A stretch of 64,000 nucleotides of DNA. Source: a virus. Lineage: Duplodnaviria > Heunggongvirae > Uroviricota > Caudoviricetes. Below the pieces are notes generated by a model. That model was not told the origin of the DNA and ran no database searches. It was given only the letters and a program-made list of their open reading frames with translations. Positions within the stretch are counted from its first letter, which is position 1, and every line of letters starts with the position of its first letter. The position numbers and the translations under genes were made by a program. Shown in pieces: positions 1 to 64,000 of the stretch. The stretch lies in IMG/VR virus record IMGVR_UViG_3300028591_000125. One strand, given 5' to 3'.

Positions 1-343
1 TTTTTTTATCCAACCAATTAATCATATTGTTTATGTTTGGTAGATTACACATTGCTTGATAAAATTCAGGATGCCACTCACTAACACAATGGAATGCCTT
101 GAATTCTTTCTTCTCTTCCTCCGTCATGCTTGACATCGGACGAAGGTAAGGCTTGCACGTTTCTATCGGCCATCCACTGTCTTCTGTAGCGTAAAAATTG
201 TTGTCAATTTCAAAAACACTATCTAATTTGACGTCTTCCCTTTCAGATGGATAAAAAATATTTGATGGGCTGTTAATTATTACTCCATACGGAAACCTCG
301 CACAGAGGTCTTTCAACAATAGAGATTTTTCTTCGTTTGTCAT
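1..343 (-). CDS. hypothetical protein, 5' part of gene (continues beyond window start); N-terminus paralogous to 11223..11471
   Basis: Manual reverse translation gives MTNEEKSLLLKDLCARFPYGV..., open to position 1. It shares LLLxDLCARxPYGV with 11223..11471. ATG is at 343. Confidence 0.45.
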   Translation of the reverse strand, partial: MTNEEKSLLLKDLCARFPYGVIINSPSNIFYPSEREDVKLDSVFEIDNNFYATEDSGWPIETCKPYLRPMSSMTEEEKKEFKAFHCVSEWHPEFYQAMCNLPNINNMINWLDKK

Positions 344-346
344 AAT

Positions 347-565
347 TTATTCTTCCTTCTGTTCACTAATTTCTTTCTCCAAGTCCACCTCTTTCACTTC
401 AAGGGTATTAATGAAAGAAAGAATTCTATTCAACTCACTTGCAAGCATATCATTAAGGACAGTTTCTTGCCCGATTGATTCAAGATTCTTCTGTCTTATC
501 AACGCCCCATCTCTTAGTCTCTCTATCTCCGCTACTAAAGCTGATTTTGGTATATACTGTTCCAT
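347..565 (-). CDS. small coiled-coil hypothetical protein; first 24 codons duplicated at 11034..11216
   Basis: ORF track 72 aa. Its 5' 75 nt are nearly identical to 11142..11216. Confidence 0.5.
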   Translation of the reverse strand: MEQYIPKSALVAEIERLRDGALIRQKNLESIGQETVLNDMLASELNRILSFINTLEVKEVDLEKEISEQKEE

Positions 566-569
566 GTTG

Positions 570-2153
570 TTATTCTCCTTTCTTTCTTCTCACAAGACGA
601 ACAGATAGACTATAGTAGCGATCATAGTTGTACACACTGATATCGTTGTTGTCGAAGCGGTAGCCATTGTTGCCGGAGGCATATTCCTCACCGTAGTAAG
701 TATTCGACCAATAGACACCAAATGTACCTACACCAAACATCTCTGTACCGTTGCGGCAGCCCTCAGCATGTAAGTATATTGTGTGGCCATTTGGACCGGT
801 CACATCGTATCCATTGCCTTTCCACTTCCATTTACACATCCCCTTCAGCTCTTCCCATTGTTCTCTTGTTGGAAGATTATCACCGAACTTCTCGACTGCT
901 TCATCATAAGTGTAATAACCTTCTTCATTGAAATGCTTCCACAGAGTTCCACTAGGTAATCCAAGATCAACGCATTCATTGACTACTTCTTCATTTAACT
1001 TTTGTTCTGGTTGTACTCTTTCTTTGAGAGATTTAAGCCAATTTATTGTTATTTTCATTTCGTCATACATTGTAGAATTAGAAGTACTTTCGGATAATTT
1101 ATCTTCACATAATGATTCCAATAATTTGATTCTAAATTCATCCTCTTCACTCCAAGATTGATTTTGGTTAATAAGTATATAATATTCCTCAAATTTAAAT
1201 GGAATATACACATCATCTATAGTAAGATAACAGTCATCAAGTATCTTTTTTATTGTGTGCTTTTCTTTTGAAAACTCTTCTCTCTCACCAACATATTTAA
1301 TTATGTCACCAACCTTGAACTTTGGCTTAACCTTATCGGCGGGTTTCTGTTTACTCTGTTTTTCTATTATCTCTGTTTTTGTTTTACCTTTCTCAAAACT
1401 ATTTCGTAATTTCTGTTGAATTGTAAAGTCAATATAATCATCTGCCCAATCTCTTACCATAAGAAGAAAGTGTTCTGCCCATCGGTTAGCGTATTCTTCT
1501 TTAGTTTCACCTTCTTTCTTACAAGTTACTTTTTCCCAAGCACAGTCATATACTGCTTGTTTAAACTTTTCTAAAAGAGACTTCTCCTCTTCAACAATAT
1601 TATCAGTAGATTCCTGTATTTTAGTTCCAGTCAAAATACCATCCTCTACACCTTCTTTGTAAGACTTCTCTTTTATAGTTTCATAAATTTCATTATGCTT
1701 TTTCTTTACTCCATCTTGCTTTTCAATGAAGGTATTATAATATTCTATTGCATCTTTACATTTGACTTTTACGTTATCATAAAAGTCTTGTAAATCACTA
1801 TCAGCTCGAGAATATCTATCAACCATAGTAGAAATAGATTCTACTGTTTCTTTATATGGATTGTATTTGGATAACTCACCCTGCTTTTTAAGCCAGGCAA
1901 ATGCTTTATCTTTATCTTCTGGAGACATATAACCACCAACCTGAAGAAGCTTTATGATACTTTTCCTTACCTTTTCATCCTCGCTTTCTTTTTCTTTCAG
2001 TTCGGGGAATATATGCTCAAGTTCTTCTATCTCTTTTGCAATACTATAATGAGAGGCAACACTGTGATGTCCTCTCGCTCTTTCCAAAGCACCTTCATAC
2101 TTCTTGTGTTCTTCTTCGTAGAGCTTCTTGTAATCGATTTCGTAGTCTTTCAT
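570..2153 (-). CDS. hypothetical protein with C-terminal Fib_succ_major-like (Bacteroidota/Fibrobacter paralogous) domain
   Basis: 527 aa ORF. The C-terminus GTLWKHFNEEGYYTYDEAVEKFGDNLPTREQWEELK...VYWSNTYYG resembles the TIGR02145-type domain. The N-terminal two thirds is charged and coiled-coil. Confidence 0.55.
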   Translation of the reverse strand: MKDYEIDYKKLYEEEHKKYEGALERARGHHSVASHYSIAKEIEELEHIFPELKEKESEDEKVRKSIIKLLQVGGYMSPEDKDKAFAWLKKQGELSKYNPYKETVESISTMVDRYSRADSDLQDFYDNVKVKCKDAIEYYNTFIEKQDGVKKKHNEIYETIKEKSYKEGVEDGILTGTKIQESTDNIVEEEKSLLEKFKQAVYDCAWEKVTCKKEGETKEEYANRWAEHFLLMVRDWADDYIDFTIQQKLRNSFEKGKTKTEIIEKQSKQKPADKVKPKFKVGDIIKYVGEREEFSKEKHTIKKILDDCYLTIDDVYIPFKFEEYYILINQNQSWSEEDEFRIKLLESLCEDKLSESTSNSTMYDEMKITINWLKSLKERVQPEQKLNEEVVNECVDLGLPSGTLWKHFNEEGYYTYDEAVEKFGDNLPTREQWEELKGMCKWKWKGNGYDVTGPNGHTIYLHAEGCRNGTEMFGVGTFGVYWSNTYYGEEYASGNNGYRFDNNDISVYNYDRYYSLSVRLVRRKKGE

Positions 2154-2336
2154 AATTTTAATTTTATTGTATTGTAAATAAAGTTTTCCAACCTAAAAGT
2201 GTATCTTTCTGTGCAGTTACTTTTAAAATATTACTACTGAATTGACATAATACTGCATTATAGTCCAATTCTTCGTAATCATCGTAATAGTGTTCACTTA
2301 TATCGCCATCTTTCTTTACTATTACTAATCAATACA

Positions 2337-2678
2337 TTATTCTCTCCAGTCATCATATATTTCTACTGACATATAACCTTCTTCGTTGTATCCCGCATTT
2401 AATATAATTTCTCCATTTTTCTCAACGAATTTATTAAGGTCATTAATCTCTAGAACCCAAACATTAGTAGGATTTTTTTGTATTCCCCTATAATTTCCGT
2501 TCTGTACTTTAACTATATCTCTACAAGTCTCATTAAATTGTTTCCAGGCAAAAGAGTCTTTATCATCTTCAATATGAGAGGCCCTAAAATCAAAATAATG
2601 TACTTGTTCTTTAATAGCCCCATCTATAGGTTTAACATCCGGATCCCAAATACTAGTTCTTCTTATTATATATTTCAT
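2337..2678 (-). CDS. hypothetical protein
   Basis: 113 aa ORF in a co-oriented block. Confidence 0.45.
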   Translation of the reverse strand: MKYIIRRTSIWDPDVKPIDGAIKEQVHYFDFRASHIEDDKDSFAWKQFNETCRDIVKVQNGNYRGIQKNPTNVWVLEINDLNKFVEKNGEIILNAGYNEEGYMSVEIYDDWRE

Positions 2679-2684
2679 TTCTCC

Positions 2685-3077
2685 TTATTTTTTCTTATAG
2701 TTATTGAAATCTTCGTCGGTAGCTTCACAATCATTGGCATAATCATAGAACCGCTCTTTCTTGCAGATATTGCAAAACTGCCTTCCGACTCCATTTCCCT
2801 TGGGTAGTCCGTCGCTGAACCATCTATGCCCAAATATCATGCAGTGTAGTCTATCTCCAAGTGTCGGTCTCTTGGGCTTGTATGCGAACAGACTCATAAG
2901 GGCGAGTATGCCTATATATATTACGGTTATAGGCCAAATCATAGCCAAGACAGTAATTGCGGCGTATTCGAGTATTGTTTTAATGTTGCCTGATTTCGCC
3001 ACGATAACCAGGCACGTAATAACCGCACACAGCGAATAAAGCACCCCCGCCATAATTAATATAAATGTCATATTCAT
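2685..3077 (-). CDS. membrane protein with C-terminal Cys-rich zinc-ribbon-like tail
   Basis: 130 aa ORF with three hydrophobic helices followed by CMIFGHRW...CNICKK. Confidence 0.5.
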   Translation of the reverse strand: MNMTFILIMAGVLYSLCAVITCLVIVAKSGNIKTILEYAAITVLAMIWPITVIYIGILALMSLFAYKPKRPTLGDRLHCMIFGHRWFSDGLPKGNGVGRQFCNICKKERFYDYANDCEATDEDFNNYKKK

Positions 3078-3148
3078 TTCCTTTCCTCCTTATCACCGGT
3101 ATACTTTGAAAATATATCATCAATGTCATTGATATTCTTTTTATACTC

Positions 3149-3349
3149 TTAAAGAAGAGTTTTGCTACACTCTTCTTCTTTTTCTTCTTTAAGGTCCTTA
3201 TCTATCATGCTAAGGATAGTTTTATATTCGCACCATAAAACATCCCACGTATGTTTTTCAACTGGGTTGGAATATTTACGTCTTGCTTCTTCAACTGCTT
3301 CTAATCTCTCTTCAAGGTGCTTTTTAATTTTTTCTACTTGTTTATTCAT
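3149..3349 (-). CDS. hypothetical protein
   Basis: 66 aa ORF, tightly packed with neighbours. Confidence 0.4.
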   Translation of the reverse strand: MNKQVEKIKKHLEERLEAVEEARRKYSNPVEKHTWDVLWCEYKTILSMIDKDLKEEKEEECSKTLL

Positions 3350-3352
3350 AAG

Positions 3353-3784
3353 TTATACCTCCCAAAAGTTTAAAATTGCTACTGTTTTGAGATAACTGCG
3401 GCCACTGAGAATCTTATTAAAAGTCTCAGCAAGAATTCCGTTCGATGGATTTTTATGTTCAATCAATGTTTCAACTGCTCCAAGTCTTTCACACGCACTA
3501 CATTGGTCACCAGATTCCGAACTTCCAAACCACGATACCACCCACTGACGAGTAAGTTCGGGGTGAAGTTTTAGGTACTCAAGTTGCTCATTTGAGGTCA
3601 TTTCTTTCCACCGTTCAAGTGAGATGTTCGTTAATACATAATCATCTATAAGTACAGGTGACTGAATTTTAGTACCTTTAATAGACATATGAAGGTTGTC
3701 ATTGTCAAAAGCTATGACTGTACATACACAATCCTTAAAGCCATCTTTGTGGTAAACCTTATCGCCTTTTTTAAGTCGTATCAT
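3353..3784 (-). CDS. hypothetical protein
   Basis: 143 aa ORF. Confidence 0.5.
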   Translation of the reverse strand: MIRLKKGDKVYHKDGFKDCVCTVIAFDNDNLHMSIKGTKIQSPVLIDDYVLTNISLERWKEMTSNEQLEYLKLHPELTRQWVVSWFGSSESGDQCSACERLGAVETLIEHKNPSNGILAETFNKILSGRSYLKTVAILNFWEV

Positions 3785-3948
3785 TTCTTTTCCTCCTTTG
3801 TGTTCTGTTTCTTCTTTGCTTTCTCAATTACAAGCTCAAGATACTCTTGTGCCTCTGCTTCACGTTTCTTTTCGTCGTGTATGAAGGCAACAACCAGAAG
3901 TGGTACTGCAACCACTATCATAATTCCGAATATTATACTTGCTTTCAT
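3781..3948 (-). CDS. small membrane protein (about 55 aa, below ORF-track cutoff)
   Basis: Manual translation MKASIIFGIMIVVAVPLLVVAFIHDEKKREAEAQEYLELVIEKAKKKQNTKEEKK. It has ATGA overlaps with both neighbours. Confidence 0.35.
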   Translation of the reverse strand: MKASIIFGIMIVVAVPLLVVAFIHDEKKREAEAQEYLELVIEKAKKKQNTKEEKK

Positions 3949-4280
3949 AATTTACTTTTTTTAATCTGTTTTTCTCTCCACTCGACACCAGCAATAAATA
4001 TTTCATCCGCTGTGTATGGACAGTTACCTTTTTCATCAATCATCCCAAGCTTATCTAATATATCTTGGGCCTGATGTCTACTTAAGCCTGTATATTCTTC
4101 GTCGCAATATACTTCAGGAAATTCATCATCCCCAGTTAGAGTCTGTTCTAACTCTTCCTCTGACTTACCTTCAACTATTTTTTTGAATTTCCTAAAAATT
4201 CTGTTGCATCTATCTTCCTCTGATTCTTTTTTAATGAATTTGTTGATAGATTCTTTAATTCTAGTTAATATTTTTTTCAT
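3945..4280 (-). CDS. hypothetical protein
   Basis: 111 aa ORF. Confidence 0.5.
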   Translation of the reverse strand: MKKILTRIKESINKFIKKESEEDRCNRIFRKFKKIVEGKSEEELEQTLTGDDEFPEVYCDEEYTGLSRHQAQDILDKLGMIDEKGNCPYTADEIFIAGVEWREKQIKKSKL

Positions 4281-4299
4281 ATCTTATTCCTCCTTGTTT

Positions 4300-4491
4300 T
4301 TATTTTCTTGCAAATTTATATGTATAAGTTGTGTCGCCATTATGTATCTTGGTGATTGTATCTATCTTATATTTCGGGTCATTTAGTGAGTTGTTACTGA
4401 CTTTATTATCGGGACAGGCGTAAAGTACAACACCCAGTATTATACTCATTACCACTAAACCAATAGCAAAACCCCATGCAAAATTACTCAT
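4300..4491 (-). CDS. small membrane protein
   Basis: 63 aa ORF with an N-terminal hydrophobic helix. Confidence 0.4.
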   Translation of the reverse strand: MSNFAWGFAIGLVVMSIILGVVLYACPDNKVSNNSLNDPKYKIDTITKIHNGDTTYTYKFARK

Positions 4492-4494
4492 TGT

Positions 4495-4740
4495 TTATTC
4501 CTCCATTTCCATCTCTTCATCACGTACATACTCCACAGTTTCAGGGTCGACCCAAAGCGGTGTATCTACATCTTGTCTGAGGTGATGCCCGTCCCATTCG
4601 AGACAATTATCAAACGGAGATCCGGGAATATGATTGTCGAGTGGGATAATTACAGGTGTTCCTTGCACAATTATAAGTTGTCCCTCTATCCATTCTTTGT
4701 TCCATCTTTTAGCCTTGAAAATTTGAATTTTTGTTTTCAT
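4495..4740 (-). CDS. hypothetical protein
   Basis: 81 aa ORF. Confidence 0.45.
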   Translation of the reverse strand: MKTKIQIFKAKRWNKEWIEGQLIIVQGTPVIIPLDNHIPGSPFDNCLEWDGHHLRQDVDTPLWVDPETVEYVRDEEMEMEE

Positions 4741-4743
4741 ATC

Positions 4744-5130
4744 TTATTCCTCCATCATTGCTTTTTTGAAGTCATCTATCGGTTTTTCTCTGTCTAGATC
4801 CACCTCACCATATTTCTCAACAAGGTATCCGTAAGTGTTACATCTCAACCACTCACAGGCCTTTTCAATCAATTTTTCTTCTTGATACTTCACATATTGT
4901 TCCATATCTTTTAGTTCCTGTTCCCTTGTGATAACATCACCATTAAGAGTAACAGTATATCCAAGCTCTTTAAGATATTTCACAATATTTTGCTTGTCGG
5001 GATTCTTTTTTGTCCACTCTGCAAAATGACGAGCCGTTTCTCTGATATCATCGTCATTGTAGTTATCGTGTTTTGGTAGATTTCCATTTTCTAACCAATC
5101 TCTAATTTCATCTTCTAAATTATTTTTCAT
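4744..5130 (-). CDS. hypothetical protein
   Basis: 128 aa ORF. The TATATAAGGA motif lies just upstream on the coding strand (5146..5160). Confidence 0.5.
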   Translation of the reverse strand: MKNNLEDEIRDWLENGNLPKHDNYNDDDIRETARHFAEWTKKNPDKQNIVKYLKELGYTVTLNGDVITREQELKDMEQYVKYQEEKLIEKACEWLRCNTYGYLVEKYGEVDLDREKPIDDFKKAMMEE

Positions 5131-5249
5131 AATTTCTATTTTAATTCATATATAAGGATTAAAAGGGAAGAAAAAAGTAGTGTGGATTTTGATTTATCCA
5201 CTTTCTTGATTTAATATAATATTTTTTCAATTAGAATTTGTGAGCGTTT

Positions 5250-5561
5250 TTAATCTATATGTTTTACATAAATTTTATGTCCACAGTTAGGGCATTCGAC
5301 AAAATAATCATAATGATATCCTCTCATATCCCTATATTCTTCCTCTTTAAGAGGTAAAGACTTATAATCAAACTCATTTTGACAACACTCACACCTCTTT
5401 ATTTCTGTTTTTTCTATTTTATGTAACTCATCTTTAAGTTCTTGATTATCGTGAACGTTACCAATGACTTCAAAATCATCTTCGATGTTGCATCTGTAAG
5501 CATTTAAAGAAAAATCGCTTTTGTTACAATCAACTAAGATATATTTACAATCTGTAACCAT
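5250..5561 (-). CDS. Cys-rich zinc-finger-like hypothetical protein (start may be 5615)
   Basis: ORF 5250..5615 with CECCQNEF...CPNCGH. The internal Met at 5561 avoids overlap with the upstream gene. Confidence 0.4.
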   Translation of the reverse strand: MVTDCKYILVDCNKSDFSLNAYRCNIEDDFEVIGNVHDNQELKDELHKIEKTEIKRCECCQNEFDYKSLPLKEEEYRDMRGYHYDYFVECPNCGHKIYVKHID

Positions 5562-5889
5562 TTTCAGTAATATAGCAAATCCTGAAAATTCTGTATACTG
5601 GTTCGATATCACCACGTTTGAAATCTCTTTCTATGAAAACTTCACCACCTGACTTATTGGACTTATAAACTACAAATCCAAGAGTATCCTTTGACGGTAT
5701 ATAAGTAATTTCGTCAATTGTACTTTGGTCATTAAGTTCAATCTCGTAGTCAGTGATGTTAAATGAAAGAGTCTCAATGAAAGGGTTTTTCTTTTCACCC
5801 TTCTCTTTCATAAAACCTTTTATACCGATGACGCACTTTTCGTACATTTCATCACGTAACGCTTTTATTTCTGATGCAATCTTTTCCAT
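5545..5889 (-). CDS. hypothetical protein
   Basis: 114 aa ORF. Confidence 0.5.
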   Translation of the reverse strand: MEKIASEIKALRDEMYEKCVIGIKGFMKEKGEKKNPFIETLSFNITDYEIELNDQSTIDEITYIPSKDTLGFVVYKSNKSGGEVFIERDFKRGDIEPVYRIFRICYITENGYRL

Positions 5890-5918
5890 AATTACATCAA
5901 TACTTATTAAGATTTAAA

Positions 5919-6362
5919 TTATTTTCTATCATAGATCAATACCCCATTTGAATATACTCGACTAATATTATATTTATTGAGTATATCTTGCTTTAATAGT
6001 TGTGAATTAGCATCTTTTCTACCTGTACAACTGCCAATAGAACTATCAATTATTTTCCCCTCAAACCATAAAACATACTCACCTCTACCACTAAAGTCTG
6101 AACCACGATGACTTCTTGAATAGATATAAGCTTTATAGATTATAGGTTTTGTTCCAAGTGGGTATACATCCCAAGCTGGTACAGCATATCCTTTATTTTC
6201 TACTAGTACATTAATATATCGGTTTCCTGATGGTGCATAATAAACTTTTGAATCTACTATAGCCTCACGATAAAATTCATCTTCAGGTACATTACCTAAA
6301 TCTACTATAACTTTATCACCAATTTTTAAATTATTTATGAAACTACTGTCAATTTCTGTCAT
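5919..6362 (-). CDS. hypothetical protein
   Basis: 147 aa ORF with the promoter motif upstream (6388..6402). Confidence 0.5.
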   Translation of the reverse strand: MTEIDSSFINNLKIGDKVIVDLGNVPEDEFYREAIVDSKVYYAPSGNRYINVLVENKGYAVPAWDVYPLGTKPIIYKAYIYSRSHRGSDFSGRGEYVLWFEGKIIDSSIGSCTGRKDANSQLLKQDILNKYNISRVYSNGVLIYDRK

Positions 6363-6452
6363 ATTATTTTTAAGTATTTTTTATCCACATATATAAGGAT
6401 TAAAAAGGAAATAAAAAGTAGTGTGGATTTTAATTTCTCCACACTAAATAAA

Positions 6453-6830
6453 TTACACTATTATCTCTATACTTGGAATTTTAACTATTTCCCTGCTATT
6501 AATTTCCTTAGCTACATCTAAAGTCAAGCCAGGATATTTTTCAGCATAATAATCCCAATCTTCAGGATCATCTAATTCAATCTCCGCTGTTATTAGTTTT
6601 TTAAGGGCTAATAATTTGAGGTTGATTTTTTGAAGATCCTTTTTAAATTTAGGATCAAGAGTAGTTTTCCATTCCTTAGCTGAAACATTAAACTTTTCGA
6701 TAATAGTTTTAAGTTCCTCAGATTTTTCTTTTGTTTTTAATTTTAGGATAGCGTCAATCTTTTTCTCAATATCAATACCTAAACTAAATTTATCTAAAGT
6801 CTCTCTGAGTTCTTTAATTCTTTCTTTCAT
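6453..6830 (-). CDS. hypothetical protein, tandem paralog family A
   Basis: 125 aa ORF. N-terminus MKERIKELRETLDKF matches 6827..7192 (MKEKIKELRNYI). Confidence 0.5.
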   Translation of the reverse strand: MKERIKELRETLDKFSLGIDIEKKIDAILKLKTKEKSEELKTIIEKFNVSAKEWKTTLDPKFKKDLQKINLKLLALKKLITAEIELDDPEDWDYYAEKYPGLTLDVAKEINSREIVKIPSIEIIV

Positions 6831-7192
6831 TCTTCCTCTAGTTCTAGTTTATGTAACTCAGGACATTTTTCACTCTTAATAGACTTGATTTCATTCACCT
6901 CTACTATAGTTATGTTTTCAGATGGATTTACTTCCGAGATTGATGATATTCTTGATGCTATAATAAGTCTTGTATATGACCAATTCAAGTCTCTTCTGTC
7001 AGAATTATTAATAGACTTTGGATTTGAATTAACAAAATCTACTATCTTATTATGCATAATAATAGCAGTCTTAATGTTATTAGATTTTTTCTTAAGAAGT
7101 ATGATTCCCTCAGAATAAGAATAATATGAGTTTTGATCTAATAAAACATTATTAATAATATAATTTCTTAGCTCTTTAATTTTTTCTTTCAT
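6827..7192 (-). CDS. hypothetical protein, tandem paralog family A
   Basis: 121 aa ORF. It shares AIIMHNKIV...NSN...SDRR with 7195..7560. Confidence 0.5.
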   Translation of the reverse strand: MKEKIKELRNYIINNVLLDQNSYYSYSEGIILLKKKSNNIKTAIIMHNKIVDFVNSNPKSINNSDRRDLNWSYTRLIIASRISSISEVNPSENITIVEVNEIKSIKSEKCPELHKLELEEE

Positions 7193-7194
7193 AC

Positions 7195-7560
7195 TTATTT
7201 TAATGCAAGTATTTCAGGAAGTTCTGGAATTTCTATGCTATTAATTTCATCAGCAACTTCTTTTGTTATCCAAGAAGGATTTTCTGGATCATTTGGATCA
7301 AGTTTAACAAGGACTAATCTTTTTCCCATGATAAGCTTCATAGAATATTTTTCTAATAATCTTCTATCACTCTCATCAAAAGAATCTTGATTTGAATTTG
7401 CACACTCTACTATCTCATTATGCATAATAATAGCATCCTTCAATAAGTTTGCCTTTTTCTTAATCTCTATTAGATTTTCAGGCATTCCAAAAGTAGGTTT
7501 GCTCATTAGGTTTTCATAAATAAATGTTCCTAATTCTTGTACTTTGTTTACTAATTCCAT
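7195..7560 (-). CDS. hypothetical protein, tandem paralog family A
   Basis: 121 aa ORF. It shares AIIMHNEIVECANSNQDSFDESDRR with 6827..7192. Confidence 0.5.
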   Translation of the reverse strand: MELVNKVQELGTFIYENLMSKPTFGMPENLIEIKKKANLLKDAIIMHNEIVECANSNQDSFDESDRRLLEKYSMKLIMGKRLVLVKLDPNDPENPSWITKEVADEINSIEIPELPEILALK

Positions 7561-7585
7561 TTTGTTTTAATTTTTAAGTTAATAT

Positions 7586-7876
7586 TTAATCTCTCCAAGT
7601 TCCTGGTTCATAATCAGGATGTGCCTCAAGTTTCTCTCTAAGCTCATCTATATCAACTGGATCTTCAGAGTCACTGTAATTAATATCCCAAATTGATTCC
7701 ATTTCTTCACAAAGTTCATACTCTGGAAAATCTTTTTTGAACTTCTCTTCAAACTCCTCATAATTGCTGTCTTCTAATCCATCAGGTCGGTCAGAGAGTT
7801 CAAGAATAGTAATGTCTTCATCTGAACAAAACATCTCTTTACCGATATAAACACAGTAATAAAGTTTTTCTGCCAT
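7586..7876 (-). CDS. hypothetical protein, family B (with 8487..8894)
   Basis: 96 aa ORF. It shares KKDFPEYEL and a C-terminal ...AHPDYEPG motif with 8487..8894. Confidence 0.5.
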   Translation of the reverse strand: MAEKLYYCVYIGKEMFCSDEDITILELSDRPDGLEDSNYEEFEEKFKKDFPEYELCEEMESIWDINYSDSEDPVDIDELREKLEAHPDYEPGTWRD

Positions 7877-8003
7877 AATTTTAATTTTTAAGTTGTTTTA
7901 AATATTCTGTTAACTCATATATAAGGAAATAAATATTTTTTCAGATGGTAAAAAAGAGGCACCAATTAAGGCACCTGTATAATCATTTTGTAACGGTCTC
8001 TTT

Positions 8004-8483
8004 TTATTTTAAGTATTTATCAGGATCTTTGAGTTCTTTTTTCCATCCTTCTAGACATCTTTTTTCATCCTCACTTAAACCACTTTCCTGTAAGCCTCTA
8101 GTGATTAAGTCTAGAAGATCTTTATACCATCCCCTTAATATCTCTTTAACTTCTGGAGTATATTCACCCTCATCATCATTAATAAGATCATTAAAGTCTT
8201 GTATTCTATCACACAACTCATCTACTCCAGCGCTATATCCAGTTTTTTCAGCTTTATATTCGTCATAAAGTTCATAAAGCTTGGGTAGTTTTTTAAGACC
8301 GTTTAAACCTATTCCAAGATAATCGTCACCGTTCAAGAATACATCACAATCAAATATCTTCTTAAACCCATTTAGATCAATGATTAGCCCTTCTTTTTGT
8401 TTGAATACGATTTTCTTATCATTCGTCTTTTCTTTATCGATCTCATAACCGGCTGGAATCGGAATTTCAATTTCTTTTGCCAT
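8004..8483 (-). CDS. hypothetical protein, family C (with 8899..9441)
   Basis: 159 aa ORF. N-terminus MAKEIEIPIPAGYEIDKEK matches MAEKIFKVRIPDGYEIDEEK. Confidence 0.5.
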   Translation of the reverse strand: MAKEIEIPIPAGYEIDKEKTNDKKIVFKQKEGLIIDLNGFKKIFDCDVFLNGDDYLGIGLNGLKKLPKLYELYDEYKAEKTGYSAGVDELCDRIQDFNDLINDDEGEYTPEVKEILRGWYKDLLDLITRGLQESGLSEDEKRCLEGWKKELKDPDKYLK

Positions 8484-8486
8484 AAT

Positions 8487-8894
8487 TTAGTGTTTTAATA
8501 ATTTACGGGTTTTTTCATCTAACCACCCATAAGCTGGATGATTTGCTAATTTTTCCATAAGTTCCATAGGATTTACGGAATTTTTAGTATTTACATAATA
8601 TACGTTAAATGCCCACAAACCTTTTTCCCATAAATCATATTCTGGGAAATCTTTTTTGAATTTTAAGGCAAATGGTATATAGTAATCCCGATCTTCAGGT
8701 AAATGCCCCGAAGGTAAATCCGTTAAGGTTAAAATAGTCGTTCTTCCATCAAATCGATCTACTTGCCAGTATAATATTCCATTAAACTCATCTTCCTTAT
8801 TTAAGGCATTTTCCTTTGGTATCGTATTTTCAATAAAATATTTAATTAATAACAATAACATAAATAAATTTCTTTCATATTTTCCGTTTGCCAT
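8487..8894 (-). CDS. hypothetical protein, family B
   Basis: 135 aa ORF with KKDFPEYDLWEKG and a C-terminal ...NHPAYGW motif. Confidence 0.5.
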   Translation of the reverse strand: MANGKYERNLFMLLLLIKYFIENTIPKENALNKEDEFNGILYWQVDRFDGRTTILTLTDLPSGHLPEDRDYYIPFALKFKKDFPEYDLWEKGLWAFNVYYVNTKNSVNPMELMEKLANHPAYGWLDEKTRKLLKH

Positions 8895-8898
8895 ATTT

Positions 8899-9441
8899 CT
8901 ATTTTTTAAGTTGTTTTAAATATTCTGTATAGGTCATAAATTTATCACCCATATCTTCTTTAAAATCATCAAACCAATCCTCAAAGTAACTATCAATACC
9001 TTCCGGATCATTGTAAGGAATGTCAACGCCATCTTCTTTATAACCTAAACCCTCCGGTAAGAAGTCGCGTACTTCATAACCATCATGTGTAGGAAATGTA
9101 TAGCCCTCATAACAATGCTGATAAAACGAAGTGCAATTATTTATCCATCCTATAAAAGTATTGTAATCTCCTATTTCTTCTAATTTTACCTTGGATTTTG
9201 AAGTTATTTTAGATTTCGGAGACGATTTTATTTTCTTTTTAGGAGGATCTTTTCTAAATAAGTCTCTATAGTTACTATCAGATATTATACCTGCACCATG
9301 CAGATCCTGAATCCTTCCTTTTAGGGTTTTATAAAGACTCTTATAATCTAATTCTTTAAATACAATTTTTTCAAATGTTGACTTCTCTTCGTCTATTTCA
9401 TACCCATCAGGAATTCTTACTTTAAATATTTTTTCTGCCAT
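8899..9441 (-). CDS. hypothetical protein, family C
   Basis: 180 aa ORF. Confidence 0.5.
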   Translation of the reverse strand: MAEKIFKVRIPDGYEIDEEKSTFEKIVFKELDYKSLYKTLKGRIQDLHGAGIISDSNYRDLFRKDPPKKKIKSSPKSKITSKSKVKLEEIGDYNTFIGWINNCTSFYQHCYEGYTFPTHDGYEVRDFLPEGLGYKEDGVDIPYNDPEGIDSYFEDWFDDFKEDMGDKFMTYTEYLKQLKK

Positions 9442-9445
9442 ATCT

Positions 9446-10147
9446 CTATTTTTTAAGTATTATATCAAATGTTGTAAGTTTCTTTTTTCTGATATTATAG
9501 ATTTTCATTTCCATAATTGTTCCTTCCGGTATATTCCAGGATTTTATTTTCTTAGCTAAACTACTCCCTTTTACACCAGGACCACAATCATAAGAAGAAC
9601 TACAATATGACTCTACCATATCATAAGGATGGACCCAAATTTTCTTTTCCCAATCCCAATTCCAATATAATTTCCAACCATGATCTTTGTCTGAGTAATT
9701 ATAAAGATCAATCGCAATAAATTCGTCATTATAGTTTGGTCTTCTCTTTGGCATTTTAAATCTCCATATCTTCTTCGCTGACTTTCTAAATTCAAACCAC
9801 TTATCATACACAGAATTACCAGACTTAATATTTTCATAGTCACTTGTATACTGCTGTTTTAGTTTGTTCTGTATAAAATCGAATGGACAGTTACGAATCA
9901 GAAAAACGTCAAAGAAGGTAGGTGTGTTCCAAATTACTACTTCTCCATGATTTTTTACAATCTCCTCAAATTCCTCTTTTGTATAATCTGCCAAAAAATC
10001 AGAAGCGTAAAGTGGTTCTTCTCCTGGTATAAAGTCATGAAACTTAACCTCCCGATCTTTACACCAGTCTCTCAGTTTTTCATAGTCTTCCCAACTATTT
10101 AAATATGTCTTATCTATTCCTGCCATAATTTCTTTATTTTGTACCAA
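9446..10147 (-). CDS. hypothetical protein
   Basis: 233 aa ORF, Trp-rich. Confidence 0.5.
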   Translation of the reverse strand: MVQNKEIMAGIDKTYLNSWEDYEKLRDWCKDREVKFHDFIPGEEPLYASDFLADYTKEEFEEIVKNHGEVVIWNTPTFFDVFLIRNCPFDFIQNKLKQQYTSDYENIKSGNSVYDKWFEFRKSAKKIWRFKMPKRRPNYNDEFIAIDLYNYSDKDHGWKLYWNWDWEKKIWVHPYDMVESYCSSSYDCGPGVKGSSLAKKIKSWNIPEGTIMEMKIYNIRKKKLTTFDIILKK

Positions 10148-10539
10148 TAATAGCTCAGTGTTGATCTGAACACAATCATATTCACTGCAACAATATCGTC
10201 ACTTTCACCCAGGCAATATTCCGTTCCTTTTGGTATAATGCAGGGAACAGAACCGAGGCGTCGTCCACAGTCATAATCTGCATGAAAACCATATTCTATT
10301 GTTTCTCTTATGTTCCCGCAAATTATCCAATTCCTTATCTCCAAATGATTTATTAGGCGTAACTCATTATCACTATAAGAATAAGATTCAGCCGTCAATA
10401 TTTTATTATATGGATACTTTACATTAAATGCACGTATACGTGGTTTCCAATATCTTACATGGTCCTCCACAAGTTTGTAACACAATATATCTTTCTGTGC
10501 AATTTCAGGTTTACAACCTCTTTTAATAAATAGACACAT
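10114..10539 (-). CDS. hypothetical protein
   Basis: 141 aa ORF. Confidence 0.45.
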   Translation of the reverse strand: MCLFIKRGCKPEIAQKDILCYKLVEDHVRYWKPRIRAFNVKYPYNKILTAESYSYSDNELRLINHLEIRNWIICGNIRETIEYGFHADYDCGRRLGSVPCIIPKGTEYCLGESDDIVAVNMIVFRSTLSYYWYKIKKLWQE

Positions 10540-10580
10540 AACGTTATTCTGGTTTAAAGTTTTGTAACATAAATATCATA

Positions 10581-11021
10581 TCACCAATTTTTGAATATTG
10601 TTCGTGGGCAACTGCATTCCATCTCAATACAATCCGGCTTCATAATTATTTTGGGGTAAATTGAGATAAACATTCCCGAGGTGTTTTTGGATATATAATC
10701 CTCCTCACCATTTCTCTTACCTTCGAGGAACTTGTAGAACGCCACACCGCCGTAGATGTGCGTTATTTCGATTTCATCCCAAATGCTACGCAATGAAAGA
10801 ATGTCAGTTGAGTCCATATATAGGCGAGCACCTACAAAGAGTTTATCAAAATTCAATATTTGGATTCTGTTCATACAACTCCGTTCCTCATAACTCAGCT
10901 GTTTAGGTATTGGTAGTTCAATACCATATTTCTTTTCCCAAGTCATGTTCTGTTCAAATTCCTCTTTAGTCATATTATACCGTTCATTCAACCAAACAGT
11001 GAAGTCCTTGTTGTTTTCCAT
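10581..11021 (-). CDS. hypothetical protein
   Basis: 146 aa ORF. Confidence 0.5.
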   Translation of the reverse strand: MENNKDFTVWLNERYNMTKEEFEQNMTWEKKYGIELPIPKQLSYEERSCMNRIQILNFDKLFVGARLYMDSTDILSLRSIWDEIEITHIYGGVAFYKFLEGKRNGEEDYISKNTSGMFISIYPKIIMKPDCIEMECSCPRTIFKNW

Positions 11022-11033
11022 AATTATTTCGGT

Positions 11034-11216
11034 TTATCTGTCATACATAAACAAATGCGGTGATTTTCCTGTCCATTTGCTTCCAACCTTATGACTATTA
11101 TAGAATCTGTGACTAACACGTCTGGTCTGGATGGTTTGGAAGGGTCGTATCAACGCCCCATCTCTTAGTCTCTCTATCTCGGATACTAAAGCGGATTTTG
11201 GTATGTATTGTTCCAT
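11034..11216 (-). CDS. diverged or truncated paralog of 347..565
   Basis: 60 aa ORF. The first 24 aa, MEQYIPKSALVSEIERLRDGALIR, are identical or near-identical to 347..565, then it diverges. Confidence 0.35.
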   Translation of the reverse strand: MEQYIPKSALVSEIERLRDGALIRPFQTIQTRRVSHRFYNSHKVGSKWTGKSPHLFMYDR

Positions 11217-11222
11217 AATTGC

Positions 11223-11471
11223 TTAATCATTTTTAAAAACATACCACCACATAAACTGTCTGAGATATCCATTATTAAACCACCAACAGAAATCTTTGCG
11301 CATACCAAACTCGTATTTACCGATGTTAAATGAAAAGATAGAATTTCCCATATTTATTTTTCTTTCATTTAGCGGTGTTTTTATTTTAACTCCATAAGGC
11401 AATCTCGCACAGAGGTCCTGAAGTAATAATTGTTTTTGTGTCATTTTACTATTTGTATTTATTCCTGCCAT
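11223..11471 (-). CDS. hypothetical protein, N-terminus paralogous to 1..343
   Basis: 82 aa ORF with LLLQDLCARLPYGV near the N-terminus. Confidence 0.45.
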   Translation of the reverse strand: MAGINTNSKMTQKQLLLQDLCARLPYGVKIKTPLNERKINMGNSIFSFNIGKYEFGMRKDFCWWFNNGYLRQFMWWYVFKND

Positions 11472-12124
11472 AATTTTTCATTAAATTCGGTCAACATTAG
11501 ATTTTCATTACTCCTCAATTTCATACAAGTCTCATCAAAATCTAAAGACCTAGCTACATTTTCTATTTCTTTGTTCGTGAATTCCGACGATAACCCAGAC
11601 TGTTTTATTATGTAAATCAATGTATCTCTCAGTCTTAAATCCTCGTCGGTATATTTCGAACATAAATCCTCTTCACTTCCAAATGCACACTTTATATCCG
11701 CTCTAAATAAATTTCCGGATCTAGGTATATAACATCTAGGATCTCCACTGTGTTCTGCGTCTGGATATATGAAGAAACGTATAGGTAACTCCCAATCTTC
11801 TCCAGCCATACAAAGATAATATGGTACTCCCTTTTCTGTTACTCCACTTGAAAGTAATGAGAAATTTGTTTTGGAAAAATATACTTCTCTTATATCATCT
11901 CTAAGCCTTGGTAACATATCATCAAGAATAATACTCTCCAATAATTTACCAGGATCAGATTCACACAAAGAATAAAGCTCACTAAGTTTTTTAAGATGTG
12001 AATTAAATTCCTCAAGAGTTTCATTTTTCCCCTTTAAAATAACATTCTTACTAGGTTCATGTAAAAGAATAATCTCTTTTTTACCTTGAATAATGTCTAC
12101 TAAATTTTGTTCTTTTTCTGTCAT
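11459..12124 (-). CDS. hypothetical protein
   Basis: 221 aa ORF with the promoter motif at 12127..12140 on the coding strand. Confidence 0.5.
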   Translation of the reverse strand: MTEKEQNLVDIIQGKKEIILLHEPSKNVILKGKNETLEEFNSHLKKLSELYSLCESDPGKLLESIILDDMLPRLRDDIREVYFSKTNFSLLSSGVTEKGVPYYLCMAGEDWELPIRFFIYPDAEHSGDPRCYIPRSGNLFRADIKCAFGSEEDLCSKYTDEDLRLRDTLIYIIKQSGLSSEFTNKEIENVARSLDFDETCMKLRSNENLMLTEFNEKLWQE

Positions 12125-12166
12125 AACATATATAAGGATTAGAGGGAAAAAGAAACGGAAAGAAAT

Positions 12167-12520
12167 TTAATCTTCCGTTATCTCATGTTCTTCTCCTAAT
12201 TCATCTTTCCATACTATTTTAAACTCAGATATATTTAATTTCTCTCCACTAGTAAAGAAGTAATATTTTTGTATAGACACTAGGATATTCTGAAAACAAG
12301 ATTTAAAAACATCATCTTTATTAGGGACAGAACCAAAATCACAACTCCTCCCCCAAAGTTTTATAATCTTATTCTCAGTATCTATATCAAAAAATCCACC
12401 ACCTATTACAAACTTTTTTTCATCTTGAGAAATTAGATCTTCATGAAACTCAACATAATTACAACGAAAAGTGAACTCTCTATTACTTTTTTCTAAGACT
12501 ATATATTTTTGAAACTTCAT
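12167..12520 (-). CDS. hypothetical protein
   Basis: 117 aa ORF. Promoter motif at 12523..12534. A hairpin terminator sits downstream at 12140..12165. Confidence 0.5.
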   Translation of the reverse strand: MKFQKYIVLEKSNREFTFRCNYVEFHEDLISQDEKKFVIGGGFFDIDTENKIIKLWGRSCDFGSVPNKDDVFKSCFQNILVSIQKYYFFTSGEKLNISEFKIVWKDELGEEHEITED

Positions 12521-12536
12521 AACATATATAAGGAAA

Positions 12537-12770
12537 ACAAAAAGAAGAGACCAACTTAATGATCTCCTCTCTCACTAAAATATGCACAACACGCAAAGTA
12601 ACGTGTAGAATAATTTAAAAAGTTCACCTCATAAGCCAAGCACTCGGTAACTTGCGTCCTCTCACTCTGAAGATCCTAGTCTACATTACGTAATCTAGAA
12701 TCGACTTATGATGTATGTAATTAATATATGAATTTTGTGTCTCGGATTTTAAATGGTTTTCTTTTTACGT
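12537..12770 (-). ncRNA. candidate small RNA with own promoter and terminator
   Basis: Minus-strand promoter motif at 12755..12770 with a hairpin and T-run terminator at 12540..12570. There is no ORF and GC is elevated. Confidence 0.35.
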
Positions 12771-12781
12771 ATATAAGGATT

Positions 12782-13093
12782 TCAAGGCTTTTCATCTTCT
12801 ACGTTTAATATATTTACTATTCTCCATTTTCTGTATTTCTCATTTTGTGAAAAATAAGATATTACTACTGATATTACTGACTCTCCTTCTTTTAATTTTA
12901 AATCTCCTCCTATAATAGTTTTACATCTATATGGAATATAACTACATATTTTTTTACATTGTATTTTATTTATTCGTTTGTGGTGGTTCTTATAATTATA
13001 AAGATAGAGACAGAAGTCGAGTCCCATCATAGGTATACAGAGAAACATTTCATTATATTCAGACTCAACTATAAGAATCTTATTTCCATACAT
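12782..13093 (-). CDS. hypothetical protein
   Basis: 103 aa ORF. Confidence 0.45.
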   Translation of the reverse strand: MYGNKILIVESEYNEMFLCIPMMGLDFCLYLYNYKNHHKRINKIQCKKICSYIPYRCKTIIGGDLKLKEGESVISVVISYFSQNEKYRKWRIVNILNVEDEKP

Positions 13094-13409
13094 ATATAGT
13101 TTTTATGAGTTTAAGACTAAACCTCTTCCTACAAAGTTCCATTACTGCACTTTCTATACCTGACTTTAATAATATTTCATCAACTATTAAAGGATCTGTT
13201 GAAATAGTAACAAAATGAGCGTAATTATTATTATTTAAGATTTCTATCATTTTTTTATTTATTCTTTTATGCTTATTAACATAAGGCATAAAATATAATC
13301 TAAGTGTTCTTGATTTGGTAAGAGGTACTACTAATCTAACATTAGCTATATACATCCCTTCTCCAGCTTGTATTAAGAAAGCTTTATAATTTTCTATTTG
13401 TTGTATCAT
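13080..13409 (-). CDS. hypothetical protein
   Basis: 109 aa ORF with a promoter motif upstream (13411..13425). Confidence 0.45.
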   Translation of the reverse strand: MIQQIENYKAFLIQAGEGMYIANVRLVVPLTKSRTLRLYFMPYVNKHKRINKKMIEILNNNNYAHFVTISTDPLIVDEILLKSGIESAVMELCRKRFSLKLIKTIYVWK

Positions 13410-13494
13410 ATATATATAAGGAAAATAAAAATACAGAAAATATGGTCTAAAATCCTTATATATGAGAAAAACATCTGATATATTTTAGTACCAG

Positions 13495-14136
13495 GTGTTT
13501 TATTTTATTCAAGATATGGAAATAACAAATATAAATAAAGTTAAATATAAAGACTTAATTGAAATTCTAAAGAAAGATAGAACAACAATAGAAAAGGTTA
13601 TATTACCATTGAAGAAAGTAGATCATCTTATTTTAGGTTGTGGTTATAAAATAATTGAAAAAACTATACAATCTAATACTAAGGGGGTTGAATATAGAGT
13701 CCGAGTAATGCAAACTAATGAGGGAGCTATAACTACTTTATACTCTATTTTCACAGATTACTTAGTTATATGGCCAGTAACTTATCTTTATGGTTATACA
13801 GAAGAACCTTATATAATATTAATAAAACTTCATGCGATTGATAGATATGCAGAGAGATATCTTAAAATAGAGGATAAAAATGAAAGTTTAAATAGATTCA
13901 TTGATATCTTCTGTTTATATAGAGATCCTTATTTGTTCAGAAAATCAGAAACTGACAAAGTAGAAAGTCTGATGTGTAGAATAAAAGATGGAGTTCTCTT
14001 GGGTTATATTTATCACGTTTCTCCAAAGATTCTTAGATTAAATACTTTTATAAGTGACGTTGAATTAGATGAAGCTAATAGAGATGATCAACTTAAAGTA
14101 AGAAAGAATTCTGACGCATGGAGAAGGGTACAGTAA
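13495..14136 (+). CDS. hypothetical protein
   Basis: 213 aa ORF. This is the first plus-strand gene after the strand switch, with a CCTTATATATG motif at 13455..13467. Confidence 0.5.
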   Translation: MFYFIQDMEITNINKVKYKDLIEILKKDRTTIEKVILPLKKVDHLILGCGYKIIEKTIQSNTKGVEYRVRVMQTNEGAITTLYSIFTDYLVIWPVTYLYGYTEEPYIILIKLHAIDRYAERYLKIEDKNESLNRFIDIFCLYRDPYLFRKSETDKVESLMCRIKDGVLLGYIYHVSPKILRLNTFISDVELDEANRDDQLKVRKNSDAWRRVQ

Positions 14137-14175
14137 TTTGTACTCTTTTTTTTAACTAAGATCCTTATATATGTT

Positions 14176-14454
14176 ATGGATAATAATATCAAAGATTTTT
14201 TATTGTCGTTCATTCTTAGTAATGAAAATGTTGACCGTGAATTAAAGAGATATAATAGTGACGGTCAAAAAATTATAATCGAAATTATAAAACGAACAAT
14301 AATGGTTTCGGAACTAGACTTATCTTTTAGAAAAGATAATGAAAATGGTTGTAGTGCACCAGATTTAGTTTATACACTTGATGTATTATCTAGTATTACG
14401 CCGACATCCATAAAACGTGCTGTTATTGATATATTAGCAAATCGAGATAAATGA
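14176..14454 (+). CDS. hypothetical protein
   Basis: 92 aa ORF. Motif TCCTTATATATGTTATG directly abuts the ATG. Confidence 0.5.
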   Translation: MDNNIKDFLLSFILSNENVDRELKRYNSDGQKIIIEIIKRTIMVSELDLSFRKDNENGCSAPDLVYTLDVLSSITPTSIKRAVIDILANRDK

Positions 14455-14864
14455 AATTAAGTATTTCAGATTTTGAAGTTTCGGAATTCTTAAAAGATTT
14501 TACAGGACAAGATATTAGTGTAAAATCAAAACCAAAATATCTAGAAATTACTATAGATATTGATTTTAAATTATTTACTAAATCTTGTACTTTTGTAATT
14601 GAAAGCATAACTGTAGAACAACCTGAAAACTCTTTGATTATAACTTATTCATCTAAAACTTTTGGACTTGATCTTATAGTTTCAGGTCTCTTACAAATAG
14701 GAGAAGAGTTTAGAAATGAATATGAAAAACTTGAAGGTAACCAAATTAGAGTGTTTCTTAATAAAGTAGACGGTTTACGAGAATCACTTAGAAAAATTAA
14801 TTTGAATTCTTGTATGTTCTCAGAAGAAGAAATAATTGTTAACTTTAATATAAAAAAATCATGA
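14451..14864 (+). CDS. hypothetical protein
   Basis: 137 aa ORF overlapping neighbours by 4 nt (ATGA). Confidence 0.5.
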   Translation: MKLSISDFEVSEFLKDFTGQDISVKSKPKYLEITIDIDFKLFTKSCTFVIESITVEQPENSLIITYSSKTFGLDLIVSGLLQIGEEFRNEYEKLEGNQIRVFLNKVDGLRESLRKINLNSCMFSEEEIIVNFNIKKS

Positions 14865-15295
14865 AAAAACCAAGAACAAGAATAGTCAATAAAACAAAAA
14901 ATTCTGTCACTCTAGATTTTAAAGGAGATATAGGACAGGTTACTACAACATGGAAAGAGTTTAACGAGATCTATGTAATTGAAGATAATATTTGGGCGGT
15001 GTTTAATGATGCAGCCTGGGAAAAAGTTAAAGAGAGAAAAAAGAAAGTTGAAAAAGAAGTACAGAGGCTCGTTAAAAAAGAAGAGGGAGTTACTTTAGAT
15101 TCTACCGCCGATGAAGTCGTTAATATTCTCGGCTGTTCTAAAGAAAGAGCAATCCAAATAATAAAAGCAAAAATGAAAAGATTAAATCCGAAACCAGTCA
15201 AAAAGAAAAAACCAGCCGAAAATAAACAACGAAAAAGAACGGCGGGATTTACTTTAGGTGATGTTCCTGGATTTGAAAAACTAAAGAAACTATGA
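14861..15295 (+). CDS. Lys-rich basic protein (possible nucleic-acid-binding)
   Basis: 144 aa ORF. The C-terminal half is KKKVEKEVQRLVKKEEG...KKKKPAENKQRKR. Confidence 0.45.
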   Translation: MKKPRTRIVNKTKNSVTLDFKGDIGQVTTTWKEFNEIYVIEDNIWAVFNDAAWEKVKERKKKVEKEVQRLVKKEEGVTLDSTADEVVNILGCSKERAIQIIKAKMKRLNPKPVKKKKPAENKQRKRTAGFTLGDVPGFEKLKKL

Positions 15296-15582
15296 AATTA
15301 GTACATCGGCTTCTATTAGTTGTAGATATCTTATTACTTATACTTCTCGCTCTTATATATTTTTGTGTTTCGGTTATTAAATACGCTATAATATTTATCT
15401 CAGTCGTATCTTGGTTTGTATTATTGCCTTTATGGATACTACTTCGACTAATTAAACTACTAAATATTCCTAGTGTTTTTTGGATTAGTAGATTAGTACC
15501 AATGAATAAGTTAATTGGATTGATCTATAAAGCATCAGATAATATAGCGGACTTAATTGAAATACACAAATGTTTTCTATAA
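15292..15582 (+). CDS. membrane protein
   Basis: 96 aa ORF with several hydrophobic helices. Confidence 0.45.
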   Translation: MKLVHRLLLVVDILLLILLALIYFCVSVIKYAIIFISVVSWFVLLPLWILLRLIKLLNIPSVFWISRLVPMNKLIGLIYKASDNIADLIEIHKCFL

Positions 15583-15776
15583 TAATTTATAAGAAAGAAG
15601 GAAATAAACAACAACTCTCTTTCATAAATAACTTTCCCACTTTCGAAGATGCAATAAAAGGATTAGATGAACTTGATCTTAATTTCACAAACGCAGAAAT
15701 TAAAAAAGGTGAACTAGAATTTTATGCAAAACTAGAAAATGGGGTAATAGTAAAAATAGAGAAATACAAAAAATAA
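15570..15776 (+). CDS. hypothetical protein
   Basis: 68 aa ORF ending at a bidirectional terminator. Confidence 0.45.
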   Translation: MFSIIIYKKEGNKQQLSFINNFPTFEDAIKGLDELDLNFTNAEIKKGELEFYAKLENGVIVKIEKYKK

Positions 15777-15806
15777 AAGGAGAATTAATTTTCTCCTTCT
15801 TTTTTA
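15777..15806. terminator. bidirectional intrinsic terminator between convergent genes
   Basis: Hairpin GGAGAATTAATTTTCTCC with A-run on one side and T-run on the other. Confidence 0.6.
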
Positions 15807-16445
15807 TTCACTCCATAAACTAGTTTTTCCATGATACATTTCTTGTGCCCAATCTTTAAATTCTTTTCCTCCTGTTCTTCTTTTAAACCAAGATAAAACA
15901 GAATCTAAGCTATGTATAAATGTTCCGGCTTGTTTTGAAAATGAACTTGAAAAACCTAAGTCAACCATTAAATACGGAGTGCTTGATATAAATTTATCTA
16001 AGTGTCCATGTGTATGCCCAAAAACTTCTATACCTCCATTATACATATGAGGATAGTCAAGAATGGGATAATGAGAAACTGTTATTTTATCATTTAAAGT
16101 TTCTAATATAAAACTATCTTCGTAATATATAAATTTGTCTTTAACTTTATCAAACAATTTCTCCTTATCATGATTCCCTATTATTTTATACATTGGACAG
16201 GGAATACAAGAAAGAAGATTTAGAAGAGCTGTAATACCTGAACCTAAATATAAATCTCCTAGATCTATAAGTAAGTCAGTTGGTTTTAGTGTTTCTGATA
16301 AGGTTTTCTCTATATAATTATTCATATCCTTCAACTCACTAAAATCTCTCTTATCAAAATCTATAATATTTTTATGAGAGTGATGTAAGTCGCCAATAAA
16401 AAATACACGACTTGGATCAAACCCGCTAATATTAATCGTCTTCAT
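15804..16445 (-). CDS. calcineurin-like metallophosphoesterase
   Basis: 213 aa ORF with motifs GDLHH, GDLYLGSG and GNHD in canonical order. Confidence 0.65.
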   Translation of the reverse strand: MKTINISGFDPSRVFFIGDLHHSHKNIIDFDKRDFSELKDMNNYIEKTLSETLKPTDLLIDLGDLYLGSGITALLNLLSCIPCPMYKIIGNHDKEKLFDKVKDKFIYYEDSFILETLNDKITVSHYPILDYPHMYNGGIEVFGHTHGHLDKFISSTPYLMVDLGFSSSFSKQAGTFIHSLDSVLSWFKRRTGGKEFKDWAQEMYHGKTSLWSE

Positions 16446-16576
16446 AAATTTTTACTTTCTTGTTTCTCTTATATTCTTTTCCAGACTTCATTACTTTGGT
16501 TGGTCGGAATGAAATTAATTTACCATGTTCTTTAATTTCTTCTTCCCTGTTTAAAGCTTTTATAATCTTATTTGTA

Positions 16577-16759
16577 TTATATTTCTTCTTCTTTTTCTTC
16601 ATACTTCTTTTCTATAAATTCAGGAATACAAGAACACTCAGTATCACCATCATCCCAGGTAACTAAGTTATTTTCTATCTTTTTTACCTTAACAATTTTA
16701 TTAGGCAAATTTAAACCAAGGATAACTACATCCCCTACTTTAATCTCGCTTAGGTTCAT
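16577..16759 (-). CDS. hypothetical protein
   Basis: 60 aa ORF. A Lys-rich ORF in another frame overlaps its 3' end. Confidence 0.35.
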   Translation of the reverse strand: MNLSEIKVGDVVILGLNLPNKIVKVKKIENNLVTWDDGDTECSCIPEFIEKKYEEKEEEI

Positions 16760-17225
16760 TATAAATAAAATCTCTATAAATCTCTATAAACTGTTTTCCT
16801 GAGTATTCAGCAAGTTCCTTAGTTCTGTAGCAAAGACGGGAACCGTAGAACGAATACGTAGCCGAGAACCCGTTGTGCGCAGACGCAAAACCGAGACCCG
16901 CAGCCGAGCCGTTGCTAGCGAAGCCACCCCAAGCGAGAACACGGAATTTATCTTTTAAATTATCTATCTCTTCCTTTGTATATAATTTAAACCAAGGGAA
17001 CCACTTAATTTCACCATCTTTATACGTTGGAGTCCACCCTTCATTAAGGGCCGCAACTATAATTCGAAGTTTAAGATAAGCTATAATATCTACGTCAATA
17101 AATTCTTCAAATGGAGGAAGACTTTGTAATACTGAATGATACTGTATTACTAAGGGATTATCTTCTCCTAATTCATTACAAGCATCTTCAAATGTTTTTA
17201 TTCTATCTATAATTTTTTTCTTCAT
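16740..17225 (-). CDS. hypothetical protein
   Basis: 161 aa ORF with promoter motif at 17226..17240. Confidence 0.5.
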   Translation of the reverse strand: MKKKIIDRIKTFEDACNELGEDNPLVIQYHSVLQSLPPFEEFIDVDIIAYLKLRIIVAALNEGWTPTYKDGEIKWFPWFKLYTKEEIDNLKDKFRVLAWGGFASNGSAAGLGFASAHNGFSATYSFYGSRLCYRTKELAEYSGKQFIEIYRDFIYNEPKRD

Positions 17226-17262
17226 ATATATAAGGAAAATAAAACTGGAAAATTGAATCCCG

Positions 17263-17814
17263 TTAAATAGTAGTAACCTGTCTTAATGAATATTTAAAAT
17301 GATATCCATTAAATAGGTATGAAGTAAAGATATAGTCATTATCAAAACATAATCCATAAGTATAATATTTATTATGTAATGTAAATGTCCAATATCTACC
17401 AAGCTGATATTCTTTTTTATCTTTGCTTCTGCCGTGGTTAGTAGGTAAAAGACAACAACCTAAGAATCTAAGTGTTTTCAATTGTTCTTGTTCCCATAAG
17501 TTAGAATCAAAGGGAGCCATTGGTAAATTAGGTTGTAGTATTTTTATTTTATTATCAGAGTATTCAAACCCATCAGGAAAAATAACTAAATAATTTTCCC
17601 AGCTATTCGTTTCATTATTAAAAACCTTAGCTTTACAAAATAAATAAGTTTCATGTCTTCCAAAAAGTACATGATTCCATTCTTCCTGACTTAATACTTT
17701 ATCTTTTCCTACATCTTTTATTAAGTCATCAATATTAATAAGTCCTTTATCTAGTAAAGACCCATTAGTATCATCAAACCTTACAAATCTATGTCCTGTA
17801 TAAAATTTATTCAT
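17263..17814 (-). CDS. hypothetical protein
   Basis: 183 aa ORF with promoter motif at 17831..17845. Confidence 0.5.
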   Translation of the reverse strand: MNKFYTGHRFVRFDDTNGSLLDKGLINIDDLIKDVGKDKVLSQEEWNHVLFGRHETYLFCKAKVFNNETNSWENYLVIFPDGFEYSDNKIKILQPNLPMAPFDSNLWEQEQLKTLRFLGCCLLPTNHGRSKDKKEYQLGRYWTFTLHNKYYTYGLCFDNDYIFTSYLFNGYHFKYSLRQVTTI

Positions 17815-18270
17815 ATATTTTTAATTTACCATATATAAGGAAAATAAAAGAACTTAGATGTATTTCTAAGTTTTTATTTTATATTTCATTATAAGTTTAG
17901 CGGGCTCCCCTTGAAATACAACATCGGAAATTACCTTATGATCTGTATCATTTAATATGTCTTTATGTATTCTACGATCAAAAATAATATCATTATTACA
18001 TAAAATTTTTTTAGTTAGTTTTTTATTTATTGAGTGCCCACATCCTATAGAATGATTAATATTAACTCTGCTTATTTTTACATAATAATCACCAATAGAT
18101 TCTACTATAATGTAGAAATATTTATAAAGTAGGAAGAATCCATCTCTACTATTACATATTGGTAAAGATCTCGGGATAAATAATTATTTATTATTTTGTA
18201 TACATAAACTTCTGTCATACATTAATAAGAAATTAAAAAGAGTCAGATTTTACTCCAACTCTTTAAATAA

Positions 18271-20949
18271 CTATTTTTTAAATTTAACACAGACTTTTTC
18301 TTCCTTATCAAGATTTACGTCAACCTTGCTTTTTCCGCCCGTCGATTCTTCAAGTAGTTTATCACAAATAGGATCTTCAACCCATTTTGCAATACCTCTA
18401 CTTAAATCTCTAGCTCCATAATTCAGATCAAGCTCGGAGATAATTTTATCACGAACAGAATCAGAAACAGTTAAAGTAAATCCTTTTCCCTTTAATCTAT
18501 CTGCAAGTTTCTTAAGCTCAAGAACATAAATCTTTTTCATCTCTTCTTTGCCTAAGCTATTAAAGATTACTATTCCTGAAAAACGATTTATAACTTCAGG
18601 ACGGATTCTCTTCTTAATAGCTTTCATAACAATTTCTTTTGTCATAGCTTTCTTATCTTCAAGACCAAATCCAATTCCTTTTCCGTGAGCCTCTAATTCT
18701 CTAGTTCCATCGTTACTAGTGAATATAAAGATACAATCCTTAAAACTAACTTCTATACCATTACTAAGCGTTATAAATCCGGTTGTCAAGATATTAAGGA
18801 AGATAGTATTTAAGATCTCATCACACAACTTATCAGCCTCATCAACTAAGATTAATTGTTGTGGTCTTTCTCTTACTTTATCGAAAAGAGCCACTTCACC
18901 AAATCCTACATAACTCGGAGGTGCACCAATCAATTTAGTTACAGTATGAGGTTGACTGAGTTCTCCACAATCTATTCTTAACATAGCTTTCTCAGATCCA
19001 AAAATCGTCTTAGCTATTTCTTCAGCCAAATAAGTTTTTCCAGTTCCAGTACCTCCCGAAATATAGAGACTTGGTGGAATATTCTCATCACGAAGGCCTA
19101 AGAATTGTTTTGAAAGAAGTTTAGTTACTACCTCAATACACTCATCCTGACCAATAATACGCCCTTTCAAAGTTTCCGACATTGATCTGAGCTTATCTAT
19201 ATCCGGACTTAGTATTTTTTCTATCGGGACATTAACAAGCTCTGAAACTACCGTCGCTACATCTTCGGGCGTAACTTCGGTCTTTTTACGTGTAGCTTTT
19301 AATTCCTCTAATCTAGTTTCAAGTTCTTTCTGCTTGCTTCTTTCATCAGCTGCTCTATCATAATCTTCTTTTTCCAGATACTTGACTTTCTTCTCTTTAA
19401 CCTTCTCTATTTTTTCGACAAGTGCTTTTTCTCTAGATGAATCTATAGGCCGTTCAAGTTTAGCACGAGCACCAGAAACATCCATCAAATCAATAGCACG
19501 GTCTGGACTATTTCTATCGTACAAATATTTTTCAGAAAGTCTAACACAAGTCATTAGAATATCATCAGAATACTCAACTCCATGATACTCTGAATATTTC
19601 TCCTTAAGTCCTTTCAGTATTTCAAAAGTTTCTTCTTTACTAGGCTCTTCTATATAAACTTTCTGGAATCTTCTTTTAAGTGCACCATCCTTTTCTATAT
19701 ACTTCTTATATTCATCATAAGTAGTCATAGCAATAAGAGTAAGTTCACCTCTAGACAATCCAGGTTTAAGCATTTGAGATATATCAGAAGAACCCTCAGA
19801 AACAGCTGCATGAAATTCATCCACAACTAAAATTATGTTTCTATTATTAGTCGCTTCTTTACATACATCCTGAATTCTTTGCTCGAGTTGACCTCTATAC
19901 ATACATCCAGCTGTTAATGTTGTAACTGAAAGACTAATAATTTTCTTTCCCTTTAGTTGATTTGGAACATCGTCGTTTGAAATCTTTTGAGCTAGATATT
20001 CAATAAGAGCTGTTTTTCCTGCACCAGCCTTACCAATAACCATAGCATTGTTTTTCTTACGACAACAAAGTATTTCAATAATCTGATTTACTTCTTTTTC
20101 TCTTCCAATTACCTTATCGTATTTTCCATCTTTAGCGAGTTGAGTCATATTAATACCAAACTCATCTAAAGCGGGCGTTGAAGAATTAGGATCAGTTTTC
20201 TTAGTGTGTATATCTTTTACCTGACCAGCTTTTTCAAACTCCTCAGAATTATACTCACCACTTCCACTTCCTTCTTTTGAATCATTGTCGGAACTTGAAC
20301 CAGTTGGAAAACCTGGGAATCCTAAAGACTTTGCTAAATCTCCAAATCCCATACTTTCTAAGAACTTTCCGAAATTAGCCATATCATCATCGCTTATTTT
20401 TCCTTCATCAGCTTTAGATTCATTAACACCTAAAACTTGATGAGAAATAGTTTCAAATAAACTTGATACATAAGGCTGTTTACTAAATCCGTGAATAATA
20501 AGTTCCTTAACATAATCCAAGTTATCATCATCGTAAAGAATACTCAGAATAAAATCATCCAACACATTATCTTCAGGTTTAGTTAATAGCAATCCATAAG
20601 TTTTCAGACTACGAATTCTATTAAGATGCGAATCTAGATTCTTAGAAATTATTAAAGACTCATTAAATATGAGAGAGGATTCTATTTTATGTTCTTTCAT
20701 CGTCTTTCTACTTATTTTCTTAAGCTTAGAAAGAAGATCCTCTTGGTCCTCCTCAGACAACTTCTTCAATAATTTACAAGTAATTTCTCCTCCTTTTACT
20801 TTGAACTTATTATCTATACAGTACTTAATACTGTTATAAACAAAAGTCTCTGTGTAAATTTCCGAACAAAAATTAAGTTTAGATTCTTTTACAGAAATAT
20901 CAAAAACGTCTTTCAATGCTCCTGTAAGTTCAATTCTTGATTCACTCAT
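18271..20949 (-). CDS. ClpA/ClpB/ClpC-like double-AAA+ ATPase (chaperone/unfoldase)
   Basis: Two Walker-A regions are present (VIGKAGAGKTALIEYLA, ISGGTGTGKTYLAEEIA), with a Clp-type second-domain GAPPSYVGF-like segment. The ORF-track Met at 21009 lies inside the promoter motif, so I moved the start to the second Met (MSESRIEL) at 20949. Confidence 0.7.
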   Translation of the reverse strand: MSESRIELTGALKDVFDISVKESKLNFCSEIYTETFVYNSIKYCIDNKFKVKGGEITCKLLKKLSEEDQEDLLSKLKKISRKTMKEHKIESSLIFNESLIISKNLDSHLNRIRSLKTYGLLLTKPEDNVLDDFILSILYDDDNLDYVKELIIHGFSKQPYVSSLFETISHQVLGVNESKADEGKISDDDMANFGKFLESMGFGDLAKSLGFPGFPTGSSSDNDSKEGSGSGEYNSEEFEKAGQVKDIHTKKTDPNSSTPALDEFGINMTQLAKDGKYDKVIGREKEVNQIIEILCCRKKNNAMVIGKAGAGKTALIEYLAQKISNDDVPNQLKGKKIISLSVTTLTAGCMYRGQLEQRIQDVCKEATNNRNIILVVDEFHAAVSEGSSDISQMLKPGLSRGELTLIAMTTYDEYKKYIEKDGALKRRFQKVYIEEPSKEETFEILKGLKEKYSEYHGVEYSDDILMTCVRLSEKYLYDRNSPDRAIDLMDVSGARAKLERPIDSSREKALVEKIEKVKEKKVKYLEKEDYDRAADERSKQKELETRLEELKATRKKTEVTPEDVATVVSELVNVPIEKILSPDIDKLRSMSETLKGRIIGQDECIEVVTKLLSKQFLGLRDENIPPSLYISGGTGTGKTYLAEEIAKTIFGSEKAMLRIDCGELSQPHTVTKLIGAPPSYVGFGEVALFDKVRERPQQLILVDEADKLCDEILNTIFLNILTTGFITLSNGIEVSFKDCIFIFTSNDGTRELEAHGKGIGFGLEDKKAMTKEIVMKAIKKRIRPEVINRFSGIVIFNSLGKEEMKKIYVLELKKLADRLKGKGFTLTVSDSVRDKIISELDLNYGARDLSRGIAKWVEDPICDKLLEESTGGKSKVDVNLDKEEKVCVKFKK

Positions 20950-21041
20950 ATATTTTGTTTTTATTTTATTTTCTCTATGTATAAGGAAATTAGATCCTTC
21001 ACATAGCAAACTGGACTCTGAGTTTTAAATTCCTTATAAGT

Positions 21042-21257
21042 ATGAAGAAGATAAAAAATATTATAAAGAAGTTTTTTAAAAAAGAAAAAGAAAAGACTTC
21101 AGAAAAAACTAAAGAAACTGAGGGAGCTTGCGGTAAGGTTCCTACTGAAATACCACCTACACTTATTAAGCCCAAAGTTTTTAATGATGAGGTAATATTA
21201 AATGATTTCTTAAGAAAACTAAACGTAATTATTAATTCTAATTCAAAAAGAAAATGA
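21042..21257 (+). CDS. small Lys-rich protein
   Basis: 71 aa ORF. Confidence 0.35.
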   Translation: MKKIKNIIKKFFKKEKEKTSEKTKETEGACGKVPTEIPPTLIKPKVFNDEVILNDFLRKLNVIINSNSKRK

Positions 21258-22042
21258 AAAAAACATTTACAATGAAAGAAATTATCCTGCTATCAATAGT
21301 AGGTGTTCTAGCAATTATCATTCTTTCCTGTTCATTCTACACTGTAAAATCAACACAGCGTGGAGTATTGAGCACATTTGGAAAAATTCATGAAACATCA
21401 ATTTCTGATGGACTACATGCAAAAATTCCTTTTGTTCAGTCGGTGAAGAAAGTTAATGTTCAACAAAAGAAATTTGATGGACAAGAGAACTCTTATACAA
21501 AAGATGTTCAAACGGCAGTAGTAGATTATACTATTAACTATGATCTTGTTCGTGAAAATGTAAGTAATCTTATGAAGAATGTTGGTGAAGACTACCACAA
21601 TAGAATCGTAGTACCATTCATTAGAAGTACTATGAAAGATATTTTTGGTAATTATGCAGCAACAGAAATAGTAGCTAATCGAGATAACGTTCGTAGAGAT
21701 ATAGAAAATACACTACGTCATACTCTTGATAGTAATTATTTCATGAATATTCAATTTCAAATTACAGAAATTGATTTTGATGATGCATTTGAAAATGCTA
21801 TTAAAGAAAAACAGGTAGCTGAACAGAATGCATTGAAAGCAAAAAATGTTACTATCCAAGTTGAAGAGCAAGCTAAACAAACTAAGATTAGAGCAGAGGC
21901 CGAAGCTGAGGCAATGAGAATTAAAGCACAGGCCCTTGAACGTAATCAGAAGCTTGTCGAATATGAGGCTGTTCAAAAATGGGATGGACAAATGCCTACA
22001 TATATGATGGGAAATAGTATGCCATTCATAAACTTAAAATAA
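21254..22042 (+). CDS. SPFH/band-7 (prohibitin/HflK-like) membrane protein
   Basis: 262 aa ORF with an N-terminal TM helix. It carries an SPFH core (TVKSTQRGVLSTFGKI...) and an Ala/Glu-rich coiled-coil tail. Confidence 0.65.
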   Translation: MKKTFTMKEIILLSIVGVLAIIILSCSFYTVKSTQRGVLSTFGKIHETSISDGLHAKIPFVQSVKKVNVQQKKFDGQENSYTKDVQTAVVDYTINYDLVRENVSNLMKNVGEDYHNRIVVPFIRSTMKDIFGNYAATEIVANRDNVRRDIENTLRHTLDSNYFMNIQFQITEIDFDDAFENAIKEKQVAEQNALKAKNVTIQVEEQAKQTKIRAEAEAEAMRIKAQALERNQKLVEYEAVQKWDGQMPTYMMGNSMPFINLK

Positions 22043-22043
22043 A

Positions 22044-22325
22044 ATGCCCGTTCTAATTATTCTTATCGTCGCTATTACAATCATCTTAGTTTCTTATATT
22101 CACCATAAGTTTGAATTAATTAAAGAAACCAAAAAGAGTTCAGAGTATCTCAATCTAAAACAATTAAAAGAAACAGTTGAGACACTTACAACAACACTAG
22201 ATGATGTGTGCACTAAAATAGCAGACAAAAATTTTCATCAAGAAGATAGAGTAAAATACAAAGAAACACTTAAAGCAACTTTAGCGAAGTGTAAAGAAGT
22301 GAATGATAGTATTGAGCTCTACTAA
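22044..22325 (+). CDS. hypothetical protein with N-terminal TM helix
   Basis: 93 aa ORF. Confidence 0.45.
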   Translation: MPVLIILIVAITIILVSYIHHKFELIKETKKSSEYLNLKQLKETVETLTTTLDDVCTKIADKNFHQEDRVKYKETLKATLAKCKEVNDSIELY

Positions 22326-22377
22326 TTGAAATAAGATCCTGGATTTTTCTGGGATCTTTTATTTTCCTTATATATAG

Positions 22378-22563
22378 ATGAATGAAAATAAATATACTGT
22401 AGAAGAAAATATTAGCGAAAAAGAAAAGGCCAAAGAATCTGAAAAACCTTATGAGCCTGAATTTGATTTTCTGGCTCTTCTTATTGTCAGTTTAGCCTGG
22501 CCTATAATATTCGCTGTAGATTTGTTTTCTTGGGGATTAAAAAAGATAAGGGATAAAAAATAG
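22378..22563 (+). CDS. small membrane protein
   Basis: 61 aa ORF. Motif TTCCTTATATATAG precedes the ATG. Confidence 0.4.
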   Translation: MNENKYTVEENISEKEKAKESEKPYEPEFDFLALLIVSLAWPIIFAVDLFSWGLKKIRDKK

Positions 22564-22598
22564 CTTGAACCCCTTATATATGAAAAAAATAAAAAACT

Positions 22599-22751
22599 AT
22601 GGAAATTGTAAACATTAAGAAAACAGACAACAACGGAACACTTGAAAAAACCGTTAGCGTAGACCTTTGGGGTCTCGGTATTACTATTCTGATGCTTAGT
22701 CTTTTTGTACCTAGCATCGTAAAAGTAAAACACGTACATAAACAAGGTTAA
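22599..22751 (+). CDS. small membrane protein (50 aa, below ORF-track cutoff)
   Basis: Manual translation MEIVNIKKTDNNGTLEKTVSVDLWGLGITILMLSLFVPSIVKVKHVHKQG with the promoter motif at 22573..22583. Confidence 0.35.
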   Translation: MEIVNIKKTDNNGTLEKTVSVDLWGLGITILMLSLFVPSIVKVKHVHKQG

Positions 22752-22793
22752 GGGGATATAAAAATATATTCCCCTTTTGTTTTCCTTATATAA

Positions 22794-23150
22794 GTGATAG
22801 ATTTAGATTATTTTATTTACAAGAATCTTTTATTTGTTTATTTACCGGACTTAAATCAATTACATTCATCATTCCCTAAAAACAGAGGATTAATTGAAAT
22901 AAACTTAAATAATCATTTAAGAAAAAAATTAAATAAATATCTAGTTTTGTCTTTCTTAAGAAATGTATTATGTGGAAAATATCCTTATGTAAGTAGTGGA
23001 TTAACTGAAGCTCCTTTTTATTATAGAATTAGTAATGAGATACATATTTATAATTCTGATCATGAGGATTATAATAAAATAATATTTACTGCTAATGATG
23101 CAGAAGATTTTAAAGATTGGTTTAAGAATAATGGGTTTGATGTAAAATAA
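22794..23150 (+). CDS. hypothetical protein (GTG start)
   Basis: 118 aa ORF. Motif TTCCTTATATAA precedes the GTG. Confidence 0.4.
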   Translation: MIDLDYFIYKNLLFVYLPDLNQLHSSFPKNRGLIEINLNNHLRKKLNKYLVLSFLRNVLCGKYPYVSSGLTEAPFYYRISNEIHIYNSDHEDYNKIIFTANDAEDFKDWFKNNGFDVK

Positions 23151-23181
23151 TAAAGGTTAGAACTTAATCTAACCTATTTTT

Positions 23182-23526
23182 TTAATTCATGTAAGTATCC
23201 ATAATTGATTTATCTAACATGAATTCAATTTTTGCCAAGTCAGCATTTAAATCAGTAACCTCAAAACATAATCGCTTAGCATACTCATTTAAAATTTGTT
23301 TAACTTTTGCAAATACTTTTACAGATGCTCTTCTCTCTGCAAGGTGTTCTCCAAACTTTTTATCAAATTCATCATCTGGATGACACTTCGCTTGATCTTT
23401 AACAGAAAACTCAACAACTCTATCCTCTTGAGCTTTTCCACACAGATACGGAACAAACTTGCACTTAATTGTACAAATAGTTTTGTTGTCTACCTGTTCA
23501 AAACTAGATTCTTGATAAATTTTCAT
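23182..23526 (-). CDS. hypothetical protein
   Basis: 114 aa ORF with promoter motif at 23556..23570. Confidence 0.5.
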   Translation of the reverse strand: MKIYQESSFEQVDNKTICTIKCKFVPYLCGKAQEDRVVEFSVKDQAKCHPDDEFDKKFGEHLAERRASVKVFAKVKQILNEYAKRLCFEVTDLNADLAKIEFMLDKSIMDTYMN

Positions 23527-23602
23527 AATACATGTATTTAAATTTATATTTTACATATATAAGAATTTGAATGCCTTATAACTGTGAAAAACATATTATA
23601 AA

Positions 23603-23992
23603 ATGGAAGTCGATAAATTATTTAAAGACTGGGAAGATCTTCTCTGTTTAGTTTTAGAAGAGTCTGAAGATGATTCCTATAAGAAAATAGAATTGACTCT
23701 AGAAAAATATAGAGAACAAACTAATGACATGATTGAAAGATATAAGAATGGATATTTTGACTTTAATGTAATGATCGCATTCTATATTTCTTTAGTTATG
23801 TTTGAATCTACTGGAATGGAAAAACTAAAAGACTTAGATGAATATGAAGTTGCAGAACGATTAGATGATTTTTGGGTTAGATATCTAAAGAAACCTGCTA
23901 GATCGTTTGTAGCTAAACATGGATTGTCACCTATTAATGCTAACGTAGATACATTAGGTGTTTCATTTAGACTAATAAAAAGAACACTATGA
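23603..23992 (+). CDS. hypothetical protein
   Basis: 129 aa ORF. Confidence 0.5.
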   Translation: MEVDKLFKDWEDLLCLVLEESEDDSYKKIELTLEKYREQTNDMIERYKNGYFDFNVMIAFYISLVMFESTGMEKLKDLDEYEVAERLDDFWVRYLKKPARSFVAKHGLSPINANVDTLGVSFRLIKRTL

Positions 23993-24432
23993 AAAATTTT
24001 AATCAATTTCGTTTAGGTAATCGTGTCCTAATTGATGAAAGGCTTTTAGGAACTGATATGATGGAGGAAGGATTTATTAAAGAAATTTCTGGACTTCAAT
24101 TAAAAATAAAACATAGAAAAAGTTTTATTGATTATGATTGTAACTCAAGTCAGGTATATCCAATTGAACTTACTGATGGAGTTTTAGTTTCTTTAGGATT
24201 CACGAATAGAAGCATGGTTGATTCTACAGGAACAAAAATAGAAGATAAAGTTTGTACGACAGATCAGATTGAAAACAGTTGGTATCTTTTATCTATAATT
24301 GAAAAAAATGATAAAAAATTTCTAACTGTATATGAAAACGGAAAAGACGTTATAGGATCTGGATTTGTTAATACACTTCATAAACTTCAGAACCTAGTTT
24401 TTGATATCACTGATGGAAAAGTTCAGTTGTAG
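23989..24432 (+). CDS. hypothetical protein
   Basis: 147 aa ORF. Confidence 0.5.
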   Translation: MKNFNQFRLGNRVLIDERLLGTDMMEEGFIKEISGLQLKIKHRKSFIDYDCNSSQVYPIELTDGVLVSLGFTNRSMVDSTGTKIEDKVCTTDQIENSWYLLSIIEKNDKKFLTVYENGKDVIGSGFVNTLHKLQNLVFDITDGKVQL

Positions 24433-24443
24433 TAAAATAAAAA

Positions 24444-24471
24444 GAAGGATTAATTTCCTTCTTCTTTTTTT
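24444..24471. terminator. bidirectional intrinsic terminator
   Basis: Hairpin GAAGGATTAATTTCCTTC flanked by A-run and T-run. It overlaps the last codons of 24450..25121. Confidence 0.55.
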
Positions 24472-25121
24472 ATTAACCAAGAATAAATTTGATCTGCTAA
24501 TTCATCTTGAACCAATTCTTTCTCAGTTACATCAATTGGATTATAATATAAATCTCTTCTATCAATCCAAACTACAATCGGATAAAGTAATCTTTCCGAA
24601 TCTGTTACTTTTATTGATATTTCTTTTTCTTCTTTATAATAATCCTTCAAAACTTCCCATTTTTCCCATTTCAATCTAACACTTTCTATTCCTTCCCCTG
24701 GTTTATTCTGTTGTACCTCTTCTATCTTTTCTAAATCAGGAAGATTATTAAAGTGCTCTATATTATTTACATGAGCAATAAATCTTTTTATAGCAAGTGG
24801 TCCTGTCTCTGAAATAATTAAAACTAAGTCATCTTCTCCTTCTACGGCCATTATATTCTTTTCCCAAGAAAAACAATTACCTGGTTTCAATTGTGGTGGG
24901 TTCCCTAGAAAATCTGGTAATGGAGTTCTTTTCTCTCTCTGCTCCTCTTTACCATCAATTTCTACAGTTTCCGTTTCTACTTTCTCAGGCCAAATACAAC
25001 TAGACCAATTTATCAAGGAATTTAATTTCCCTAGTATACCTTTTTCTTTTACAGCATACATTCCTTTTCCACAACCACATTTATAAGATTGTGCCGTAAT
25101 TACTATGTTTTCTAATTTCAT
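24450..25121 (-). CDS. hypothetical protein
   Basis: 223 aa ORF, last gene of a three-gene minus-strand operon. Confidence 0.5.
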   Translation of the reverse strand: MKLENIVITAQSYKCGCGKGMYAVKEKGILGKLNSLINWSSCIWPEKVETETVEIDGKEEQREKRTPLPDFLGNPPQLKPGNCFSWEKNIMAVEGEDDLVLIISETGPLAIKRFIAHVNNIEHFNNLPDLEKIEEVQQNKPGEGIESVRLKWEKWEVLKDYYKEEKEISIKVTDSERLLYPIVVWIDRRDLYYNPIDVTEKELVQDELADQIYSWLIKKEEGN

Positions 25122-25909
25122 TTTGTAGTTATTATATTTGTTTTAATATTTTTCTCTATGAACTTTTTATATGCAGGTATAATTAAAGGATGTAATGATC
25201 TAAACAATCCTACATAAAAACCTATAGCATCTTCATCTTTATGCTTATATACAAAATTCAAAAAATTAAAAACATTATTAAATCCAGATCCCATACTCCC
25301 TACTGGAAATAATGTCTCACTCCATGGAAGTTTTACTTTAATAAATTTTAAAAGAGGAGGCTCATCTTTGTTTATAATCAATTCTTCACAAGAATCTTGA
25401 AATAATACCGGCAAACAACTATTCAAAAACTTTAATTGATTAGGATCAATGAGATTAATCTCATCATAAGAAGCAGGTGAACTAGTATTTAAAGGTATTA
25501 TTCGTAAGCAATCTAAAACTTCTTTAGGTATACCTTTAAATACATCAATTTTAGAAAAACTAGTAAAATCATCAATACTTACCTCATTTACATGTATAAT
25601 CTCTAATGTCTCTCTATCTATTACTAAGATATAATTAATTATATAGTTATCACATTTACTTACCCAATCCCACTTCGCCGTTGAAATATTTTCTAATCTA
25701 AAAAGTATTTCTAACTTTTCTGTCAATACCTTAAGCGTATGTGGCATTGAACCTGGAATATCAAAATTCACATGATAAGTATCATATTGACAAGCTATTT
25801 TATTTAATAGATAAAGATAGTTTATTACAACAGATTCTTCTTCAATTATCGTTATCTTAGGCTCTCTTTTAAATATTAAATTATTATCGAAGTATATTTC
25901 ATCAATCAT
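25118..25909 (-). CDS. hypothetical protein
   Basis: 263 aa ORF with ATGA overlap on both sides. Confidence 0.5.
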   Translation of the reverse strand: MIDEIYFDNNLIFKREPKITIIEEESVVINYLYLLNKIACQYDTYHVNFDIPGSMPHTLKVLTEKLEILFRLENISTAKWDWVSKCDNYIINYILVIDRETLEIIHVNEVSIDDFTSFSKIDVFKGIPKEVLDCLRIIPLNTSSPASYDEINLIDPNQLKFLNSCLPVLFQDSCEELIINKDEPPLLKFIKVKLPWSETLFPVGSMGSGFNNVFNFLNFVYKHKDEDAIGFYVGLFRSLHPLIIPAYKKFIEKNIKTNIITTK

Positions 25910-26751
25910 AAGTTTCTATTTTTTATAAACTTAGTAAATTGATCTAAATTCATAAATCCTCCTGCAACTCCTTTATGTCCACCTCCTGAATAATGGTCTT
26001 TCATATACTGTCCACAATTAAATTCAGGAACTCTATCTGGATTTGATGAGAGTGTGAATTTGAATTTTCCGGAAGCATCAAAAGTACCAAATACAAAAAG
26101 ATCATATTCAGAATAAACACAATCAAACTGTAATGATGTTTTTACTGGAGTTATCAAACAAATTCCTTTATACAGATTATTTACAGTGATTGGGATACTA
26201 GAGCTTTTTACTATATTCTCCCAGTCTTGCTTTAGATACTTTAGAATAAGCTTACCTTCTAATAATAAATCGGCCGGCTCAAAATCTAAAATTTCGTCTG
26301 GTAATTCTAGGCCGTATCTTGTTCTCAGCGCATATTGAAACGGTAATACTTCAGAAATCCATCCAAACCGAGCTTTATCAAACACATCATAGGCGCTGAT
26401 AAATTCTACGGCCTTAGGTACAGACGTCTTCATAAAATATTCCCAGGCTAATTCACACGCCCCTCTTCCGATTTCTCTTTTACCGGGAACATCAGAATAG
26501 CCAAAACTTTCTGAATCTTTAACGGCTGTAATATGATGATCTACCCACTCTAATTTTGATTTCAGTTCTAACATATTTTGAACTGGAAAACTTATATCAA
26601 CCATAACAATTTTTTCATATCGATCTAAGTTCTCTGGTATAGGATCACCATAAGTCCATCCTAAAGTCTCTGCTTCGGGATAATGTCTTTGTGTGATTAA
26701 TCTAGAACAAATACCATCAAAATCTACTGAATGATAAATAATTAAAATCAT
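25906..26751 (-). CDS. DHH-family phosphoesterase (NrnA/RecJ-like fold)
   Basis: 281 aa ORF with IYHSVDFDG...MVDISF...DHH in the order of DHH motifs I-III. Confidence 0.55.
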   Translation of the reverse strand: MILIIYHSVDFDGICSRLITQRHYPEAETLGWTYGDPIPENLDRYEKIVMVDISFPVQNMLELKSKLEWVDHHITAVKDSESFGYSDVPGKREIGRGACELAWEYFMKTSVPKAVEFISAYDVFDKARFGWISEVLPFQYALRTRYGLELPDEILDFEPADLLLEGKLILKYLKQDWENIVKSSSIPITVNNLYKGICLITPVKTSLQFDCVYSEYDLFVFGTFDASGKFKFTLSSNPDRVPEFNCGQYMKDHYSGGGHKGVAGGFMNLDQFTKFIKNRNL

Positions 26752-26800
26752 ATTATATTTTATTTCTATCTATAAGGCTTTTAAATTCCTAATATATGTT

Positions 26801-27064
26801 ATGAAAAAGAAAAATGTAATAGAGTTTTTATGTCAGAGTGGAACGATCTGGCTTGTCTTAAGTAATTTAATTAGTACTAATTCGTGTAATTCTATTGAAA
26901 ATTGCAAAAGAAATTTAAGATTAATTGATGAACTAATTCAAGACCTAGATGATACAAAAGATATATTACTAGAAGATAAAGAGAAAATAAAAGAATTACT
27001 AGAAGAAGGAAAAGCGATTATACAACAAAAACTAGATGAATATGAAAAAAATAAGAAGGATTAA
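26801..27064 (+). CDS. hypothetical protein
   Basis: 87 aa ORF. Motif TTCCTAATATATGTTATG. Its stop codon TAA lies in the terminator loop. Confidence 0.45.
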   Translation: MKKKNVIEFLCQSGTIWLVLSNLISTNSCNSIENCKRNLRLIDELIQDLDDTKDILLEDKEKIKELLEEGKAIIQQKLDEYEKNKKD

Positions 27065-27080
27065 TTTCCTTCTTTTATTT
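27055..27080. terminator. intrinsic terminator (bidirectional)
   Basis: GAAGGATTAATTTCCTTC followed by T-run. Same hairpin as at 24444. Confidence 0.55.
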
Positions 27081-27460
27081 TATTACTTCTGCGCCCCTAT
27101 TATAAATTTCATTTTTTATTTACTAGGTCTAAATATCGATATAAAAATGTTGTCATTATGTTTCCGGTTTTTGTTTTCACATCGACCTATACTCCAGGAA
27201 ATATTTCATTCCCTTCGCAACAACTTAGTAAACATCTTTAGTGTTCTCGTCCCCCTAACTGCGCAGAAGTGTGTTGATACTAGGGGGTTATGTACACAAT
27301 TGGAAAAACCACTCGACTGATATTCTTATTGGAAATAATATTTTTTATCTAAATTTATATATATGTTTATTTTTAATATTAATATTACCATTTATCATAT
27401 ATATAATTGTCTTCTATTATCTCCTAATATCACCTGATCAATATTAATAAGCCAACTATG
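27075..27460 (-). ncRNA. candidate non-coding RNA
   Basis: Minus-strand promoter motif at 27462..27476 with no ORF longer than 20 codons. Long-loop hairpin CCCCCTA...TAGGGGG at 27250..27290. It ends at the 27055 terminator. Confidence 0.35.
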
Positions 27461-27476
27461 TACATATATAAGGATT

Positions 27477-29369
27477 TTAAGCGTATGTAATTTTCGTGGT
27501 TTTATTTTTCAATGCTGCATTAGTTACTATCTTTCCTAATTTAACAGCAAACTCAGATAAGTCTTTTGAAAGATCAATGAACTTATTAGCTCCGTATATA
27601 CTCTCTGCTTCTCCATATCCTTCTATCAAAATACCAAAAATCTCCATATCAAAGTTCTTTTCAGCTTTTTCAATTTTCCTTTTGGTATCATTATTAGCTT
27701 CTTTTCCCCAATAATCATTTGCACAGGGTTCACCATCAGATAGAACAAACATAGTACAGTGAGATTTAGTATATTTTCTAATATCTTTTGCAATAGTTAA
27801 AATTGCTTGACCGTCTCTATTTTCTTCTCTTGCTTTAATTTTGCTTAATGAAAATGGATTCTTGTCTTTAGGTGAGCAATAACAAGTTACTTCTGTTGAA
27901 CATCTTTTAAGAGTATCTGCTGTATGCCCATAAATAAATAATTCAACACCAGGTATGTTACTAAAGGCTTCATACATTAATACTGCAGTTTCTCTAGCAC
28001 TTCTGATTCTACCACCATAACTCATTGATGCTGATTCATCAACTACTATACAAATTGCAGTAGAATTAGTTCTAACCTGTCCTTGTCTGACATAAACGTG
28101 TTGTTCACCTTGATAAGCCTCAGCTAATTTTGTAGTATCTAATAAACCAGACCTACATCCTCTTATATCGAAATCAAAATTTTTATCCTTAACAAATACG
28201 AGCTTTTTTAATGCCGGTACATAAGGTAATATTTTTTTTCTAATTTCAAAATAATTAGACTTATCACTCTCAAAAATTATTCCTGCTTTTTTTACATAAG
28301 AATCATCGGGATACTCAACTACATCACCATTAAGTATATCACAAAAGTTTACTAGTTCTTCTTCTTCTCTTACTAAATCATCTGCAATTGGAGAAGTGCG
28401 ATATACATAATCACCTTTATTCAATGAGGCATCTTTTCCGGTATATACATCTCTGAAGAAATCAAATTCAATTGCTTTGAGTATTCCACATAACTCACTA
28501 TTTAAGTAATCATCACGTTTTTCATAATCAGAGACATCATACATTGAGTACAATTCATTCATTACGAATTCAACAATTAGATCTGAGGTAGTACAACTTA
28601 ATTTTGTATTAGATGAGTCACTATAAATAGGTTCTACAATGTCTAATATTTTATTAGTCTGTTCTTCAGATAGTAATGTTGATCCTGGTGTCTGAGATCT
28701 AAATCTTATGATATTTACTACATCTTTAATTAACTGTAAACATTTGTCTTTTTGAGTCTCAGATAAAAACTCACTCTGTTCATAATCAAATTTATTCAAT
28801 TTATCAATATAAACCGAGTATCCAGGCCTCTCCATTAATAATCGATTTTCTACTCTCTCATCTTCTAATATATTAACGAATATCTCAGATAGATAAGAAC
28901 TAACGGAAAGTTTTTTATCACATATTTTTCTAAGTTCAAAATATTTTCTTAATGTTCTTAGTTCAGTATATTTTAGATGTGCAGATTCATGTACACCAAT
29001 AGAACACATGCAGTCTAATTTTTCCTCTGTAGTTTTTTTCAGATTCAAAACAGCTGTAGGTAAGAACATATATACATACTTACTAGATCTTCTTGATCCT
29101 AACTCTCTAGTAAAAGCAAGTTTGATCTGAAAAGGAAAATCTAATATAACTATAGTATCATAAATTGTTTTGTATGAGGTTCGTAGTATGGTTTTTGATT
29201 CTTCATCCATACCTTTTCTATATGAATGAGAATCATAATAACCACCGTAATCTTTTAGGTATGACCAGGAACTACTCTTATAAAAAGTAGAACTATCATA
29301 ACCTAATGATGATTTATAAGTTACTCCACCTCTAAATTTATTTTTAAATGCAGTACTAAAATCTGACAT
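27477..29369 (-). CDS. von Willebrand factor A (VWA) domain protein, CobT/CbbO/NorD-like partner of AAA+ ATPase
   Basis: 630 aa ORF. The C-terminal VWA has a MIDAS-like VVDESASMSYGG...IYGHTADT segment. Confidence 0.65.
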   Translation of the reverse strand: MSDFSTAFKNKFRGGVTYKSSLGYDSSTFYKSSSWSYLKDYGGYYDSHSYRKGMDEESKTILRTSYKTIYDTIVILDFPFQIKLAFTRELGSRRSSKYVYMFLPTAVLNLKKTTEEKLDCMCSIGVHESAHLKYTELRTLRKYFELRKICDKKLSVSSYLSEIFVNILEDERVENRLLMERPGYSVYIDKLNKFDYEQSEFLSETQKDKCLQLIKDVVNIIRFRSQTPGSTLLSEEQTNKILDIVEPIYSDSSNTKLSCTTSDLIVEFVMNELYSMYDVSDYEKRDDYLNSELCGILKAIEFDFFRDVYTGKDASLNKGDYVYRTSPIADDLVREEEELVNFCDILNGDVVEYPDDSYVKKAGIIFESDKSNYFEIRKKILPYVPALKKLVFVKDKNFDFDIRGCRSGLLDTTKLAEAYQGEQHVYVRQGQVRTNSTAICIVVDESASMSYGGRIRSARETAVLMYEAFSNIPGVELFIYGHTADTLKRCSTEVTCYCSPKDKNPFSLSKIKAREENRDGQAILTIAKDIRKYTKSHCTMFVLSDGEPCANDYWGKEANNDTKRKIEKAEKNFDMEIFGILIEGYGEAESIYGANKFIDLSKDLSEFAVKLGKIVTNAALKNKTTKITYA

Positions 29370-29374
29370 ATATA

Positions 29375-30589
29375 TTAATAGCTAGTTAAAAGTTTGAATA
29401 CAGTGCTTCGTTCACCCTCTACTTTCGTTCCTTCATAGATTGGTAAATAAACGGCTTGCATTGCGTCTCCAATTGACCAACCATCTGAAACTAATTCAGC
29501 AACCATTAAAGATTCACGAACACTAGGACAACAAGATAATTCCTGTTTCTTAGCCAAAGATCTTATGTTATTGGCTATCTTAACTATAATTTTAGCAAGA
29601 TCTGATTTTATATTTGTTCTTTTTACTAGAACATCTACTTCTTCAGTCTCTGGTATATAGTTAAGCTCCAGTGGGAAGAATCTATTAACTAGTGCTCTAT
29701 CCATAGAATTAGTTCCTGAATATTCAGCACCAACATTTGCAGTTGCTATAAAAGTAACTTCTGGATGTATCTTTATATCTCTAACACCTTTTCCACAAGC
29801 TATTTCTACGCTTAAACTTCTTCTCTCATCAAGACAAGGAAATAATATATTCATTGCAGTTTGAGGTGCTCTAGAAAGTTCATCAAGAAGAATCACACCA
29901 GGCTCTTGAATAACCTTAGTGAAGTTAGCATAATCAAATACACTTTCTCCTCCTTCTAATCTGTGAACTCCTAAAAGCGACGATATAGGATCTAACATAC
30001 TTCCCATATCAAACACATGAAGATTAAGTCCAAGTCTTTCACATAATATTTTTATACAACTTGTTTTTCCAGTACCAGCAGGTCCTAATATCAAAGTATT
30101 AACTTGCTTCTTTATATTTCTAGCTAGTAATTTCCAATCATTACTTTGCATAAAAAAGCCGTCATCCTTAGAAGTAGGTGCCTTAAAGTAAGAATCTTTT
30201 GATAGAGTTTTATAAAGAGTTATAACCTCTTCTTTTTCTTCTATCACAGGTTCTTCGGTTTTTGTAGAACGATCTTCTACTTCAATTTCTACTTCTTCTA
30301 CTTTTTCTTTTTTTATTTCTAAAGACTCCATAAGCTTTTTATATTCATCTTTTATTACTGTTGCTGTAGTATCTGACACTACATATACACGTCCTTTATA
30401 ATAGGTTGCACCAGAAGACAGTGAAACAGTAGTTGGATGACGATATGAAAAATATATGGTATCAGTAGAAGAAGACCTAATTGTTTTAGAACAACTAACT
30501 CTACAAGTTACATCTAATCCTTGGCCAGGTAATGGATAAATCGAAATTTTTCCTTTCTCTAATTTTCCAGTATAAAAATAATAACTCAT
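29375..30589 (-). CDS. MoxR/CbbQ/CobS-like AAA+ ATPase
   Basis: 404 aa ORF with Walker A LILGPAGTGKTS, Walker B ILLDELSRA and a sensor region ATANVGAEYSG. It sits directly upstream of the VWA gene. Confidence 0.65.
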   Translation of the reverse strand: MSYYFYTGKLEKGKISIYPLPGQGLDVTCRVSCSKTIRSSSTDTIYFSYRHPTTVSLSSGATYYKGRVYVVSDTTATVIKDEYKKLMESLEIKKEKVEEVEIEVEDRSTKTEEPVIEEKEEVITLYKTLSKDSYFKAPTSKDDGFFMQSNDWKLLARNIKKQVNTLILGPAGTGKTSCIKILCERLGLNLHVFDMGSMLDPISSLLGVHRLEGGESVFDYANFTKVIQEPGVILLDELSRAPQTAMNILFPCLDERRSLSVEIACGKGVRDIKIHPEVTFIATANVGAEYSGTNSMDRALVNRFFPLELNYIPETEEVDVLVKRTNIKSDLAKIIVKIANNIRSLAKKQELSCCPSVRESLMVAELVSDGWSIGDAMQAVYLPIYEGTKVEGERSTVFKLLTSY

Positions 30590-30714
30590 ATATAAAAAAT
30601 TTAAATATTAATAATTCATTTTACTAATTGTGTAATATAGCACTAAACTATACTACACAGATATAAGGAATTCAAAAGAAAAAAGGAAGAACATATTAGT
30701 TCCTCCTATATAAA

Positions 30715-31095
30715 TTAATTTTTCTCAAGATTGATAAGATAGATATACTTATTTGTTGTTGCCCAAAAATCATCAACAATACAATTAATTCCAGTCCACA
30801 ACATACTATCCTTAGCTTCTTTCTTAATGCTAGTTAGTATACCTCTGATTTCTTCCAAAAGACTTGTAAAATCCATACTCTCTGGAAGAACTGGATCTAA
30901 TGTTCCGGGTTCTATAGTTCCCCATAATGCTTGAGAATTTTCCATTACTTTATCTTCAAACTCACTAAACTCAGAATCATACTCGTCTATAAGTTTGTGA
31001 ATAGTAATGGATGAGGCTGAAAAATGTAGTTCCTTCAATCTAGTACCAATGCCTCTTAACTGGTTTTCTAGATTAATAATAAATTCATTCGTCAT
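30715..31095 (-). CDS. hypothetical protein
   Basis: 126 aa ORF. Confidence 0.5.
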   Translation of the reverse strand: MTNEFIINLENQLRGIGTRLKELHFSASSITIHKLIDEYDSEFSEFEDKVMENSQALWGTIEPGTLDPVLPESMDFTSLLEEIRGILTSIKKEAKDSMLWTGINCIVDDFWATTNKYIYLINLEKN

Positions 31096-31170
31096 ATCAA
31101 TTCAGTTTAAATTATTAAGTTTCATTCTATTAATAAGGAGTCCAGTTTATTTCGAGTGTGAAATCTTAAT

Positions 31171-31187
31171 TTCCTTATATATGTATG
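31171..31187 (+). promoter_or_regulatory. example of the conserved gene-start motif TTCCTTATATATGT(T)ATG (plus-strand copy)
   Basis: The motif ends 2 nt before the ATG of 31185..31727. The same 12-14-mer was located by eye more than 30 times, e.g. 14150, 22363, 26778, 37044, 45830, 59400, 61017 on plus. Confidence 0.6.
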
Positions 31188-31727
31188 GATAATATAAGTA
31201 AATTATTCGATAATGCAACTAAAATAATAAATACAGTTAATCCAGATTTTTCACTTATCGGAACAGAAATTTTTTCCAGCGCTTTTGGAGAGTTATCTTT
31301 AGTGTCATTTGATGAAGATACTATAACTCTATCTACTAAAGATGAAAAATTAATATATCAATTCGATAACTATGGAAGATTAGCTGAAACTGGAGAATCA
31401 TTATTATTCCCAGGAAAGAATACTAGATCTTGGTATTATTTCTATAAAAGATACATACACCTTTACTTATGCTTAATACTAAAACCTAATACTCCTTGTT
31501 TATATTACAGAGAAGGTGAGAATTGGAGACTTGCAGTATTAAAAAGACTACCTGAACTAGGCGCACTAGGTAAAGCTGATTCATTTGAAATTCAACGAAA
31601 TGATGGAAAATTTGTAAGCGTTGATAAGGTTTTACCATTTAGTATACAATATTTTAATAGTTCCCGTTTTCCTTGCTGGTATGAAACTTGGGAATTTAAT
31701 TTTAATAAAGAAATGTTTGAATTATGA
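31185..31727 (+). CDS. hypothetical protein
   Basis: 180 aa ORF. Motif TTCCTTATATATGTATG at 31171..31187. Confidence 0.5.
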   Translation: MDNISKLFDNATKIINTVNPDFSLIGTEIFSSAFGELSLVSFDEDTITLSTKDEKLIYQFDNYGRLAETGESLLFPGKNTRSWYYFYKRYIHLYLCLILKPNTPCLYYREGENWRLAVLKRLPELGALGKADSFEIQRNDGKFVSVDKVLPFSIQYFNSSRFPCWYETWEFNFNKEMFEL

Positions 31728-32068
31728 GTAAATATGTACTTTTTCCGATTACGCCCGGATCTGATTATTTAACTATTGGAACAGTCTTAGAAAAAGGCGA
31801 AGATAAAATTAAGGTTCAAAATATCTCTACGCCTGCTTCAACTTGGACTTCTTTATGGCGTGAAATAAATGAACCTAAAAAACTCGCCTTAGAAGATAGA
31901 CTGGGAAAAGCTGTTGATTGTATAGGGCGTGTGATAAAAGTTGGAGATTTTTGTCTATACCTACACAACAAAGAAATATTAGAAGGTATAGTTGAAGAAA
32001 TTAACTCTGAACTTTGGGTTACTGTTGATGGGATTAAAGTTAGAAACGTTAGTACCTATATTATATGA
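31724..32068 (+). CDS. hypothetical protein
   Basis: 114 aa ORF. Confidence 0.5.
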   Translation: MSKYVLFPITPGSDYLTIGTVLEKGEDKIKVQNISTPASTWTSLWREINEPKKLALEDRLGKAVDCIGRVIKVGDFCLYLHNKEILEGIVEEINSELWVTVDGIKVRNVSTYII

Positions 32069-32856
32069 GTTATAGATATATACAACATTTTCCTGGACAA
32101 AGAGCATTAAATTGTAATGGAGTTCTTTTCTTTTTCAAAACCTTTTATTCAACTAAAATAGACTTAGACTTAAAATCTAAAACTGCTTTAATAGAATTAG
32201 AAAAACTTAATTCTTCTCTTTCAGCTTACTACGGAGTACTTTTTTACGATGAATTATTAATCTCATGCCCATTTGGATTATATAAATATTTATACTCTAA
32301 TCCAGATAACATAATTCCTCTTTACTCTTTTGATTCAGAGTATGAGAAATTATTTATATCAAAGGTTCCTGATAAATACATAGATTCAATAACTTATTCA
32401 GAAAATAAAACAATAGTAAAATTTTCACGCACACTATATGAGTTAGTTGATTGCGTAAAGTTTTGGGGTATCGATTCCTCACCAAGTCTGGATTTTCTCA
32501 TTCATTATTTACATAAATCAGAACATTGTTTCTATTTCTCTGATGATTTAGAAGTAAAGGATTTTGATCTTCTTAATTCTATCGCTATCAATAAAGATAA
32601 TATAATAACACACTATAAATATTATCTTGATGGCCATGATTTATATTCAATACATCTCTATGGAGCTCAACTTGGAAAGATAAAAAGTACATCATTTAAT
32701 GTAGCTATAAATCTTTACGCCTGGAGACAAGATGATAAACTATTTATATCAGATAACTCCGAACTAGTTATGTGTAGTCCATTTACTATACCATTTTGGA
32801 TATTACCAGAAATAAAAGATGGAGAGATTGAACAAATAGTATTAAAATATTTTTAA
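32065..32856 (+). CDS. hypothetical protein
   Basis: 263 aa ORF. Confidence 0.5.
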   Translation: MSYRYIQHFPGQRALNCNGVLFFFKTFYSTKIDLDLKSKTALIELEKLNSSLSAYYGVLFYDELLISCPFGLYKYLYSNPDNIIPLYSFDSEYEKLFISKVPDKYIDSITYSENKTIVKFSRTLYELVDCVKFWGIDSSPSLDFLIHYLHKSEHCFYFSDDLEVKDFDLLNSIAINKDNIITHYKYYLDGHDLYSIHLYGAQLGKIKSTSFNVAINLYAWRQDDKLFISDNSELVMCSPFTIPFWILPEIKDGEIEQIVLKYF

Positions 32857-32858
32857 TT

Positions 32859-33935
32859 ATGTTTGATATAATAAGAAACGAAGGTAGATTGTTGTTTGAA
32901 GGAATAAGAGGAAGTCATTTACACGGACTTAATACTGAAACCTCTGATATAGATCACTCAGGAATTTTTATAGCTCCTGAAGATCAAATACTAGGACTTC
33001 GTGTTGGTTACGTTAGATGTGTGGAATCAAAAAGTAAGGACGATGTTTGGAATGAACTTGAAAAATTATTTGAAGAGTTAGCTAAGAGTAATGAGAGTGC
33101 ACTTGAAACTTTATATACTCCAAAAGAATTAACCTTACACTATGATCCTGTACTCGATCCTCTTTTCAATTACAGAGATAACCTAATTACTAAGAGGTGT
33201 TTTCATTCTTTTGGTAATTATGCTTTATCTCAAATTAAAAAAGCAAAGGGACTAAAGAAACTGATTAATATAGACCCTGAAGAAATGAAAGTCCGAAAAT
33301 CAATCCTTCATTTCTGCATCGTTCTTGAGGGCGTTAAAACTATCCCCCTAAATGAATGGTTAGAACGTGAGGGCCTTGATGAAAAAAATTGTGGCCTTAG
33401 TAAATGTAATAAGGGGGTTGAACTTTACGCCCTATATTACGATGCTACAGGAACTAAGGAATATCGGGGTTTATATGAAGAAGGAAGCACACAACTAAAA
33501 CTAACCGCTATACCTAAAGGAGAAGAGCCCGTTTGTACTTTCCAATTTAATATCGACGCTTTCTCTGGACATTGTAGGGATTATAAGAGATATTGGGAGT
33601 GGGTTGAAAAAAGAAATCAGGAAAGATATGAACTCGAAAAAGGATATAACTTCAATGCTAAGAATATAAGTAATGCAGTTCGTCTTTGTACTATGGCTAA
33701 AGAACTTGCAAACGGAGAGGGTATGATTTTAAATAGAGCAGGTAGAGATAAAGATTTCCTGCTTAGTATTAAAAATCATGAATGTACGTTTGATGAGATT
33801 ATTAAGTACATAGAAAACCTACGAACTGAAATGCTTGAGGCCTTTGAGAAATCTAAACTACCTGAAGAACCCGATAAAAAAGAACTCCAAAATATCCTAG
33901 TTAAAATAAGAAAGGAATTCTACTCAAAAAAGTAA
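32859..33935 (+). CDS. Pol-beta-superfamily nucleotidyltransferase
   Basis: 358 aa ORF. N-terminal GSHLHGLNTETSDIDHSGIF fits the hG[GS]x9-13DhD NTase signature. It has a helical C-terminal domain. Confidence 0.5.
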   Translation: MFDIIRNEGRLLFEGIRGSHLHGLNTETSDIDHSGIFIAPEDQILGLRVGYVRCVESKSKDDVWNELEKLFEELAKSNESALETLYTPKELTLHYDPVLDPLFNYRDNLITKRCFHSFGNYALSQIKKAKGLKKLINIDPEEMKVRKSILHFCIVLEGVKTIPLNEWLEREGLDEKNCGLSKCNKGVELYALYYDATGTKEYRGLYEEGSTQLKLTAIPKGEEPVCTFQFNIDAFSGHCRDYKRYWEWVEKRNQERYELEKGYNFNAKNISNAVRLCTMAKELANGEGMILNRAGRDKDFLLSIKNHECTFDEIIKYIENLRTEMLEAFEKSKLPEEPDKKELQNILVKIRKEFYSKK

Positions 33936-34037
33936 GGGAGCTCAATTCCTTATAGATGAAAAAAAATAAAAATTAAAATGTAATCAAAACTAAAAATTTT
34001 AAACTATGAAGAAGAAATTTATTAAAAAACTTTAGAT

Positions 34038-34505
34038 ATGAATTGGAATTACATTTTAGAAGTGGGACTAAAACTGGCTGTTGCAGTCGGTGCTGGTTTC
34101 GCAGTGTTCATGGGAATTGAAAACGCTACTAAGAGAAATCAGATGAATGTAAATGTAGCTCAACCAAACCCAGATGGAACAAACAATGTAGGAGTTGAAC
34201 CAGTGAACAATAAATACACTGGCAACGAAAATGTAGTTGTGAGTGGCTTAAGAGCAGCTCAAAATACTTGTGGAAAATTATTTAATCTTACACAAGGATT
34301 AGTAACTGTGGTTGAAAGCGTTGGTTCTTTCACTAGCAGTAATAATGGAAACTATAGTTATCCAGATTATGGAGGCTATGGGTATTTTCCACAACAGCAG
34401 CAATCATGTGGTATCGGATGGAGACGCCGAAATCCATTTATTATCGAAGAGGTGCCTCTCGGAAATGCTGCACCTATAAATTATAATACTCAGTATCCTT
34501 ATTAA
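34038..34505 (+). CDS. membrane-anchored Gly/Asn/Tyr-rich protein
   Basis: 155 aa ORF with an N-terminal TM helix and a low-complexity GN..YGGYGYFPQQQQ tail. Confidence 0.45.
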   Translation: MNWNYILEVGLKLAVAVGAGFAVFMGIENATKRNQMNVNVAQPNPDGTNNVGVEPVNNKYTGNENVVVSGLRAAQNTCGKLFNLTQGLVTVVESVGSFTSSNNGNYSYPDYGGYGYFPQQQQSCGIGWRRRNPFIIEEVPLGNAAPINYNTQYPY

Positions 34506-34623
34506 ATAATTTTTATTAGTATGGTAGTAGTATTACAATTTATGGGTTTTGTGTCTAATTAGTGCTATATAGGAAATCAAAATTCTTATATAGCATTTAT
34601 TTTCCCCTAATACCCTTAATACT

Positions 34624-34893
34624 GTGAAAGGTATTTATGGGGTTTTTGTTTTAGATAAAGAATGGGTTATAATAAAAGCAGAACCTGAAAACATAAATAT
34701 AAAAGTTAGGTTTGATCTGAGTGAATTAATTTATGAAAAATCAGAAAAACTAAACGAAAAAGAATTATATGGGGTTTGTAAAGCTCTTAATGAAAATAGA
34801 ATACCAGAGTTTGATAGTCAAGAGTGTATGGCTTTGATTTTGGAAAAATATACAACTCAAACCCTAATATATGATATTAACCAGGACATTTAA
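34624..34893 (+). CDS. hypothetical protein
   Basis: 89 aa ORF. Confidence 0.4.
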   Translation: MKGIYGVFVLDKEWVIIKAEPENINIKVRFDLSELIYEKSEKLNEKELYGVCKALNENRIPEFDSQECMALILEKYTTQTLIYDINQDI

Positions 34894-34902
34894 TTTATTT
34901 AA

Positions 34903-35427
34903 ATGCCCATAAATTTTTTTAACATGAACAATGTAAAAAATCTATTAATGATTCTAACCTGGAGCATCCTAATTGGTTGGGTAGTTCATAGGGTAGAATT
35001 AAAACAAAACAAAACAACAGAAAGTCTTATAGTAGATGACCTGTTACAAGAATTACCTCAAGAAGAACCTCTACAAATTATAAACGTAGATAAAAGTTTT
35101 CATGGTAAATCAGTTACAGCCACATACTATAATTCTGTCCCTGAACAATGTTGGGGTGATCCTTTAGTCACTGCATCCGGAAAGAGAATTGATTTAGACC
35201 TGTTAGAGAATGAAGAAATAAAATGGATAGCAGTTTCTCGGGATATACTCAAGGAATTTAAATTTGGGACTAAGATTAAAGTAGTATGTAAAGAAGATCC
35301 GAGTATAAACGGAATTTATGAAATAGCTGACACCATGCATGAGAAATTTGAAAATAAAATAGATCTCTTGTGGCCCGTAGGAAAAAAGGGTCGAGGTAGG
35401 TGGACAGTCACTATTTATAAGGTATGA
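34903..35427 (+). CDS. 3D-domain (MltA-like) putative muralytic enzyme with N-terminal signal-anchor
   Basis: 174 aa ORF with an N-terminal hydrophobic helix. The segment TATYYN...GDPLVTASGKRID...IAVSRD...FGTKIKV...GIYEIADTM fits the 3D-domain pattern. Confidence 0.5.
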   Translation: MPINFFNMNNVKNLLMILTWSILIGWVVHRVELKQNKTTESLIVDDLLQELPQEEPLQIINVDKSFHGKSVTATYYNSVPEQCWGDPLVTASGKRIDLDLLENEEIKWIAVSRDILKEFKFGTKIKVVCKEDPSINGIYEIADTMHEKFENKIDLLWPVGKKGRGRWTVTIYKV

Positions 35428-35434
35428 GAAAAAT

Positions 35435-35471
35435 GACGCTCGAACGATAAAAGGGCGTCTCTTTTTTTTTT
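35435..35471 (+). terminator. intrinsic terminator
   Basis: GACGCTCGAACGATAAAAGGGCGTC followed by T10. Confidence 0.6.
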
Positions 35472-35505
35472 GCACCCTCTAATGTTTAATTTCCTTATAT
35501 TTGAA

Positions 35506-36366
35506 ATGGTTTATGTATATAAAGACAGTAAGAATAGATATACATTTTCAACAGAACCTATACCTGAGTTACAAGTTACTCTTCTATTACCTTGGGACTA
35601 TATACCCATTGAAAATATTAGACCGTGGAAAATATTAGGTATTAGTACAGATCTTTATAAGGCTAATGTTCTTCTTTACTTAGAACAATGGAAAGACTCT
35701 ACTACACCTCCACCCTCTGAAAAACTTGAAGTAATTTATAAAACACAGGCTGAGGAAATATTATCTGATTATAAAAAAATTATAGATATCTTAGTTTCTT
35801 TAGAATTAATAAAAGAACCTCAATATCCGATTAAATATAAAAAGTATATAACCTATGAATGTGATATACTTAATTATCTTCGTGAAACTTTGGGTGATTA
35901 TGTTTTCGATCTTTGTGAAAAATATAAAAACCTGGGGGAATTAAAAAAGAACTCATTAAAAAAATTATTAAAAATAAAAGGACGTGAAAACAAATTAGGA
36001 TTTTTGCAAACACTTGAGATTGATCTTGAATTTTTTACTTTCTTGCCTCCTTGGTTTAAATCTAATTACCAGGTTTTTGGAGAACAAGAAAAAACTGTAA
36101 GAAATCAAGATACAACAACTATAGAATACAGAGAACAAACTAGAGTTGATGGTCATATAGGTGAACCTCTTATTAAAGAAAATATTTATACTGTATTTTC
36201 TTATGGAGAAATTCTTTCTTCTAAAGAAATTAAAGAAAGATTAAAAACTCTTTATGATCGATTAAATATAAAAAGAACTCCTAAAGTTTCTGATTTGTTT
36301 AGTTATTTTAATGTAATGAGAACCTATTCAAGATTATATAGATTAGATAGAAATTATGGGACTTAA
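35506..36366 (+). CDS. hypothetical protein
   Basis: The ORF-track start at 35470 lies upstream of the motif. Motif TTCCTTATATTTGAAATG places the start at 35506 (MVYVYKD...). Confidence 0.5.
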   Translation: MVYVYKDSKNRYTFSTEPIPELQVTLLLPWDYIPIENIRPWKILGISTDLYKANVLLYLEQWKDSTTPPPSEKLEVIYKTQAEEILSDYKKIIDILVSLELIKEPQYPIKYKKYITYECDILNYLRETLGDYVFDLCEKYKNLGELKKNSLKKLLKIKGRENKLGFLQTLEIDLEFFTFLPPWFKSNYQVFGEQEKTVRNQDTTTIEYREQTRVDGHIGEPLIKENIYTVFSYGEILSSKEIKERLKTLYDRLNIKRTPKVSDLFSYFNVMRTYSRLYRLDRNYGT

Positions 36367-36814
36367 TAAATTATCTAGCATTGATATTGATGATCAAATA
36401 CAGGAAACTGATGATAGTTTTAGTAAAATAAAGAAAACTATTAATTGCGATCGAACTATAAAAATCGGAGAAAAAATATTTTCTAAGTTACTAGGAAAAT
36501 CACTGGTTGTAACTAAAAAGCTTTATGGAGTAACTAGATGTGATTCCTGTGCTTATCGAGAATTTTGTGTAGGAAAACATCAGGAATTTGTATCTATCCG
36601 ATTAAAGGAAGTTGGTAATTGTTCGGCTGCAAGAAGAGATGATGGGATTCCTGTCTTCTTTAAAGAGGTTGATAGGAAATATGAAATTGATTCTGACCTA
36701 TTAAATGACCTATCCTTTATATTGAAAGGCGCTAAAACTAAAGAAGATATTTTGGATTCAGTTAATGGTGCAATTTCTATATTAAATTTATATTCAGAAA
36801 CTAAGGAGACCTGA
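36356..36814 (+). CDS. hypothetical protein
   Basis: 152 aa ORF. Confidence 0.5.
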   Translation: MGLNKLSSIDIDDQIQETDDSFSKIKKTINCDRTIKIGEKIFSKLLGKSLVVTKKLYGVTRCDSCAYREFCVGKHQEFVSIRLKEVGNCSAARRDDGIPVFFKEVDRKYEIDSDLLNDLSFILKGAKTKEDILDSVNGAISILNLYSETKET

Positions 36815-36835
36815 AATCCTTATAAATAACAAGAT

Positions 36836-36906
36836 TGTCCTATCGTATAAAGGTAGTACAACAGATTTTGGTTCTGTTGGTCTTGGTTCGATTCCAGGTA
36901 GGACAA
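36836..36906 (+). tRNA. tRNA, anticodon UUG (Gln) by my fold; UUU (Lys) under an alternative anticodon-stem register
   Basis: Acceptor TGTCCTA/TAGGACA, D-stem GTAT/GTAC, anticodon stem ACAGA/TCTGT with loop TTTTGGT, T-arm CTTGG-TTCGATT-CCAGG. Confidence 0.6.
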
Positions 36907-36932
36907 CAATAAATTTTGAGAGTTTAAAAATT

Positions 36933-37007
36933 GGTGTGTTAGTTCAGTTTGGTTAGAATACATGCCTGTCACGCATGGGGTCACGGGTTCGAGTCCCGTA
37001 CACACCG
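36933..37007 (+). tRNA. tRNA-Asp (GUC)
   Basis: Acceptor GGTGTGT/ACACACC, anticodon stem CATGC/GCATG with loop CTGTCAC, T-loop TTCGAGT. Confidence 0.75.
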
Positions 37008-37062
37008 CATAAAAAAATAGATTGGATTAATTCCTTTCTATTTTTTATTTTCCTTATATATA

Positions 37063-37380
37063 ATGAAACTAAGTGGAAAATATAAATATGTTATCTATTT
37101 AAGATTTGAATATAATAATCTTTACCCTGGAATCACTGCTAGGGTTCAAAGTGGAATAATTATTTTTGTTAATTATCACAATACAGATGACGATCAACTT
37201 TATTATCTCATATTAAAAAATAAAATTGGAATACATAAAAAATTATCTAGGAAGGTAATTTATTCTATTTTAAAAAAATCAGGCAGCGCAACTTTTAGTT
37301 TAAATAATTTTCTTTCTTCTATTTTATCAATAAGAGATGAAGATGTACCAATAACAATACTAAGGAAAGAAAAAAGATAG
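37063..37380 (+). CDS. hypothetical protein
   Basis: 105 aa ORF. Motif TTCCTTATATATAATG. Confidence 0.45.
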   Translation: MKLSGKYKYVIYLRFEYNNLYPGITARVQSGIIIFVNYHNTDDDQLYYLILKNKIGIHKKLSRKVIYSILKKSGSATFSLNNFLSSILSIRDEDVPITILRKEKR

Positions 37381-37381
37381 A

Positions 37382-38086
37382 TTAATTTTCTATCTTTATT
37401 TTTTCTCCCGTTCTTAAATATCTAATCCCCTCATCATCATCTAACCAAAAACACTGCCTACAATCTAAGCATACAGTATTTCCTTCTATTCTCGGTACTT
37501 CTCTTTGTTGCGTGTGTCCTACTATCTGCTTCTCCCAGTCTGTAAATCGATACTCCCTTATATCAGACCAAACAGGAGAACCACCACGATCATCTCCTCC
37601 TCTATACCAAGAACAATAATTTAACGGCTTTATGATTCGACTTTTATCTAGGGTCTGAATCTCTTTGCCGGCTATATCTGAAATTCCTAGTCTCCCTATA
37701 TCCTCTAACCAGTATCTATTAAACCCGGCATGACTTAAGACCCAAGAACCAAGTCGTAAACCTAAATATAAATCCCCAGACTCTTTAAATAACGATAAAG
37801 CTGAATCAAATATAGAATAATCACACCTATCTCTACATATCTTAAGTTCTGGCCATATATAAGTACAGTCATGATTCCCTACTAAAAGCTTCACCCCAGG
37901 ATTTTTCTTCTTCACTTCTATAATCTCTGAAAAATTATATAAAGCTTCACAACCACTTATCCCTTCATGTTCATACGGGTCTAAGTAATCTCCTAAAAAC
38001 ACAGTAGGAACACCAGACTCTATGTACGATAACGCCTCTTTCCAAAAATTCCTTCCATGTACGTCAGGTATTATAATCAATTTCAT
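37382..38086 (-). CDS. Ser/Thr-type metallophosphatase (lambda-phosphatase/calcineurin-like)
   Basis: 234 aa ORF with DVHG, GDYLDPY and GNHD motifs. Confidence 0.65.
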   Translation of the reverse strand: MKLIIIPDVHGRNFWKEALSYIESGVPTVFLGDYLDPYEHEGISGCEALYNFSEIIEVKKKNPGVKLLVGNHDCTYIWPELKICRDRCDYSIFDSALSLFKESGDLYLGLRLGSWVLSHAGFNRYWLEDIGRLGISDIAGKEIQTLDKSRIIKPLNYCSWYRGGDDRGGSPVWSDIREYRFTDWEKQIVGHTQQREVPRIEGNTVCLDCRQCFWLDDDEGIRYLRTGEKIKIEN

Positions 38087-38315
38087 AATCGATCTTGTAT
38101 ATTGTATTACTACTTTGATCTATATAAATTAATCTCCTATCACCTTTTATTTTTCCAAATTCTATTAACTTCCTGACTAATTTTTTACTTAGCTTCTTCC
38201 TGATTAAATGATTAAATATATACCAGAAAAGAACAACTTTATTAGTATCATCCGTTATATATATTCTAGTATTTGGCTTATGATAAAATATACTATAATA
38301 AACTGTAACTATCAT
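38064..38315 (-). CDS. hypothetical protein, tandem paralog family D
   Basis: 83 aa ORF with the family motif KKLSKKLVRKLI. Confidence 0.45.
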   Translation of the reverse strand: MIVTVYYSIFYHKPNTRIYITDDTNKVVLFWYIFNHLIRKKLSKKLVRKLIEFGKIKGDRRLIYIDQSSNTIYKIDYEIDYNT

Positions 38316-38320
38316 ACTAA

Positions 38321-38596
38321 TTAACTACTTTTCATAGTATATGTTCCGATAACATCCTCTTCTTTAAACTCTATTTCATTTTCGGTTACATAACTGAATA
38401 AACTGGAGTCTATATCTATAAGTTTTCCGAAATACACTAAATCACTTCCGCTAACTGGGTCAATATAATGTATCGTACTTTTACATATAGCTTCAACATA
38501 AACCGGTGATGTGAATTTCACCCTTCTTTGTATCGGAATACAAAAATATTCTTGGTCTTGCTTTAATTCATACTTCTCGCCAAAATTAATTTCCAT
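38321..38596 (-). CDS. hypothetical protein
   Basis: 91 aa ORF embedded in the family-D array but not obviously a member. Confidence 0.45.
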   Translation of the reverse strand: MEINFGEKYELKQDQEYFCIPIQRRVKFTSPVYVEAICKSTIHYIDPVSGSDLVYFGKLIDIDSSLFSYVTENEIEFKEEDVIGTYTMKSS

Positions 38597-38597
38597 A

Positions 38598-38858
38598 TCA
38601 AAATGTATTTATATCTTTTATTTCTATCTCTTTTTCCCATAGTATCGTATAACCTCCATTCTTAAATTGCTCAGTTGAAATAGCCGTCGGATAGGAATAA
38701 TAATGAAAAGTGTCTATTAAATGCTTCAATGCTTTCTTCCCAAGTATTTTATGTAACTTTAAAACCTTCAACCAAACTAAGACTCTATTTTTATTATCCC
38801 TAAACACTAATCTATATTCACCTCTACTAAACACTATGAAATCTATAACTACTCTCAT
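38598..38858 (-). CDS. hypothetical protein, family D (start moved to internal Met)
   Basis: MRVVIDFIVFSRGEYRLVFRDNKNRVLVWLKV...KKALKHLI aligns with the other family members. Confidence 0.4.
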   Translation of the reverse strand: MRVVIDFIVFSRGEYRLVFRDNKNRVLVWLKVLKLHKILGKKALKHLIDTFHYYSYPTAISTEQFKNGGYTILWEKEIEIKDINTF

Positions 38859-39081
38859 ACTTCCATAAAATTCTATCGGCAAGTTCTTCATCTGACACAT
38901 AACGAGGACCAAGTTCCAAATCTTTCTCTCTCTGTATTAATTTATTTTCTAACTTCTTTGATAACTTCTTATGAAACACAATATTCATACGTCTCCATAC
39001 ATATAACTCCTTTGTTTTATCGTCTCTTATCATTAACCTGTACGATTTAAAACTATAATCAATCAATAATACAGTCATCAT
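38827..39081 (-). CDS. hypothetical protein, family D
   Basis: MMTVLLIDYSFKSYRLMIRDDKTKELYVW...KKLSKKLENKLI. Confidence 0.45.
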   Translation of the reverse strand: MMTVLLIDYSFKSYRLMIRDDKTKELYVWRRMNIVFHKKLSKKLENKLIQREKDLELGPRYVSDEELADRILWKYESSYRFHSV

Positions 39082-39305
39082 GTCTCATACTTCCATAAAA
39101 TTACACCAGAGAGATTTCTATCCGCCAGATAAGGAAAATTATTAGATATCGAACTCATCACTAACTTATTCACCAGCTTCTTCGATAACTTCTTATGAAA
39201 CACATTATCCACATACATCCATACATATAACTTCTCCTTTTTATCATCTTTTATAACTAACCTGTACGAACCTAACTCAAAATCAACTAGTAATACAGTC
39301 ATCAT
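39078..39305 (-). CDS. hypothetical protein, family D
   Basis: MMTVLLVDFELGSYRLVIKDDKKEKLYVW...KKLSKKLVNKLV. Confidence 0.45.
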   Translation of the reverse strand: MMTVLLVDFELGSYRLVIKDDKKEKLYVWMYVDNVFHKKLSKKLVNKLVMSSISNNFPYLADRNLSGVILWKYET

Positions 39306-39392
39306 ATATAAGGTTTGTAAGGTGGCGTAAAATAAAAGACCGGGAAACTAAGGCAAAGGTAATACAGTCGCCTAAAATCTCCGGTCTAAAAT

Positions 39393-39803
39393 TCACGCCA
39401 TTTCTTCCCTTACCCACTTAACTATCTTCTTTAACAACTCCTCCTCTACTTCTTTATCTTTTATATTTACTAACACCTTCTCTCTTATCTCCTCCTCTAT
39501 GTTAGTCGCAAAGAAAGAGTTAACATAAATACGAACTCTAGAATGAACACGAACTTTAGAAGTTACTGGATAATACCTCTCAAAAATATCATATAATTTC
39601 TTTACAAGATTAAACGGCATCTTCTTATATACACCATCATTATTATCACACGAAAAACAAAAATCTACTAACGCAAAATATGGATTAGTGTGAATAGCTG
39701 ACTTCATTTTATCAGTTAAATCAGATACAGGGACTAGAAATAACGTAGACTTTAAATATCTACTACTAATTGAACTTTTATAACAAATACTTAAACTACT
39801 CAT
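39393..39803 (-). CDS. hypothetical protein
   Basis: 136 aa ORF. Confidence 0.5.
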   Translation of the reverse strand: MSSLSICYKSSISSRYLKSTLFLVPVSDLTDKMKSAIHTNPYFALVDFCFSCDNNDGVYKKMPFNLVKKLYDIFERYYPVTSKVRVHSRVRIYVNSFFATNIEEEIREKVLVNIKDKEVEEELLKKIVKWVREEMA

Positions 39804-40668
39804 TTTTTATATTCTCTTTTCTGGATATATCAAAAACACGTTCCTCAGCTATTTTAACTAAATAATTAAATATAGCTTTTCCAGTTCTAGATGAAACGCC
39901 TATGTAATTCTTTTGATACAAGTTTTTAACATCAGCAGCAATTTCTCCCCAAATTTCTTTACCTATATCATCCATCTTTTCATAGTTTTCTAAGGCTTCT
40001 TCGGTTGCTTTTATCTTAGCATCAATATTAGCTCTACTTTGTTCTTCTGTAAAGTTTATTAAGGTTTCATTAAAGTACAATATAGCCCTAGTTTTCCAAG
40101 GATTCTTTTCTAACCATTCTTTTTCAATTTCTTCAGGAATATCATTAAAATATGGATTAGATAGTATACAATTATTTTCTATATTACTCTTAATTAAAGT
40201 ATACCACAACTTAAAAGATTCTCTAATGCGCAGATTATAAATATTCTCCTCTTCTTTATTATATTCAGGGTATTTCTGTAATTCTTCTATTATACTGGTT
40301 TTATGAATTTTATATAATTCTTCTGGTCTTTCTAAGGTATTTAAAAGATAGCATTTAATATTCTCTATATACTTCTCTTTTGTTGTAGCTATAATATTTT
40401 GAATTACATTAAAACCATTTATTATTTCTTCATTATAATAAAACCATTCATAAGAATCAGGTAAGAGGTATTTAGAAAATCTTTTATGTAGGTAATTTTC
40501 TAATTCAGTGTCTCCTTCTCGTTCTTGTAATAATTTAAATCCATAATTATGTGTTTTATATTGATTTTCTCTAGATTCTTTAAATGGTTTACTTGAATAT
40601 CCTATTTTTAATATATCAACAAAGTTTCCATTATCATCTTTATAACAATCTTGTATTAAATATATCAT
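39796..40668 (-). CDS. hypothetical protein sharing an 85-aa C-terminal module with the adjacent helicase-like gene
   Basis: INFTEEQSRANIDAKIKATEEAL...VAADVKNLYQKNYIGVSSRTGKAIFNYLVKIAEERVFDISRKE is near-identical to a segment of 40671..42746. Confidence 0.5.
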   Translation of the reverse strand: MIYLIQDCYKDDNGNFVDILKIGYSSKPFKESRENQYKTHNYGFKLLQEREGDTELENYLHKRFSKYLLPDSYEWFYYNEEIINGFNVIQNIIATTKEKYIENIKCYLLNTLERPEELYKIHKTSIIEELQKYPEYNKEEENIYNLRIRESFKLWYTLIKSNIENNCILSNPYFNDIPEEIEKEWLEKNPWKTRAILYFNETLINFTEEQSRANIDAKIKATEEALENYEKMDDIGKEIWGEIAADVKNLYQKNYIGVSSRTGKAIFNYLVKIAEERVFDISRKENIKNE

Positions 40669-40670
40669 AA

Positions 40671-42746
40671 TTAATTTCCTTTCTTATTTATTATTTCAAA
40701 CCCATGCTCCCATTTACCATCTGAATTCTTAATTTTGACTGACTTTAATTCAAAAAATTCCTCTAAGTCTGAAGCTTTTGGTGTTTTTGTTATTCCATTC
40801 TCTTTATATAATTTCCCCAATGTTTCTTTTATCTGTTTAGTAGTATATTTAGAACCAATGGAGAAAATAGATTCAATTATATTAGATTCTTTTGCTTTCT
40901 CTAAATTACTAATATTCTCTATTTCTCTTATAATCTCTAATTCTCTAAACCCATTAGCCTTCATTCTATCAAATCCTAATATATTTATGTAATTTTCATA
41001 AGATCTGGGAATAAAAGAACTAATAAAATCTCCAAATTGTTTAAATAATTGAGGGTATTGTTCATGATAATCATATATACACCTCATCCTAGGTTCAAAA
41101 CTATTAGGCAAGGATTCGTATTTCTCTTTAAATTCATAGAACAAATCTTTTAGTGCGTCAGAGGTTTTGTTTTCATCTGAAGCATCTAGATTATATCCTT
41201 GAATTGACTCTATACCTCTTTTAATAGTTATATCATCTTGATACTCTTTTCTAGATACATCAAACGCTCTTTCTTCTGCTACTTTAACCAAATAATTAAA
41301 TGTAGCCTTTCCAGTTCTAGATGAAACGCCTAAATAATTCTTCTGATATAAATTTTTAACATCGGCTGCTACAGTTGACCAAGATAATTTCTCTTCTTCA
41401 GACATTTTCTCATACCCAGCTAAAAGTCTCTCAGTTTCTTTTATCTTAGAATCAATATTAGCTTTACTTTGTTCTTCTGTAAAGTTAATAGAAGCTTCAT
41501 CTTTAGATCTTGCCTTATATAAGAATAAAACTTCATTTCTAAATACATTCTCCTTTAATCTTTGTCGTCCTAGAATTTGAGGAAGATCCAAAGAAATATC
41601 TACGGTTAATGTTTTTATATTACAGTCTGAACAAATAATAGTATAAGCACAAGTAGAATAAAAATCAGCACCTAGATAAGAAGTCCTAGTACAAAGTGTA
41701 AACATTTTATGAGCTTCCCCTTGTACTGGTATTTCTCCTATCTTATGACCTACTTTCTTGAGTTTTCCAATATTAACAGTAGAATCTGAACATATTATAT
41801 TTGTCTCCTCCGGTTTTAATCCATTCCTCCTTATTATATGACAAATAGTATTAACAGAATTAACAAATATAACGAGCTCCTTAGATTCTTTTAAGGTACC
41901 GTCTTGAAGTACTTTGTTAGGATAAACTCCTTTTCTATAGTTATCTATCCATTCTTTTAATACTGTTCCTATGTTTCTGGTAATTCTTCTTTCTACCTTA
42001 ACGTGCTCTATTCTACTATCTGGCCACTTCAATTTGTACATAGGGAGATCTTTAAAATAATTCAATTTCCCTAAGTATTTTTCTAACATTGGGGTAGCTG
42101 ATAAGTATAGCACATTCTCACAGTCATAAAGATCGTTGACGAAATCAAGTTCTACGGTCGCTTTAAAAGTTGCGTCCATGAAAATTGACTGAAACTCATC
42201 AACAACTATGGCATAACTCTTTGGATCAATTCCATAACTTTTAAAGACATCAAGGATATGGTGAAGAGAATCATATGTAACAATAATCTTAAAAGGTTCA
42301 TTACTTTTAGAACATTCCTTAAGATAATTAGTTAGGTTTATCTTAAGTCTTGTCATATACGATTCCTTCTCAACATCACTTAACTCAGAAATTTTATCTT
42401 TAATTTCTTGAGTTTTTTCTTTCTTCTCCTCTTCTGTCATGTCAAAGGGAAAATCATAAACAATAGATTCCTCTTCATTTCTGAAATAATAAATACGTCT
42501 TAATCCTTTATTTTGGCCATCTTCACTATTATGTTGCTTCTCTTTGTTCTCTAATAATGCTTTTCTAGGGGAACAAAGAATAGTGGGAATATCATTATTT
42601 AAACAATATTCTGTAAAACCACAACCACAAATAGTTTTATCTAAGATTAAATGACCTTTAGGATAAACAAATTCTTTCCATTCACTAATATATTCTATCT
42701 CATCTGGGACAGCTATTAGATTAACAGTTTTTTCTAAATTTTCCAT
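40671..42746 (-). CDS. SF2 (DEAD/DEAH-like) helicase-family protein with atypical motif I
   Basis: 691 aa ORF. VVDEFQ (motif II), LSATP (III), LCTRTSYLGADF (V) and ILGRQRL (VI) are present. The Walker-A position reads CGCGFTEY. Confidence 0.55.
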   Translation of the reverse strand: MENLEKTVNLIAVPDEIEYISEWKEFVYPKGHLILDKTICGCGFTEYCLNNDIPTILCSPRKALLENKEKQHNSEDGQNKGLRRIYYFRNEEESIVYDFPFDMTEEEKKEKTQEIKDKISELSDVEKESYMTRLKINLTNYLKECSKSNEPFKIIVTYDSLHHILDVFKSYGIDPKSYAIVVDEFQSIFMDATFKATVELDFVNDLYDCENVLYLSATPMLEKYLGKLNYFKDLPMYKLKWPDSRIEHVKVERRITRNIGTVLKEWIDNYRKGVYPNKVLQDGTLKESKELVIFVNSVNTICHIIRRNGLKPEETNIICSDSTVNIGKLKKVGHKIGEIPVQGEAHKMFTLCTRTSYLGADFYSTCAYTIICSDCNIKTLTVDISLDLPQILGRQRLKENVFRNEVLFLYKARSKDEASINFTEEQSKANIDSKIKETERLLAGYEKMSEEEKLSWSTVAADVKNLYQKNYLGVSSRTGKATFNYLVKVAEERAFDVSRKEYQDDITIKRGIESIQGYNLDASDENKTSDALKDLFYEFKEKYESLPNSFEPRMRCIYDYHEQYPQLFKQFGDFISSFIPRSYENYINILGFDRMKANGFRELEIIREIENISNLEKAKESNIIESIFSIGSKYTTKQIKETLGKLYKENGITKTPKASDLEEFFELKSVKIKNSDGKWEHGFEIINKKGN

Positions 42747-42819
42747 AATTTCTAATTTTTAAAATTCTGGCACAGGCCCCTGGAAAGGGCCCTGGCCTGT
42801 ATTTCATATATAAGAAATA

Positions 42820-43160
42820 CAAGTCTTCTGGAGTGTGTTTTTCCAATTTTAAATGTAAATAATGGGCTTCCTTTAAATAACCATTTCCATTTTTTCCATT
42901 TTTGGAAAATAGGAAAATTAGATATTATATTCTATGGGTTTACCCCTGCACAAGCGTTAAGAAATTCCGTTAAAGGCCGGAACGGACGTTGTGGAGGCCT
43001 AGGAATTTTAGCTTAGTGCATTGGGTAATCAGAGAGACGGGTTCAATTCGTTAACGAAATGGAATGTAGCTTGAGTGTTAACGAAAGCGGAATGGAATGG
43101 AGTAGAATTGTGGCACGTAGTGGGAAGGCGTCTCTCTCGGTTATAATACACAGGCTTTGC
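42820..43160. other. ORF-free GC-richer region with short direct repeats upstream of helicase-like gene; candidate replication origin
   Basis: Direct repeats CCATTT(T) x3 (42882..42910), GTTAACGAAA x2 and GGAATG x3 (43050..43110). A terminator is upstream and the promoter with a GC hairpin is downstream (42755..42790). Confidence 0.35.
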
Positions 43161-43185
43161 CCTTTCCAGACTTCCAGACCTTTCC

Positions 43186-43220
43186 GAAAAAAAAAGAGTA
43201 ACATCCAAAGACATTACTCT
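43186..43220 (-). terminator. intrinsic terminator of 43214..43630
   Basis: Minus-strand hairpin AGAGTAATGTCTTTGGATGTTACTCT followed by T9. Confidence 0.55.
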
Positions 43221-43630
43221 TTTAAACACTCTTTTAAACTAAATGCATCTTCTAGGTCCTTAAATACCTGATCTATTTCTTTCTTTGCCATCTCATCACC
43301 TCTTTTATAGACAAATGAAAACTGATCATGTGTACCGTCTCTATATTCATGGCATAGAAAACGACCTATACATAAATCATTCATACCTTCTATCTTAACA
43401 AAAGCGATTCCGGTATATTTAAACTTATATGTAAATGGAATTGAAATCCCATATACACTTTCCGTTTCGATATATGGTTGTTGCATTTTACTAGGATAAA
43501 TACAACCTTTAATATATCCTTTAGTACACATTATTTCATTAACCAGGGAACCTATGAATCTACATTTGAAACTAGCCTCTTTATAAAAATCAAATCTTTC
43601 TGCTATAAATAATGGTTGGTTTTTCTTCAT
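43214..43630 (-). CDS. hypothetical protein
   Basis: 138 aa ORF overlapping the upstream gene by ATGA. Confidence 0.5.
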   Translation of the reverse strand: MKKNQPLFIAERFDFYKEASFKCRFIGSLVNEIMCTKGYIKGCIYPSKMQQPYIETESVYGISIPFTYKFKYTGIAFVKIEGMNDLCIGRFLCHEYRDGTHDQFSFVYKRGDEMAKKEIDQVFKDLEDAFSLKECLKE

Positions 43631-45789
43631 ATTTCCCTTAGTTTCCTCTCATAGAATTCATAGCTATTTTCGAGTTTAGCTTGTTTCATTCTATCTTCAG
43701 TCAATGCGTAATCTCCTTTTCCTTCTGTTTCTTTTATAGTTTCGAGGTATTCAGGTTCTAGCATTTTACCTTTTTCGACTAGTTTAAGGGCCAGATTTTT
43801 AATTAGTTTTTTATTAGCTCCTATTATATTCTTAGTTTTATTCACAAGACCCTCATACCAGACTCTAATTTGTGTTTTTATTTCAGTATCATCGAATCCA
43901 TTAGGTATACCGTTATTATTATACAGAACGGCCGGATTGTGATAGTAATAAGGTCCAAAGAATCCGCCAGTATAGATATCATTCGTCATATCTATCATCG
44001 CCGTCCAAAGATCGCTGCCTGAACCAAGTAAAATTCTGTTATTATCTTGGAAAATAATTTCTTCAGCGCAATAACCGGCGATAGATACCATGACGTTTAT
44101 TTCAAGGTCGTATTTAGTATCAATTTCATCATACATTTCGGAATCATGGTATATAGTAATTCCGCCCTTATTAGAATCAACGCCAAGGATAGCATTAGGA
44201 GCTCTACCGGTTAAATAAGACATAACTACAGCGTGTCCAGCCTCATGAACGGAAGATGCGAATTTAAGTTTTCTATTATCCGGGTTTCTAAGTTTACCGA
44301 GTTCAAGTGGTATAATTTTCTCAGAGTCGCCGTAATATATAGTAACTGAATCCTTAGAATATCCAAGTTCAGGGTTTTTCACACCTACTTCCACATTTTC
44401 TTTCATATCTTTAATTAGGATATCAGAGAAAATAGGAGTAAATATAGTTCCGATAGTTGTAAATAGCGGACGTACACCTTGAGCGGGATAGACGCCTTCA
44501 GAGTAAATTAAATCTCTAAAGTCCTGAGTAACTGAGACTTTAATACCAGTAGTTTTAAAGAAGTCGTTGCAGTTCCTATCAATTTCTTTTTTAATAAGTT
44601 CTTCAAAATGGACTTTCTTAAGAGTAGGGTATTTAATTATATTGTTACCTATTCTACTAAGTTGTTCTGGTTTAAATCTTCTAAGTAATGAATCTTTAAT
44701 TTCAGATATAGATACTTTTCTAGTTTCGTCGTAGAATATATCAGCATCAATATCGGGGTTCAAGTCTTTAGAAGCGGGAAAAGCCTCATCCAAATTACCC
44801 AAGACGAATATAAGAGACTTTTTACAATCAATGAAATTAGGAGTATTATATTTAGTTCTACATGCTTTTAGAAACTCAGCAAATTCAATTACAGTTTTGA
44901 ATGAGTTAATTTCGTTGATATAGTCTAAGTATTTTTTATCAGGTTCAATTCCTTTAAGCCTGATAATAAGAGTCCTAAGAATATTTGGTTGTATTATAGG
45001 AAGTTCTCTATAAGGATCTTTTTCTTTTTTACTTTTCTTATCACCACCACTTTCTTCTGTATCTGGTTCATCAAGGTCATCTTCAAATCCTTCTTCTTCA
45101 ATTTCCCATGACTTAGGTTTATAATAGTTAGGGATACCACGGCCGTAATAGAAGAATCCGAGGTTTTCTAATATTTCCTTTACATCTTCTTTTTTAACCA
45201 CATTTCCATTAACAAGTCCCACAGATTCATGACCTTTTGTATATTCAAGGAAGTCATCTATAAAATTGTTAAGGGTATTATAGTCATAGGAAGCGTTATC
45301 CTCATTTAGATTAAGAATTCCAGTATCCATAAGAGTCCAAACAGGTCTTATAGCGGATTTTATTTCAATTTCACAACCAGACTCATCAATAGTTCTAGCA
45401 TATTGGAATTCATCAAAAACAAAAACTAAGTCTTCGGTTAATGTTTTACTTGCTGCAGAGGTTGGTGAGTTTCCGTATCTTGAAATAGAGAAAAATTCAT
45501 TTAAAGTTTCTACTATTGATTTTCCGTTATCACCAGCTTCTTTACCGCAATCGAAGGACATTGTTTTATTTTTTATGTCAAGTAGTTCGATTAGTCTATT
45601 TATTACACTAGTCTTTCCTGTTCCCGTCATACCCCAGAGCGATACTATAACCGGCCTTTGAATAATTTGAGGAGTCACATACCAAGGAGTGACAGCCGTA
45701 ATTATCTTATCAATAATCTCATCAAGGCCGACAAATTCGCTCTTTAATATCTGACGGGCATTTTCAAGTTTTTCTATTCTTTCTTTCAT
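43627..45789 (-). CDS. soluble FtsH-like protein: AAA+ ATPase fused to M41-type zinc metalloprotease domain
   Basis: 720 aa ORF. N-terminal Walker A SLWGMTGTGKTSVINRL. C-terminal HEAGHAVV zinc-binding motif followed by IAGYCAEEIIF and GSGSDLWTA. No TM helix. Confidence 0.65.
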   Translation of the reverse strand: MKERIEKLENARQILKSEFVGLDEIIDKIITAVTPWYVTPQIIQRPVIVSLWGMTGTGKTSVINRLIELLDIKNKTMSFDCGKEAGDNGKSIVETLNEFFSISRYGNSPTSAASKTLTEDLVFVFDEFQYARTIDESGCEIEIKSAIRPVWTLMDTGILNLNEDNASYDYNTLNNFIDDFLEYTKGHESVGLVNGNVVKKEDVKEILENLGFFYYGRGIPNYYKPKSWEIEEEGFEDDLDEPDTEESGGDKKSKKEKDPYRELPIIQPNILRTLIIRLKGIEPDKKYLDYINEINSFKTVIEFAEFLKACRTKYNTPNFIDCKKSLIFVLGNLDEAFPASKDLNPDIDADIFYDETRKVSISEIKDSLLRRFKPEQLSRIGNNIIKYPTLKKVHFEELIKKEIDRNCNDFFKTTGIKVSVTQDFRDLIYSEGVYPAQGVRPLFTTIGTIFTPIFSDILIKDMKENVEVGVKNPELGYSKDSVTIYYGDSEKIIPLELGKLRNPDNRKLKFASSVHEAGHAVVMSYLTGRAPNAILGVDSNKGGITIYHDSEMYDEIDTKYDLEINVMVSIAGYCAEEIIFQDNNRILLGSGSDLWTAMIDMTNDIYTGGFFGPYYYHNPAVLYNNNGIPNGFDDTEIKTQIRVWYEGLVNKTKNIIGANKKLIKNLALKLVEKGKMLEPEYLETIKETEGKGDYALTEDRMKQAKLENSYEFYERKLREI

Positions 45790-45859
45790 ATATTAAAAAT
45801 TTTACTGACATAATGCATATATAAGGAAATCAAGAAGGCGTAAACTCCTTATATATGTT

Positions 45860-46141
45860 ATGAATAAGATTTTTGTATATGCTAAGGGAAGGAACCTAGT
45901 ATATTATAGAGAACAGGATCTAGGAATAAGACCTAGAGCAACATATATACACATCTTACGTCAATTTAGGAAAGAAGTAGGAGAGTTATTAAAAGAATTA
46001 CCGAGTACAGATCCTTTATTTGGTTTATTCTCAGATATAGTAGCTCAAGTACCAGAAAAGCCTAAGACGAAAGAATGTGATGGTTATATTTTAAAAATCA
46101 AACAAATTTATGACAACAGAGGAATTGAAAAAACTGTATGA
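45860..46141 (+). CDS. hypothetical protein
   Basis: 93 aa ORF. Motif CTCCTTATATATGTTATG. Confidence 0.45.
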   Translation: MNKIFVYAKGRNLVYYREQDLGIRPRATYIHILRQFRKEVGELLKELPSTDPLFGLFSDIVAQVPEKPKTKECDGYILKIKQIYDNRGIEKTV

Positions 46142-46436
46142 GGAGAAGGACCTTATTCTGATTAAATTCGGAGCTACTTGGTGTGGTCCTTGTAAAGCTA
46201 TGGAACCGGTTTTGAAAGAAGTAGCTGAAGAAAGACCGGATGTTTGTGTACTTGATTTGGATGTTGAAGAGAATGAAGAACTAGTATCATTGTTTAGAGT
46301 GAGAAATGTACCTGCTTTATTTCTGATTAAAGAAGGAGTAACAGTAGATAAGTTCGTAGGTGGTGCATCTAAAGAACAAATACTAAGTTTTATCAATGGG
46401 CAACAGGGAAAACAAAAAGAAGAGGCGGCTAGCTAG
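46110..46436 (+). CDS. trx: thioredoxin
   Basis: 108 aa ORF with the active site WCGPC in a thioredoxin-length protein. Confidence 0.8.
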   Translation: MTTEELKKLYEEKDLILIKFGATWCGPCKAMEPVLKEVAEERPDVCVLDLDVEENEELVSLFRVRNVPALFLIKEGVTVDKFVGGASKEQILSFINGQQGKQKEEAAS

Positions 46437-46719
46437 ACACTTAAGAAACAAAGCTAAAGACGAAACGCACAAAAAAGAAGCTTGGGAGGAAGGTAAATTA
46501 ATTGAACCTAATCATAATGGAGGTTATTATCCAAAAGAGTATAGCATAGAATTAGGTGCTAGACTTATGGAGAAACAATTTCAGCCGTTTAGAGGAAAAA
46601 TTAGAGATTACCTTTTGATGTGTGATCCTGAAGCTAGAGATGAAAATTGGAAAGCTTTGAAACAGGTTTATGATTCTTGGCTTGAAAATAAAATAAAAGG
46701 AGAGGAAGATGGTAAATGA
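46396..46719 (+). CDS. hypothetical basic protein
   Basis: 107 aa ORF overlapping the thioredoxin 3' end by 41 nt. Confidence 0.4.
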   Translation: MGNRENKKKRRLARHLRNKAKDETHKKEAWEEGKLIEPNHNGGYYPKEYSIELGARLMEKQFQPFRGKIRDYLLMCDPEARDENWKALKQVYDSWLENKIKGEEDGK

Positions 46720-47170
46720 CGATACCTTAATAAAATACGCATACAAAATGGGCTATAAAGAAGTTTGGCCTGATTTTGTTATGAAAATGAAGGAACGAAT
46801 GATAGATATGAAGCTCGGTTTTCCAGGGATAGGAAACAACGACCTAACTCTTCTAGAATATGGAAAACTGGGCATAGGAGATTTATTTATATATGATCCC
46901 TATGTAGAAGTTCCTCAGGGTATTGTCTATGATGAAGCTCCAGTTATGTTGAGAATACTGGAAGACGGGTTAGGATATGTAGAAGGTATTGGAAAAGGAG
47001 ATGATAGTATAAGAGATCCTTACCGAATAAATATAAGATGGAGAGATACTGTACAATTACCTCCCCTAAATCCAGAATTCTTAGTATTCAGAGTAGATTC
47101 AAGACCAACTATGAATGGAGGGTCGGCTTATTACTACTTCTTTAAAGCCTATCATGATAACAGAACTTAA
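46709..47170 (+). CDS. hypothetical protein
   Basis: 153 aa ORF. Confidence 0.5.
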   Translation: MVNDDTLIKYAYKMGYKEVWPDFVMKMKERMIDMKLGFPGIGNNDLTLLEYGKLGIGDLFIYDPYVEVPQGIVYDEAPVMLRILEDGLGYVEGIGKGDDSIRDPYRINIRWRDTVQLPPLNPEFLVFRVDSRPTMNGGSAYYYFFKAYHDNRT

Positions 47171-47176
47171 AATAAG

Positions 47177-47581
47177 ATGACAACAACGGTATATTTGATT
47201 TTAACAGGGATTAGTTTATTCATATTTTGGTTAGGTCTTTGTAGTAGGAAAGCTTTATATTATGAAGGAGAAGAGGAGGGATGGTTATATCTAAAGAATG
47301 CAGTTCCAGAAAATATAGTGTGGAAGAGAAAAAAATCCCCTATATATTTATGGATTCTTATTACATTTTTTGGATTAATCCCCTCTGCAAATATAATTTT
47401 AGCGCTACTATTAATATTTGTTAATTTAATTGGAGCAATAATATTAGTTTTTGATAAAAATTACTGTTCAATGAGTATTTTTAGTAGCTGTTTCTGGTTC
47501 ACTCAGATATTTTTAAAAATGTCTTGGAATAAAACTAAATTTAAAACTAAATTTATAAACTTTTTAAAAAAAGAAATTTAA
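47177..47581 (+). CDS. membrane protein
   Basis: 134 aa ORF with three hydrophobic helices. Confidence 0.5.
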   Translation: MTTTVYLILTGISLFIFWLGLCSRKALYYEGEEEGWLYLKNAVPENIVWKRKKSPIYLWILITFFGLIPSANIILALLLIFVNLIGAIILVFDKNYCSMSIFSSCFWFTQIFLKMSWNKTKFKTKFINFLKKEI

Positions 47582-47583
47582 TT

Positions 47584-47781
47584 ATGCACAAGAAGCTCAA
47601 AAAATTGTTAAAAGAAGCCGAAGAAATGTTAGGAAAAGAGTTCACAGAAATTATTGAAGTGAATGAAAACAAAGTAATCGGAAAAAGGATCGATAAAAAA
47701 GGAAAAAGAAAATTTCAAACTACGGTGACATTAGATAAAAGTAAACACCAAAGAAATATTTCAATTGTCCCGATTAAATAA
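47584..47781 (+). CDS. hypothetical protein
   Basis: 65 aa ORF followed by a hairpin and T-run at 47790..47820. Confidence 0.45.
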   Translation: MHKKLKKLLKEAEEMLGKEFTEIIEVNENKVIGKRIDKKGKRKFQTTVTLDKSKHQRNISIVPIK

Positions 47782-48099
47782 AAAAAAATAGAGAGGAAAT
47801 TAAATCTTCTCTTTTTATTTTGAAAATAAAATGGGCTAATGCCCTATTAATAATTTTGTTATTTTTATGTCGAGTGGTACTCAGAGGGGGATGCTTTGGA
47901 AGAAGCTCCCTCCTTTCCCACAAATTGTTTTTTGTGTCGAGTGGTACTAAGAGTTTTTATAAGGCAACAACTATAACTCCGTTCCCACATGGTTTTTTAT
48001 GTTGTTTAAATTAAAATGTGTAAAAATAATCCTAAGCTATTGCATTACGCGGCTTAGGTTTTCTTTTTTGTTTCATATATAAGGCTTTCAGTACCTTTT

Positions 48100-48330
48100 C
48101 AGACGGCCTTATTTTTGTGTCAATTTTTAATGATTTTCTTCTATTTTATCTATTTAGCTGAGGCCGGTCGTGGCCAGAACTCAAATAAGAGCGAAATTTT
48201 ATAACCTACTCTTTTCTTTTAAACCATGATATCGTTTTTACGACTGGATATTTTTACTAAAAGAATTTTCGATAAACTCTGTAAATTTAAGTTCTGAGAA
48301 CCAATCTATATAACCGGCCTCAACCCTATG
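48100..48330 (-). ncRNA. candidate structured RNA (nested inverted repeats)
   Basis: GAGGCCGGT (48143..48151) pairs with ACCGGCCTC (48313..48321). CAGAACT (48160..48166) pairs with AGTTCTG (48291..48297). A promoter motif is immediately upstream at 48335..48350 and there is no ORF. Confidence 0.35.
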
Positions 48331-48403
48331 TATTTCTCTACATATATAAGGCTTTTAGTACTGTTTTGGGTGGAAAATAAAAGAGGCCTTTAAACCTCTT
48401 TCC

Positions 48404-48478
<75 letters not shown>

Positions 48479-48598
48479 CTATTCTAACATATATAAGGAT
48501 TTCAGTATATTCTAAAACAAAAAAAAAATAAACTAAAGGGACCACAATGGATCCCTAAAGTATAACAACATCAATAGATAATAACATATATAAGGATT

Positions 48599-48784
48599 TC
48601 AAACAGAACAACTGGTCTCTGTATCAAGTATCCAATATTCCTCACAATTATCAAAATCGTTCGCTGATAATTCTTTATTTAATCTTTCTACAGTTTTCTT
48701 TGCTTCCTCTAAGTTATCTGTAGAAATTCCAGTCTCTAGAATCATATCTCCCTTTACAATTTGATATTTATTCATAGTTTTCAT
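48599..48784 (-). CDS. hypothetical protein
   Basis: 61 aa ORF. Confidence 0.4.
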   Translation of the reverse strand: MKTMNKYQIVKGDMILETGISTDNLEEAKKTVERLNKELSANDFDNCEEYWILDTETSCSV

Positions 48785-49038
48785 TTTATTTCTCGTCTAT
48801 CTTTATATTCATAGTGATACGAACGAAATGAAGTTACATTATTATAATTTATTCGAAGAGTATTTTTAAGTGATTCTTTTGACATAATTTTCAATACCAT
48901 CTTTCGTGATAATTTTTTTATTTGTTTAAATGAATATAATGTAAAAGTATAGTTCGCACCTAAAAACTCTTTAGTAAATTCTATATAATAATAATGACTT
49001 GGAGTTTTCGCTTTATATTCTGTAACGTAAATTTTCAT
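48781..49038 (-). CDS. hypothetical protein
   Basis: 85 aa ORF. Motif rc at 49040..49054. Confidence 0.45.
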   Translation of the reverse strand: MKIYVTEYKAKTPSHYYYIEFTKEFLGANYTFTLYSFKQIKKLSRKMVLKIMSKESLKNTLRINYNNVTSFRSYHYEYKDRREIK

Positions 49039-49054
49039 AACATATATAAGGAAA

Positions 49055-49082
49055 TAAAAAGATAGAAGTTAATCTATCTCTT
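49055..49082 (-). terminator. intrinsic terminator; stop codon of 49069..50202 sits in the hairpin loop
   Basis: Minus-strand AGATAGATTAACTTCTATCT followed by a T-run. Confidence 0.55.
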
Positions 49083-50202
49083 TTATAGTCCAACCATAAG
49101 GGCAACCACTATTACTATTTAAAGGAATATCTTTAACTTTTCCTTTATTATATATTATACCATGAGTAGATACATTTTCTAACCAGTTAAGAGTGTTATG
49201 TTTATCCCATAACTGAGTTGTGTTTATGGTAATAGTAATATTGTTTAATGATGTACAACCATTGAACATACTACTATAACAATGATTAGCCAAAGTAGTA
49301 GCATGTAATTCAGGAGCTTCCGTTAATGAAGTACAACCTTCAAACATACTAAAATAACAATGATTAGCTAAAGTAGTAGCTGGTAATTGAGGAGCACTTT
49401 TTAATGATGTACAATTATCAAACATATACGCATAACAACTCTCAGCTAAAGTAGTAGCGGGTAATTCAGGAGCAGTTTCTAATGATGTACAATCATAAAA
49501 CATACCAGTATAACAACCCTTAGCTAATTTAGTAGCTGGTAATTGAGGAACACTTTTTAATGAAGTACAAATAGCAAACATCCGAGAATAACAACCCTTA
49601 GCCAAAGTAATTGCCAGTAATTGAGGGGCTTCTGTTAATGAAGTACAACCTTCAAACATACCATTATAACAATAATCAGCTAATGTAGTAGAAGGTAATT
49701 TAGGAGTAGTAGTTAATGAAGTACAATCCCGAAACATATTACTATAACAATACTCAGCTAAAGTAGTAGCAGGTAGTAGTTGTGGGGCTTTTATTAATGA
49801 AGTACAATTATAAAACATACCAGCATAACAACGATCAGTTAGAGTAGTAACAGGTAGTATTAAATTAGATGCATCAAGTAAATAACTAGTAGAGTAATAG
49901 CTATTCGCAAATAAACGATAAAAACAAGCACTATTACCATTAAATTTTGTCTCATCTCCCGTAAACTTATCTCCATATATCAGTGACATTATATTTCCAC
50001 TAACATTAAAATAAGTTTTACAATTTATACGTGAAACTGAGGTTGATCTTAAATACAGTTTTCTTTTATGAAATTTTAATTCTTGTTTATTTAATGCAAC
50101 CCAGTTCACTGTATCAAAGGAATATTCTATATTCTTTCCAATTATTTCTAGTATATTAATTTGTTTAAAAGCTAAATTCTCTATACAAAAATAATTTTTC
50201 AT
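49069..50202 (-). CDS. DUF285-type (MFxxCxSL) leucine-rich-repeat protein
   Basis: 377 aa ORF with about eight tandem 24-aa repeats of the form LPATTLA..CY..MF..CTSL..AP. Confidence 0.6.
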   Translation of the reverse strand: MKNYFCIENLAFKQINILEIIGKNIEYSFDTVNWVALNKQELKFHKRKLYLRSTSVSRINCKTYFNVSGNIMSLIYGDKFTGDETKFNGNSACFYRLFANSYYSTSYLLDASNLILPVTTLTDRCYAGMFYNCTSLIKAPQLLPATTLAEYCYSNMFRDCTSLTTTPKLPSTTLADYCYNGMFEGCTSLTEAPQLLAITLAKGCYSRMFAICTSLKSVPQLPATKLAKGCYTGMFYDCTSLETAPELPATTLAESCYAYMFDNCTSLKSAPQLPATTLANHCYFSMFEGCTSLTEAPELHATTLANHCYSSMFNGCTSLNNITITINTTQLWDKHNTLNWLENVSTHGIIYNKGKVKDIPLNSNSGCPYGWTIKEID

Positions 50203-50219
50203 AACATATATAAGGAAAA
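50203..50219 (-). promoter_or_regulatory. same motif on minus strand (reads CATAACATATATAAGGAAA on plus) at start of 49069..50202
   Basis: Identical arrangement at 12124, 12520, 17225, 49038 and 53065 on minus. Confidence 0.6.
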
Positions 50220-50220
50220 T

Positions 50221-50252
50221 AAAAAAAAAGACCTAGAAATTAATCTAGATCT
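50221..50252 (-). terminator. intrinsic terminator of 50261..50443
   Basis: Minus-strand hairpin AGATCTAGATTAATTTCTAGGTCT followed by T9. Confidence 0.55.
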
Positions 50253-50260
50253 CTTTTATT

Positions 50261-50443
50261 TTACTGTTCGTCATTTGTAGAATTCACAATGTTTTTCTTT
50301 TTAGCAAGATAACCACAAATTCCACCCAATACAAAACCGGCACCTGCAAAAATAGCTGCCACTTGATTAGTACAGATAAGAACAATCTCTGTAACTACTG
50401 CTGCTACTCCAATTCCTAGAGCAATCCACTGTTTTACTGTCAT
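50261..50443 (-). CDS. small two-helix membrane protein
   Basis: 60 aa ORF with two hydrophobic segments and a charged C-terminus. Confidence 0.45.
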   Translation of the reverse strand: MTVKQWIALGIGVAAVVTEIVLICTNQVAAIFAGAGFVLGGICGYLAKKKNIVNSTNDEQ

Positions 50444-50534
50444 ATTATTTATATTTTAAAGGTTAATTACATTTATAAGGATTTCTCGGCTTCTAAGGTG
50501 CAAAAAAAATAAGATAGAATTTAATCTATCTTAG

Positions 50535-50619
50535 TGGACAGGGAAGGACTTGAACCTCCAGAGCCGTTAAGGCACCTGATTTACAGTCAGGCCCGCTACC
50601 AATTACGGTATACCTATCC
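50535..50619 (-). tRNA. tRNA-Tyr (GUA), long variable arm (bacterial type)
   Basis: Reverse complement has acceptor GGATAGG/CCTGTCC and anticodon stem CCTGA/TCAGG with loop CTGTAAA, a 17-nt variable arm and T-loop TTCAAGT. The D-arm is atypical. Confidence 0.65.
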
Positions 50620-50644
50620 ATCATATTTATTATTTCATATTTTG

Positions 50645-50720
50645 CGGCCTTTCTTGGATTCGAACCAAGGACACCTTGATTAACAGTCAAGTGCTCTAAA
50701 ACCAACTGAGCTAAAAGGCC
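50645..50720 (-). tRNA. tRNA-Asn (GUU)
   Basis: Reverse complement: acceptor GGCCTTT/AAAGGCC, anticodon stem CTTGA/TCAAG with loop CTGTTAA, T-loop TTCGAAT. Confidence 0.75.
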
Positions 50721-50727
50721 AAATTTG

Positions 50728-50802
50728 TGGTCCTTGAGGGACTTGGACCCCCGACCCTCGCATTATGAGTGCGGTGCTCTAACCAAACTGAGCTAAAGGA
50801 CC
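50728..50802 (-). tRNA. tRNA-Met/Ile2 (CAU), elongator-type
   Basis: Reverse complement: acceptor GGTCCTT/AAGGACC, anticodon loop CTCATAA. The T-loop TCCAAGT deviates slightly from consensus. Confidence 0.6.
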
Positions 50803-50865
50803 TCGAAGTGCAAATACAGAGAAGGAGATTAAGCGAAGAAAAATTCTGTATAAGCACCTCTTTTG

Positions 50866-50946
50866 TACTTCCGGTGGGATTCGAACCCACAATGCTTTCG
50901 CACTGCATCCTAAGTGCAGCCTCTATACCAATTCGAGTACGGAAGC
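50866..50946 (-). tRNA. tRNA-Leu (UAG), type II
   Basis: Reverse complement: acceptor GCTTCCG/CGGAAGT, 3-bp D-stem, anticodon stem CTGCA/TGCAG with loop CTTAGGA, 12-nt variable arm, T-loop TTCGAAT. Confidence 0.7.
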
Positions 50947-50952
50947 GTTTTG

Positions 50953-51026
50953 AGCAGAAGATGGGATTCGAACCCACGAGATCCTGCTTGGAAGGCAGGT
51001 GCACTAGGCCTCTATGCGACTTCTGC
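50953..51026 (-). tRNA. tRNA-Gly (UCC)
   Basis: Reverse complement: acceptor GCAGAAG/CTTCTGC, anticodon stem CCTGC/GCAGG with loop CTTCCAA. Confidence 0.75.
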
Positions 51027-51042
51027 TTAATTCTTGTTTTTG

Positions 51043-51127
51043 CGGAGAGGGAGGGATTCGAACCCCCGGACCCGTGAAGGTCGGTGCTTTTCAAGAGCAC
51101 TGCCATAAACCACTCGGCCACCTCTCC
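51043..51127 (-). tRNA. tRNA-Ser (UGA), type II
   Basis: Reverse complement: acceptor GGAGAGG/CCTCTCC, anticodon stem GTGCT/AGCAC with loop CTTGAAA, long variable arm. Confidence 0.75.
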
Positions 51128-51135
51128 AAATTTTG

Positions 51136-51210
51136 TAGCCGGTAGGGGATTCGAACCCCTGATTTTGAGAATGAAAATCTCACGTCCTAGGCCAACTAGA
51201 CGAACCGGCC
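51136..51210 (-). tRNA. tRNA-Glu (UUC)
   Basis: Reverse complement: acceptor GGCCGGT/ACCGGCT, anticodon stem TGAGA/TCTCA with loop TTTTCAT, T-loop TTCGAAT. Confidence 0.7.
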
Positions 51211-51607
51211 AATTATTATTATTCACTAATTCTAAGAAATTAGTTTTCATTTTCACAACTATAAGGAATTTAAGGGATTTCAAGTGCAAAATAAAAGGGA
51301 ACATTTAAGCTTCCTCTTACCAAACACATTAATATTAAATCATTGACATATATAAGGATTTGAGATGGATAAAAAAATACTACCCAAATTTAATCGGATA
51401 GTATTTTCTCAACACATTAAATCTTATAATTATGACATATATAAGGAATTCAAGGGATAAAAAAAAGAGAGGACCCGTTAAGATCCTCCCCATGCAGAAA
51501 CAGTAACTTATTACACATATAAGGAATTCAAGGGAAATAAAAAGAAGGACCTAAAATTAGATCCTCCCTTTCTTAAAAACTGTAACTTATGGACATATAT
51601 AAGGATT

Positions 51608-52666
51608 TCAAAGCTTTCCAGATATAATTGTACTAGTTATTAAGTCCACTATATTTTCTAGGTCGCTTTTCTTTACGATCTCATTACTACTATGCATACT
51701 TAAGAGACCGAAACTAAGAAGACCACATTCACAATCACCTGCAAAGTCCTGGAATGATTTAGTATTAGTTCCTCCCGCTCTAGTAGTATAAGTTTTAGCG
51801 GGGATTTCATTTACCCTAGCTTGTTCTCTAAAAAGTGTACATAATCTTTCACTTTTTTCAGGACCGTAAGCAATCAAAGCCCCATCTCCCAAGTTTATAT
51901 CTAGATCTTTAAACTCGCTTCCACACAATTCAGTATCGGCAAAGGTACAATCAATGTCTATACTAATATCTGGGTTTATGTTTCTAGCCATTCTTTTAGC
52001 GCCATTTAAACCCGTCTCTTCTTGTGTTGCTGCGCCGAAATAGATGTCATAGTTTTTTGCGTCGTATCTCATTCCGGCCAATTTTTCGAGGACTTTAGCA
52101 ACGATCCATACACCACCTTTATCATCTAGTCCTGTTCCTCTTATATATCCGTTTCCAAAATTAGTCTCGATTTCTGGCCGGTATATTATCAAGGCCCCAG
52201 GAAACACACCGAATTCCTCAGCTTGTTTTTTGTCTTTCGCTCCTATATTAATTCGAAAGTCTAACCAATCCCCAAGCTTTTTTCTATCGGTGTCTAAATG
52301 AAGGGCCTGTTTTTGTACGACGCCTGGAATTCTTTTATCACCGGCGCATACTATAACATTTCCAGATACCAAAGACTTCAAACAGATTCCGGCCGACTGA
52401 GAAAACATTAAAGTTCCCTTATCCGTTATCTTAGTTACTCTTCCGCAAACTGTATCGATATGTGCTGAAATTAGGATCTTAGTTTTGTTTTCACCTTCTC
52501 CACTATATTTCCAGACTGAGTTACCTATTTTGTCTGTATAATAATGTTGAAGTGAGATCATAGGGTTTTTCGCTTGATCCTCCATAAACTGATCCCAAAC
52601 ATTAATAGCATCTCCTTCTTTACTGCTAGGAGAAACAGCCAAACAAAGATCTTCTAATAATTTCAT
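51608..52666 (-). CDS. M42-family (FrvX/YpdE-like) metallo-aminopeptidase-like protein
   Basis: 352 aa ORF. The N-terminus LLEDLCLAVSPSSKEGD...ILISAHIDTV is M42/M20-like as I recall the family. Confidence 0.5.
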   Translation of the reverse strand: MKLLEDLCLAVSPSSKEGDAINVWDQFMEDQAKNPMISLQHYYTDKIGNSVWKYSGEGENKTKILISAHIDTVCGRVTKITDKGTLMFSQSAGICLKSLVSGNVIVCAGDKRIPGVVQKQALHLDTDRKKLGDWLDFRINIGAKDKKQAEEFGVFPGALIIYRPEIETNFGNGYIRGTGLDDKGGVWIVAKVLEKLAGMRYDAKNYDIYFGAATQEETGLNGAKRMARNINPDISIDIDCTFADTELCGSEFKDLDINLGDGALIAYGPEKSERLCTLFREQARVNEIPAKTYTTRAGGTNTKSFQDFAGDCECGLLSFGLLSMHSSNEIVKKSDLENIVDLITSTIISGKL

Positions 52667-52669
52667 AGT

Positions 52670-53065
52670 TTAATTTTTATTTTTATTTTCAATTTTTTCG
52701 TATAATGCTTTCTTTTCTTTCTCAATCCTTTCTCTACATCTCGGGCATAAAGTTCTATACCATCCGAGAATAGGTTTATTTTTTACTTTTTTCGGATTTG
52801 TATAACCACATTCTTCACAGGTTATTTCAGATTTCTTTTCAGCTTTGTCAATAAGGTCATAAATTTCTTGAGGCGCTGAAGATACATAAAACCTAAGAGT
52901 TCCCCATTTTTCTTTTACTTGGAGAATTTGAATAGGGCTGTCAGGATTTTTTTCATTATACTCTTTAATTTTTTCAATAAGCGGCTCATAAATTTTTTTC
53001 CAACCGCTTCCACATTCTATACCAAAAAGTTCGAATGGGTGCTTAATTATTTTATTTTCTTCCAT
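52670..53065 (-). CDS. zinc-ribbon protein
   Basis: 131 aa ORF with CEECGY...CPRCRE. Promoter motif at 53069..53080. Confidence 0.5.
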   Translation of the reverse strand: MEENKIIKHPFELFGIECGSGWKKIYEPLIEKIKEYNEKNPDSPIQILQVKEKWGTLRFYVSSAPQEIYDLIDKAEKKSEITCEECGYTNPKKVKNKPILGWYRTLCPRCRERIEKEKKALYEKIENKNKN

Positions 53066-53184
53066 AACATATATAAGGAGTTTAAATTGGGTTTTTGCAG
53101 AATAGATAATCTTAATACCTTATATAAGTACGGAGAATATTAAAGCTCCGTATAAATTTAAAAATAACAAAATAAAAATATATT

Positions 53185-54831
53185 ATGAGTGAATTTGAAA
53201 ATTTAGGAAAGCAAGATGAAATTAAATTGCTTAAATTCCCAGAGTGTATTCGAGCTAGAATAGGTATGTATTTAGGGGGCACTGAGTCTACCGATACATT
53301 ACTTAGAGAGATTGTCGATAATTCTGTGGATGAGTGTTACGTAGCTGCTAATCAGATTATAATTGATCGAGATATGAATGACTATATTCTAGTAGCAGAT
53401 AATGGTAGAGGTTTAAATATTGAATACTCTAAAGAACTACGTGATGGACAACCTGTAGTACAAGCAGATCTATCTATTTCAGAACTTCATTCAGGTTCTA
53501 AGTTTGTAGATAATAAACAAGCTACCGTTGGGATGAATGGGATAGGCTCTTCTGCGGTAAATGCGGTTTCCCAGAATTACATATTACTTTCTAGAATCAC
53601 TCCAAATAATTTTGATAAATCTACTAAAGAAGTATACGATTTATGGAATTCAGCTGGTCCTCGTAGTAAAAAAGATCTATTTTATATTGTATGGTATAAA
53701 AAGGGTTATAAATATTACGAAGGTGCTCTAAAGAAGGCTGATATAGAAAAATTGGTGTTTACGGAAGGAAAGAAAAAACGCGGAGCAACGTGGAAAGAAT
53801 TACCTTCCGGGATGTCAACGATTGTATTATTTCAGCCTGATTCCGATATTTTTGATAAGTCTGCATTAAAACCAGAATTACCAATAAAGAATTTACAGTA
53901 TTTTCTACTTATACAAGAAAAGTTTTATAAGAAGAAAGTTACTATAGATCTTGAAGGTACTGTTTTTACTAGTGCAGATACAACAACTTATCAATTTGAA
54001 TTCACAAAGAGATTAATACCAGAAGATACTAGCTTAAATGAACAGCTTGATCTTTATATAACGTTTGAAGCTGATCCTGAGTTAAATCCAAAAGTATATA
54101 CAGGTTCAGTTAATTCTTTGAATGTAGACTCTGGAGTTCATATTAGTTGGGCAGAGAGTTGTTTTATGGAGGCACTGAAAGCTGAATTTGGAATTAAACA
54201 CAAATATCTTACAAATGGATTAAAGATGTGTGTTGTAATTTTAGCAAGTGAGGCTGTATATAATTCTCAAACTAAAGAGAAATTAAAAGGATTAGCAAAA
54301 GTAAAACAATCTGACTTTGCACCACTGATTAAAGAGTTTCAGAGAATATTCAGAAAAAATCTAGAATATTGGAGTGAGCATGTAAATAGATTAAATTACT
54401 TAGCTGACTCTATGAAACATCTTGGTGCTGCAGAGAAAGCCCAGAAAATAATGGACGATGCTGCAGGTCGTGGTATGTATAGATCAAAAGCTGATCTAGT
54501 TGATGGTTTTAGTGATGCAACAGCTGGTCCTGATGATAGATGGAATTGTTCTATTTTTCTCACAGAGGGGGCATCAGCCGCAGGCGGCTTAAAGGCTGCA
54601 AGAAAAACAACCAAGTATGATGCAGTTATGCCACTACGAGGAAAAGTTAAAAATGTTTGCAATGATAATGCAAACCAGATGATGGACAATAAAGAATTTT
54701 ATACTATATTTAAAGTTATAGGACTTGGTATAGATATTAATAATGTCACATCAGGTTGTGAAACACCAGAGCAAGCATATGAAATGATAAAACAAAAAAC
54801 AAGATTTGGCAAAATAATTATAGCAACGGAT
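53185..54831 (+). CDS. type II DNA topoisomerase large (GyrB-like ATPase/TOPRIM) subunit, exon 1 of 3 (T4 gp39/gp60-like)
   Basis: GHKL ATPase N-terminus followed by the TOPRIM region EGASAAGG...KIIIATD. The reading frame runs into an in-frame stop 23 codons after the conserved D (KQKLSENIEIYSENPIVAENSR, stop). Confidence 0.75.
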
Positions 54832-55142
54832 AAACAAAAGTTGTCCGAGAATATAGAAATATATTCTGAGAATCCCATTGTTGCGGAAAACTCTCGTTAG
54901 GCTAAAAGTACAGTAAAGTGTAATAAGTTTTTAGATAGAGACAATTCGCTTAATTATAAAATTTTATAATTGACAACGACTATCCAGAAATGGAGTAGAG
55001 TAATAAGTCTTTTATGATTACTCGAAAGATGGGACCCCTAACGTAAAGACGAGGGTGATGATATAGTCTTGACACGCTCAGAGATGAGGTGAGATCTTAA
55101 CTGATCTATATTAAGAGTAGGCGACTTAATATAAAAAATTCG
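54832..55142 (+). mobile_element. group I intron 1 (311 nt, no ORF) in topoisomerase gene
   Basis: Exon ends in U and the intron ends in G. Candidate IGS GUCCGA at intron +11 pairs with exon ACGGAU. Exon junction is IIIATD|ADEDG. In-frame stops are at 54898 and 55128. Confidence 0.65.
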
Positions 55143-55356
55143 GCTGATGAAGATGGTCTTGCCATCCAAAACGGATTGATGTATGCATTTATGAAGTTTG
55201 CCAGATTTATGATAGATTTTGGTTTAGTTTATATAGCTGAATCACCAATATTTGAACAGAATGGACAATATTTTTATCCAAGTAGTGAAAGACAGGCTGG
55301 AACACAGTTTCCAGTTGGTCTAGATACATCAAAACATTTTAGACGTTTTAAAGGGT
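55143..55356 (+). CDS. topoisomerase II large subunit, exon 2
   Basis: Encodes ADEDGLAIQNGLMYAFMKFARFMIDFGLVYIAESPIF...RFKGL. This matches GyrB [37 protein letters not shown]...RYKGL. There is no start codon between the upstream stop and DEDG. Confidence 0.7.
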
Positions 55357-56964
55357 TAACGGCATAGCCCCGTTACATAGTAATATGTAAATGAAAATTC
55401 CGTTAAAAGCTGGGAACTCCTGTTAGGTTAAGAGTACAATAAAGTGTAACAATCTCTTAAATAGGGACAATCAGCAGTTATATAGCAATAAAATAAATAA
55501 AGATTATGATTAGAAATGATGTAAAATTATATTTACAGGAGAATAATTTAAATATTGATGACATATTTCTAAAACACAGAGATACTATTGATCCTCCAAA
55601 TTATAGGGTTGGTAGAATCTTTAGAGATAATGTCGAATCAATCTTTGTATTAAATGAAGTAAATGGTCTTATTATGGATTATTTCTATGATGATGTTCCA
55701 GAAATTTTAGAATTTGATATAAGTAATTATAATAATTCTCTTGTAATTAAAGATGGTAATATAGAATCGGGAAAATATTTTATTAGTAGAGATGGTAAAT
55801 TAAAATCTATATATACTAATAAATATTTAACAATTCAATCAAATGAACTATATCCGATTTATAATATTAAATTAATAAATTCAAAAAATAGATTAGGACA
55901 TAGTAAGAGGTTACAAATTCATAGAATAGTAGCTTCCGTGTTCGTTCCTAATTTCAATCCAAAAGATAGAACTTTAGTTGATCATATTAATAGAGATAAG
56001 AATGATTACTCAATAACAAATCTTCGATGGGTTACCCAAAAAGAAAATGCAAATAATTCTCCAAAAAAGAGTTTTATAAAGAATAGGCAATATGTATCCT
56101 ATAAAGATAAAGAACTTACTATAAAAGTAGGTACATACTCTGACGAGGATTTATTAAATCATCCTAGATATAATAGAGGTGTTATATTAGATTCTCTGTA
56201 TAGCAGCAATTATCACTATGGTCTATATTGGAAAATAGTTGATTTAAATTTATTAAATTATTTATCATCTATTGGAAAAACGTTTGAAGATATAGATGAT
56301 AGTTTATGGGTTAATACTAGATTACCAGGTGTTATGGCTCATCCTTTTGGAATTTTAAAAATAACCACTCAAAAGAAAAGTCATAATACAACATATATAA
56401 CGTGTGGTTATGAAAGACATGAAAAATATAAATATCTTACAGTTAGTATCCAAGGAACTAATTATCTTGTTCATAGAATAATAGCAGAAGCTTTTATAAA
56501 TAAAAATAAAGAAATAAAATTTCCATATGAAGTGGATCATATTTCTACAATTCCTACAGACAATAGAGTTGAAAATCTTAAAATATGTACTCACTTAGAA
56601 AATGTTAATAATCCGAGTACAAAATTAAAATTATCTACACCTGTAATTGCTGAAGGAAAAGTATTTAATTCTATCTCAGATTGTGCTGATTATTATAAAG
56701 TAGCAAGATCGACTATAGTTAATTGGATAAGAAAAGGTAAAGATGGTTTTAGTTTTAAAAATTAAAAATAAAAATTGCTATATAACTTCAACGACTATCC
56801 AGAAATGGAGTAGGGTAATAAGTCTTTAATGATTACTCGAAAAGCGGAAAATCTATGATTTAAATTATAGATTATAGATTAAGATATAGTCTGCTCTCAT
56901 GGGAAATCATGAGGAGAGAAATCTCATGTTAAGAATTAAAAGACGACTTAACATAAACATAAGG
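55357..56964 (+). mobile_element. group I intron 2 (1608 nt) carrying an HNH homing endonuclease ORF
   Basis: The exon ends at U in AAAGGGU and the intron ends at G. Candidate IGS GCCC at +11. Its 5' and 3' core segments are homologous to intron 1. Confidence 0.65.
55506..56765 (+). CDS. intron-encoded HNH homing endonuclease (tandem HNH_3/AP2-like modules)
   Basis: 419 aa ORF. Two copies of the HNH core: VDHINRDKNDYSITNLRWVTQKENANN and VDHISTIPTDNRVENLKICTHLENVNN. It sits inside intron 2. Confidence 0.7.
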   Translation: MIRNDVKLYLQENNLNIDDIFLKHRDTIDPPNYRVGRIFRDNVESIFVLNEVNGLIMDYFYDDVPEILEFDISNYNNSLVIKDGNIESGKYFISRDGKLKSIYTNKYLTIQSNELYPIYNIKLINSKNRLGHSKRLQIHRIVASVFVPNFNPKDRTLVDHINRDKNDYSITNLRWVTQKENANNSPKKSFIKNRQYVSYKDKELTIKVGTYSDEDLLNHPRYNRGVILDSLYSSNYHYGLYWKIVDLNLLNYLSSIGKTFEDIDDSLWVNTRLPGVMAHPFGILKITTQKKSHNTTYITCGYERHEKYKYLTVSIQGTNYLVHRIIAEAFINKNKEIKFPYEVDHISTIPTDNRVENLKICTHLENVNNPSTKLKLSTPVIAEGKVFNSISDCADYYKVARSTIVNWIRKGKDGFSFKN

Positions 56965-57149
56965 TAGGTTCATTAAATCGTGATGATGTTTATAACGCGT
57001 TTTATGATCCAAGCAAACGTCGACTATTCCAAGTTACGACTGATGGAATGGATTTTGCTATGAAACTGGTAGAAGATATTGATGCCAGAAAAGAATTATT
57101 ATATGATAAAAATATTTTAAGTAATCCTTATAATTTTAAAGATCTTTGA
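56965..57149 (+). CDS. topoisomerase II large subunit, exon 3
   Basis: GSLNRDDVYNAFYDPSKRRLFQVTTDGMDFAMKLVEDIDARKEL matches the GyrB C-terminal [28 protein letters not shown]. Exon sum is 2046 nt, 681 aa. Stop TGA is at 57147. Confidence 0.65.
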
Positions 57150-57151
57150 TT

Positions 57152-58498
57152 ATGGGAAGAAAAAAGAAAGAATGTGTTGAATTACCATTAGCAACACCTG
57201 AATTATTATATAAACCTGTTGGACAAATAGCTGAAGAGTGTTATACATTCTACGGTGCTTATGTAAATAATTTTAGAGCAATCGCAAATGTAGCTGATGG
57301 AATGAAGGTTTCTTATAAAAGATTAGTATGGGCAGCTTTACAATACCCAAAAGGAAAAGATGTACCAACTATGAACTTAGTTTCATCATTATCTCGTTGG
57401 CATCCACATAACACGTCGGCTTGTGAAGACCTGAATGCACAATTAGTAAAATCTGGTGTATTTTCTGGTTCCGGATTTTTTGGAAATAAACAAATTGATG
57501 GTGTAGATTGTCCACACGCAGCTACTAGGTATACTAAGAATAGATTATCAGATTTGTATTGGGATATTATAGGAGATCTAGTAAAAGAAGTTCCTATGGT
57601 AGAATCCCCTCAAGGTGAAATGGAGCCAATTAATATACCGCTTCCATTACCACTTTGTTTATATCTGAAATCTTTGGTAACCGGTCTTGGAGTAGGAGTT
57701 ATGTGTATATATCCTAACTTCTCACCAAAATCTTTATATCAAGCTTATATACACGATAATCCTGATTTGCTTGAACCTAATATGAACATTTTTATAGATA
57801 AAGCAAATTCAGAGTTAAGAAGATTATGGGAAACTGGTAAAGGTAGAGTTATATACTCTTACAAAATATCCAGATCAATGAGCCATGATGGTAAAAGTGA
57901 AGGTATCTTATTTGAAGGTGATACTGGAATTTTTACACCGAGATTAGGAAAATTTGATAAGCTAGTCAGTGAAGGAAAAATTTATATAGAAGACCTTACT
58001 GATGAGAATGGACCAAAGCTTTTCGTGGGTAGAGTTCCTGGCGCAAAAGGTATAACAGTAGAGGATATAGAAGGAATAGCAAGAAAAGTTTGTTATGATT
58101 CTACTACATATAACCTCAATGTAACCAATGGAGAAACTTGTTTTAGAATTCCCCTAAAAGACTGGTTAGATTATACTTACAAAAATTACATAGAACTAAT
58201 TACAAAAGTCAATCAAAAGCGTATAGAAAAATGTAAGTTTAATATATCAGTTTTAGAAGCTTTGCCTGTAATTGCTGATTATGTTCTCAATAAAAATCCT
58301 AAAGCTGATGATAAAGAAATTCAGAAAGTTTTAGGGTATAGTGAAGAAGTAATTAGTGTAGTTATGTCCAAGCCTATTTCCTATTTACGTAAGAATAAAG
58401 ATACGAGTGATAGGATAAAGAAGCTTAAAGATGAATTGAAGGAGCTTAAGAGGTTTGATCCTGTTAAGTATACCGAAGAAATAATAAATAAACTTTGA
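57152..58498 (+). CDS. type II DNA topoisomerase medium (GyrA-like, T4 gp52-like) subunit
   Basis: 449 aa ORF. Its length matches T4 gp52 and it follows the large-subunit gene directly, as in T4-like phages. Start ATG at 57152 overlaps the upstream stop (TGATTATG). The ORF-track start at 57146 is a TTG. Confidence 0.7.
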   Translation: MGRKKKECVELPLATPELLYKPVGQIAEECYTFYGAYVNNFRAIANVADGMKVSYKRLVWAALQYPKGKDVPTMNLVSSLSRWHPHNTSACEDLNAQLVKSGVFSGSGFFGNKQIDGVDCPHAATRYTKNRLSDLYWDIIGDLVKEVPMVESPQGEMEPINIPLPLPLCLYLKSLVTGLGVGVMCIYPNFSPKSLYQAYIHDNPDLLEPNMNIFIDKANSELRRLWETGKGRVIYSYKISRSMSHDGKSEGILFEGDTGIFTPRLGKFDKLVSEGKIYIEDLTDENGPKLFVGRVPGAKGITVEDIEGIARKVCYDSTTYNLNVTNGETCFRIPLKDWLDYTYKNYIELITKVNQKRIEKCKFNISVLEALPVIADYVLNKNPKADDKEIQKVLGYSEEVISVVMSKPISYLRKNKDTSDRIKKLKDELKELKRFDPVKYTEEIINKL

Positions 58499-58499
58499 T

Positions 58500-58832
58500 A
58501 TGCCTAAGAAAAAAGATGAAATAAAAAACCGATATAGAGCCATTTCGGTATCGGGAGGTAATGATTTTGGATTTGGAGATACATGTGAATTGGATGAGTG
58601 TTTAGCATGTGATTGTGAGAGTCTTAGAGTTATTCGTCTTAGTCTTATTCCTGATGTGCTTAGGAGTAAATTTGAAGATGGAGGATATTCAGCTGTTAGA
58701 TTATATTATGATAAAGACTCGTCCGCTATAAGAATGTGTAATGTAGTTTATTTATGTAAGCTAGATGAGGATGATGACGTTAAGCCAGATTCTTTTACAA
58801 TTGACATAGAAGGTACGCAGATAATATTATGA
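58500..58832 (+). CDS. hypothetical protein
   Basis: 110 aa ORF. Confidence 0.45.
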   Translation: MPKKKDEIKNRYRAISVSGGNDFGFGDTCELDECLACDCESLRVIRLSLIPDVLRSKFEDGGYSAVRLYYDKDSSAIRMCNVVYLCKLDEDDDVKPDSFTIDIEGTQIIL

Positions 58833-59356
58833 TTTATTTAGAAGGATTAGGTTCGGTTATAGAGAGCATATACCTAGAAGAAGATTTAAGTAATAAAGTA
58901 GGTAATTGTAATGTTTTTGTAAATCCGAGCAATGTAAAGTATATAATAGGAAAGACTGTTATAATAAATACATGTGAATATCCGGAAAGTAATTTAAGCT
59001 TATTAATAGAAAATAAGTGTAATGTAATTTCTAGGGTTTATATAGAGAATCCGAACATAGAAATTCAGCCTTATATACTCAGAATATGTCCTCAAGTTAT
59101 GTGGAATGGGAGAATTATAGAAGAACCCATGACCTTAAATAATATACTTGACTGTGGATATTGTGAGTTTGATTCAGATGAGTTTAAGTTATATTTTCCG
59201 AAGTTTTATAGTTGCAGTGATACGAAGCCAAAAGATGAATATGGAAATTTAACTGTTCTTGGTTGGGTATTGCAGCAAGTAGGAATAAATATAAACAAAA
59301 AAACTCCCTTAACCGATTTAGATATTATAAAGACGGGTAAGATAGAGTTTGATTAA
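58829..59356 (+). CDS. hypothetical protein
   Basis: 175 aa ORF. Confidence 0.5.
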   Translation: MIYLEGLGSVIESIYLEEDLSNKVGNCNVFVNPSNVKYIIGKTVIINTCEYPESNLSLLIENKCNVISRVYIENPNIEIQPYILRICPQVMWNGRIIEEPMTLNNILDCGYCEFDSDEFKLYFPKFYSCSDTKPKDEYGNLTVLGWVLQQVGININKKTPLTDLDIIKTGKIEFD

Positions 59357-59413
59357 TTTAGTTTAGGAGAGATTATGATTCAGGTTATAATTTCTCCTTT
59401 TATTTCCTTATAT

Positions 59414-59863
59414 ATGATGAAAGGAATTAAATATTACGGATGGAGTAGTAAATCGATTTGGAGACTACTTGGAATTCACTTTACTATTCACTTTAAAACA
59501 CTGAAGGCTTACAATGATTTTTATAGTTTGCCTTCTTGGATATTTTGGTTTTTATATAAGATTCGATTATTTGGCCCGCATTATATTAGTCCTATGTCTG
59601 TAAGTTGTAAATTAATGAAGACAACTGATTTTAAGGACGAAGAGATTAATCGGGCCGGAAGTACGAATCTAAAGAATATAAGTGAAAAAGTAAAGGATAA
59701 GTTAGGAAGGAGAGTTAGATATTATGAAAGAAAAGAGGAGTATATATTGAAGGGATTGATGTTGACCCATGAAGATTATTATTACATTCTCTACTGTCCT
59801 CCTCTAGATTCTTACGTTTATTCATCTTGTACTGGTGGAATTGATTTTATAGAAGATGAGTAG
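59414..59863 (+). CDS. hypothetical protein (start moved to motif-adjacent ATG)
   Basis: Motif TTTCCTTATATATGATG places the start at 59414 (MMKGIKYYGW). Confidence 0.45.
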   Translation: MMKGIKYYGWSSKSIWRLLGIHFTIHFKTLKAYNDFYSLPSWIFWFLYKIRLFGPHYISPMSVSCKLMKTTDFKDEEINRAGSTNLKNISEKVKDKLGRRVRYYERKEEYILKGLMLTHEDYYYILYCPPLDSYVYSSCTGGIDFIEDE

Positions 59864-60233
59864 AAGATTATATTGTGTTTATACTAGTACTATTAGGGAT
59901 CGTGGAAAATGGCTTGTAATTCTAAGGGAGGAAAGAAGTGATGAAAGAGAAGAATATAAAGAATTAAGGGTTAGGATTTATAGAGATCATGGCTGGTTTA
60001 CAAGGCTTATTAAAAAGAATTATCATAAGAAAATATCTACAAAATACTCTTTAAGAAAAATAAAGAAATTTATAACTCATAGTATTTGTGTGTTTTCTGG
60101 ATATTATTATATTATGTATAAGGAGGAAGAAATTAATGTAGTTGATATTCTAACAAGATTAATGCAGATAGATGAAACTAGTATAATTGGTATTGAAAAA
60201 ATAATATCAGGTTTCTTAGACGATGACAATTAA
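59856..60233 (+). CDS. hypothetical basic protein
   Basis: 125 aa ORF. Confidence 0.45.
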   Translation: MSRRLYCVYTSTIRDRGKWLVILREERSDEREEYKELRVRIYRDHGWFTRLIKKNYHKKISTKYSLRKIKKFITHSICVFSGYYYIMYKEEEINVVDILTRLMQIDETSIIGIEKIISGFLDDDN

Positions 60234-60561
60234 TGGTTCAAAAGTCTGTTATTGTATAGTTCAAAGACTCCGTTATGACTATTATCTGGTGAAACTAGAA
60301 TTAATAGAATACAACTTTTATTTAAGTTTCTATCATTTCCCTGATTATCCTAATTTACCGAGAAGGGTATCTAATAAAAAAATAAATAACAGGTATCTTA
60401 TTAAGTGGTTGGAAACTAGAGGATTATTCAGTGAATCAACATTTACTTTTAGGGATATTAATAAAGAGTTTAGCTTTGATAATAAAAGTATAACTGAGGT
60501 TCTTCATAAAATACGATACCCAAACCTATCATTAAGCAAGGTTTTAGAGATATATTACTGA
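60223..60561 (+). CDS. hypothetical protein, paralog family E
   Basis: SKVCYCIVQRLRYDYYLVKLELIEYNFYLSFYHFPDYPNLPRRVSNKKIN...VLEIYY. Confidence 0.45.
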   Translation: MTINGSKVCYCIVQRLRYDYYLVKLELIEYNFYLSFYHFPDYPNLPRRVSNKKINNRYLIKWLETRGLFSESTFTFRDINKEFSFDNKSITEVLHKIRYPNLSLSKVLEIYY

Positions 60562-60617
60562 TTATGGCAGCTTCTTTGGAATGATTATTTTATAAAAGAG
60601 GTCTTAGGTATATACAA

Positions 60618-60968
60618 ATGAAGCTTTATGATGGTTCAGATATTTGTTATTGTGTAGTTCAAAGACACCGTTATAAACCAGAAGAAGGATATTATCTGGT
60701 AAAACTTGAATTAATAGGAGACCGGCTTTACTTGACTCTTTATGGTTTTTTTATTTATCCTAAGTTACCGAAAAGAGTTGGGCATAAGAAAATAAACAGT
60801 AAATTTCTTATTCTATGGATAGATAATATGAGATTTGCTTGTGATTCGTCGCATACTTTTAGGAATCTGAAAGAATTTAGTTTTGATAAGAAAAATATAA
60901 CAGAATATCTTTATAAAATAATAACGAAGAACCTATCTTTATGTGAGGTTTTAGAGATATATTACTGA
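60618..60968 (+). CDS. hypothetical protein, paralog family E
   Basis: SDICYCVVQRHRYKPEEGYYLVKLELIGDRLYLTLYGFFIYPKLPKRVGHKKIN...VLEIYY. Confidence 0.45.
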   Translation: MKLYDGSDICYCVVQRHRYKPEEGYYLVKLELIGDRLYLTLYGFFIYPKLPKRVGHKKINSKFLILWIDNMRFACDSSHTFRNLKEFSFDKKNITEYLYKIITKNLSLCEVLEIYY

Positions 60969-61036
60969 TTATGAGAAAATCGTAGTCGGTAATTAATTTT
61001 TTGCAGTCGAAAAGCATTAATTTCCTTATACATGAT

Positions 61037-62524
61037 ATGGAAAAGATTATTGAAAAATGGCAAATACTGATTAAAGCTTGTATTGATTATTATGTCAATT
61101 CTCTTCCTACCGGTCTAAGTGATGCTGAGTTTGATGAGCTTGAACGTAGGGCCAAGGAAGAAGACAACTTTAATGCTAGACTTTATGTTTTCGAAAATTA
61201 CACTAAGGGAACTAAAGTTGAAAATAATTATATCGAAAAAATAAAGAAAACGAAAGTGCCTGGTGATAAGACTATGTTAAATGCGATTATAGACTTTCAG
61301 GCACAAGTAGGAGAGAAGATTTATGCAGATTTGAAGTATGATGGATCGAGTATAGCAATTTATGTAGATCCTAAGACTGGAAAACCAATTCGAGAGGTGA
61401 CTGTAGGTAATATACACACAGTTGATTCTAAGAAGGGTGTTTCTGGGGAGCCTGGTATAGATCAATCCTGGAAATTAGCTGAGTTTTTACCCAAGCAGTT
61501 CCCAAAAGGTATTGTAGCTATTCAGGCTGAGGCTTTAATAGATTGTACTTTATTAGATGAGCCAGAGAAAGCTAGACAAAGAGCAAATGGACTTATCAAT
61601 TCTAAATACTGCGATACTTCAATACTTACCTTACGAGCCTATAGATATTACACCGATGATTCTCCGGCGGGTATAGCTCTTAGGAATATGGATTATAGAG
61701 ACGTCCTTAAATCCTTTGAGACAATCCGTAATGAAGAAGGATATATAAAATTTGCTCCCGCCGATGTATTTACGGTGGATGAATTAGGCTCAGTTCCAGA
61801 ATATACCGAGAAAGACATGACAATCACATCTACAGGTACTTTCCTTAATGATGGTTGGGTGTTATATAGTGAAAAAGGAATTTGTCTCGGGGCACTAAAG
61901 TTTGCTGGAGCTGGTTCGAGTAGTGAAGGTGTAATTAAGACTACTGTTCGAGGAATACAATGGAATAGTCAAGTCTCTAAAGGGAAAGATTCATGGTCTG
62001 CAAATGTCTTAATTGATCCAGTTACAGTAAAAGGCATAGAAATTAAAAAACCTAGTGCCGGAAGTGTAGGAAAGCTTGTGAAAAATAACATAACACCAGG
62101 AGCTGAGGTTAGTATAATCCTAGCAAACTCCACTATTCCTATGGTTGGTGAAGTTTTTAAAGGTGGTGATGGTAATTATTCATGGCCAACTTGTTCATGT
62201 GGCTGGAAATTTAGTGAATCTGATATATATGGATCAAACCTTAAATGTGGAAATCCGTTATGTCAGGAAAGGTTAGATAGAATGAGAAGTTATCTATCTA
62301 GTACCACAACCTTAGATTTGAATAAGTTTTTAGTTATAGACAGATTTAAGTGGGAAAACACTGATGTATCTATAGAAACCTTATTAAATCTCGTTAAAGA
62401 AGAAAAAGAAGAGGAGTATCATAAATATCTACTTAGTTTTATGAATACTGATCTTCTTAAGAGGAACCTTGAATTAGTTTGGAAAGCTTCTTACATTTTA
62501 TTAAGAGAGTGTTATGAAAGTTAA
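61037..62524 (+). CDS. NAD-dependent DNA ligase (LigA)-like protein
   Basis: KxDG nucleotidyltransferase motif ADLKYDGSSIAIYV. The C-terminal Cys4 cluster SWPTCSCGW...LKCGNPLCQERL resembles the LigA zinc finger. The start was taken at the in-frame ATG after the motif TTCCTTATACATGAT. Confidence 0.5.
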   Translation: MEKIIEKWQILIKACIDYYVNSLPTGLSDAEFDELERRAKEEDNFNARLYVFENYTKGTKVENNYIEKIKKTKVPGDKTMLNAIIDFQAQVGEKIYADLKYDGSSIAIYVDPKTGKPIREVTVGNIHTVDSKKGVSGEPGIDQSWKLAEFLPKQFPKGIVAIQAEALIDCTLLDEPEKARQRANGLINSKYCDTSILTLRAYRYYTDDSPAGIALRNMDYRDVLKSFETIRNEEGYIKFAPADVFTVDELGSVPEYTEKDMTITSTGTFLNDGWVLYSEKGICLGALKFAGAGSSSEGVIKTTVRGIQWNSQVSKGKDSWSANVLIDPVTVKGIEIKKPSAGSVGKLVKNNITPGAEVSIILANSTIPMVGEVFKGGDGNYSWPTCSCGWKFSESDIYGSNLKCGNPLCQERLDRMRSYLSSTTTLDLNKFLVIDRFKWENTDVSIETLLNLVKEEKEEEYHKYLLSFMNTDLLKRNLELVWKASYILLRECYES

Positions 62525-62903
62525 TAAAAATAAAGCAGACTATTCGGTTCCTGCTATTCTTGTTAATAATGAGATAGTAAGGAAATATGGATATACTGCT
62601 AGAATAACTAGATTTTGGGAATTCTTGGCTGATGCTATTCTAATTCCTAAGTTTGAAATTCTAGATTTAACTACTATACATCCTGATTTTGAGTCTTATA
62701 TTGTAGATCGATATATAGACTGGGTTAATGGAAAAGATATAGAGTTAAAGGAAATTCAAGAAGCTATTTTAGTAGCAGGTGATTTTACACAAAATGAAAA
62801 ATTATTACTAAAAGACAAAGAAATTGAAGATAAGCTCTGGGGGATATTCTTAGCAGTATCTAATCCAGACAGAATAATTGAAAATAACTTAAAAAATGAT
62901 TGA
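62514..62903 (+). CDS. hypothetical protein
   Basis: 129 aa ORF. Confidence 0.5.
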   Translation: MKVNKNKADYSVPAILVNNEIVRKYGYTARITRFWEFLADAILIPKFEILDLTTIHPDFESYIVDRYIDWVNGKDIELKEIQEAILVAGDFTQNEKLLLKDKEIEDKLWGIFLAVSNPDRIIENNLKND

Positions 62904-63519
62904 AGTAAATTTGTATGCAATTACTCCGAATGATGTGAATTCGAGAGTTGGAAGATGTGTCGCCCGTAATCGTTTTGATGTTGAGACTATGGGAGTTGGT
63001 GTTATTGAATTCGTAAAGGGTTTTCTAAAAGATAACCTAGATAAATTTGAAGGCGGAATCGGTAATAATCAACTAGAAGATCTTATAAACTCTGATACAG
63101 TTCTATCTAGGAAGGATATGGCCTGTATCAATTATTTTCTAGGTAAGATCGGATATAAAGTTCAAATTCAAAACGTAGCTGATGATGAGGATAATGCTAC
63201 TGGTGTTCCTAGTGGTGATGTTGTTGAGTGGAATATTATAGATAACAATTTCATTCAGAACGATTATCCTACTGCAACTAAAATTATTCCTGCTGGTACT
63301 ACTGAAATTACCGCTATTATTAAGCAAATCGTAAACCAATCAGGACTTTTTGATCAAACTAAATTCGCAGGTTTTAAAGATCCTTTCCAGGAACTTATTT
63401 CAAACCTAGATAGAATTAAAAACATTACTGGTTCTAATAACGGAACTATTATTTCTAAGATCTACGATTTGCTAGATTCTCTTGGAATTACTATCTTCTG
63501 TGCAACCAGTGAAGATTAA
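62896..63519 (+). CDS. hypothetical protein
   Basis: 207 aa ORF. Confidence 0.5.
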   Translation: MIEVNLYAITPNDVNSRVGRCVARNRFDVETMGVGVIEFVKGFLKDNLDKFEGGIGNNQLEDLINSDTVLSRKDMACINYFLGKIGYKVQIQNVADDEDNATGVPSGDVVEWNIIDNNFIQNDYPTATKIIPAGTTEITAIIKQIVNQSGLFDQTKFAGFKDPFQELISNLDRIKNITGSNNGTIISKIYDLLDSLGITIFCATSED

Positions 63520-63530
63520 TAAAACAAAAT

Positions 63531-63974
63531 ATGGTAGAGTTACAAGACGATTTATTAGATATTTATAATAACTTAGTAACTTTTAGTAAAGACACATTAA
63601 ACACAAAATTTCCCACGCCTATTGTGGTGTGGTATGATAAAGACGCTAGACAAGTTGTATTCGAACAAAAATCAAAGACAGTTAGATTGAATGTTTTGAC
63701 CTATTACTGTCTTGATCTTGAGGGAATACAAAAAAGAACCTACCTTTTACCGGTTGATTATGATTATCTTATGTCAACTTTAAAAGATCTTATTAATTCA
63801 GGTGTCCTAAGAAATGATAGAGTTTGCTTAAGCCCTGAAAACTATGGATTTGATATATTCGGAGTTGATCGTAATGAATTCTGGAAAGGACCTGGTATAT
63901 TAGGTAAAATAAGGTTCGTGTCTGGTAAATCTTGGTTATTCAAGAAAATTGTTAAACACAGATTTAAATTATGA
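63531..63974 (+). CDS. hypothetical protein
   Basis: 147 aa ORF. Confidence 0.5.
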   Translation: MVELQDDLLDIYNNLVTFSKDTLNTKFPTPIVVWYDKDARQVVFEQKSKTVRLNVLTYYCLDLEGIQKRTYLLPVDYDYLMSTLKDLINSGVLRNDRVCLSPENYGFDIFGVDRNEFWKGPGILGKIRFVSGKSWLFKKIVKHRFKL

Positions 63975-64000
63975 AAATTACAGAGAGTAGCTCTCTTGTG
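63971..64000 (+). CDS. start of a further gene (partial, runs off window)
   Basis: ATGAAAATTACAGAG... begins with ATGA overlap to the previous stop. Confidence 0.25.
   Translation, partial: MKITESSSLV

Follow-up and report, generated by a model that had tools for sequence, protein, structure and literature searches.

Four gene-less promoter/hairpin units, set in tandem on the minus strand, separate an M42 peptidase gene from a seven-tRNA operon in the 64,000-nucleotide stretch of phage DNA analysed here (the window). The array is read as four payload-less, partly duplicated terminator-promoter modules lying in a zone of cassette turnover, with a probability of about 0.55, and the array has most probably arisen as a by-product of the plasticity of the genome. 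The same module recurs along the genome, the promoter motif and the flanks of the locus are conserved among relatives, and the interior between those flanks has turned over.

All four units share one plan on the minus strand, in which a 12-nt motif is followed by 21-28 nt of unique sequence, a hairpin, and a T-run. The array begins at the end of the M42-family aminopeptidase gene (51608..52666, minus strand, 352 aa; Pfam PF05343, 5.6e-54), whose TGA stop codon (51608-51610, minus strand) belongs to the sequence TTTGAAAT-CCTTATATATGT, of which TTTGAAAT is the upstream half of promoter 1 and holds the stop. Promoter motif 1, an exact CCTTATATATGT, occupies 51593..51604, and its unit runs through a 20-nt spacer to terminator 1 at 51539..51572 (GAAAGGGAGGATCT-AATT-TTAGGTCCTTCTTTTT then ATTT), giving a predicted RNA of ~57 nt. 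This putative terminator would double as the end of the M42 transcript. Promoter motif 2 (CCTTATATGTGT, one mismatch, 51513..51524) lies 16 nt past the T-run of terminator 1 and is followed by terminator 2 at 51466..51491 (GGGGAGGATCT-TAAC-GGGTCCTCTCT then TTTTTTTT); terminators 1 and 2 were each found by both terminator scan and folding. Motif 3, again exact, occupies 51435..51446 and precedes terminator 3, an 18-bp hairpin (GAGAAAATACTATCC...GGGTAGTATTTTTTT) that runs into its T-run (51370..51411), and the exact motif 4 (51346..51357) precedes terminator 4, a weaker hairpin (GGTAAGAGGAAGC-TTAAAT-GTTCCCTTTTATTTT, 51290..51321), both hairpins being identified from folds. All of these features are on the minus strand.

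Start to start, the motifs are spaced 80, 78, and 89 nt apart, and 16-27 nt lie between the terminator of one unit and the promoter of the next. The four motifs fall within 280 nt on one strand, against ~0.08 expected by the arithmetic of this analysis. Unit folds have energies of -18.1 kcal/mol for U1 (z -3.7), -15.6 for U2 (z -2.9), -20.2 for U3 (z -5.8), and -11.5 for U4 (z -1.6), from which terminators 1-3 are judged strong and terminator 4 weaker and possibly leaky. A G+C-containing hairpin followed by a U-run, the signature of intrinsic terminators, was found in every unit, by terminator scan in U1 and U2 and by folding in U3, where it is strong, and U4, where it is weak.

A sequence-only reading of the window had placed minus-strand promoter motifs at about 51340, 51425, 51505, and 51590, and all are present within about 10 nt of those positions. 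The same reading had described a hairpin and T-run after each motif; the two hairpins that it quoted were found at 51572-51539 and 51491-51466, and the other two were recovered by folding. Its count of four units holds for the array, to which a fifth unit is added here, namely the variant promoter 5 (CCTTATAGTTGT, 51255..51266, minus strand) with a 44-nt leader (51211..51254, minus strand). The leader contains an AT-only hairpin (51225-51244) without a T-run and runs directly into tRNA-Glu, the first of the closely packed genes for tRNA-Glu, Ser, Gly, Leu, Met, Asn, and Tyr (50534..51210, minus strand, identified with ARAGORN and Rfam). The operon has its own terminator at 50504-50531 on the minus strand.

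The array sequence is base-for-base identical in two independent assemblies and is therefore no assembly artefact. The units had also been described as free of ORFs. No credible ORF lies inside them; a mechanical search with a 30-aa minimum gives two ORFs that overlap the array, one of 37 aa on the minus strand (51380-51493) and one of 31 aa on the plus strand (51365-51460); both span terminator/promoter boundaries, and neither matched a PHROG family. The 31-aa plus-strand ORF is annotated as a gene in one public assembly. Micro-ORFs were considered as a payload of the units and rejected, as the ATGs within the motifs would open peptides of only 2-22 aa that differ between units.

The motif that begins each unit is found throughout the window. 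There are 16 exact copies of CCTTATATATGT in the 64 kb, and at up to two mismatches there are 59 matches, compared with 14.3 +/- 3.8 in shuffled sequence. The strand of the motif tracks the strand of the local genes, and all three divergent gene junctions carry back-to-back motif pairs (13410/13454, 45815/45847, and 53067/53118). With up to one mismatch allowed, 13 of 36 copies have the ATG of an ORF between -4 and +1 nt from the motif end, typically as CCTTATATATGTtATG. The ATGs of many genes fall 0-2 nt past the motif, which is why transcription is believed to start where the motif ends on its 3′ side, give or take about 3 nt, and the resulting mRNAs would be leaderless or nearly so. Genes that do have leaders are without Shine-Dalgarno sequences.

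An identical motif stands 7-14 nt ahead of single tRNA-Gly and tRNA-Met genes in relatives, so it is not a signal for translation, and it has stayed the same in relatives with M42 peptidases of only 59-69% identity. That the motif is the phage's own, phage-specific promoter is well supported by its sequence context, from which promoter activity is deduced. The label of promoter given in the first reading is thus retained, with the qualification that the motif is not a sigma-70 promoter: it is a contiguous 12-nt element without -35/-10 geometry, and a sigma-70 scan returned no site at any motif copy and 14 sites region-wide against 20 expected. A Bacteroidota-type -33/-7 promoter was also checked by eye: TATATATG is similar to TAnnTTTG, but the TTTG expected 19-21 nt further upstream is missing. 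A scan of 20 window ORFs turned up no gene for an RNA polymerase or a sigma factor. In the papers searched, none was found that places the motif in a phage context, nor one that joins the terms megaphage, promoter, and leaderless.

The promoter is regularly fused to a terminator. In 20 of the 36 motif copies in the window, a hairpin and T-run end 4-31 nt upstream of the motif, and terminator and promoter are therefore treated as one composite module. The genome appears to be divided into many short units, each with its own predicted promoter and terminator, and the junctions between units are these fused terminator-promoter modules. A CRISPR-like array was rejected as a description, since the repeat is a genome-wide promoter motif located at gene starts and the spacers hold terminators.

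A census of the window and related loci showed that ~25 of ~100 motif copies have a terminator ahead of the first downstream ORF. In about half of these cases another promoter comes next, giving isolated units like those of the array, and in the other half a promoter-less ORF does. Examples of the latter, leader-type units are found at 13454 (plus strand) in the window, at 2372 and 7036 in L008, at 1236 in L010, and at 4977 in L015. Because promoter-less ORFs follow promoter-proximal terminators, read-through must occur somewhere in the clade, and the frequency of such terminators with a promoter-less gene behind them looks more like regulated attenuation than debris.

The terminators of the array might thus be attenuators, with a phage antitermination factor or modified RNA polymerase permitting read-through and the stacked promoters switching the tRNA operon from off to strongly on. 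Terminator 4, the last ahead of the tRNA operon, is the weakest of the four, and promoter 5 departs from consensus, as this explanation would have it. The closest model may be the PR'-tR' unit of phage lambda, which yields 6S RNA and is a single unit of ~194 nt served by a Q gene and a defined site for loading of Q. It too is gene-less, runs from promoter to terminator just ahead of an operon, and gives a short terminated RNA, and its downstream genes depend on read-through, whereas here four units of 55-70 nt are stacked and the operon has its own promoter. Each of terminators 1-3 is followed by a full promoter and not by a gene, leaving three of the four units with nothing to regulate unless antitermination were processive across all of them. 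Unit leaders in the array share no conserved box; a TTACCTWRAGA box occurs in leaders of relatives but is not enriched in the window. No antiterminator gene was found in the scanned part of the window, no loading site for such a factor was recognised at the units, and the relative L143 has only a single unit. Attenuation is considered rather improbable as the explanation of this array.

The first reading had also pointed to a similar series at 48070..48600, with a unit of ~50 nt and another carrying tRNA-fMet, and both are present. All four units of this series lie on the minus strand. Unit a (48537..48595) comprises a motif at 48584-48595 that overlaps the stop of a 61-aa ORF and a hairpin at 48537-48556 (AGGGATCC-ATTG-TGGTCCCT) with a T-run; the core of this hairpin matches that of units 1 and 2. 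Unit b (48381..48498) is a filled cassette, with its promoter at 48487-48498, the motif 8 nt ahead of tRNA-Met(CAT) at 48478, the tRNA gene at 48404-48478, and a terminator at 48381-48400. Unit c (48085..48351) has a promoter at 48340-48351 followed by an ORF-less stretch of 257 nt, a candidate non-coding RNA with a fold of -58.6 kcal/mol (z -4.1) and no Rfam match. Unit d (48031..48084) has a promoter at 48073-48084 (CCTTATATATGA) and a hairpin at 48031-48058, CCTAAGC...GCTTAGG then ATTATTTTT. All three units of the window that carry a GGATC...GGTCC hairpin adjoin tRNA genes.

The locus was compared in two close relatives, L013 and L143, both short contigs. The M42 gene of L013 is 93% identical to that of the window in amino acids, 94% in nucleotides, and 89% at third codon positions, and homology continues through the end of M42 and the promoter motif and breaks abruptly at the motif end. 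After the break, L013 has a short hairpin unlike that of the window, an ORFan of 110 aa for which the window has no homologue, a terminator, and then three empty units. Their types are ordered as they are in the window, with two units carrying a GGATCT...AGGTCC hairpin and then one with ATGTGTT and an AAAAyTACT hairpin. The bodies of matched units are only 59-71% identical between L013 and the window, far lower than the neutral expectation of ~89%.

Contig L143 (599 nt, found through a spurious ORF spanning tRNAs) covers the other side of the locus. Its tRNA-Glu is 100% identical to that of the window, its leader is 93% identical, and the variant promoter 5 is kept. A single unit of the type of U1 and U2 lies directly ahead of promoter 5, U3 and U4 are absent, and the sequence that aligns to U4 is 49% identical; the break in homology with the window coincides with the upstream end of the promoter-5 module.

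In L005 and L008, one promoter-to-terminator unit directly follows M42, and in L004 the unit follows an extra 94-aa gene. Beyond the unit, all three have small genes without promoters, p50/p141, which the window lacks, and after these come cassettes with a single tRNA. Homology between U3 and the post-M42 unit of L004, L005, and L008 was considered, on the basis of a GTAGTATTT arm shared by eye, and set aside with a z of only ~2-2.7.

Taken across relatives, the flanking genes and the promoter modules adjacent to them are stable, and the interior changes faster by insertion, deletion, and duplication than by point substitution. The turnover of cassettes proposed in the sequence-only reading is supported in general form by the ORFan cassette of L013, the single unit of L143, and the divergent unit bodies, though not in its specific form of tRNA loss.

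The preferred explanation, cassette turnover between like modules, would work as follows. Each unit would begin at the phage-specific promoter core CCTTATATATGT and end 55-70 nt on at a canonical intrinsic terminator, yielding a short terminated RNA; terminator 1 would also close the M42 mRNA, and variant promoter 5 with its leader would drive the seven-tRNA operon. Near-identical promoter modules may recombine with one another, so that payloads between them, whether ORFan genes or tRNAs, would be gained, lost, and duplicated. The interval between M42 and the tRNAs would then be a turnover zone holding empty, tandemly duplicated units. A simple recombination between two promoter modules removes the payload and its terminator together and leaves one module rather than an empty unit; the empty units therefore need either duplication of a [spacer-terminator-promoter] segment or separate loss of the payload, one of which must be assumed. 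U1 and U2 are 79% identical (z ~9.6) and are paralogues. The outcome would be four abundant short hairpin RNAs, most likely by-products without function of their own, and a strong shielding of the tRNA operon from upstream transcription.

The specific form of turnover first proposed, in which each unit is the shell of a single-tRNA cassette after precise deletion of the tRNA, starts from a real resemblance. Distant relatives hold single tRNA-Gly and tRNA-Met cassettes downstream of M42, the window has one such cassette at 48381-48498, and the gap of 21-28 nt between promoter and hairpin approximates the length of a tRNA leader plus trailer. Since single tRNAs do occupy promoter-to-terminator cassettes in distant relatives, the cassette logic of the earlier reading was right. 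In the closest relative, L013, the extra payload is a protein ORFan. No tRNA remnant was detected in 51211-51610 by ARAGORN with default and relaxed settings or by Rfam at E values up to 5, and alignment of the units with the tRNA-Gly cassettes of relatives showed homology in the promoter only. No mechanism for precise excision of a tRNA is apparent, and loss of tRNA genes from these units is very unlikely.

The units might instead be genes for functional small hairpin RNAs of ~50-70 nt, with the function residing in the hairpin and not in a base-pairing seed; such RNAs might titrate an RNA-binding protein or a nuclease, from the host or the phage, or might act with the neighbouring tRNAs. With three exact promoters and one with a single mismatch, three strong terminators, and the weaker one of U4, high output of discrete RNAs is expected. 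A family of units, termed family A and consisting of U1, U2, units b and c of L013, and the unit of L143, is supported by local-alignment z values of 6-15. Its members combine consensus promoters with hairpins in three genomes, and the hairpin is kept by compensatory changes in 6 of 11 pairs and includes a conserved G.U pair. U1, U2, and the L143 unit also begin alike, with ATAAGTTA, and in the 64-kb window the GGATC...GGTCC hairpin is limited to three units, U1, U2, and the one that immediately precedes the tRNA-fMet cassette. The persistence of family A, together with its tRNA-adjacent GGATC...GGTCC stems, hints at selection on more than junk. As evidence for an RNA function, the conservation of the hairpin is weak, because any working terminator would keep its stem.

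Other results speak against function in the RNAs. Their 5′ single-stranded parts differ between the window and L013 despite 94% identity in M42, and the number and kind of units vary among close relatives. Antisense matches in the 64-kb window reach 12-15 nt at most and are no better than those of shuffled controls. In Rfam 15, only tRNAs pass the gathering score, and the best sub-threshold matches in the array are L20_leader (29 bits against 58.7) and sbrA (23 against 45). A meaning of the GGATC stem as a GATC or restriction site was considered and rejected, as GATC is not avoided in the window (observed/expected 0.84).

Among known systems, the closest model for functional small RNAs may be the tRNA region of phage T4, in which small stable RNAs, species 1 and 2 (rnaC/rnaD), are processed from a tRNA precursor transcript and are conserved; the tRNA region of T5 contains multiple promoters and terminators. 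Both offer partial likenesses, T4 in its short non-tRNA RNAs beside phage tRNA genes and the two together in tRNA regions split into small transcription units. The units described here differ from the T4 RNAs in that each has its own promoter and terminator and a sequence that is not conserved between close relatives. Tiny RNAs or decoy units had been suggested in the sequence-only reading, and transcripts of ~50-70 nt are indeed the expected output of the units, but the 5′ parts, the antisense search, and Rfam give no evidence of a sequence-specific function, and small-RNA genes are an unlikely explanation of the array.

A broader proposal draws on both attenuation and small RNAs. Rather than debris, the units could be a purpose-built level of control over genes, or a form of counter-defence, in gut megaphages of an uncharacterised clade, in which a dedicated promoter that is not of the sigma-70 type fires into promoter-proximal terminators, and short hairpin RNAs or an antitermination switch control the supply of tRNAs and the expression of other genes. 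About a quarter of the clade's promoters have this build. This proposal is regarded as speculative and is held with low confidence.

The repeats might also act as DNA, for example as iterons, as an origin of replication activated by transcription, or as a site for packaging or recombination. Their regular spacing of 78-89 nt would suit such a role, and the array sits close to the point where cumulative GC skew is lowest, with a strand-switch point no more than ~2 kb away. However, GC skew here tracks gene orientation, the same motif precedes genes and tRNAs genome-wide and in relatives, and the array is variable or absent in relatives, making a role as DNA highly improbable.

The window, part of a 69-kb metagenomic contig, belongs to a clade of uncultivated phages of very large size. 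None of the deposited phages is close: only tRNAs gave DNA matches to known phages, and the topoisomerase II is ~28% identical in amino acids at best to that of any deposited phage. M42 homologues with 59-69% identity were found on contigs of up to 416 kb, and all of the loci examined use the same motif. In addition, IMG/VR contigs of 71-370 kb, seven of nine being 200-370 kb, carry tandem motif copies near a topoisomerase gene. An identical copy of the leucine-rich repeat (LRR) protein of the window was found on a 112-kb JGI contig, and one top match to this protein came from a bacterium labelled Paludibacteraceae. The LRR orthologue P0112 was not located. The Paludibacteraceae match and the lack of Shine-Dalgarno sequences in genes with leaders are two weak hints of a Bacteroidota host.

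Searches for further relatives were less productive. Scans of IMG/VR with the hairpin-promoter pattern, the tRNA leader, and tRNA-Glu gave nothing useful, nor did M42-based locus searches in IMG/VR. A search of JGI data for tandem motifs gave mainly satellites and C2H2 zinc-finger arrays of eukaryotes, in which CCTTATAAATGT encodes PYKC; only L046, L047, and L116 resembled relatives in motif context and G+C content. The L144 locus is without its upstream flank.

The closest counterparts of these modules are found in T4-type phages, whose hyperplastic regions contain repeated copies of a composite cassette of promoter and stem-loop, the promoter-early stem-loop (PeSL). PeSLs both terminate and initiate transcription, and recombination between them inserts or deletes ORFans (Arbiol et al. 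2010, PMC2839356; Comeau et al. 2014, PMC4122927). Both systems consist of short cassettes of a strong promoter and a stem-loop terminator in many copies, have G-T pairs in their stems, and place the stop codons of upstream genes inside the element. Both are clustered in variable regions beside ORFans, and indels between close relatives are bounded by the elements, here in the two relatives L013 and L143. The terminator is thought to insulate neighbouring units in each. A stem-loop fused to the promoter within about 100 bp, as in PeSLs, is present here in 20 of 36 copies.

The differences lie in the promoter and its context. PeSLs have a sigma-70-type early promoter with -35 and -10 boxes and AT-rich upstream sequence, whereas the promoter here is a contiguous 12-nt motif whose mRNAs would be leaderless and without Shine-Dalgarno sequences. 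The terminator and its T-run lie upstream of the promoter core here, whereas the PeSL terminator overlaps the -35 or -10 box. The modules here stand in tandem, ~20-30 nt apart, and the phage is not T4-like, as judged from DNA matches limited to tRNAs and from a topoisomerase of ~28% identity.

Terminator-promoter logic of the PeSL kind thus appears to exist also in very large phages of an unrelated, uncultivated clade, where it would rest on a different, strictly conserved 12-nt promoter giving leaderless mRNAs. The motif offers a handle for annotating transcription units in these genomes, and the array offers a concrete hot spot of cassette gain and loss beside tRNA genes. If the promoter-proximal terminators prove to be regulated, they would point to an unrecognised antitermination system in megaphages. 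In their working the elements are PeSL-like, yet they fall outside the PeSL class, and the array is a variant of an already known type of phage regulatory and plasticity element.

Many genes across the whole window start 1 nt past the phage-specific promoter motif (CCTTATATATGTtATG), with examples at 12126, 12522, 14163, 26788, 45847, 49040, 50204, and 53067, which implies that leaderless mRNAs would be a main mode of expression in this phage. At window genes that do have leaders, no Shine-Dalgarno sequence was found.

A different arrangement occurs at several places in the window and its relatives: directly after the promoter motif comes a terminator-like hairpin, and the ORF beyond it lacks its own promoter. 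These sites lie at 13454-13500 (+) in the window, at 2372 and 7036 in the related locus L008, at 1236 in L010, and at 4977 in L015, and their shared order suggests attenuation or antitermination control in the phage clade. In several relatives, the leaders of units built this way have the box TTACCTWRAGA in common, located at 5631-5660 in L004, 7060-7090 in L005, 7048-7075 in L008, about 4950 in L015, and on the minus strand at the second motif of L046. Within the window it shows no enrichment, with 12 matches vs 11.4 expected.

Two stretches outside the gene-less array also lack ORFs. The first, 257 nt between two promoter motifs at 48085-48339 (-), adjoins the tRNA-fMet cassette and is a candidate structured non-coding RNA, with a predicted fold (MFE -58.6 kcal/mol, z -4.1) that includes a long-range closing helix, GAGGCCGGU...ACCGGCCUC; an Rfam search with this stretch returned no match. 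The second is a 235-nt unit at 12534-12768 (-), running from a promoter motif at 12767-12778 to a strong terminator, and it folds with a z of no more than -2.0 in strength.

The sequence GAGTACCACTCGACAyAAAAA occurs twice at 47862-47953, the copies being 67 nt apart, within the region of convergent plus- and minus-strand transcription (47780-48020). The tRNA-operon leader contains a sigma-70-like site at 51229-51258 (-), consisting of TTGTGA, 18 nt, and TAGAAT (9/12), and this site is conserved in the close relative L143; the frequency of sigma-70-like sites here is not above that in shuffles.

Besides ten tRNA genes, the phage has genes for an RlaP-type RNA-repair nucleotidyltransferase (32859-33935, +; Pfam 5e-13), a ClpB-like disaggregase (18271-21009, -), and an FtsH-like protease (43627-45789, -). 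The genes for the two subunits of topoisomerase II (53185-54900 and 57146-58498) are separated by a 419-aa HNH-endonuclease ORF at 55506-56765 (+), possibly an inserted homing endonuclease. A BspA-type leucine-rich-repeat gene (377 aa) carries seven tandem 78-nt (26-aa) repeats at 49156-49853. Among the top homologues of this 377-aa protein is one from a bacterium with the label Paludibacteraceae, which may hint at the host.

Follow-up and report, generated by a model that had tools for sequence, protein, structure and literature searches.

Two inserts that resemble each other interrupt a single phage topoisomerase gene, and the question raised by this locus is what they are, how they are related, and whether one of them arose as a copy of the other, as an earlier note on this DNA suggested. 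In the 64,000-nt stretch of viral DNA analysed here (the window), the host gene is, judged by its alignments, that of a phage type IIA topoisomerase large subunit (GyrB/T4 gp39-like), split by two introns, with every part on the plus strand. Exon 1 (53185..54831), delimited by the ORF list, the in-frame spliced translation and the GyrB/ParE alignment, ends in KIIIATD, the base at the splice site being a U; its alignment partners are GyrB/ParE and the T4 gp39-gp60 chains, and intron-less homologs continue unbroken at this point. Exon 2 (55143..55356; 71 codons plus 1 nt) extends from ADEDGLAIQ to RFKG and the first base of a Leu codon and has no start codon of its own, and exon 3 (56965..57149) extends from (L)GSLNRDD to NPYNFKDL and the stop codon, being 98% identical to exon 3 of L101 (L-numbers denote relatives throughout). 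Once 54832-55142 (311 nt; intron 1, W_i1) and 55357-56964 (1608 nt; intron 2, W_i2) are removed, an in-frame GyrB/gp39-like subunit of 681 aa is obtained, whose alignment to GyrB/ParE is unbroken over the two junctions (Toprim IIATD|ADEDG and RFKGL|G). The Toprim domain holds both inserts, with 214 nt between them, at the highly conserved motifs TD|ADxDG (site C, at Toprim TD|AD) and KGL|G (site D), the latter insert falling within the Leu codon (T|TA).

Fold and covariation class both inserts as group I introns of structural type IA2, predicted to be self-splicing. The comparative structure, built with 9 relatives, runs from P2 to P9.2, includes the P3/P7 pseudoknot and comprises 73 pairs in 15 helices; scored by nhmmer and hand-curated pair counts, pairing is kept in 97.5% of cells, falling to 37-47% once the partners are slid, with compensatory changes on both sides in 49 of the 73 pairs, and the observed values were reached by none of 500 shuffles. 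The minimum free energy fold of the intron 1 sequence alone recovers the same helices (z = -3.4). In this ORF-less intron, which occupies site C (54832..55142), the internal guide sequence (IGS; 54843-54847) pairs in P1 as CGGAU/GUCCG and is followed by P2 (54848-54867), P3 (54873-54878/55029-55034), P6 (54950-54973), P7 (54978-54982/55064-55068), P7.1 (54983-54994), P7.2 (54999-55022), P8 (55035-55055), P9 to P9.2 (55075-55132) and the terminal G (55142). Intron 2, at site D, has its ribozyme in two halves. The 5' half (55357..55489, from P1 to the 5' strand of P6) holds the IGS (55367-55370), P2 (55373-55390), the 5' strand of P3 (55398-55403), P4/P5 (55409-55475) and the 5' strand of P6 (55476-55489). 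The 3' half (56774..56964) holds the 3' strand of P6 (56774-56787), P7 (56793-56797/56887-56891), P7.1 (56798-56809), P7.2 (56814-56837), the 3' strand of P3 (56844-56849), P8 (56850-56873), P9 to P9.2 (56894-56954) and the terminal G (56964). P7 is invariantly GACUA/UAGUC, and all 16 topoisomerase-gene introns compared have an exon U before them and a G at their end. Guide and exon sequences covary from site to site (CGGAU/GUCCG, CAGAU/GUCUG and CUGAU/GUCAG, and further GGGU/GCCC, AGGAU/GUCCU and CGGGU/GCCCG).

As for their class, Michel and Westhof reportedly define IA2 by extra P7.1 and P7.2 helices between P7 and the 3' strand of P3, together with P2 and the peripheral helices P9.1 and P9.2. 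P7.1 (helix 8) and P7.2 (helices 9-10) do stand in that place in this family, and all covary, as do P9.1 and P9.2; the assignment was made by comparison with the definition. The group I intron classes are summarised elsewhere (PMC3984707). The Rfam group I model Intron_gpI (RF00028) gave no match, either in the whole window at the gathering score or in 54700-57100 at E <= 10; because the covariation evidence is strong, we put this miss down to a model that is not sensitive enough for the intron subgroup. The case also shows the Rfam group I model to overlook an abundant phage intron family. The Rfam scans otherwise returned chance microRNA and snoRNA matches only.

The Rfam result could also be taken to mean that the inserts are not introns at all, and that the gene is made in three separately translated pieces or is interrupted by inteins or junk. 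There is a precedent in T4, where the mobA insertion breaks the gene of the topoisomerase large subunit up into genes 39 and 60 (PMC2988022), so that there, as here, a mobile HNH element targets a functionally critical region of a phage type II topoisomerase large subunit. T4 genes 39 and 60, however, contain no intron and yield two polypeptides, whereas in the window the coding sequence would be restored in the RNA. Exons 2 and 3 lack start codons as well as a ribosome-binding context, site D lies inside a codon, the inserts are out of frame or rich in stops, and a complete group I fold is backed by covariation. We therefore give inserts other than introns hardly any credence.

Given that both inserts are group I introns, how close are they to each other? 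The segments 54974-55028 and 56789-56843, which the earlier note put at about 93% identity, match at 52 of 55 positions (94.5%). Compared with shuffles, global alignment of the ribozyme parts scores z = 19.7, and z = 10.5 remains once this 55-nt block is deleted, the remainder being 68% identical; the similarity therefore does not stem from AT-rich low complexity, and the proposed homology of the two inserts as members of one group I family is borne out. Over their full length, the ribozymes are 64% identical in a MAFFT alignment and 74% pairwise. The proposed alignment of the ends is weak: in the multiple alignment, the 5' ~45 nt (P1-P2) and the 3' tails (from P9 onwards) share only ~48% identity, and they match in structure rather than in sequence. 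P1-P2, P8 and P9 range from 40 to 48%. The 55-nt block itself consists of a 25-nt core and the P7.2 hairpin. The core is invariant throughout the family (it is also 100% identical between the two introns of L100), and 23 of its nucleotides recur exactly in 44 unrelated IMG/VR viral contigs. Within the window, a search by regex and nhmmer found no family intron beyond these two, and a 28-nt degenerate P5 pattern had no match in IMG/VR.

These numbers bear directly on whether the pair arose by recent intragenic duplication or ectopic homing, with intron 1 a new copy of intron 2 minus the ORF, or intron 2 an intron 1 that recently acquired one. The near-identical block, the shared architecture with its significant overall similarity, and the presence of both introns in one gene at so short a distance would all be expected of such an event. 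The block is mostly universal core, however, and each intron has a much closer relative at its own site in another phage than it has in its neighbour: intron 1 shares 86% identity with its site-C counterpart in L100, and intron 2 shares 84, 82 and 79% with its site-D counterparts in L100, L102 and L098, respectively. The pair itself, an ORF-less site-C intron and a site-D intron with the endonuclease, also occurs in L100, whose host gene is ~74% identical in amino acids over exon 1, and has an equivalent in the more diverged L098 (57-67% by exon), where the ORF-less intron sits at site C''; the split between introns 1 and 2 thus predates these phages. Nor are the flanking exon tracts of L100 and L098 near-identical to those of the window, which argues against recent transfer from the window's lineage. 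Taken together, a recent duplication appears very improbable. The equation of intron 2 with intron 1 plus an ORF accordingly survives only in part: both belong to the same family, intron 1 indeed lacks any ORF, and the ORF of intron 2 is inserted in a loop, but the ribozymes are too far apart, each being nearer to its same-site relative. The ORF-less counterpart of intron 2 is an L052-type site-D intron, whose P6 (AGUUA-GAAA-UAACU) equals the base of the intron 2 P6 stem.

If the introns are not a recent duplicate, they could have been acquired horizontally and independently at sites C and D from different donors, with no exchange within the gene and with a merely coincidental match in P7.2. 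Site-specific lineages do exist, the core is conserved in unrelated phages, and distribution is sporadic, close relatives having neither intron, only that at C, only that at D, or both. Intron-less alleles are found at 82, 76 and 71% amino acid identity (L047-L051, with L047/L048 at 82%), and the intron-less L054 is 94.5% identical in nucleotides to the intron-bearing L046. L102 has the site-D intron with the endonuclease but no site-C intron, and ORF-less introns occur alone in L052 and L077, so that the two introns are not obligatorily linked. Yet lineages cross sites. In neighbour-joining trees of introns and endonucleases, which carry no support values, the site-D intron of L046 falls together with intron 1 and the L100 site-C intron, and the introns of L052 (site D) and L053 (site C), which are 80% identical and do not differ in a P2 segment, form another group; likewise, the L077 site-C intron is 89% identical to the first L104 intron at site C''. 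The 161-aa ORF of this L104 intron was considered as a remnant of the double-HNH gene and rejected as unrelated. Internal helices speak against independence as well. P7.1 is identical within genomes and different between them (the window and L100 versus L098). In P7.2 (~24 nt), introns 1 and 2 are each other's best match at 92%, whereas same-site orthologs reach 58-83% (for intron 1, 83% with the second intron of L098 and 59% with its own ortholog in L100); it is the sole part most similar within the window genome, and only in the window does a site-C intron carry a site-D-type P7.2 stem. To go by the ~6-8 positions that are informative and a single close ortholog at site C, P7.2 was probably homogenised locally, by the copying of a short patch between the two window introns. 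Wholly independent acquisition is thus improbable, if less so than recent duplication.

We consider it likely, instead, that the topoisomerase gene holds two IA2 group I introns, one of them mobile by way of a tandem-HNH enzyme, which are old paralogs of one mobile family dedicated to this gene. The earlier suggestion of duplication or homing within a single gene would then be right in that lineages have moved between its two sites, though not in the sense of a recent copy. Both the C and the D lineage are shared with other rumen and gut phages. When 50,697 phage records were searched with the gene by blastn, no close relative came up, and only the 5' half of intron 2 matched, to an ORF-less intron of Clostridioides phages (76-79%). 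The annotation of a Staphylococcus phage match, H67, was uninformative.

The enzyme is encoded in the P6 loop of intron 2 (55506..56765; 419 aa), closed by a 14-bp stem (55476-55489/56774-56787), in keeping with the proposed placement of a two-HNH ORF in a peripheral loop; in every ORF-bearing member of the family, the ORF lies in P6. It consists of an N-terminal MIR.D...IMDYFYDD region, HNH module 1 (D159-H160...N172...N181/N184), HNH module 2 (D344-H345...N353/N357...N366/N369) and a C-terminal helix-turn-helix. Pfam HNH_3 is found twice, the halves scoring 35.1 and 34.6 bits separately against a gathering score of 24.8, and I-HmuI (1u3e) is matched by both profile (E = 2.9e-16) and fold (E = 7.8e-7). 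The helix-turn-helix matches the I-TevI DNA-binding domain (1i3j) in Foldseek with a probability of 0.99, Pfam HTH_17 matches the ORF weakly, and PF20987 (I-TevI_DNA-bd) is found in homologs. On these matches, the protein is a predicted I-HmuI-like HNH homing endonuclease and, by its architecture, a tandem variant. The ORF is intact, and its dN/dS of 0.14-0.20 indicates purifying selection.

This tandem enzyme might be a single-site nickase like I-HmuI, in which one module is a dead DNA-binding or structural repeat, or the gene might be decaying; we regard this as possible but doubtful. I-HmuI (174 aa) has one HNH module and nicks one strand (PMC2988022), whereas the window protein carries two complete modules per chain; the catalytic H, D-H and N columns of both do not vary among 21 homologs, the most distant of them 33% identical (H139, H160 and N172; H323, D344, H345, N353, N357, N366 and N369), with D159 and N184 at least 90% conserved, dN/dS is ~0.2 in both halves, and each half passes the Pfam threshold separately. 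We raise, equally tentatively, the idea of a single-chain enzyme that makes double-strand breaks, one strand per module, in which one gene would serve both introns by co-conversion and would hop between the two P6 loops and a free-standing position. In L046 the arrangement is reversed, with the endonuclease in the site-C intron and an ORF-less site-D intron; in L108 and L109 the same endonuclease family is free-standing just upstream of the topoisomerase gene; and 14 of the 15 endonuclease homologs whose context was examined, the window's included, lie inside or directly upstream of this gene. The P6 loop also occurs with a different, PD-(D/E)XK-like endonuclease. Searches of the literature for tandem, double or two-HNH homing endonucleases turned up only papers on CBASS Cap5, Argonaute-HNH and TIGR-TasH.

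Our model of old paralogs would operate as follows. The internal guide of each intron would pair with the last 4-5 exon nucleotides, and guanosine-initiated two-step splicing would then restore the 681-aa protein. In a mixed infection, judging by the behaviour of the family, the enzyme would cut or nick intron-less topoisomerase alleles near site D, and recombinational repair would copy intron 2 into the cut allele. [quoted passage not shown] Nucleotide and third-position identity among intron-bearing alleles gave no exon signature of co-conversion tracts near sites C and D (the window and L046 share a high identity in exon 2, which is equally seen in the intron-less L054, and third-position identity near the sites is not clearly raised), so that the hitch-hiking of intron 1 is something we infer. 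Intron 1 comes from a site-C lineage and intron 2 from a site-D lineage; across the family, introns and the endonuclease gene have switched among sites C, C'' and D, and introns have swapped internal domains by recombination.

Several known systems resemble this locus in part. Landthaler et al. are said to have reported in 2002 that nrdE of Staphylococcus phage Twort has two self-splicing group I introns. One of these encodes the HNH enzyme I-TwoI, and Twort orf142 has three related introns. Here, as in nrdE, an essential DNA-metabolism gene of a large phage has more than one IA-type intron, one with an HNH ORF and another without; unlike in nrdE, the host region is a topoisomerase Toprim domain, the endonuclease has two HNH modules, and the comparative data of the family show the endonuclease in either intron or free-standing beside the gene. 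With I-HmuI and I-HmuII of the SPO1/SP82 DNA polymerase introns the likeness is that of the enzyme: I-HmuI, also encoded in a phage group I intron, is its best match in sequence and fold and shares the N-terminal beta region, the HNH core and the C-terminal helix-turn-helix, but the window protein has the tandem repeat of the module and an extra ~65-aa N-terminal region. The IA2 introns of T4 (td, nrdB and nrdD) share the P7.1/P7.2 architecture and an endonuclease ORF looped from a peripheral helix, which is P6 in td and nrdB, but they differ in host genes, in enzyme families (GIY-YIG for I-TevI/II; HNH for I-TevIII, which makes its double-strand break by dimerising) and in that each gene has one intron. 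Homing of the T4 introns proceeds by double-strand-break repair, in which the flanking exons are co-converted (PMC2988022). In collaborative or trans homing, a free-standing endonuclease acts with an ORF-less intron, as for F-CphI/psbA and for mobE with the nrdB intron (PMC3984707, PMC2790892). ORF-less introns alongside an endonuclease encoded elsewhere are seen here as well, and the free-standing copies of L108 and L109 fit the proposed route from free-standing to intron-encoded endonuclease; the candidate helper in the window, however, is encoded by the adjacent intron, inside the one topoisomerase gene. Finally, the Jug (jumbo gut) phages have ~18 small group I introns per genome (PMC12363816), and a jumbo-contig topoisomerase, ~43-51% identical to that of the window, has short inserts (172 to ~215 nt) at other sites of the gene, one of them two codons from site C and with the same guide sequence. 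Jug introns are minimal (~200 nt), without P7.1/P7.2 or ORFs, in contrast to the full-size IA2 introns of the window with their endonuclease.

Phage group I introns carrying HNH endonucleases are textbook knowledge, as are genes with several introns, and the core finding is therefore ordinary. Its most interesting part is the uncharacterised tandem-HNH enzyme. The characterised relatives of this endonuclease nick one strand only, and the way in which a nick leads to homing is acknowledged to await an explanation (PMC2988022), for which a natural tandem enzyme offers a direct experimental handle; such an enzyme might also serve engineered nucleases as a compact scaffold. Moreover, the allele set of this one gene covers nearly every proposed stage of the mobile-intron life cycle, from empty sites and ORF-less introns to endonuclease introns at either of two sites, a PD-(D/E)XK-like endonuclease in the same P6 loop, and the same HNH family free-standing beside the gene. 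If the reading of a single-chain, hopping enzyme were true, this gene family would represent a natural series for the assembly of mobile introns.

The first 549 residues of a GyrB/T4 gp39-like topoisomerase subunit are encoded by an ORF at 53185-54900, which then runs into stop codons; joining 53185-54831, 55143-55356 and 56965-57149 yields an in-frame 681-aa protein, whose alignment with solved GyrB/ParE chains is unbroken over both junctions ("kiiiatDADeDGlaiq" against "kivlmaDADvDGqhi" at the first, "hfrrfKGLGslnrdd" against "giqrYKGLGEmdake" at the second). Frame and alignment therefore place intron 1 at 54832-55142 (311 nt), between D549 and A550 at the TD|AD junction of the Toprim domain (site C), and intron 2 at 55357-56964 (1608 nt), one base into the L621 codon at the KGL|G junction (site D), the outer coordinates already proposed in an earlier note on this DNA. 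Both inserts are preceded by an exon U and end in G. The GyrA/gp52-like partner gene lies downstream (57146-58498). The window, from a large phage, has 31% G+C and also carries genes for an NAD-ligase-like protein (61001-62524), a 911-aa Lon-like ATP-dependent protease homolog (18271-21009) and ten tRNAs, of which seven form a single cluster just upstream of the topoisomerase region (tRNA regions 50537-51210 and 48407-48478, minus strand; 36836-37007, plus strand). The relatives nearest to it stem from bovine, rumen and gut metagenomes.

Since the Rfam group I model (RF00028, Intron_gpI) gave zero matches in 54700-57100 even at E <= 10, intron structure was tested comparatively, with further alleles of the gene collected by searches with the spliced protein and the endonuclease as queries. 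From a nine-ribozyme alignment, RNAalifold predicts P2, P3, P4, P5, P5a, P7.1, P7.2, P8, P9, P9.1 and P9.2; the invariant P7 pseudoknot was added before pairs were counted. Across the nine ribozymes, 97.5% of cells were pairing, as opposed to 37-47% with partners slid by 1-3 columns, 49 of 73 pairs had changed on both sides (9-17 when slid), and none of 500 shuffles matched the observed values. Guide and exon also vary together by insertion site (CGGAU/GUCCG, CAGAU/GUCUG, CUGAU/GUCAG, GGGU/GCCC, AGGAU/GUCCU, CGGGU/GCCCG), and intron 1 folded alone forms the same helices (z = -3.4). A group I fold of both window introns is strongly supported by this covariation. In their family the stretch from P7 to the 3' strand of P3 contains P7.1 and P7.2, an arrangement that is the hallmark of subgroup IA2 (T4 td, SPO1, Twort type). 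The peripheral loop to which the HNH ORF had been assigned is that of P6, closed in intron 2 by a perfect 14-bp stem (55476-55489/56774-56787); the ORF occupies the same loop in every ORF-bearing relative. Within P8, intron 2 has a short tandem duplication (56866-56880, TATAGATT-ATAGATT); the related locus L101 has an otherwise near-identical intron that lacks it.

The earlier note read the introns as homologs, intron 2 being intron 1 plus an HNH ORF, that arose by duplication or homing within one gene. The observation itself was correct: the two 55-nt segments are identical at 52 of 55 positions, and the ribozyme parts align with z = 19.7 relative to shuffles and still with z = 10.5 and 68% identity once that block is deleted, so the similarity is real and does not reflect AT-rich low complexity, although the match over the first 60 nt and over the tails is poorer than claimed, at only ~48% identity. 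On sequence grounds, however, the pair is not a recent duplicate. The two introns are 64% identical in a 17-sequence alignment (74% in the best pairwise one), whereas intron 1 is 86% identical to the site-C intron of the related locus L100, and for intron 2 the identity to site-D introns is 84% (L100), 82% (L102) and 79% (L098). By domain, the pair is 48% identical in P1-P2, 72% in P3-P5, 26% in P6, 100% in J6/7-P7-P7.1, 92% in P7.2, 40% in P8 and 48% from P9 to the end. The J6/7-P7-P7.1 block is family-wide, being just as identical in both L100 introns, with a 23-nt core (ACGACTATCCAGAAATGGAGTAG) exact in 44 unrelated IMG/VR contigs, and is therefore uninformative on recency. In P7.2 the window introns are each other's best match (same-site orthologs, 58-83%), and intron 1 has the GUAAU/AUUAC stem type of site-D introns (window, L101, L098), unlike the UAGC/GCUA of other site-C introns. 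This could be a short gene-conversion patch from intron 2 to intron 1, a reading that is tentative because informative positions are few.

The "intron 1 plus ORF" formula is likewise only partly correct: an ORF was inserted in the P6 loop, but, judged by its P6 and P9 sequences, the true ORF-less counterpart of intron 2 is a site-D intron of the type found in L052. The P6 of L052 (AGUUA-GAAA-UAACU) equals the basal part of the P6 stem in intron 2, and identity between the P9 domains is 70% by the multiple alignment (74% by the smaller, nine-sequence one). In L046 the site-C intron bears the endonuclease, and the P6 hairpin of intron 1 looks like the P6 stem of that intron with the ORF gone and the stem closed up.

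Movement within one gene does hold for the family, though not for the recent origin of the window pair. In a neighbour-joining ribozyme tree (no support values) insertion sites are not monophyletic, and the site-D intron of L046 groups with the site-C introns of the window and L100; the L052 (D) and L053 (C) introns are 80% identical, their P2 segment completely so, and those of L077 (C) and L104 (its first, at site C'', two codons downstream of C) 89% identical. Domains are also mosaic, since P9-P9.2 of the L077 intron and of the first introns of L046 and L104 matches an unrelated Clostridioides phage intron. From these sequences, the family's history is therefore one of site switches within one gene and recombination between sister introns. 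The two introns of L104 (1756-2623 and 2847-4385) have distal P6 stems of the same sequence (GATTAGTTAAAAAA ... AAAAACTAATC) enclosing unrelated ORFs, a 161-aa one of unknown function and a 395-aa double-HNH one, which suggests an exchange of ORF cassettes through P6 flanks. An unannotated ORF-less intron of the same family occurs in Clostridioides phage AR1086-1 (L001 3000-3288; OR397124.1 ~31582-31870, 5' boundary approximate), where it apparently interrupts a large hypothetical gene (CDS 29715-31598 and 31899-38111).

Topoisomerase alleles among the relatives span many intron states. Intron-less ones are 82% (L047/L048), 76% (L049/L050) and 71% (L051) identical to the window protein, and L054 lacks introns yet is 94.5% identical in nucleotides to intron-bearing L046. 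A site-D intron alone occurs with the endonuclease (L102, 80% aa identity; L107) or without an ORF (L052), and a site-C intron alone without an ORF (L077), with the endonuclease (L106, L110) or with an unrelated PD-(D/E)XK/TnsA-like ORF (L053). The window's arrangement, an ORF-less site-C intron plus an endonuclease in the site-D intron, recurs in L100 and, but for a first intron at site C'', in L098 and L103; L046 has the reverse, with the endonuclease in the C intron and an ORF-less D intron. Among ten alleles compared at site D, all three with an intron there keep a T at the splice position, and several empty alleles have a C. The unrelated ORF (351 and 318 aa) lies in the same P6 loop of same-family introns in L053 (7630-9018) and, five codons downstream, in L059 (266-1546); its features are a Cys-rich motif and a weak TnsA-like/PD-(D/E)XK match (DUF7487, Tn7_TnsA-like_N), so a second endonuclease family has invaded this loop. 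At the Toprim EGDSA motif (aa ~460), an in-frame insertion (L103 ~1802-2242, L083 ~7318-7626), with a weak Intein_splicing match in the called L103 product, is probably a mini-intein, so the same gene would host inteins besides introns.

The 419-aa ORF (55506-56765) is intact, and each half alone scores above the Pfam threshold for its HNH_3 domain. Module 1 matches I-HmuI (1u3e) by profile (E 2.9e-16), as does the predicted fold (pLDDT 83; Foldseek E 7.8e-7), and the C-terminus of that fold resembles the I-TevI DNA-binding domain (Foldseek probability 0.99). In 21 homologs, down to 33% identity, H139, H160, N172, H323, D344, H345, N353, N357, N366 and N369 are invariant, and D159 and N184 are at least 90% conserved. 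Against four orthologs dN/dS is 0.14-0.20, and at ~0.2 in each half both modules are therefore under selection. Context was examined for fifteen family members (12 database proteins and those of the window, L046 and L057), and 14 lie in or next to the topoisomerase gene, only P0020 being elsewhere: nine within site-D introns, four within site-C introns and one (L108) free-standing immediately upstream. L109, one of the nine, has a second, free-standing copy. These free-standing genes (P0013 and P0019; L108 3001-4224, L109 3001-4104) directly precede the topoisomerase start codon, and no ribozyme sequence flanks them. No C-terminal helix-turn-helix is present in the P0017-P0019 clade. A neighbour-joining protein tree mixes site-C with site-D copies. 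A library-wide search returned 35 clusters at E <= 1e-30 and many more 350-450-aa proteins that align over both modules, some with 4-6 repeats; across sequence space the tandem architecture is thus common. Literature searches found no paper describing a tandem-HNH homing endonuclease. The characterised relatives I-HmuI, I-HmuII, MobA and MobE nick a single strand (PMC2988022), and a title in that paper's reference list calls I-BasI a nicking enzyme; with two conserved modules per chain, one may speculate that the present enzyme cuts both strands.

Onto the anatomy, RNA structure, polymorphism and selection on the ORF documented here, the families concerned allow a cycle to be projected. Both introns would self-splice by the two-step guanosine pathway; in mixed infections the endonuclease would cleave empty alleles, and repair would then copy the intron and co-convert flanking exons (PMC2988022, PMC3984707). 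Intron 1, 214 bp from site D, could be carried along with intron 2. L102 has the D intron alone, so a site-C partner is not required. We found no co-conversion signature in the topoisomerase alleles.

Group I introns with an HNH endonuclease in a phage gene are a known type, to which the window adds another example. Among the closest analogs are the T4 IA2 introns, the SPO1/SP82 introns encoding I-HmuI and I-HmuII, collaborative and trans homing, the T4 mobA insertion, which splits the same gene, and Twort nrdE, with two introns in one gene, one of which reportedly encodes an HNH enzyme. Jug phages, with topoisomerases ~43-51% identical to the window's, have small introns, reported at ~206 nt (PMC12363816), and the short inserts (172 to ~215 nt) found in jumbo-phage versions of the topoisomerase gene, at conserved sites other than the window's, look like these. 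The 172-nt insert, after DAD| (aa 551; L073 7591-7762, also L074, L076 and L096), is a minimal group I intron with the guide GUCCG/CGGAU of window intron 1 and without P7.1/P7.2; others, of ~205-215 nt, lie at aa ~107-117 and at aa 462/464 (EG|DSA) (L075 ~6343-6547; L079-L095 ~7324-7538 or equivalent). Rfam-based annotation pipelines will overlook the widespread family of phage introns to which the window's two belong. The most interesting features of the finding are the tandem-HNH enzyme and, within a single gene, a natural series of intron and endonuclease states that is unusually complete.
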